From: Octopus bimaculoides | Lineage: Eukaryota | Assembly: GCF_001194135.2 (NCBI RefSeq) | Contig: NC_068992.1 | Coordinates: forward strand, 56,113,264-56,167,267 | Direction: 5' to 3' | DNA: 54,004 nt | In this document: positions 1 to 54,004 of the stretch, piece after piece | Position numbering within the stretch: position 1 is the stretch's first letter | How the letters are laid out: each line of letters begins with the position of its first letter | The notes under the pieces: generated by a model | Seen by the model: only the letters and a program-made list of their open reading frames with translations | The model's database searches: none | What the model was told of the DNA's origin: nothing | Program-made: the position numbers and the translations under genes

Positions 1-11681: not shown

Positions 11682-12548
11682 AGGTCTGATCAATAAGTAT
11701 CCGGAATCTTGCCATAGTAATGAAGCTAAAGCATGCCGAGTGAAGCCGCTTTACACAGATTGACTTTGAACTCTGCTGTGTATGCGCACTAAGTTTTAAC
11801 ATTGTAGCTCACTTCCAGTGTTTACAGCAGTGCTTGGAAAGAAGGTGAGTAGTATGTGATTGTGGCATTGACTATAACATCAAATTTTGCCAAAAGCTTA
11901 GTGATACCTGCTCAGAGGCCTTCACAAAGTTTTCAAAAGGTTTTCATTGCTCTTGACACAATCAAGAAGATCTTGTGCAACCAAAACCTGAGTGTGTTTT
12001 TGATCAGCTGAAAGCAGTTTTGGAACAAACTCGGCAGACATGCATCTCCTACCCAAATCTTCGGTGCTAATGGACTGAACTGAACCATAACTAATCTGCA
12101 CATCCTCTGATAACTCATGGATGGTGATTCAACGATTTCCCCTCACAGCTGTAGGCACAGCTGCGATATTTTTCTCAGTTCTGCCGGTTGCAGGTGACCC
12201 ACAACATTCGTCAATATCAACATTTTTCTGGCCATCTTCAAAATGTCTGAATCACTCGTGCATTTGTGCGCGGCTCATACACACCTCTCCATACACTTTC
12301 TGCACCCTTACATAAGCCTCTGAGCAGGTATTACCATGACAACTTTCTCTCTCATGTTCAATGCGACAATCACACACGCTACACACCTTCCTTCAAAGCA
12401 CTGCTGTAAACAGCGGAAGTGAGAATGTTGAAACTTAATGCGCATGCACAGCAGAATTCAAGAACAATCTCCACCAAGCAGTTTCAGTCTGTGTGCTTTA
12501 GCTTCATTACTATGGCAACAACAGTCAGGATACTTATTGATCAGACCT

Positions 12549-12550
<2 letters not shown>
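11682..12550. mobile_element. Mariner-derived element made of two 5' ends in inverted orientation
   Basis: aggtctgatcaataagtatccgga (11682-11705) matches the reverse complement of 12525-12548 at 23/24; arms stay alignable for about 250 bp. The minus strand encodes a decayed mariner N-terminus (...ITIHELSEDVQISYGSVQSISTEDLG...AEFVPKLLSADQK). Confidence 0.8.
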
Positions 12551-12619
<69 letters not shown>

Positions 12620-12696
12620 AGATATATTTATATACACACATATGTATGTCATCATCATCATCATTTAACATCTGTCTTCCATGCTGGTATGGTTTG

Positions 12697-12739
<43 letters not shown>

Positions 12740-12850
12740 GAGAGAGAGAGAGAAAGAAAGAAAGAAAGAGAGAGAAATATTCACACTACACACACACACA
12801 CATGCGCGCACTCATATGAAAAGGAACTCTCTCTCTATCTCTCTCCCTCT
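12551..12850. repeat. (TA)n/(GA)n/(CA)n microsatellites with an embedded retroposon tail at about 12645-12700 (minus)
   Basis: Directly visible. Confidence 0.85.
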
Positions 12851-13229
12851 TCTAAAATAGACAAGAAACCTCAGTGTTGTAGTTGGTGTGTTTCGAAGAA
12901 TGCATCACTTACTTACCTACTGCCTACCAATTAATCTGTTTTCCAACATTTCTTCATCATATGGTAGATAAGTCTGTCTGACAAACGCTAGCTACTTATA
13001 ATTACTCTCAGTAAATGTAAAATGTACTTCAGTATACCATTATGATTCTGTTCCACCACAATCTATGCCAAAACTATTAAATAACTGCCAACATCATCAG
13101 TGATTGAGCCTCTGTGTGGTTTTACACAATCTACTTAATATAGCAGCCAAATTAGCCTTAAATCATAATTGTTGGCCACTGGATGGAGTATATTGGTACA
13201 ATGTGGTTGTGGGTGCACTGTGCCATGTG

Positions 13230-13715
13230 TAAAATGCGGGGTGGTAGCAGCTGGAATGTTTTTTTAACTGCAGGTTTATCCACCACCAGAAGGGTTTGTT
13301 CAAAGTAAAATGATTTCAAATTCTTCGAGGAGATCCATCAAATTCATGTGCACGATATCGAAGAATAACTGAATGCCTCAAAAGATTGGTCATTGAATAT
13401 GGGTCAACAAGAAAAATTGATTTTTTTGAAGAGTGTGGCATATAATTTGCATCAATTTTAAGTGATTGTAATCAATCATTAGTTATATCTTATTAAGTTT
13501 TTAAAATGACATTTTTTAAAAATACATTTTTCCACAGTATTTTACTTGAATCCTATCAATAAAATTCTCAATGATTAATTGATTTTCATGTTCACCTTGT
13601 TTTCTAAAGAGTTTATTTAAAATTGGACAAAAAGTCATTGGACAAAAACATCATCGGACAAAACGTTGTTGGACCAAAAGACATGGACGAAGTAATGTTG
13701 GACAAAGTGACATCG
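13230..13715 (+). mobile_element. Mutator-like (MULE) transposase C-terminal remnant plus subterminal tandem repeats
   Basis: From 13317 the frame reads QILRGDPSNSCARYRRITECLKRLVIEYGSTRKIDF, then with one extra T LKSVAYNL, like MULE C-termini (LDYLRGIAHN). Repeated (tt)ggacaaaa units at 13622-13715. Confidence 0.5.
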
Positions 13716-14869
13716 AAGGAAAATTCAGGTCATGCTTCCTTCAAATCCTATTCCATCACTTTTAAAAAGGGAAGGCCACACATTAGTTCTTGGAGTACTT
13801 TGTACACCTAAACAAAAACCTTGATCAGGATTGACCTGGAGGTAAATAACAACAACAACAACAACAACAACAGCTGCGACTATTTTTTCTCTTTTCTCTG
13901 TTATGGCATTGCATATCAAGGATTACATTATCTAATGTGCCCTTCCTTTCGTAAAATGTGATATGATTTGATAGAGATTTAGTTGTTAATTCTTGCTGGT
14001 TAAGGAGACTGAATAGAAGCTCCTTTAGACAAAGAGGGGCTTCAACTGAGAATATATTAACACTATAGCCAAAGGAAAATATTCCTCCTCCTCCTTGTCG
14101 TCGTCATCGACGCCACCATCATCATCACCACCACCACCACCACCACCACCAGTTATTGGTTGCAATTCCTGACAAAATGGGATTTGAACTCAAGATGCAC
14201 AGAGATGCACCAGACACTGCAAGAAGCCCTGTCCAATGCCCTAACAATTCTGAAAATCTGTCAACCTGGACTGGTACTCTGTTTATGAATTTGAAAATAT
14301 GAAAGGCAAATTTAACCTTGGTAGGATTTGAACTCAGAGTGCAGTGAGTCAAAACTAATACTTTGAGGCACTCTATCCAACATGCTAACATCTGCCATGG
14401 ATGCCAAGCAGTGGTATTGAATCCAGGACTTTGTGGTTGTGAAGCAAACTTCTTAACCATTTGGCCATACTACACCTACATACACATACATACATGCACA
14501 TATATAGATATGTAGACACATATATATGCATGTGTGTTTGTGTGTGTGTGTGTGTGTTTGTATGTATATATATATGTATACACACACATATTATATACAT
14601 GTGTGTATATATATATAAAAAAATGGAGATATTACGGACAAGAGGAGCCAAACAGCCTGAATGATTTACTTTACAGATTTATTTTATATAATAAAAAAAG
14701 AACCTGAAAAATAAAAGTTAACATTAAATTTACTTCTTAATCTTGTATGCTTTGCAATTTCTTTTAAAATATTGCAGAGCATACAAATGATTCTGCTTTA
14801 AATGCGGTATTAGTTTCAGCATATCTTTTTAGCATATTCTGTTTCTTCTTTTTCTTTTATATATATTTC

Positions 14870-15085
14870 CTGGCAGTGGGTGAATATTGCAAATTCTATT
14901 AATACGTGAGGCAGTATTTGAAAGTTGAATCTTCATATCAGCTTTCATAGCTAATCTGTTTCTGAATCTTTTGGTTTTGGTGTAAAATAACGAACCAAGT
15001 CTCTCATAAATATTTTGATTGAAACAGCCCCAACCCGTAAATCGTATATTCAAGTATGTACGGTAAATTGGAAAGATCATTAGAA
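14870..15085 (-). mobile_element. hAT (Buster/Charlie-type) transposase C-terminal remnant
   Basis: ERLGSLFYTKTKRFRNRLAMKADMKIQLSNTASRINRIC resembles the hAT dimerisation tail (KTKYRNRL...D.R.QLS). Confidence 0.6.
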
Positions 15086-15329
15086 TGTAAGAAGATAAAA
15101 TACCTGGTGGTATTTGTTTTGTTCAACTCTCTACACTTTGGGTCAGTAAAATATATACTAGTCCAGAGTAGAGGATTAACAGAATACAGATTAGTGAAAT
15201 CAATATTCTGCTAACGAACAGAACAGATTTGTGATATTTGTTCTGTTTTTTTTTTTATTATTTAGATATGAATTCTTGAGTGGTAAACTCAGAACTTTTA
15301 AGAGAGAGGTTCAGCCAGTACATCAGCCT

Positions 15330-15497
15330 GGGGTCTAGAGAGTACAGGAAGGGGTCTGGAAAGCCATGAAAGCTCCAGAGAGCAAAGGAGGGACCTGGAG
15401 AGCTATGAAGAGGTTTTGAGAGCTATGGAGGGGTCTGGATAGCTATGGAGGATCTATAGAGCCAGGGAGGATTCTGGAGAGCCATGGGAAGAGTCTG
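15330..15497. repeat. Degenerate minisatellite of about 20 bp (gggtctggagagctatgga)
   Basis: Seven to eight diverged tandem units visible. Confidence 0.65.
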
Positions 15498-15559
15498 TAA
15501 CAATACACTGGGCTTATTCCATTCACTAAACCTCATAGCTCCCTTGAATTTGGAGCAGA

Positions 15560-16200
15560 GCCCTTTTCTCAGAAATCTGAACATAGTCTTGTTCTGCTAG
15601 CCAAATTCTTACTCTTTGTATCCAGCATTTGCCAGAGGAGCATCTTGTTTTTTCTCTTCATTCATGACATATCAGTAAGGCACTCTACAATTCTCACCTT
15701 CTCTACTTGTCAATCCAGAGAGGTAAATTCTCTTACTCTTTCACTCTCCTTCTTTCATTCAGTCTCTCAGCAGTCGCCTGTAGATGAACATAGCTCTGAC
15801 ATGGACAACAAAACTTCAACTAATCCTCATTCAATAACTCAAAGCAGTTGTTTTAATACTGTAACTATAAAATAAACACCATTTCAGCTATTATTTTCTT
15901 CTTTCATTTATTCAATGCACTTTGAAAACAACCAACTTATCCATTACGTTCTTGGTGATCTGACATTTACCATACCTCCTATCAATTGTTGCATTTAACA
16001 ACTCCAACTTGCCAACCATCAGCATACAAACCATTGCTTTTCCCGACAAACTGTTACATTTCTGGTAACTTTCTGGCTCTTTTAAAATGTTACAAGTTCA
16101 TAGTGTTTGGTTTGTTCAGTTCTTTTGGCTACACAATCCTTGGACACCTCCCATTTGTATTTTTCTAGATTTCAACTGACTTACAGTAACCTGGAGGGCT
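15560..16200 (+). mobile_element. Possible old LINE reverse-transcriptase remnant (CR1/L2/Jockey-like)
   Basis: Short frameshifted peptides (LFFLFIHDI, HFENNQL, LTFT) occur in the order expected for the RT C-terminal region; heavily decayed. Confidence 0.3.
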
Positions 16201-16362
16201 AGACTCGATATTTCTCACCTGCTAAAGAAAACCAATTATCAGAAGTTGATTGACAAGCCACTTGTCAAGGGATGGCATGCAGTTTCATACCATAATGAAG
16301 TCAACTGCTGTGGCTTTCCAGCTAGATCAACACTCTATTTCCTGCAGAATATTGATCTAGAA

Positions 16363-16692
16363 CAGGGTTTCTCAACCATTTTTTATCTATGGACCCCATT
16401 GATTACTATTTTATTCTGGTGGACTCCTATAGCCATTTGATATTTAAAAACTAGTTTTTTAGAAACTTCTTTCAAAATTCCTTTGTTTTTCACACATGGT
16501 TGAACAATGTGAGGCATTAGAGAAAGAAATCTGTTTCTTGCATTATATACCAATACATACATCTAAAGCAAAAAATTTTCAGGAACCCTTGGAATATTAT
16601 TGTAGATCTCCATTTTACTATTTTGTTGCATGGACCCCCAAGAATCTTATAGGGACCTTCAGGGACAAATAGACCCCTATTGAGAACCACTG
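16363..16692. mobile_element. hAT-Charlie MITE, 330 bp
   Basis: TIRs cagggtttctcaa / ttgagaaccactg; 8-bp TSD atctagaa (16355-16362) versus atctaaaa (16693-16700), fitting the NTCTAGAN Charlie target. Confidence 0.85.
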
Positions 16693-18786
16693 ATCTAAAA
16701 CCTAAACAAGTGAAGAAAGCCATTGAGATAGGCACAATAGCTGAAAACAGCTCAAGGTGGCTATGGTTGATAAGAGACAAGTGGAACCCTTCCCATAGGC
16801 GAAGGCTAATTCAGTCCTCACTGCCCCCATCCCTTCAAGCAAAGCGTACAGGCTAAAGGGTAAAATGCCTGTGTCCCTGACACACCCGCTGACGATATGG
16901 AAAGGTTACCAATATAGAAGAGTTTCGAAACACCTGAGTAGCTCCTGCAGCTTCTGCATGGAGCAAAGCATCTCCGAGGTCTATTTGTTGTGTGCATGTG
17001 TGTTTGCCCCCCTCCACTTGACAATCGTTTGTTTATGTCCCCATGACTTTGGAGTTTGGCAAAAGCAACCGATAGAACAAGTACTAGGCTTAAAAATAAG
17101 TACAGGGGTCAAATTGTTCGACTAAACCCATCCATATACAAATGGTACTTGCTTTATCTAGTGCTCAAGATATTTTCTTAAATAGTTCACTTTATACGGC
17201 TATGTACCAATACTGTTTTCTGTTCTGTTTTGCTTGAATCTAAGTCCTTTGGCCACCAGAGATAAAGTTGGCCAATTGGCATACTGATGTAGGCTACTGA
17301 GGTAGAAACACGAGTCCACGACTCTCCTCTTAATTCCAGACAGCAAGCTTTCCCCTTTCCTTAATGGCATGTCAGCATCAGAGAAATTTTGTATTTTGAG
17401 ATTATCTCCCCTTCTCATGTGGAGCTGGTCACAAATACCCTTTGGTAATTGTGATGCGACGTCTAGAGGCGGAGATAACTTTAATAAATCAATCATTTTT
17501 GTTGTAAGGTATTTAACACTCCGGTATTTGCCTATGTTAACGGTAAGGACTACTCAAGCATACAAATGTTGTTTAATATCAATGATTGAACAAGGACTGC
17601 TGCTGTTGTTTTGTAACTAGCCCTTCGCCAGCTCTTACTAAGTAGTCTTATGACGAAACAATTCCAGCCACGATTAAACTGTTTTTTCTTTTATGACAAT
17701 GTTATAACAATTGGGACATCGTTAAAAGGGATCAACTGGACTGTTACTAAGGGCTTACGTAAACAAATTTCCATAATAGACTAATCTGCCTGTATAACAT
17801 GTTCTTGGAAGCAAGTTTGACTAATAAATTACTGGTGCATTAACTGTTGTTGTTTCACTGCTATACCGTAGTTAGGTGGTATTGTTATAGATTTTTAGCC
17901 GACAATGCATGAATAGACATTAGTTAACACTACGTACAATATTTTTGTGGACAGAAAAAAAAGGCTCTAATCAGAAGCCTTTATAAGTAGTATCTCTGAA
18001 GGCGAATGAAAAGAATACTCAGACATTGGTGGAATCCCAACACAGGATTGAAACTAGTCCGCCTGATCCTGTTTTTTCCCCTTCTTCTGTCCTCGAAAAT
18101 ATTGCGACTGAGTATCTGTATTAGTAGGTAGTCACTCATACTTAGCGGTCACGGTTGGAACGCTTTCGTAGTCATACAGCTGCTCGATTACGTCTAATTT
18201 AGTGTTAAACAAGAAAATATGTGAAAAAAAAAATATATATATTATCAAGCAAAATCATCAGATGGGTAAACTTTCGGCAAACCGAGTCCTTGGAGGTAGT
18301 TTCGATTCGCATTTGAAATTAAACGATTTTAATCATGCCATTGAAAAGGCATGCATCTCTTAATCTCAATACAATTTATGAGCTGTGCTTTGGTATGAAA
18401 TTAGTATAGAGAATTCAGAGCACCAGACTAATGCATCACAATATTTAGTAGTCCCCCACCCATCTCTCTCTATCACGAAAGACTACATTTTTAGCTATTC
18501 GCCACCCTACCCAACCCTATCACATTGCTGCAAACCATCCTTGCTCCTCCCTTGGGTCGATAACATAAAGTACAAATAGCAAACTTGCATAGCTGATTCT
18601 GTCAAACTTACAATATTACCATTTAATGAATGAATAAATAAATGAATATATGTACATATCTATATATATATATATACACACACACATAATGTTACACAAT
18701 AACTGGCTTTGTGCATAAACACCAGAAATAAATATTAATAAAGTAGTAAGTATGCTCACATACCCTAATCACCCCCTTATGCTAAG

Positions 18787-18873
18787 TATATAATGGACTC
18801 AACCAGTACTTCATAGTTTTACGCATGCTCGTCTGACGTCCCGGTCAGATCACGACTTTGTGTTCAGGTAAGA
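18787..18873 (+). promoter_or_regulatory. Candidate GAPDH core promoter and non-coding first exon (TATATAA 18787-18793, Inr-like TAGTT near 18815, donor CAG|gtaaga at 18868)
   Basis: TATA about 28 nt before an Inr-like motif, CRE-like TGACGTC at 18834, a strong donor, and a CpG-retaining setting. The ATG exon has an acceptor, so an upstream exon must exist. Confidence 0.4.
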
Positions 18874-19515
18874 AGATGTCTCCTTAACACTCTCGCGCAG
18901 TTGTCATTTCTCTCTTTCTCTTATTGCTGTGTCTTGTTTATTCTTTAATTTATTCTCTACCACTGCCCTGTCACACTAGACACGTATAATAATGATTATC
19001 TGTTAATTCATGTTTATCTTATCGAGGAGGATTTTTTTTTGCTTGTCTTCCTTTTCTATAAATTTCTTTTAATTCTAGTTATTTCTTTTTTCCTAAATGT
19101 AATTATTCTCAAACCTTTTCCTTCACCACTCTACCCTTCTTTTTTTTTTTTTTGTCTGATCACTGACTCTTTCTCTCTCCTTTTTTTTTCTCTCATTTTC
19201 TCTTTCCCCCTTTCTGCTTCTGTCCCGTTTTTTCCCTCCCACTTTATCTCCCTCTCTCTGATTTTCCTCTTTTCTCTCTCCTCCTTACCCTTTCCCTTAG
19301 ACGTCATTCGTCCTTGACAATTATCTGTGACACGGATACCTTCGCCTTGTTCCTATTTATACATTAAAAAAACGCATCCAAAACCCAAAAACCCAATAAA
19401 TTCTATTATCCAAGCTATTTCAAATTATTCTTTTTTCAAAATCATTAAATGTTATTACGTATTTATATGTAAAGTGATGAGATTTTGTGGTGTTCATGCT
19501 TTCTGTTTTTGTTTC

Positions 19516-20332
19516 CTCAAGGACATTTGCGATATTTTAATTTTCTCAATATATGAACATATCTTCATTTCTTTAAAAAGAAATTCTCGAAATTTAAAAT
19601 AGCTAATATACATAATATATATTTAAGAATAAAAAATTCTAATGTAAGTTCAGTTGGCCGAGCACTGAGCTCTACTTTTGTTAGTGTTCTAACATATTTT
19701 ATTTAACATGAAATATTTAATTAAATATGGTAAAGCTTGCTTAGTATTAGCATCAGTGACGGATTTCGGCATATAAGGCTAAATGTTAGGACTTAGATCT
19801 GTAAAGGCTTGGAAATAAGTTGTATTAATTAGGACTTGGTGTAATTTTTAAATGGTAGTGGTGGTGGTGGTGAGGATGCAAAGTTAAGGCCTCATCGACT
19901 CATAAAGTGCCGAATTTAGACATAAAGGCCGGAAAACTCCGGTCGAGGGCCTCACAATGTGCACGGGGGCCTGAAAATGGATAAAAAGCCATGTTGTAAT
20001 TAAATACAAAAGATCGAAATCCTTGCAAGCTTTGTTATATCGAAGGACGTCACCGACACTAAATTCGGCACCAATTATGCACATAATAATTACATACATG
20101 TTAATTACCATTTTTTTTTTTTAATACTTAAGTTTTACGAGCTTAATAATGTATTCTTTTAGCTTTGAAATTAATTTGCAATCCCAATAAGTTCAATTAT
20201 TAATGAGACGTTTATGATAACGGAATTAAATGTTGGGTTTTAAATACGTGGAAGGTGTAAATTTTTATTGATATAATGTCGAAGTCTGTATAACCTATTT
20301 CCACCTATTGAAAAATCTTTTGTGTACATATT

Positions 20333-20367
<35 letters not shown>

Positions 20368-21339
20368 CATATGTGTAGTCATTGCTTTCTCCATTAAACT
20401 TTCTTTTATCTCTACCACCTTTAAATAAGAGAGATAAGGGCGTTTTGTTGTTTTTTCTTTAAAGTAGGCCGACCGACCATTAATTAAACGACCAGATTCA
20501 TAGAAATAATTAACAAAGGATCTTTTGTTAGTTTTTCGCACTTCTTCTTCATTGTTTAGCATTGATATATTTGTTCTGTGATATTTATTGCCTGTTATAG
20601 CCATTATTCTTCTCTTTCCTCTTTTTCTTGTTTTCCCTCCCAATCCTGCTAACTTGTCACGTACTTCCCCACACCTTTTAATAATGGCGTGTTCTCACTC
20701 TTTCAATAACTACGTAGCTGTTCGTTTCTATATTAACGGCGTTGATTATTTAATTCTAACCTTTTATTCTCTCTTTACTTAAACTAATCAGCTATTTTTT
20801 TTTAATTGTAAAAATTTCGGAGAAAAATTAATAAAAACGGCCTAGGATGTGATATGACCTTGAGTGCTTGGGGTGAAGGTCATATGGCGGTCGTTTCTTT
20901 TCTTTTTTTTTTTTTAGTCAAATTTGCTGCACCCATTTTCTTTTAAAATTTCTCTTTTTATTGTATGGCTTTTTCTTTTAATATTTATAGCCAATATTAC
21001 TTACTGCCAGTATTTTTTTCTTTTTGAAGCCTGGGAGAAATTAGTGTATAAGATGTATACCATTCTCAAGGACATTTAGCTAGCGACGTCATACAAAAGA
21101 GGAGGCATACTTTTAGTATGGTCTCTGTGCCTGCTAAAAATAGCAGTCAAATTTCCTTATCACAGATTAAAACAAAAATTGAAAGAACACGAAAGATAAG
21201 GCCATCTTAGATACACCTAAGATGGCATATCCTTCGGTAGGAACATCTTTGATGGTACTTTCGCTTGATCAGCACTGACATAGAACTGTTTGATCGGAGG
21301 AAATGATTCCATGAAGTTCATGCCTTTCTCAAGGTCATT
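19516..21339. promoter_or_regulatory. Cluster of extended nuclear-receptor half-sites (ERR/NR5A type)
   Basis: TGACCTTGA 20855-20863 (reverse TCAAGGTCA), TGAAGGTCA 20874-20882, TCAAGGTCA 21329-21337, TCAAGGACA 19517-19525 and 21066-21074. Confidence 0.45.
19907..20071. mobile_element. Possible short hAT-like MITE
   Basis: Perfect 13-bp inverted ends gtgccgaatttag / ctaaattcggcac with internal gggcctc/ggggcct motifs; no TSD found. Confidence 0.35.
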
Positions 21340-24300
21340 AAGCTATGTCGAGACGATCTCGAAGTTGTGTTTAAATTTAGAGATTGTCTGATGTTTTGTT
21401 AATCGTTATATAAACGTGGGGATTTTCCTATAGGAGCAGCAGCAATATTTAATATATTTCTGTCTGGAGAAAGTTTTTGCTCACATGATCATAGAATATC
21501 TTGGAAATGAAATAAAATTTATTGTCCATAGTCTTCAGTTCGATTTTAAGAGCTTAATTTATTTATGCTGTATATGGAGAGAAAATGTTTTAATGAAGCT
21601 TGCCTGGTGGTTTAAATATTTCTTTTCAGATACTCCCTTGTCAAACATTTTTTTTTATTTTGTCGAATGTTCAACGAATGTTTACATCAAGCTTGTAATT
21701 TTATCTCCATATACTTAGCTTACTTTTTAATATGTATCTTCGTACCTTTAAATTCATAAATTAAATCTCCATGCAATAATATATTCGTGTGTGTGTGTGT
21801 GTGTGGCTCGCGATTGTGCTTCTAGATTCTCCCATTGCATTCGATTTCAGATCTATCAAGTTTTGCTCTCCATCTCTCTAAATTTCAATTGGCATCTGTT
21901 AAATTTAAATTTCTTTTATTCGTTCACACACACACTGGGAGTGGGGGAAGTACTCAATACTGTTAGAATAACGTTCAAAACTGAGGATCGGAAACTAAAC
22001 TCCGAGTAGCGATTCCTTCAATCTCTGCTTTGAATACATGTATTCATTTCATGTTGTAGGCAATTCTTTTTTCTCAGTTTTGCCATTTTCATCTAATATG
22101 GTAATTCTTAGAACTTGATTTCTCCTTCATCCACCCGTCTATCGGTTTTCTTTCTCCCCCGCACTCTCAAGTCTGCTACTTCATCTTTTTTTTTTCATCC
22201 TGACATCGTTAATTTATTCTTTATCTCCTCATCACCCCCCTTCTCTGTACATCGTCTTATTTCCTCACTGTCTCTTTCTCCACCCTGATTTAGCTTCTCG
22301 AATTTCCTCTACATGTACTGCTGATAGGGTGGTAAGATTTGAGATGGTTAAGTAGAGAAAACAGCTTCTTCCCTGTTTTAGCTATCTCGTATAGTGTCAA
22401 ACTCTCCTTAACTTGCTTTCGTTTTATCTTCGAGGGGTACGTGGACATGACTTAAATACCCTCCATTACATTTCTGTAGACAGCTGGAATAGCTTGGTCT
22501 CATACTTTTGACCATAAAGAGATCAATATTTGCAGTTAATGCTCGAGAGATTCAAGCATTTGCATCTGCTTTTATTTCAATCGAAAGCTGGAACTGTCTA
22601 CTGCTTACTCTCTCTGCTTTTTCTCTATTTGTTGTGTGTGTCGCAGCCACTTTTTCTTTCTGCCTCCATGCACTTTTCATTTTTCTCTTTCCTGCATTCG
22701 TTCTCTCTCAATCTGCCTGTCTATCTACTCTATCCTACATTTGTCTTTGACTGTTTGTTCGTCTCCCTCTTCATTTAAACTGTCACCCTCTTTTTGCAGA
22801 CCCTTTGTGATATCCTCCTTTCACCATCCCTGTTTTTCTTTGTCACACACACACACACACACACACCTTATTAAATGCATATCCTATATTTTTCACATTT
22901 CCTTTCCTTTAACTTTGCACACCTGCCCCTTTGCTTTGTTTCATTTCCCCTTTCCCCTTACCCCTTCCCCTCTTTCACTTCACTGGATCAAAGACTTGTC
23001 CTTGCTTTTCCTTATTCATTTTCAGTTTCATTTCTCGACACTGAGACTTTTCAGAGAGCAGTCAAAGAAGTTATGGCACGATGCTTGGGCCGGTTGAATG
23101 AAACAAATCTAGGCCATGTACTTTTACAGGGCCCATTTGTTCAGACAGAACCTTATTGTTTGGGGCGAGGGGAAGGCAGGAGAATTAATGCCTCCTCTTG
23201 TCTGACTAGTTTGATGCTAAAAAATAAACTTATATATATAAAGACAATATTCTATTTATGCTAACATGGAAAGAAGCTTAGCAAGTTTTCTTTTGTTTTC
23301 TTTTTTTTTCTCTTTGTCTATGCCACATCTTCGAAAAGTATTGAAATATTAAAACCTGAAATGAAACCGTCTCGGTACTGATAATGTCCATGTTCATTGA
23401 ACATAACCCTTTTGTATTGAAGTGCTGATATTTATATATTGTTGGCTGTGAGGTTGTCTGACGGGGAATAAATAGCATCATTGATTCATATACATGAGCT
23501 AAAGATCTGTTAATTAGCTGATTATAATTAGTTATGGGGAGTTGGGGTTGAAGTTATGGTAGTTGTTTAGCCACAGGTCATCTCTGATCAAGTTGACCCA
23601 TGTCACAAATGTAGGTTCAACGACCAGGTGTCATCCAGATATTTGTTGCAGATCACTGGTGAACCATTTATAGATCAGTGTGTCAATTTTTGTTTCTTTA
23701 ATAATCCTGTTATTGATGTATCGTATATACATTTTCATTTTAGATAAGTGATATATAACCTATTCGAAATCTTTTTTTTCCTTCCAAAGTCCATTGTCAT
23801 CTAAAAACCTTCAGTGTGTCACTGACTCTTGTCACAGGTTTACTATTACTGCCCCTTGATACACCATATCTCTGCCAAGTTAAGGACTCCATCATGTAGT
23901 CAGCTTTTATGTGGTGTAGTGTCAGTCTGAGAATGTTCCAATTTTTTTTCCCATTTTTGTCTGTAGCTTGTGAGTTTTACTTTGATCAAATTAATTTTGA
24001 TGTTAGCTGGAGTAAGGGGGGAGAAGTCGAGGAGAAATAGGCTGTAGGGCTGCACATTGGAATTGTGTAATGCTTTATAAAAGTAAGTTCTAACTATGTC
24101 AGCTGCTGGGTTTCATACAGGATGTGCATTGTGATCTTGAGAAACATTGTGGCCAAGTGAACCGCCGCCCCCCCCCCACACACACACAAAAAAAGAACAA
24201 GTAAAATGAAAACTAAAGCAATCATATTGCCCAAAAACATCGATCAGTATATTTCAGTCATACAGTATTTTGGCTAGATCTGTTTTATTGTCATAGTGTA

Positions 24301-25320
24301 ATAGATTGGTGAGCTGGTATAGTGCATGACGGTAACAGATTTGAGATGAAGTAATGATATAGGGTCATTTAAAAAAAAACTGGACATTTGTGCAGAGGCA
24401 ATATTCCAGGTCTCCAGCCCTTGGTAAAATGAATTCAATGTGGTTTTTTTTTTACAATTCTTTTTTGATAATTTTTTTTCTGTATGCTATCTGAGGTGAA
24501 CAATCTACTTGTTAGCCTTATCTAATGCTTCTAAGGAACATTTTGCTTAGAGTGACTAATAAACTGTTTCATTAGTAATACTGACCTCTTGCATGTTCTT
24601 TATAATCTTTCTTCCAAGTAGTGTCCTTATAGTAATAAAACTTGCTAGATATTGCAACCAACAAGATTCACCCAAGTCGCACTCAACCATTTTAACTCCA
24701 TAATGTAAATTTACGTGCGCTGTTTACTCACTCTTCATCAGATGACAAATATACACAGCCCTATCTGCTGCGGTTTGTGTACCAGTTGATATAAATATCC
24801 GCTATCACTAATGGAATCGATATTAGAGGCCCCTGTGCAAATTTCAAGGAATCTGGTAGATTTGCTAGACTCCTGTAAATATTTCCTACTCAGTTTGAGA
24901 CTTCATTACCATAATTGTATAAAAGCGGCAGTTTTGGTGGTTACACCACTATGACTCCCTATCATATTTGTACACGTTCAACGAATTCTTCTGGTCCTTT
25001 ACAGAATTTATAGTTGCATCCAGCTATGCCAGTTTTGTTGAATATACAGTCTTTGCAGCGATGACAGTTTACATAAGTGAACAGTGCATGCTTTGAACTG
25101 TTGTGTGCTAATTGCTGATTTTGGCCAAGATGATTATCGTCAGTGCAACCCGGTTGCCTGATAAAGATCCGTTGTCATGGGGGTTAAAAGAAAAAAGAAA
25201 AAATGAAGGGCATTTTAGAATAAGTCCTAGAAACTCGTATAGACTGGTTGAATGGTCATTGCTTGAATGCTTTTGATCATAGATTTGCATGGCAGTAAAC
25301 AATAGCCTTCTTCCCTAATT

Positions 25321-25720
25321 GTAGAGGGAGCATGTGGAAGGTGTAGACCTAAGATGTAGGACAAAGTGGTGAGAAAGGGCCTACAGACTTTGGGACTAAC
25401 AGAGGGGATAACAGGGGACTGAGATTCCTGATAGTTTGCTGCGCTTGAAAAGACGCTTCAAGCTAAGTAAAAGCAAGCTTGGTTGCCCTTGCATACAGGC
25501 TCATTTCCTGCAACCCTCTCCAGCTGAGAATCCCTAATCTTGTGGGCTCATAGGTGCTGCATAGAAGAACCCATTACATTGTAAAGTGGTTGCTATTAGG
25601 AAGGGCAACCAGCCATAGAAACCATACCAAAACAGACATGGTACCTGAACAGCTGTTTAGCTAGTCAGCTCCTGTCCAACCCATGCCAGCATGGAAAATG
25701 AACGTTGAATGATGATGATG
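25321..25720 (+). mobile_element. 5'-truncated RTE-clade LINE (ORF end plus 3' UTR)
   Basis: The frame from 25321 reads VEGACGRCRPKM*DKVVRKGLQTLGLTEGITGD*DS**FAALEKTLQAK*, resembling the RTE GRGRPRKTW tail. It continues into the taggaaggg...catgccagcatggaaa...(gat)n tail. Confidence 0.7.
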
Positions 25721-26769
25721 CTTTAAGATGAAGTATTTTTCATCAGTATATTTGTAAATGAGTTCTACAAATGCTATAGCAATGTTGTCTTCCCAGGAGG
25801 CAATTGATAGGTCAGTAGTTAATGGTCTTTTATTCTAACTTGTATTTGGTTGTGTAGATTCTTACAAAAATTATTGTAGCAACTTCATGTAAATGAGGCA
25901 AAATATGAGAAAATTATGTGAAAATGTCCAACTGCAAGGAGTCAATATTCTTTTTGATACTGAGGACCTTTCACATCTTTCATTGAAGGCTGTTCTTGCA
26001 GATATTGAAGTTTGTTGCACTGTCTTGGTGTTGGATTTTTTCATTGTTCTCTTGTAATAAATATTGACTTTTATTTCAGTGTTAGTGCTTCAGTCTAGTG
26101 CTATCGAAACCAGTCTCGTGGTGAGGATCAAACTGATGGATAAATTTCACACCATATTATCTTTACATTCAAAACGAACCTAGACTCTTTCAGGGACAAT
26201 AAAACAAAAAAAAGCCAGAAGTAAAAATAATCTTTTGAAAAAACTCCAACCTAACAAAGACATTAATTTCACAGATAAAACAAATTCATCAAAATATTTT
26301 GTTCAGGAGAGGCGTAGGGTAAATCTTGATCTACCCCAACTTTTTTGTTTCGGCAAACAAAAGATTTATTTTAGAAACTTTTTTTTCTAAAGTGTTATTA
26401 GTCAGTATGACGAATGCCAGTCATTTAATTGTTGAATTAGTCTGAATAATGTAAATTATGAAATTGTTTGTAGTGGTTATTAATTACATAATTGCTTGCT
26501 GCATGAGACTGATAGATTGGTAGCATTCATTAACTGTTGGTTTGTATAGTTACTTATGCTACATATACGGCAGCCTGATATTGTAATTAACACTATTTGG
26601 TGTATATAGTCCCTTATTAATTTACTAGACTTAAAAAATATTAAACTCATTGACAATTTGTAGTTGCATTCTTAAACTCTTACCTACTTCCCCACTGTTC
26701 TGATAATCAGTACTGGTGAGAAATTAATCATCTTAAGCCAACTTAGCCGAATTGATTCCAGTGGCTACC

Positions 26770-26880
26770 ATGGCAGCACTTGATCCAGCTCTCCTGCAGA
26801 CAATAAAAACTGTTGTTTCGGAAGAAGTTAACCGTGCAGTCGAACCTCTGAGACAAGAGCTAAATCGTCTGCGAAGCAAG
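26770..26880 (+). CDS. Candidate upstream coding exon: 37-aa amphipathic helix MAALDPALLQTIKTVVSEEVNRAVEPLRQELNRLRSK, in frame with GAPDH if spliced to 36634
   Basis: Kozak gctaccATGG, phase-0 donor AAG|gtaaaa, locally higher GC and retained CpGs. The acceptor-proximal 12 nt TCTGTAAACAAA at 36634-36645 are open and in frame with the GAPDH ATG. Confidence 0.55.
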
Positions 26881-27395
26881 GTAAAAACTACATTTGATGT
26901 AGATCAAAACATTATCTGTATAAAGTGAGTACACGTAAATATACATATATATAGGTAGTAACTTGTCTTTTAAGACTTGTTTGATTATTGTTAATTATGA
27001 GTTATATAAATTAGCCTTACATTTGTTTTGTCTGTGAGTGAGGCATGCTGTTCTTTTGCCTTTGTCTATTTGACTGGCAAAAGATTCCACATTCACCACA
27101 AGCTTCAACCAATTCATGATTGGAAAGGCATACATGCAGCCAAACACTGTTGTAAAATAAGCCAAGGTTCGTGTGAAGTACATGGAAGATTTTGGCAAAT
27201 GCCACATGCTTACTCCTTGTCTTCACATGTTTTTAAAAATTTGTGTTCTGAAGAGGTGACTGACAGTTCTGTTGCAATGGATGCTCTATTTTTATCTAGT
27301 TTGATACTGCACTATTCCGAGTTCAAATTGCACCAGTGGTGACTCCTTTTTCTGTGATTGAAAACCTATCATTCATTATCTAATTTAACTCAAAT

Positions 27396-27475
27396 GACTC
27401 TTCTTTCACTGCCTCCTACAGGATTTGGCTCCATAGACTCTTCTTTCACTGCCTCCTACAGGATTTGGCTCCATA
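27396..27475. repeat. Perfect 40-bp tandem duplication
   Basis: gactcttctttcactgcctcctacaggatttggctccata occurs twice. Confidence 0.95.
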
Positions 27476-29789
27476 TCTATTTAAATAAGCATATTGAGTA
27501 ATTATCATGTCCTTTTAAAATCTTGGCACATTTTTGTTTTGATGCAATCTTGTAAATTCCTTATTTCTCAAAATGTCTCTCCAAGAAGAATCTTATCGAG
27601 AGTAACTTGCCTGTAACTGTTCGTCACAGAAAGGAGATGTCACATTGTTCCCTTTCCCCATTTCACTTTGGTGTTTCTGGTTAAATCGAATCCATTGCAG
27701 TGTCACAGCACAAGTGTTCTCATTGTGGCTCTTATTGAATTTTCTGTAAATAGTGTTCATGTTATTTTTCAATCCTTCAATTGAATTAAAAGTAATAAAA
27801 GAAAAAAATAACCCAGCATATTGCTTTTGAATTAACCAAAATTTTAATGTGGATGGTATTAGATTTAAGTATCAATTTGAAACAAAAGAGCAACAGTCCT
27901 CACCTGAAAGAGCAGTTTAGTTCACATACTTGCTATAAAAGAATTATTCTCTCAAGTAATTGAAAATAAAGTATCAGCGATATCTAGAATATAGAAGGTT
28001 AATCTTATTTTGCTGGTCTTTTTACCAGGCGAGTGTTTTGAGCTGAAACTGTTGAAACTAAAATGATTTACAGTATGGGAGAAACACGATAGATGCTTAA
28101 AAACTAACAGTATTAATTTCACTGAAACATTTGTTATGTGTTGTTACCAGGTCATTGTTCAAGCAACACAAATTTTGACATGACAAATGTTTGTGAAATT
28201 AAGTCTTTATTTTTGAATAGCTAATAGGTCTTCTGTGCTATAATAATTATTAGTCTCTTGATTTTGTCAAGAAAATAGATTTGTTTTTGAAATTTTGTAA
28301 ATTGCAAGCAATAGCATAACCGGTTGCAGGTTTCCAATTGATCACTGGTGCATTATTCTTCAACAGCAAGTGACATCAAAATGTCTTTGTAACTCAGGAT
28401 AGAATAAATGCCACAAGGTATTTATTTTGCATGTCCCATGTTAATCCGTTTTCTTGTCAATGTATATATTCCACTGGTATGCAACAGACTTCCACACTAT
28501 TCCTACAAACCAAATTCCACTGGTAGGAATTGGTTAAGCTGAAGCTATAAGAAAAGACACTTATCCAACCTGAGGTGCCGCATAGTAGGACTGAACCCAG
28601 AAATATCATTTGCAAAGTAAAGGTTTTGTGGAGAAGAAAATTGCTCTTTACATATAATCATCACTTTGTCTATTGATTGGGACCAGTTGTTCCAACTGGG
28701 AGAACTGACAGTTATTTACAATTATTGAATACTAAATGGATATGTTATTGCATAAACCTTGTTTTCAAGTCAGAATAGAAGAAAATAAAAGGAAACTTGT
28801 TTTCTGTATGTTTTTAAAATGGTTATTGGTTTCAGTGATTCACATAGGCATTAAGCTAACGTTCTTACATCATCCAGTTGTAAATTATAAATTAATATTA
28901 AATAGTATGTATGGAGTGTTCTGAAGAAATCGGGATTTTAGTGTTGAACCAAATCGCACTATGATGCCATTGCTATCAAAAGTTATCTCCCTTCCCTCAG
29001 TTTTCCAATCTGATGGCTGCTAAATGTATTACGGCTGTGTTGTCAACACATTGTATCATGGCTTAAAAGATGCACGAGCATATTAGAATGCAACTATTAT
29101 TTCAGCAGTGCATGTTTAGGTGGAGAGCAGGGAAAGGGTTTAATGCATCAAAGCCTATAAAGTAGGCGTCTCAATTTCTGACCTCATACCTAAATCAGAA
29201 ATCACAATTTGTATCAAGTGCAATTTGATGCATTGATAAATGTAGGTCACCTACTTAAACATTTTCAGAACATGTATTTAATTGCTTGGGTGATACATGC
29301 TAGTAATTAAACACATTTTAACAGGGAGTTTAGTAACTGAATGAGTACTCAATACTAGGTATAGAGTACATTTAAGTAAATTTTGGTTGAGCTCTTGTTG
29401 CCAGTCTTAGATCTCCTTAAGTAGAGCTGATCTACTGACATTCTTTGTCAGCTGGATCTCTGGCTGTGAGCCAGGATACAGGTACATATATAGATATAGC
29501 TATTTGGCTTTGACAAGGAATGCTTCTTATGTTCAGTCATTGCAACTACCTACTCAGTGTGAATGTCGAGTGTAGGACTGACAACTCCACACTAATTACA
29601 GGTATGGTTCATCTGGTGGTGGTCTGTCATACAGTGTCTCCCCACTTTCACTTGCAAGGTTTTTGTTGAATTGGGAACGTGGCAGAAAACTCTTGCAGCC
29701 TGGATTGATCTTAGAATCGCGTACACACACACACACACACACACAAAAGAAAAACTTAATTAGTGTTCCATGTATACTGTATCTTCTCT

Positions 29790-29961
29790 CTCTGCTTGTG
29801 TCATGGGACTGCAGCCATGCTGATGCACCACTTGGAAGGGTTTAGTGTAATAAATCAACCCCAGTACTTTTTTAAATGTCTGGTACTTATTCTATCAGAC
29901 TCACGTGAATTACTAAGTGATAAGGACATAAGCAAAACAATACTGATTGTGAAGTGATGGT

Positions 29962-30024
<63 letters not shown>

Positions 30025-30160
30025 CTTTCAGTTTCTGTCTTCCAAATCTACTCAAGTTTTTGGTTGGCTCAGGGCTATAGGAGAAGATGCTTGCTCAAGG
30101 TATCATGCAGTGGCACAGTCACCTAGTGGTTGGGTAACAAACTTACCACACGGCCATACC
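29790..30160 (-). mobile_element. tRNA-derived SINE, second family, with internal (CA)n
   Basis: Blocks match 3262-3596. Confidence 0.7.
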
Positions 30161-32419
30161 TGCTCCTTTATATACTTGCAATACAATAGATTGGATTTTC
30201 TCCTAAACATGAAAATTTAATTATCTTTTTTATGTTGCTAACAGTTGTTTTCCTTCTCCAACTAAGAAGTAGATTTCAGTTGAGGATCCTTTGCATGTCA
30301 TATCCACTACCACACAAATTTGTGTGTGTATTTTCTAGAATATAAATCGGATGTCTTCGAAAATATTTTAATGTTAAAAGGTATGGTTGAAGGAACCCAT
30401 GTATTACATTTACATTGTCCATTCTGATGTGATTTGAAATCAAAACCAGTTTTTAAAACTAATCATTTTCCATTGTTTTGAATGAGAGCAGATTAGCTGC
30501 AGATAAAGATATATGCTACTGAGGAACTTTTTAATGATTCTCAAAGGTAGAAGATTAGCTCAATCCAAATAGGCTGGATGGTCAATAACTAAAATTTAGT
30601 ATTAGTTAGATGTAATTATAGACCTGTATCAACATCGTTGAACATCCATTTGAGATGGTAAACTCCAATGGATCCACTAATAGAGCTAAATCTGTCAGTA
30701 TTATCAATTATGTAGAAAACCTGATATGACTTCAGATTAACTACAATAGTTTTTCCTATTTTGACTTAATTTTAAAGTAACTTGTTGAGTCACATAAGAT
30801 AGGCCATGGCTAAAAATACATGTGAGGTTATTGCTCTCTTTTGTTTTAAATTGTTGTTTGTAAGGTCCGGTGCCATTTACACTAAAATACAGGCAGTTAA
30901 GTGTGTTTCAAGTGTATTTTTTAATGTATGGAATGTCTCATAGTTTGTTACTTATCACAATTGCACTGTTCATGTTAAGTGACCTTATTTTTTGCTAAGG
31001 TATCTGGACAAAAACCAGCCAGTGAAATTGTACCTGTGGTAGGTATCTGCAATGAATTGCCGAGTTTCTAGATGGAATAAAAACTGCATGCTGGTTTGAA
31101 ATGTCTGAGTTAAATGTAGCAACAAGCTTTTATAATACATAACACCTGTAGTTGTGGGAAGCACTTCTATGGTGTACTTGGGATCTTGTGGCTGACAAGC
31201 TTTAAGTGCGATCACATTTCTAGCTTATTTGACTTTCTGGTCTAATTTTTAAATCAAATCTTAATTTAGGTAGGTTTCCCTTTCATAAACAATATTCAAG
31301 GATGGAGCACAATTCCTGCATTGTGTCTAGTCCTATGAATTGGCTCTTTCATAATGCTATCACTTTCTTCATTGTTGCTCTTCTCTTAATTTTCTGTGTT
31401 TCCCTTCTAAGGGACGGGCTGTTATTGTAAGTATGGAGGTACTTTTCCTTAAACAACTGAATTATGAAATCTTTTTAGCAATTTTTTTTTTACTCCATTC
31501 CACCCTCATAAACCAAACTCCAAATTGTTTAGTTCTGTGATGTCCATGTTATGTCTACCTTGTTTTTAAAATTTATATTTATCAATCTTGAATCAGCCTG
31601 TTAAACTGATCAGACTTCTGATGCTGACTTTACATTTAGTATAATAAACTTTGTATAAAAAAAAAATTTGAGGGTAGATGTTATCAGAATGGGTAGAATG
31701 TTAGACAAAATGCCATGCAATTTGGTTATCAAATTCTGAGTTTGATTCCTATCCAGTTTGACTGTATTGATGATGTCAGTGCCCTGACAAGACCAGTAAT
31801 TAGAACGAATAAGAGAAAATGAGTTGAAAAATGGAGAAAGCAGCAATGGTCTGCTCATAAGTTAATGCCCCTACCCTTGGGAATCATAGGAACATTTTTT
31901 TAGTACTTTTAGATCTATTTGATAATTGTAATTTTTTTATGTAACATTATGATGCTTTATTAATGCTATATTTTAATGTTTCTCTAATGGCCATTCTAAC
32001 GTAATTGTTTCCCTTGGAGAGAAAACCTACTCAACATAACACCTATATCTCTCTCTTTGTCTTAATGATTTTTTTGTTACTGGAAGGTAAAAAAAAAAAA
32101 AGATCCTTAACTGGATTGCATCTGAACAGGAACCATTAAAACGTTGAACACTGTAAAATTAAAATGGTCAAATTTCTATGTATATAAGACCCAATCTCAT
32201 AAGCATTCTAACATATAGACCAATGATACACACGGAAGGGCTTAAACACAAACAGAAGTGAACGGTCTTAATTGAAGAAACCTTTATGGTCAAAGTTTAA
32301 GATTATTGTACATCTGAGAGCTAGAGAAACTACTTAGTGCACTTGCAGTGTCTTTCTGTATCTTGTTTTCAGGATGTTCTAGATAGTGTTACCATTTCAA
32401 GAATATCCTCTCCTTAGTG

Positions 32420-32453
<34 letters not shown>

Positions 32454-33462
32454 GCACACGCACACGCACACGCGCACGCACACGCGCACGCGCACGCGCA
32501 CACACGCACACTGATATTGGGGGTTGTGTTATATACCTTGACCTGAGCATAGAACAGGGCTCACCTCTTTGAGCTGGGAAATGAATGGAATGCTTGGTGT
32601 GTCTTGTGGCTACTCCCCTCCTAAAAAATAAATGGGGAATAGGCTTGGGAATATAAATATATATCTATTGTATGTGTGTGTGTGTATATATAGACAAAAT
32701 TAGGCATGTAAGCTTAGGTCATAGGATGAATTTTTATTCCTCATTCTTTTGAACATATACAGCATTTTCTTAAAAATTATTCATTGCAGTTGTACTTAGG
32801 CTTATCTAAGTTTAATAATTTCCAAAATACATTTGCATAAATTTATTTTGGGTTGGATTACTTTAATATGTTGAACCATCTGGGGTAATTTGGGGAGCAA
32901 CAGTTCTTGGTGAATCAACATTCCCTGAAGATTGGTCAAATTGAGCTTCATGAATATTTACCAAAATAATTAAAATCCCCTGAGAAAATGTGCGCATATT
33001 TTTTTTCTCCTAAACACTTTCCTCCTCAAAATCAGGATAACTGTGTCCTGTTTGAGAAACGAGCCACAGGAGATGGGGTAGCCGATGCAGCAAGCGTTGC
33101 TGGTCATTCTCTGTGGTGAAGCCTTTGCAATCCTGTTCATGAGGTGCGATCAAACACCCCATTTGATCTCGTGTGTACAATGCATTACTCTCTCCCCTCA
33201 TCTTCTACTTAATCCCCCACTTTTTCGTTATTTCCTTGCTGAGGTAAAATTTTTTTTTTTCCTCGGTAATTTGATCTATACTTTTAAAGGTTTTATTTTT
33301 CTTTCTTTAAAAAAATGTTAAAGCCATATATATACCGAAAAAAAAAAAATTTACTTGATTATTTTAAAATTATTCTCGTGTTTATTGTTACTTGAGAGCT
33401 TGTTCTGTTAGGTGCCAACAAGAAACTTCAGAAACAGCAACAATATTCTGTGTCTCTTAAAA

Positions 33463-34040
33463 NNNNNNNNNNNNNNNNNNNNNNNNNNNNNNNNNNNNNN
33501 NNNNNNNNNNNNNNNNNNNNNNNNNNNNNNNNNNNNNNNNNNNNNNNNNNNNNNNNNNNNNNNNNNNNNNNNNNNNNNNNNNNNNNNNNNNNNNNNNNNN
33601 NNNNNNNNNNNNNNNNNNNNNNNNNNNNNNNNNNNNNNNNNNNNNNNNNNNNNNNNNNNNNNNNNNNNNNNNNNNNNNNNNNNNNNNNNNNNNNNNNNNN
33701 NNNNNNNNNNNNNNNNNNNNNNNNNNNNNNNNNNNNNNNNNNNNNNNNNNNNNNNNNNNNNNNNNNNNNNNNNNNNNNNNNNNNNNNNNNNNNNNNNNNN
33801 NNNNNNNNNNNNNNNNNNNNNNNNNNNNNNNNNNNNNNNNNNNNNNNNNNNNNNNNNNNNNNNNNNNNNNNNNNNNNNNNNNNNNNNNNNNNNNNNNNNN
33901 NNNNNNNNNNNNNNNNNNNNNNNNNNNNNNNNNNNNNNNNNNNNNNNNNNNNNNNNNNNNNNNNNNNNNNNNNNNNNNNNNNNNNNNNNNNNNNNNNNNN
34001 NNNNNNNNNNNNNNNNNNNNNNNNNNNNNNNNNNNNNNNN
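33463..34040. other. Assembly gap between the candidate upstream exon and the GAPDH ATG exon (other gaps: 5831-5840, 7167-7469, 8361-8370, 9828-10083, 34929-34938, 49729-49913, 51073-51932)
   Basis: Runs of N. Confidence 0.99.
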
Positions 34041-34177
34041 ATATTCAATAAGACATTCAATACTTCATTTCATTGTACCATCCATTTTTATATTATATAT
34101 TCCATATTCTATATCCCACATTAATTTTACAAGAATATAAATAAAACATAAAAAACAGAGTAGGAATTCTTTTAAAT

Positions 34178-34211
<34 letters not shown>

Positions 34212-35550
34212 CTTTGTTAATGTTAGACTTTTCTAAAGTCATCGAGTTGCTAAGCTGATATTTTGATGTATAAAAATCATGTTTAAAAATCTGCAAACAC
34301 GTTATTGGATTTTTAAACATCACAGTGGTTCCTATATTACAAAATCTAAAATATATTGCTTTTTAATTTGTATTCATTTCCTAACTTGACATTTTCCTGT
34401 TTTTAATGTTCACTACATTAAATTTAATAGCTGTGTGTGTACAGAAAAGTGAAGTGAAAACTATGCGCAGTTGACACACTTAAGCAGTCACTGAAATTTT
34501 TTCTGAAATGAAAGCTTACAAGGCCGAATCTATATGAATCACTTAATGTTTAACTTTTTTCCTGCATTGTTCAATTTTAGAAGTGATTCGGTCAAAGTGG
34601 TGTAACACTTTGACTAGTTCAATCCTAGATGAGGTTTTGCTAATTACAAACCAGTCTTTTCCTCCAATCTTACTGGAATGTATTGTTTACTTGAGTTCAA
34701 TGAGACTCCTGAAACAAGAATTCAGCATTTAACAACTGAAAGTTAAAATGAAAAAAAAAAAGAAAAAAAAACCAGTGAAAATAAAACTAAATATAGTTGG
34801 CTTTGTTCATAGTTTCTAAAATTGATTAGCTTTATGATGATATTTGTGGGAATTGGTAAATATAAACAGGGAGATTCTTACATTTAGTTGGAGTAATTTT
34901 TGTATTTTAAAAATTAAATTGTGATGACNNNNNNNNNNTTTATCAGTTGTGCATGTTCTGTTAAAAAGAAAAATCAAACTCAACTCCATTGCTATCAAAT
35001 AAAATTGCATTTCATTATTGAAGTTATTATATGTTTGTTCAGGTGTTTTTGTGTCTTGTATTTTCTTACAGAAAATGTACGTAAAGTTTGTTTCTTCTAT
35101 TTAAATTTTAGAAAATCTGCCAAGAAACCTGAGAATACCATCAAAACTTTTATAGTTAGGGGCCTCTGTTGGTTTGGGATGATCAGTTATCTGCACACAT
35201 CTAGGCTTGGGCAACACTTTTTTGAGAAAGACTGGCAGTTCCCTGTGTATGCAAATATCTCCACCTCACTGATGTTATCCATTGAAAAAGCTGATTTAAA
35301 CAGATTCGTGCCCAACACTAAAATTTCTAATTGACCAGGAAAAGTTGACTTTGGGTCATCTTGAACTTGGAGTATAGTTAAATTCCACGAGACCTTTTAA
35401 TCTGTTACTATACAAAATACTGTTCAATGTTGTGCTGGGGCTTTCTTTTGGTTTCCATGGTTTTATGCAAATGAAATAAATCTCCTTAGGTAAGATGGAT
35501 GCCAATCAATTGAAATATTTTCTGCAGCTAGCATTGACCTTCACACTGCC

Positions 35551-35593
<43 letters not shown>

Positions 35594-36175
35594 GTTTTAA
35601 CAGTGATATTTGCTTATAGTGAACTAATACAACCCTTGCACCTACTCTGTAAGATGGACTCAACCTTTCACAAAAGGTTTTGGTTGTAACATTGCAATGC
35701 TTCGTCAGCAACTCCTAGATCTACACAGGTATGATGGGTTTTGATAGACAGGGTATCATTGTACCAACATCAGATGAACTACAAGTCTCCTAACTTTACA
35801 TAATCATGATAGAAACTAACAAAGTATCCAGAATATGAAATGAAATACAAGGCCACAATTTTACTTAGGGACATTGATAATATTCGTCTGAATATATGTA
35901 GATGTGCCAACAAAACTTTCATAGGAAAAACTGTAAGGTGTTGTAAACAGTTTAAATAGTTGGTTACAAAGGAAAATATTGCAAGCTATGATTGAGGTGC
36001 TTCCCCACTGTCAACTCAGTTATATGCAGTCAATATCCTGCATTATATATTCCTTGAAAGAGATGGGTTTACAAATGTTGAAAATAGGGACCTTGGTTCA
36101 AAATTCTCACTACACTTTGCTGTAATCCATTCTACTCTGCTACAGTTCTGGCTCCATGTACAGCATTAGTGACAG

Positions 36176-36375
36176 AAAAACAAACAAAAACAATCCCAAC
36201 ATCGCTTGACAACCGATGCTGGTGTGTGTACGTCCCGTAACTTAGCTGTTCGGCAAAAGAGACCGATAGAATAAGTACTAGGCTTCCAAAGAATAAGTCC
36301 TGGGGTCGATTTGCTCGACTAAAGGTGCTGCTCCAGCATGGCCAGTCAAATGACTGACACAAGTAAGAGTATTGA
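36176..36375 (+). mobile_element. SINE second-family 3' half, fairly young
   Basis: catcgcttgacaaccgatgctgg...ggcaaaagagaccgatagaataagtactagg; CpGs retained. Confidence 0.75.
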
Positions 36376-36645
36376 TATTTATTTTGACTCCCTTTACTTT
36401 CCAGAAGGAATGAATTCTTTTGCATCCGCACGTGCATGCGTGCGTGTGTGTGCATGCATGTGTCCACATGCGTGTACGTATGGGCATGTGTGCACATGTA
36501 CACGAGTCTATTTTGAGTGAATCCAAATAAAAGCTTTCTACAAAGACAATGTTAATAGTCTGTTTTACAGGTACTAATTTTGAAACGCTGATATATTTAA
36601 AAATATTAATTTATATTTTCTTGTTTCTTCCAGTCTGTAAACAAA

Positions 36646-46931
<10,286 letters not shown>

Positions 46932-47036
46932 CTCCACTTTTTGCTCACATGTAGTCTTTCTAATGTCTTGTAAAGTGGTCCCACCTTCAGTTTTAGAGGA
47001 TTGCCTAAGCAGATGGAACCGTTGACGCCTGCTACA

Positions 47037-47051
47037 AATAAATTAAATAAA
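47037..47051 (+). terminator. GAPDH polyadenylation signals (AATAAA 47037-47042, ATTAAA 47042-47047, AATAAA 47046-47051)
   Basis: Overlapping hexamers about 105 nt after the stop, followed by T-rich sequence. Confidence 0.7.
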
Positions 47052-47789
47052 ATATGAAATACAAACTCCTTGTTTCTTTTCATTGTCGTTGGCTTCACCA
47101 CTGTTATTCTATTTTCACCCAGTTAATAGTATAGGAGTCATTTCCCTCATTTCAAATAACTTTTAATATTTATTTACATATTTTTACTTTGAGTTCAAAT
47201 TATAATCAGACGATTTTTGCTTTACATTTTCAAGTTTTTTTCACCTTTCTCTGAAGATGGTGGTATGTGGTTTTAAGGAATTTAATTACTATTTCTAGCA
47301 GGCCAAGCGCTCATGTAGAGGCTCATGTGGTGGATCAGCTCCAAAGGACTTTCATGCTGGTGTGGCTGTGGGGTTAACAAGTTTGCTTCCTAACCACATG
47401 GTTTCAAGTTCAGTTTCACTGCATATCACCTTGGGTGAGGGTTTTCTTCTGTAGTCCTAGGCTGACCAAAGCCTTGCAAGTGAATTAGGTAGACAGGAAC
47501 TGAAAGTTCATCATATGAATATTTCCCTCTTCGTTTTGGATTGGTATTTGGCAGCATCGAACAGAGAAATAAGCTGGTAAATAATCTGCCAACCCATGCA
47601 AATTAGCTGAAAATAGTGGTGATGATTGATGCTTGCAGTTCTGATGCATCTTGTGCATATACCAGTGATGTTATATTTTCTGCACATATTCACCCCCACT
47701 TGCTGCCCAACTGTGGTCTCAATTCATTTTGATTTTGTTATATTGGTTTCAAATTTTTGGCATAAGGCTTGCAATTTCAGGAAATTAGA

Positions 47790-49174
47790 TATAAAAAATC
47801 TACTGGCTATAGGAATTGACAATGCTAGAGTAATGATAGGAATCAACAATGGTGTTTTCCAGAAATTAAAATAAGTTCCATTATTACTTCTATTAAGATG
47901 TGTATGCCATTCTTTACAGTTGGCAGTATCCCACACTTGTGCTGAAAGCTTGCCTATAAATTTAGAATTTTTGGTATCCAAAACCTCTACAAACAACTTT
48001 ACCTTGCTATCAATGCTAAAGAACCTTTGAAGATCGTGAATTCTTTTACAACTAGGTGGCTGTCAATAGAACCAGTGGTAAATAGTATTTTAAGTCAATG
48101 GTTTGAATTGCAAACTCGCTTCCAAACTACAACTACAAAAGAAAAATGCTTTACAGCACAAACGTTACATAAAATGCTTTGTGATTCTAGGAATGAACTT
48201 TTTATTTTGGCATCCAATTTTAAAACATGTTCAGGAAGTGAATAAACTGTTTGAACCAAACACTGTTGACAGCAAAACTACTTGATGATCCTTCAAATCT
48301 GTTACATCATATGATAGTGTTGCCAACATGTAGACTTGATCTGGATGCTTTTATTGAAAAATTTCCAGATCCCAAACCAAATTTAGGCTACAATTTCGAG
48401 AGAAAGATAGCAGAAATGATTACCAAGAAGACTAACAGCCACCAAAGAAAGTAATATTCACATAAGAGCACAAAAATTTTTTCTTTGCTCTTTTATAAAG
48501 AGCTCAGATACAGTTTGCCAGGAAATATTAATATATTGACGAATAACAAATGTTTTTCAGTAGAGAATATTTAGCAACATTTCAAAGAGCCAATTTACCT
48601 GTCTTAGAAGCATGCATTTAAAGGAGGAAAAAATTACTTCAATTGAAATTCAGTTTAATAACATTCATTTAGTTAAATGGACAAATGCATCTAATACTGA
48701 GGCATTCTGGCTGGAAGTCTTGGAATATAAAGATGCTACTGGAGGAAATCCTTTCTAGAGATGTTACAAATTTTGCCATTAATCTACTGACATTGCCAAA
48801 CTCAAATGCAGAAGTTGAATGGCTGTTCAGTAGTATGGGTGTAATCAAATCAAAATTGAAAAGCAAAATGCATCTTCCTACGCTTGGATCAATACTGTCT
48901 ATAAAATATGGCCTGAAAAGATATGGCAAATGTTGCAAAAACTTCAATATTCCAAAGCAATTAACAAGATTGAGACCATGAATGTATACAGAAGTCAGGA
49001 CCTAGGCACTGCAGCTGAACGTGATCAGATCAGTGAAATTCAAGAAATTATTTCTCAATGCTGAATATAATTTAAGAAAGTGAATAAAAATTAAGCTTTT
49101 TGATATAATTAGTCTTTAGCATTTTTTTTCTACTGAAATTTTGCATAAAATTCTGATTTTAGTTGGCAACACTG
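47790..49174 (+). mobile_element. Decayed hAT-superfamily transposon
   Basis: Frameshifted peptides LLAIGIDNARVMIGINNG, TTRWLSIEPVVNSILSQW and LLTLPNSNAEVEWLFSSMGVIKSKLKSKM (hAT dimerisation domain); 3' terminus ttggcaacactg at 49163-49174. Confidence 0.8.
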
Positions 49175-49322
49175 GCAGGAATACTCATTTTTTGCCAGCC
49201 GAGTGGAATGAAGTGTATCGTCTGGTCCAGGAGTTGAAACCATAATCTTACGATCACAAGTTCAACATCCCTAACCACTAAGCCACGTTCCTCCACTTTT
49301 GATTTGATATTAAACATTCATA

Positions 49323-49728
49323 GGGCGGCGAGCTGGCAGAATCATTAGCATGCTGGGTGAAATGCTTAGCGGTATTTTGTCAGCCATTACGTTCTGAGTT
49401 CAAATTTTGCAGAGGTTGACTTTACTTTTCGTTCTTTCAGGGTCAATTAAATAAGTACTAATTACACATTGGGGTTAATGTAATTGACTTAATCCCTTTG
49501 TCCTTGTTTGTCCCCACTATTTGTCTTTGTGTACCATTTCTCCGTTTTTTTTCCGTCCTTGTTTTCATATACATTCGCTGCTTTCTACCAAGGAATCTAG
49601 TGCTCTTAGCCTAGTTTTTCCTTGGGGCTGGCCAGATTAGAGCAGTCTCGAGTATAACCAGCCGAAATTGCAGAGATGATCTGGAACTCGAATGAGGAAA
49701 GAAAACTCCGAATGATCCGTCCTTGTTT
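49323..49728 (+). mobile_element. SINE third family, near full length, running into a gap
   Basis: ggcggcgagctggcagaatcattagc...gttctgagttcaaatttt...ataagtac. Confidence 0.7.
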
Positions 49729-50287
49729 NNNNNNNNNNNNNNNNNNNNNNNNNNNNNNNNNNNNNNNNNNNNNNNNNNNNNNNNNNNNNNNNNNNNNNNN
49801 NNNNNNNNNNNNNNNNNNNNNNNNNNNNNNNNNNNNNNNNNNNNNNNNNNNNNNNNNNNNNNNNNNNNNNNNNNNNNNNNNNNNNNNNNNNNNNNNNNNN
49901 NNNNNNNNNNNNNGTATATGAAAATATAGCGGCGTACGTACACTTTGGTCTTATATATATATATATATATATATATATACTACATATGTGGAAAATCGGT
50001 GCGTGTTTGTTTGTGGCGTTGTTAGCTAACTCCTCCTACATCGTTTTATTGATTTTGATGTAACTTGACACGGGTATAACTCATGTCTGGAAACCTCGTG
50101 ACATACTTAGATTTTTGCAAAAATCGATAATACGGCCCCTGGATGGGACCTTCATATATACTTCATATAACTAATTCTTTAAACACTCAAGGGAAATAAC
50201 TTATACCTCTCCACAATATTTTAAAAACAGTCAGGGGGAAATAACCCATTTCATTGTTTATGTTCGATTACTTTGAAATAACTAACT

Positions 50288-50425
50288 CGCCAACCTCCGA
50301 AAACCTCTCGACAACTTCCAACAACCTCTCTCACCAACCTCTGAAAACCTCTATCGACAACTTCCCTACGACCTCTCTTGCCAACCTCCGACAACCTCCC
50401 TCGCCAAACTCCGACAATCTCTCCC
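50288..50425. repeat. Degenerate C-rich tandem repeat (caacctc..gac units)
   Basis: Visible; accounts for the ORFs at 50251-50475. Confidence 0.6.
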
Positions 50426-52163
50426 TCATCACGTTTTCGTGACAGAAAATACACCTTTCTGATACACCTTTCCACTACAACTTTAATATAAATAACATGT
50501 TCTTGATATTAAACGTAGCAGACACTGCAGACGATGTCCTTAACGCTAATCAAGTATTTCCCACACAGGAAAGGTCTGCGACGCTGAGCTGTATGGATTG
50601 AAGAATAGGTGGACGTATTGCTGGGTTTGATAAAATTTAAGCCGGTTTAAATATTTTAATTCGTGACGAAGAAAGAAGAATGATATTAATCCTGATTAGT
50701 CAAGCAGCAATAGTAATAATAGTAGTCACCGTTGTCGTTGTAGAATGCGGGGATTGTTCTCATTAATATAGGGGATTGATGTTTGTGATTTGCGAAACCC
50801 TGCAACAACCTACAGTTTCTTCTGGAGTTACTCAGATTTGGTGGCTACTTCTTGCAGTTCGAGAAACTTATTCAAATCATAGAACGGTAGTATGTACGAT
50901 CAGTGTTGAAGTGTGCTTAACTTGCAACGATAACTTTGATAGAAATCACTGCATAGCAATACAATCAAGTGGCATAACTCTTGTAAAAAAAATGTATAGG
51001 TTACCTCCCTTGTAAATAATTGCTTATGAAAGGGATGACCAGAAATTTGTGCGGATGAAGATAGTTTCTCTCNNNNNNNNNNNNNNNNNNNNNNNNNNNN
51101 NNNNNNNNNNNNNNNNNNNNNNNNNNNNNNNNNNNNNNNNNNNNNNNNNNNNNNNNNNNNNNNNNNNNNNNNNNNNNNNNNNNNNNNNNNNNNNNNNNNN
51201 NNNNNNNNNNNNNNNNNNNNNNNNNNNNNNNNNNNNNNNNNNNNNNNNNNNNNNNNNNNNNNNNNNNNNNNNNNNNNNNNNNNNNNNNNNNNNNNNNNNN
51301 NNNNNNNNNNNNNNNNNNNNNNNNNNNNNNNNNNNNNNNNNNNNNNNNNNNNNNNNNNNNNNNNNNNNNNNNNNNNNNNNNNNNNNNNNNNNNNNNNNNN
51401 NNNNNNNNNNNNNNNNNNNNNNNNNNNNNNNNNNNNNNNNNNNNNNNNNNNNNNNNNNNNNNNNNNNNNNNNNNNNNNNNNNNNNNNNNNNNNNNNNNNN
51501 NNNNNNNNNNNNNNNNNNNNNNNNNNNNNNNNNNNNNNNNNNNNNNNNNNNNNNNNNNNNNNNNNNNNNNNNNNNNNNNNNNNNNNNNNNNNNNNNNNNN
51601 NNNNNNNNNNNNNNNNNNNNNNNNNNNNNNNNNNNNNNNNNNNNNNNNNNNNNNNNNNNNNNNNNNNNNNNNNNNNNNNNNNNNNNNNNNNNNNNNNNNN
51701 NNNNNNNNNNNNNNNNNNNNNNNNNNNNNNNNNNNNNNNNNNNNNNNNNNNNNNNNNNNNNNNNNNNNNNNNNNNNNNNNNNNNNNNNNNNNNNNNNNNN
51801 NNNNNNNNNNNNNNNNNNNNNNNNNNNNNNNNNNNNNNNNNNNNNNNNNNNNNNNNNNNNNNNNNNNNNNNNNNNNNNNNNNNNNNNNNNNNNNNNNNNN
51901 NNNNNNNNNNNNNNNNNNNNNNNNNNNNNNNNTAACACGGTCCAACAAAAAGAACCGATTATTTTTTTGCACTATTTTTTTTTTTTTTTTTACTTTCACA
52001 CGGTTTAAACATCTGCCCTTGTGTCACCACAGAATTTATTGCAAGCTGCAAGTAAACGATTAAGTAACATCAATCAATTATAATTTACAAAACGCCGAGA
52101 CTCTACGTAACGTGATTAAGTAACAATTTATCGAAGTAAAATAGAATCCAATCTATTTCCGTA

Positions 52164-53460
52164 TAGTGATCCCTCACTCTCCGGTGTGGGTGGGACCTAT
52201 GCACTGTACATGCCTATAGCTGCGTGTAACCGCTCCATCAGACGTCACGCGGCAGCTGCGTTAGTATCGGGTCTAATACAAAAGACGTGTCGCATGTTTC
52301 ATCCTCTGTTTTATTTTTTATTTGCGATCGTGATAGTGATAACCTACCCGAAAATGTCGGTTGATACATCTAAGTAAAATAAAAGAGCATCAATTTCTTT
52401 GGAAAACCAAGATCAATATTTTGGATCGTCTTCGTAAAAGTGAAAGTGTAGCGTCTTTGGGTAGAGCTTTCTGTCGGACTGAAACTACGGTAAGAACGAT
52501 CAAAAGGAATGCTGCTGCCATTAGAAGATCTGTAGCTTCTGGAACGAAATTATGTGCCAAGTTGTCGTCAAATGCAAGAGACATGATTGAAGAAAATGGA
52601 GAAAGCTTTAACAATATAGATAGAAGAAAACAATCGAAAAAGGATATCAGTAGATGGTAAAACCATAAAACAGATGGCATTACGATTTTATAAGAAGACT
52701 AATGATCTGGAGTTATCAAATGTGTTACATCTGTATAGTGATGAAAAGAGGAATGAATTTACTGCAAGAACGGGATGACTTACAATATTCCTCGAACGCA
52801 TTGCATAATATGAAAAATGAGAGGTGAAATTTCATCGGCAGATAAGACTGCTGCTGAAGCATTTCTTCCAAAACTAGCCAAAATAATTGAAGAAGACGGT
52901 TACATTTCAAACCAAGTTTTCAACGCAGATGAAACTGGTCTCTTTTGGAAAAAATGCCAGATAGAACGTGCATAGCAAAATCAGAGAAAAGTGCCAGTAG
53001 TCTTAAGGCAGTGAAAGACCATGTAACTTTCTTGTTATGTAGCAACACTTCAGGAGATTGTTTGTTAAAACCGTTATTAATTAATCGATCGGTTCGCCTG
53101 CGTGCAATGAAAGACGTAGACTTAAGTAAGTTACCAGTTCATTGGAGAGCCAATAAAAAATCATGGATGACAGCAGAAATATTTACTGAATGGTTTAACA
53201 ACTGCTTCGTTCCTCAAGGAAGAAGATATATGGAAGATAAGTTTGAGTTTAAAGTCCTTTTACTTATAGGCAATGCACCCGGTCATCCAGATTTGGAACA
53301 CCCGAATGTAAAAGTCGTATTCTTGCTACCTAATACAACATCGCTGATTCAACCGCTTGATTAGAGTATGATTTCAACATTCTAATCAAATTATATCCAG
53401 CGGACATTTGAATATATTATAGACGAACTACAAAAAGATGGTACACTTTCAACCATTCAA
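52164..53460 (+). mobile_element. Tigger/pogo DNA transposon, inactive, 3'-truncated
   Basis: TA plus tagtgatccctc TIR-like start; HTH region KINILDRLRK...TIKRN; DDE_1 motifs FNADETGLFWKKMP, WRANKKSWMT, LLIGNAPGHP (second Asp to Gly) and IQPLD*; several frameshifts. Confidence 0.9.
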
Positions 53461-53900
53461 GCATGGATCAGAGCTGGTGAATTGTGAGGGAAACATAAAC
53501 GCAGTGAATATGAGTCCATATTGCAGAAAGGACTCCTCCCAATCTTCTCCAGTAGTGAAATGATTAAAGAAGACTATTTATTTATGGAAGATGGGGCTTC
53601 TTGTTACATGGGTAAAAAGACACAAGATTTGTTGGAAGAGAATGTCATTAAAAAGTTTCTATTGCCAAATCAGTCACCAGATATGAACCCTATTGAACAT
53701 CTCTGGGGCATAATGGACATGACACTTTGTAAAGAACAAGAAAACATCCTCAAAGACAGATTTTGTGAGATTACTTAATGAAACTTGTCAAGAAATTCCT
53801 CAAGAGAATATTCATCATCTGATCAGTCGTATGCCTAATAAGGGCCTTGCATTGAAAAATGCAAAGAGCATGTCTTCTAGATATGAGATATTCACATTAT
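53461..53900 (+). mobile_element. Tc1 (DD34E) transposase C-terminal fragment
   Basis: FMEDGASCY...QSPDMNPIEHLW with exactly 34 residues between the second Asp and the Glu. Confidence 0.85.
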
Positions 53901-53925
53901 AAGGGTGTATATTTACGTCTGTCAT

Positions 53926-53972
53926 GTGTGTGTGTGTATGTGTGTGTGTATATGTATGTATATATGTATGTA

Positions 53973-54004
<32 letters not shown>
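53926..54004. repeat. (TG)n/(TA)n microsatellite
   Basis: Directly visible. Confidence 0.9.

What the first reader, a model, noticed from the sequence alone, without database searches (positions are those of the whole stretch)
26770..36645. Hidden upstream exon that would give GAPDH a 41-aa coiled-coil-like N-terminal extension
Seen: 26770-26880 encodes MAALDPALLQTIKTVVSEEVNRAVEPLRQELNRLRSK from a strong Kozak ATG (gctaccATGG) to a phase-0 donor (AAG|gtaaaa). It has five CpGs in 26819-26873 inside an otherwise CpG-poor intron. The GAPDH ATG exon starts at 36634 with TCT GTA AAC AAA ATG, open and in frame, so a direct splice yields ...[19 protein letters not shown] (378 aa). Hydrophobic residues fall at 8,12,16,20,24,27,31,34 (4-4-4-4-3-4-3 spacing), an amphipathic oligomerisation-type helix. 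Unspliced, the ORF is only 52 aa (stop at 26926-26928), so the ORF track misses it. Known: mammalian sperm GAPDHS carries an N-terminal anchoring extension, but it is proline-rich and belongs to a paralogue. Inference: one locus may make both a housekeeping and a tethered or oligomerising GAPDH through an alternative first or cassette exon, possibly tissue-specific (sperm, muscle, nerve). I know of no description of this in cephalopods but cannot search.
Basis: partly seen in the sequence, partly recalled or inferred. Interest (0 to 1): 0.85.

Follow-up and report, generated by a model that had tools for sequence, protein, structure and literature searches.

The report
Helix-tag cassette exon of octopus GAPDH
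The upstream exon is real: octopus, cuttlefish and squid-like GAPDH genes carry a conserved, alternatively spliced exon that puts a 37-residue helix on the front of the enzyme, but the isoform is already in the public gene annotation and nobody seems to have studied what it does.

Summary
26770-26880 (+) encodes MAALDPALLQTIKTVVSEEVNRAVEPLRQELNRLRSK and ends at AAG|gtaaaa. Joined to 36634 it gives a 378-aa GAPDH.

That product is residue-for-residue RefSeq XP_052828151.1, "GAPDH isoform X2 [Octopus bimaculoides]". The window is identical to that species' assembly GCA_001194135.2.

It gives isoform X1 (391 aa). The 337-aa form is X3.

Homologous extensions occur in O. sinensis, O. vulgaris, Acanthosepion pharaonis and Sepia esculenta. 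They also occur in unnamed decapodiform-like RNA contigs. 22 of the 37 residues are invariant.

Cuttlefish RNA contigs join one 5'UTR exon to the helix exon, to the mini-exon, or to the ATG exon. So the helix exon is a cassette exon behind one promoter.

Both cassette exons are 100% identical in nucleotides between two Octopus species, against 89-99% for the body exons. Helix dN/dS is about 0.1-0.3.

The assembly gaps are intronic and do not matter.

AlphaFold2 predicts helix 6-39, a disordered linker, then the enzyme. The hydrophobic pattern is 11-residue-like, not heptad.

The function (docking or tethering) is inferred, not tested. I found no paper that describes the extension.

Real, conserved, already annotated, uncharacterised.

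The parts
18789..18867 (+). Putative promoter-proximal TATA-like box (tatataat, from about 18789) and non-coding exon 1 of GAPDH, ending at the donor CAG|gtaaga after 18867. The transcription start is not determined.
   Evidence: Sequence. The stretch is 94% identical to O. sinensis, with the TATA box and donor conserved, and the intron just downstream falls to 60-70%. A 5'UTR exon 1 is shown directly only in cuttlefish contigs. In this window it is inferred.
26711..26880 (+). Helix cassette exon (exon 2): 59 nt of 5'UTR followed by the coding part. The 5' border (cag|TACTGG) is inferred. The 3' border is AAG|gtaaaa.
   Evidence: The cuttlefish exon starts at cag|GGGTGATAG, 50 nt before its ATG. 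I judged that by eye to match the octopus TACTGGTGAGAAA. There is no ATG in 26711-26769.
26770..26880 (+). Coding part of the helix exon: 37 codons, MAALDPALLQTIKTVVSEEVNRAVEPLRQELNRLRSK. The start codon sits in an ACCATGG context.
   Evidence: identical to the N-terminus of XP_052828151.1, XP_014791243.1 and the O. sinensis and O. vulgaris models. 111/111 nt are identical to O. sinensis. 22 of 37 residues are invariant across coleoid sequences. dN/dS is about 0.1-0.3.
31000..31038 (+). 39-nt mini cassette exon (exon 3), VSGQKPASEIVPV, phase 0/0, bordered by ...gctaag| and |gtaggt. Present in isoform X1 (391 aa) and skipped in X2 (378 aa). It forms part of the flexible linker.
   Evidence: 39/39 nt are identical to O. 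sinensis, and the flanking 50-nt windows from about 30800 to 31199 are 94-100% identical. An octopus RNA contig, L002, joins it to the ATG exon.
33463..34040 (.). Assembly gap (N run), intronic.
   Evidence: Collinear with gap-free O. sinensis on both sides. No exon of any isoform maps there.
34929..34938 (.). Assembly gap (10 N), intronic.
36634..36677 (+). Exon carrying the canonical GAPDH ATG (36646). The 12 nt before it (TCTGTAAACAAA) are 5'UTR in the short form. They read SVNK in the extended forms.
38836..46931 (+). The nine remaining GAPDH coding exons: 38836-38932, 40031-40137, 40664-40754, 41897-42012, 43020-43158, 44771-44865, 45122-45200, 45914-46095 and 46856-46931 (stop included).
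   Evidence: The translation equals XP_014791244.1 (337 aa). Relatives carry Pfam Gp_dh_N and Gp_dh_C.

Best explanation
The window is the Octopus bimaculoides GAPDH locus. The flagged ORF is the coding part of a conserved, alternatively included cassette exon (exon 2) in the 5' region of the gene.

Shown:
- When exon 2 is included, its AUG (ACCAUGG context) lies upstream of the canonical AUG and in frame with it.
- The 39-nt mini-exon and the 12 nt ahead of the canonical AUG are stop-free and multiples of three.
- The predicted proteins are therefore GAPDH with 54 extra N-terminal residues (exons 2+3+4, 391 aa) or 41 extra (exons 2+4, 378 aa).
- Skipping exon 2 gives the ordinary 337-aa enzyme.
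- In cuttlefish, the same 5'UTR exon is spliced to the helix exon, to the mini-exon, or straight to the ATG exon. Splicing, not an alternative promoter, selects the N-terminus there.
- The helix exon is under purifying selection across octopods and decapodiforms. Between Octopus species it is even more conserved in nucleotides than the enzyme-coding exons.

Predicted: the extension is one amphipathic helix (residues 6-39) on a disordered, sequence-variable linker of about 17-20 residues.

Inferred, not tested: the helix is a docking or self-association module. Because GAPDH is a tetramer, it would put four such handles on each enzyme particle. That would tether GAPDH to a partner structure or bundle tetramers together, without changing catalysis.

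My confidence is about 0.95 for the gene-structure part and about 0.45 for the docking or tethering function. The figure given below is for the statement that this is a real, conserved, protein-coding cassette exon of GAPDH.
For: - Identity to annotated isoforms. The fusion equals P0126 = XP_052828151.1, and the 337-aa product equals P0129 = XP_014791244.1. X1 (XP_014791243.1) includes the mini-exon found at 31000-31038.
- Source. The window is identical to GCA_001194135.2 CM046612.1.
- Homologous extensions occur in O. sinensis X1/X2, O. vulgaris CAI9731264, A. pharaonis CAE1257488 and many Logan, JGI and MERC RNA contigs.
- Alignment: 22 of 37 helix residues are invariant, while the linker is variable.
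- Splice junctions from RNA contigs: exon 1 to the helix exon (L017, L008), exon 1 to the mini-exon (L018), and exon 1 to the ATG exon (L019, L020). The junction from the mini-exon to the ATG exon is seen in an octopus contig.
- Conservation. Helix 111/111 nt and mini-exon 39/39 nt, against 88.8-98.7% in the body exons, with conserved flanking intron.
- Selection. Helix dN/dS is 0.11-0.15 for octopus versus decapodiform and 0.27 for Sepia versus L004. The body gives 0.07-0.09.
- AlphaFold2: helix 6-39 with 10-residue block means of pLDDT 67, 81, 78 and 60 over residues 1-40; linker 39-57 below 50.
- The invariant hydrophobic residues fall on an 11-residue a/d/e/h stripe, 10 of 12 positions hydrophobic.
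Against: - No transcript or peptide from O. bimaculoides itself was available here. The RefSeq models are computational predictions.
- The link from exon 1 to exon 2 in octopus is inferred from cuttlefish.
- No peptide-level proof of translation was found. The one proteomics paper that cites XP_014791243 uses it only as a GAPDH identifier.
- From the window alone the ORF is no better than about 20 chance 'virtual exons' in the same intron.
- For the functional part: no partner, no localisation and no oligomer data.
- The amphipathic moment is only modestly above shuffles: 189 of 5000 shuffles reach it at 100 degrees.
- The monomer AlphaFold2 model says nothing about self-association.
- The only Argonauta hians entry in the hit list lacks the extension.
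Confidence: 0.93

Rival explanations
1. The exon is transcribed and spliced, but it is effectively a 5'UTR or regulatory exon. Its ORF would be incidental or act as an overlapping upstream ORF that tunes GAPDH translation. No stable extended protein would matter.
For: No peptide evidence was found. The nucleotide-level ultra-conservation, including synonymous sites and flanking intron, could reflect RNA or splicing signals rather than protein.
Against: At deep divergence the synonymous sites are saturated (dS 1.4-1.8) while amino acids are kept (dN about 0.2), with 22 of 37 residues invariant. The frame to the canonical AUG is preserved in every lineage although linker lengths differ (39+12 nt in Octopus, 45+9 nt in Sepia). 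An in-frame AUG in a strong context with no stop yields an extended protein by ordinary scanning.
Confidence: 0.04
2. The extension is a membrane- or lipid-binding amphipathic helix that recruits GAPDH to vesicles or membranes, rather than a protein-protein docking or oligomerisation helix.
For: The periodicity is nearer 3.67-4.0 residues than 3.5. From my own knowledge, 11-residue periodicity is typical of lipid-binding amphipathic helices such as apolipoproteins, perilipins and alpha-synuclein. Crustacean GAPDH isoform X1 models carry an N-terminal MGxxxS motif, which looks like a myristoylation signal (my reading). If so, membrane anchoring of GAPDH through alternative N-termini may recur.
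Against: The helix is short (about 34 residues) and has five acidic residues and a net charge of only +1. Polar positions such as D5, Q10, E18, E19, N21, E30, N32 and R35 are strictly invariant. That looks more like a specific protein interface than a generic lipid-binding face.
Confidence: 0.15
3. The helix folds back on the enzyme as an intramolecular regulatory element, analogous in logic to the C-terminal extension of chloroplast GapB or to CP12. It would modulate activity or cofactor access rather than location.
For: A flexible linker of 17-20 residues would allow the helix to reach the enzyme surface. The helix is highly conserved.
Against: AlphaFold2 gave only moderate confidence for the helix and very low confidence for the linker. 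I could not inspect contacts or PAE. There are no cysteines or redox motifs in the helix.
Confidence: 0.08
4. The ORF is a chance open frame in intron 1, or a fragment of a transposon or of another gene.
For: The intron holds about 20 comparable chance ATG...GT virtual exons. Transposase remnants occur elsewhere in the window.
Against: The peptide is single-copy in the window. It has no Pfam or PDB relatives. A HMMER scan of 1.84 billion representatives found only a squid-like GAPDH fragment plus two internally repetitive proteins. RNA contigs and gene models of several species join it to GAPDH.
Confidence: 0.01

Closest known systems
RefSeq and GenBank gene models: GAPDH isoforms X1, X2 and X3 of Octopus bimaculoides (XP_014791243.1, XP_052828151.1, XP_014791244.1); O. 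sinensis X1-X3; O. vulgaris CAI9731264.1; Acanthosepion pharaonis CAE1257488.1
   Same: They are the same thing. X1 adds the 13-residue mini-exon.
   Different: Nothing differs in sequence. These are database predictions with no functional description. I found no paper that discusses the extension.
Mammalian sperm-specific GAPDHS (from my own knowledge: a proline-rich N-terminal extension anchors the enzyme to the fibrous sheath of the flagellum)
   Same: A glycolytically competent GAPDH body carries an extra N-terminal segment that is not needed for catalysis. In GAPDHS that segment localises the enzyme.
   Different: GAPDHS is a separate paralogous gene, and its extension is proline-rich and non-helical. 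Here a single gene uses a cassette exon, and the extension is an amphipathic helix with only two prolines. The two extensions show no obvious sequence similarity. Tissue specificity is unknown here, and the long form looks common in cuttlefish RNA assemblies.
N-terminally extended GAPDH 'isoform X1' models of decapod crustaceans (Macrobrachium nipponense, M. rosenbergii, Penaeus japonicus)
   Same: They are predicted alternative N-terminal extensions on an otherwise ordinary invertebrate GAPDH.
   Different: Their extensions are long (about 75-115 residues), Ser/Pro/Glu/Gln-rich and disordered-looking. They start with MGxxxS, which resembles a myristoylation signal (my reading). They are not homologous to the cephalopod helix.
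Coiled coils with 11-residue (hendecad) repeats, and 11-residue amphipathic helices (from my own knowledge)
   Same: Hydrophobic residues sit at 9/12/13/16, 20/23/24/27 and 31/34/35/38, which is an a/d/e/h pattern over three 11-residue turns.
   Different: There are only three repeats and an invariant Pro26 lies inside the helix. No self-association has been tested. This is a resemblance in pattern only.

Membership tests
Glyceraldehyde-3-phosphate dehydrogenase (phosphorylating, type I) | Gp_dh_N and Gp_dh_C domains with the catalytic SNASCTTNC motif and an intact full-length ORF | tested here: met
   Ten coding exons with AG/GT borders give 337 aa containing SNASCTTNC. The sequence is 74-91% identical to animal GAPDHs, all of which carry PF00044 and PF02800.
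Alternatively spliced cassette exon | Flanked by a usable acceptor and donor; transcripts from the same upstream exon exist both with and without it | tested here: met
   Donor AAG|gtaaaa and acceptor cag|TACTGG. In cuttlefish, exon 1 is joined to the helix exon, to the mini-exon or to the ATG exon in separate RNA contigs. For octopus this rests on RefSeq isoforms X1/X2/X3, not on reads I could see.
Alternatively spliced cassette exon | Raised conservation of the exon and its flanking intron, as is typical of regulated alternative exons | tested here: met
   Helix CDS 111/111 nt and mini-exon 39/39 nt are identical between O. bimaculoides and O. sinensis. About 50 nt of intron after the helix exon are 100% identical, and the 50-nt windows from about 30800 to 31199 around the mini-exon are 94-100% identical. 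Body exons are 88.8-98.7% identical.
Protein-coding exon under purifying selection | dN/dS well below 1 and reading frame kept across lineages | tested here: met
   Helix dN/dS is 0.11-0.15 (octopus versus decapodiform, dS saturated) and 0.27 (Sepia versus L004). The frame is kept despite different linker lengths. The sample is small: 37 codons.
GAPDHS-type sperm GAPDH | Encoded by a separate paralogous gene | tested here: not met
   There is one GAPDH exon set in the window, and the extension comes from its own 5' cassette exon.
GAPDHS-type sperm GAPDH | Proline-rich N-terminal extension | tested here: not met
   Only 2 prolines in 37 residues, and the segment is predicted helical.
GAPDHS-type sperm GAPDH | Testis or sperm-restricted expression and binding to a flagellar structure | not testable with these tools
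   No tissue-resolved expression data were available. The long form was assembled from an S. esculenta RNA run and in 47 cuttlefish contigs.
Canonical heptad (left-handed) coiled coil | Hydrophobic residues at a and d of a continuous 3.5-residue repeat | tested here: not met
   The best register fills 7 of 11 a/d positions. The hydrophobic moment at 102.9 degrees is 0.57-0.66, against 1.28-1.31 at 98.2 degrees, and the maximum lies at 90-95 degrees. Pro26 is invariant. No dedicated coiled-coil predictor was available.
Canonical heptad (left-handed) coiled coil | Self-association into a dimer, trimer or tetramer | not testable with these tools
   Only monomer AlphaFold2 was available.
AKAP-type RII-binding amphipathic helix | Motif [AVLISE]-x-x-[AVLIF]-[AVLI]-x-x-[AVLI]-[AVLIF]-x-x-[AVLISE] (recalled from memory) | tested here: not met
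   I checked the 37 residues by hand. No register satisfies all six positions.
Mitochondrial presequence, signal peptide or N-myristoylation signal | A basic, acid-free amphipathic N-terminus; or a hydrophobic core; or Gly2 | tested here: not met
   There are five acidic residues, a net charge of +1 and Ala at position 2. I found no long uninterrupted hydrophobic stretch in the sequence.

The most novel reading that the evidence does not exclude
Coleoid cephalopods may route much of their GAPDH through a lineage-specific helix-tagged form, which appears to be the commoner assembled mRNA in cuttlefish. The invariant amphipathic helix on a flexible linker would act as a four-per-tetramer docking handle. 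It would hold glycolysis at a particular cellular structure, such as the cytoskeleton, transport vesicles or muscle, or assemble tetramers into higher-order particles. Exon skipping would release the free enzyme. That would be a splicing-controlled solution independent of mammalian GAPDHS, and it is undescribed in the searchable literature.
Probability: 0.35. Interest if true: 0.6.

Novelty: already known. Interest (0 to 1): 0.35.

Why it matters
As a genome feature it adds nothing new. The exon and all three isoforms are already in RefSeq and GenBank.

As biology it is a small open question. GAPDH is one of the most conserved and most-used 'housekeeping' enzymes. Yet here a helix tag, more conserved between Octopus species than the enzyme itself, has been kept since octopods and decapodiforms split. 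It is switched on and off by splicing.

If it tethers or bundles the enzyme, it would be a second, independent example (after mammalian sperm GAPDHS) of spatially anchored glycolysis through an N-terminal add-on.

There is also a practical point. GAPDH is the default reference gene and loading control in cephalopod work. Primers, antibodies and expected band sizes should take the 337, 378 and 391-aa forms into account.

Tried and rejected
1. A protein word-index search with the 41-aa extension alone found nothing, although identical proteins are in the collection.
2. The third protein search, with an N-terminal profile (A1), returned only short GAPDH fragments and not even the known extended proteins. 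It was useless for mapping the taxonomic breadth (Nautilus, other molluscs).
3. HMMER of the 37 residues against 1.84 billion representatives gave one squid-like GAPDH fragment and two internally repetitive proteins, whose E-values are inflated by 5-7 repeated stretches. This gave no clue to the exon's origin.
4. Pfam and PDB sequence searches of the extension gave only sub-threshold noise.
5. Exact look-ups of P0004 and P0126 for their contigs were not on record. The look-up of P0127 returned the same assembly with the same gaps, so the gaps could not be filled. I used O. sinensis instead.
6. I considered a transposon or other-gene origin. The peptide is single-copy in the window, so I rejected this.
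7. I checked and rejected a heptad coiled coil, an AKAP motif, a mitochondrial presequence, a signal peptide and a myristoylation signal (and inspection by hand).
8. The SWIB-domain gene seen upstream of cuttlefish GAPDH in contig L008 has no counterpart in this window.
9. The odd C-terminal tail of the 481-aa O. vulgaris model (P0130) has no separate counterpart here. It matches only the normal exon at 45986-46096.
10. Literature searches by topic, by tryptic peptide and by accession found no description of the extension. The supplements of the one paper citing XP_014791243 hold no extension peptides.

Full report
**1. The observation**

The sequence is as described.
- An ATG at 26770 (gctaccATGG) opens 37 codons, MAALDPALLQTIKTVVSEEVNRAVEPLRQELNRLRSK. 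They end at AAG|gtaaaa after 26880, and read-through stops at 26926-26928.
- The exon carrying the GAPDH start codon begins at 36634, after ...ttccag. TCT GTA AAC AAA ATG is open in frame.
- I fixed the borders by eye and by script. There are ten coding exons, 36646..46931, all with AG/GT borders, giving 337 aa. The splice 26880^36634 gives 378 aa.

From the window alone the ORF is not statistically remarkable.
- Intron 1 (18868-36633) holds 14 ATG-ORFs of at least 52 codons on this strand.
- It holds 20 ATG-ORFs with a phase-0 GT after at least 37 codons.
- CpG o/e in the coding part is 0.82, against 0.42 for the intron and 0.24 for the GAPDH body. That is suggestive but rests on five CpGs.
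- The peptide is single-copy in the window.

**2. What it is**

A search with the hypothetical 378-aa fusion returned cephalopod GAPDH proteins that cover 99-100% of the query, including the extension. Reading them, and their cluster members, settled the matter.
- RefSeq lists three O. bimaculoides isoforms: X1 (XP_014791243.1, 391 aa), X2 (XP_052828151.1, 378 aa) and X3 (XP_014791244.1, 337 aa).
- My fusion is identical to X2, and my 337-aa product is identical to X3.
- The locus returned for X1 is GCA_001194135.2, CM046612.1:56130033-56170194. It is base-for-base identical to the window, gaps included.
- X1 differs from X2 by 13 residues, VSGQKPASEIVPV. I found these at 31000-31038 as a 39-nt exon between ...gctaag| and |gtaggt.

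**3. The gaps**

Both N runs (33463-34040 and 34929-34938) lie between the mini-exon and the ATG exon, so they are intronic. The O. sinensis locus (L021) has no Ns. It aligns collinearly on both sides of both gaps. All twelve coding exons of its X1 isoform map outside the gap-equivalent stretch. Continuity across the gaps therefore has no bearing on the frame.

**4. Conservation**

Extended GAPDHs with a homologous N-terminus occur in:
- O. sinensis (X1 389 aa, X2 376 aa) and O. vulgaris (CAI9731264);
- Acanthosepion pharaonis (CAE1257488, 389 aa);
- a Logan contig from run SRR19578110, which a paper lists among its Sepia esculenta reads;
- several unnamed decapodiform-like clusters from Logan, JGI and MERC.

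An alignment of seven N-termini shows 22 of the 37 helix residues invariant: M1 A3 L4 D5 P6 A7 L8 Q10 I12 V15 V16 E18 E19 N21 A23 P26 L27 E30 L31 N32 L34 R35. It also shows an invariant V38, followed by a variable Ser/His/Gly-rich linker.

Between O. bimaculoides and O. sinensis:
- the helix CDS is 111/111 nt identical and the mini-exon 39/39 nt;
- the GAPDH body exons are 88.8-98.7% identical;
- about 50 nt of intron after the helix exon are 100% identical, and the 50-nt windows from about 30800 to 31199 around the mini-exon are 94-100% identical.

Nei-Gojobori estimates:

| Comparison | Helix dN/dS | Body dN/dS |
|---|---|---|
| Octopus versus decapodiform (dS 1.4-1.8, saturated) | 0.11-0.15 | 0.07-0.09 |
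| Sepia contig versus decapodiform contig L004 | 0.27 | 0.07 |

The linker changes length between lineages (39+12 nt in Octopus, 45+9 nt in Sepia). It is always a stop-free multiple of three. This is a protein-coding exon under purifying selection.

**5. How the isoforms are made**

Cuttlefish RNA contigs give the junctions directly.
- One 5'UTR exon, ending ...CTTAACCGAAG, is joined to the helix exon (L017). L008 uses an acceptor 3 nt upstream, a NAGNAG pair.
- The same exon is joined straight to the mini-exon (L018).
- The same exon is joined straight to the ATG exon (L019, L020).
- Several contigs (L010-L014) instead run into unspliced intron upstream of the helix exon.

So in cuttlefish the helix exon is an internal cassette exon behind one promoter, not an alternative first exon.

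In the window:
- The corresponding acceptor is most likely cag|TACTGG at 26710/26711, judged by eye against the cuttlefish exon start.
- There is no ATG in 26711-26769.
- A plausible exon 1 with a TATA-like box ends at CAG|gtaaga after 18867. It is 94% identical to O. sinensis, while the intron beyond falls to 60-70%.
- An octopus meta-transcriptome contig (SRR3401912) confirms the junction from the mini-exon to the ATG exon. At its 5' end it carries retained intron.

Including exon 2 places a strong-context AUG upstream of the canonical AUG and in frame with it. By ordinary scanning, that mRNA should yield the extended protein. This last step is inference. I found no peptide evidence.

**6. 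Abundance**

In the cuttlefish cluster the long form (P0146) was seen on 47 contigs, in 48 index blocks. The short form (P0147) was seen on 3. Across the four decapodiform clusters, 17 entries are long-form by sequence or length and 4 are short. Assembly counts are only a rough proxy, but they argue against a rare, niche isoform in decapodiforms. I have no such data for octopus.

**7. What the extension looks like**

- AlphaFold2, run on a 23-sequence alignment, predicts a single helix over residues 6-39. Block-mean pLDDT over residues 1-40 is 67, 81, 78 and 60.
- A disordered linker follows (39-57, pLDDT below 50), then a confident GAPDH fold.
- The heptad reading is weak. The best register fills 7 of 11 a/d positions. 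The hydrophobic moment is low at 102.9 degrees (0.57-0.66) and higher at 98.2 degrees (1.28-1.31), with its maximum at 90-95 degrees.
- The invariant hydrophobic residues fit an 11-residue a/d/e/h pattern at 9/12/13/16, 20/23/24/27 and 31/34/35/38, with 10 of 12 positions hydrophobic.
- Pro26 is invariant.
- There is no Pfam or PDB relative, and no non-GAPDH relative among 1.84 billion representatives.
- By inspection it is not an AKAP-type helix, a mitochondrial presequence, a signal peptide or a myristoylation site.

**8. Most likely mechanism**

Shown or directly supported: a splicing-selected N-terminal module made of a helix and a flexible linker, on an otherwise ordinary GAPDH.

Inferred: a conserved, specific polar and hydrophobic surface on a tether suggests a docking or self-association handle. 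GAPDH is tetrameric (established knowledge), so there would be four handles per particle. My estimates:

| Reading | Probability |
|---|---|
| Docking or tethering, or higher-order assembly | about 0.45 |
| Lipid or membrane binding | about 0.15 |
| Intramolecular regulation | about 0.08 |
| Non-protein (UTR or upstream-ORF) role | about 0.04 |

**9. Comparison with known things**

- The exon and isoforms are members of the public annotation. They are identical to it.
- Functionally the nearest analogue is mammalian GAPDHS (own knowledge). Membership fails on both testable defining features: GAPDHS is a separate paralogue, and its extension is proline-rich.
- Decapod crustacean 'isoform X1' models carry unrelated extensions beginning MGxxxS. 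This hints that alternative N-termini on invertebrate GAPDH recur.

**10. Novelty and verdict**

- It is already annotated. O. bimaculoides X1 was cited as a 'PREDICTED' RefSeq entry in a 2019 proteomics paper, purely as a GAPDH identifier.
- I found no paper that describes or discusses the extension.
- I score the feature as already known. It keeps moderate residual interest because the biology of a coleoid-wide, ultra-conserved helix tag on GAPDH is unexplored.
- Taxonomic breadth beyond coleoids could not be tested (one search failed, and no mollusc genome collection was available).

Noticed in passing
window 38836-46931 versus L021 22550-34710: The GAPDH body differs unusually much between the two Octopus species for such a conserved enzyme. 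Across the ten body exons Nei-Gojobori gives dN 0.051 and dS 0.151, so dN/dS is about 0.34. The same body gives 0.07-0.09 in deeper comparisons. Meanwhile the two 5' cassette exons have no nucleotide change at all.
   Followed up: partly
proteins P0038, P0061 and P0080: RefSeq 'isoform X1' GAPDH models of decapod crustaceans (Macrobrachium nipponense, M. rosenbergii, Penaeus japonicus) carry long, disordered-looking N-terminal extensions. They start MGVIASK... or MGAITSR..., which looks like an N-myristoylation signal. They are unrelated to the cephalopod helix.
   Followed up: no
window 52361-52660 and 52945-53364 (+); 48685-48981 (+): Transposase remnants lie downstream of GAPDH. One is a pogo/Tigger-like pair: CENP-B_N (E 2e-4) and DDE_1 (E 1e-25). 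The other is a weak hAT C-terminal dimerisation fragment (E 9e-4, below Pfam's cut-off).
   Followed up: partly
L008 464-1147 (-), cuttlefish Logan contig SRR31864755_30785: A 227-aa acidic protein with a SWIB domain is encoded head-to-head about 150 nt upstream of the cuttlefish GAPDH 5'UTR exon, on one RNA-derived contig. This may be a bidirectional promoter or a chimeric assembly. No counterpart exists in the octopus window.
   Followed up: partly
L008 versus L017, just upstream of the helix-exon 5'UTR: The cuttlefish helix exon uses a NAGNAG tandem acceptor (tag|CAG|GGGTGA). Contigs differ by the 3-nt CAG in the 5'UTR.
   Followed up: no
L002 1-200 (octopus meta-transcriptome SRR3401912) = window 30854-30999: An RNA contig starts in the intron upstream of the mini-exon and then splices normally to the ATG exon. 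This is either retained intron from pre-mRNA or a minor internal transcription start. The ORF caller's 'MTLFFAK' N-terminus of P0136 is translated intron.
   Followed up: partly
protein P0130 (O. vulgaris CAI9731263, 481 aa): A second O. vulgaris GAPDH model carries a 92-residue C-terminal tail with a degenerate copy of the '...FDAxAG...TFVKLVxW' exon. Nothing corresponding lies downstream of GAPDH in this window or in the O. sinensis locus. It is probably a gene-model artefact or an O. vulgaris-specific partial duplication.
   Followed up: partly
protein P0007 (Argonauta hians 'GAPDH-like isoform X1', 334 aa): The only Argonauta entry among the top hits lacks the helix extension although it is labelled isoform X1. 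I do not know whether Argonauta has lost the exon, has it unannotated, or whether this is a paralogue.
   Followed up: no
tool behaviour: The word-indexed protein search missed proteins that contain the 37-residue query exactly. With an N-terminal profile it returned only short fragments. Negative results from that tool for short queries should not be read as absence.
   Followed up: yes
window 18825-18836: If exon 1 starts upstream of 18825, it contains a minimal upstream ORF, ATG CTC GTC TGA. The transcription start is not known, so this may lie outside the mRNA.
   Followed up: no
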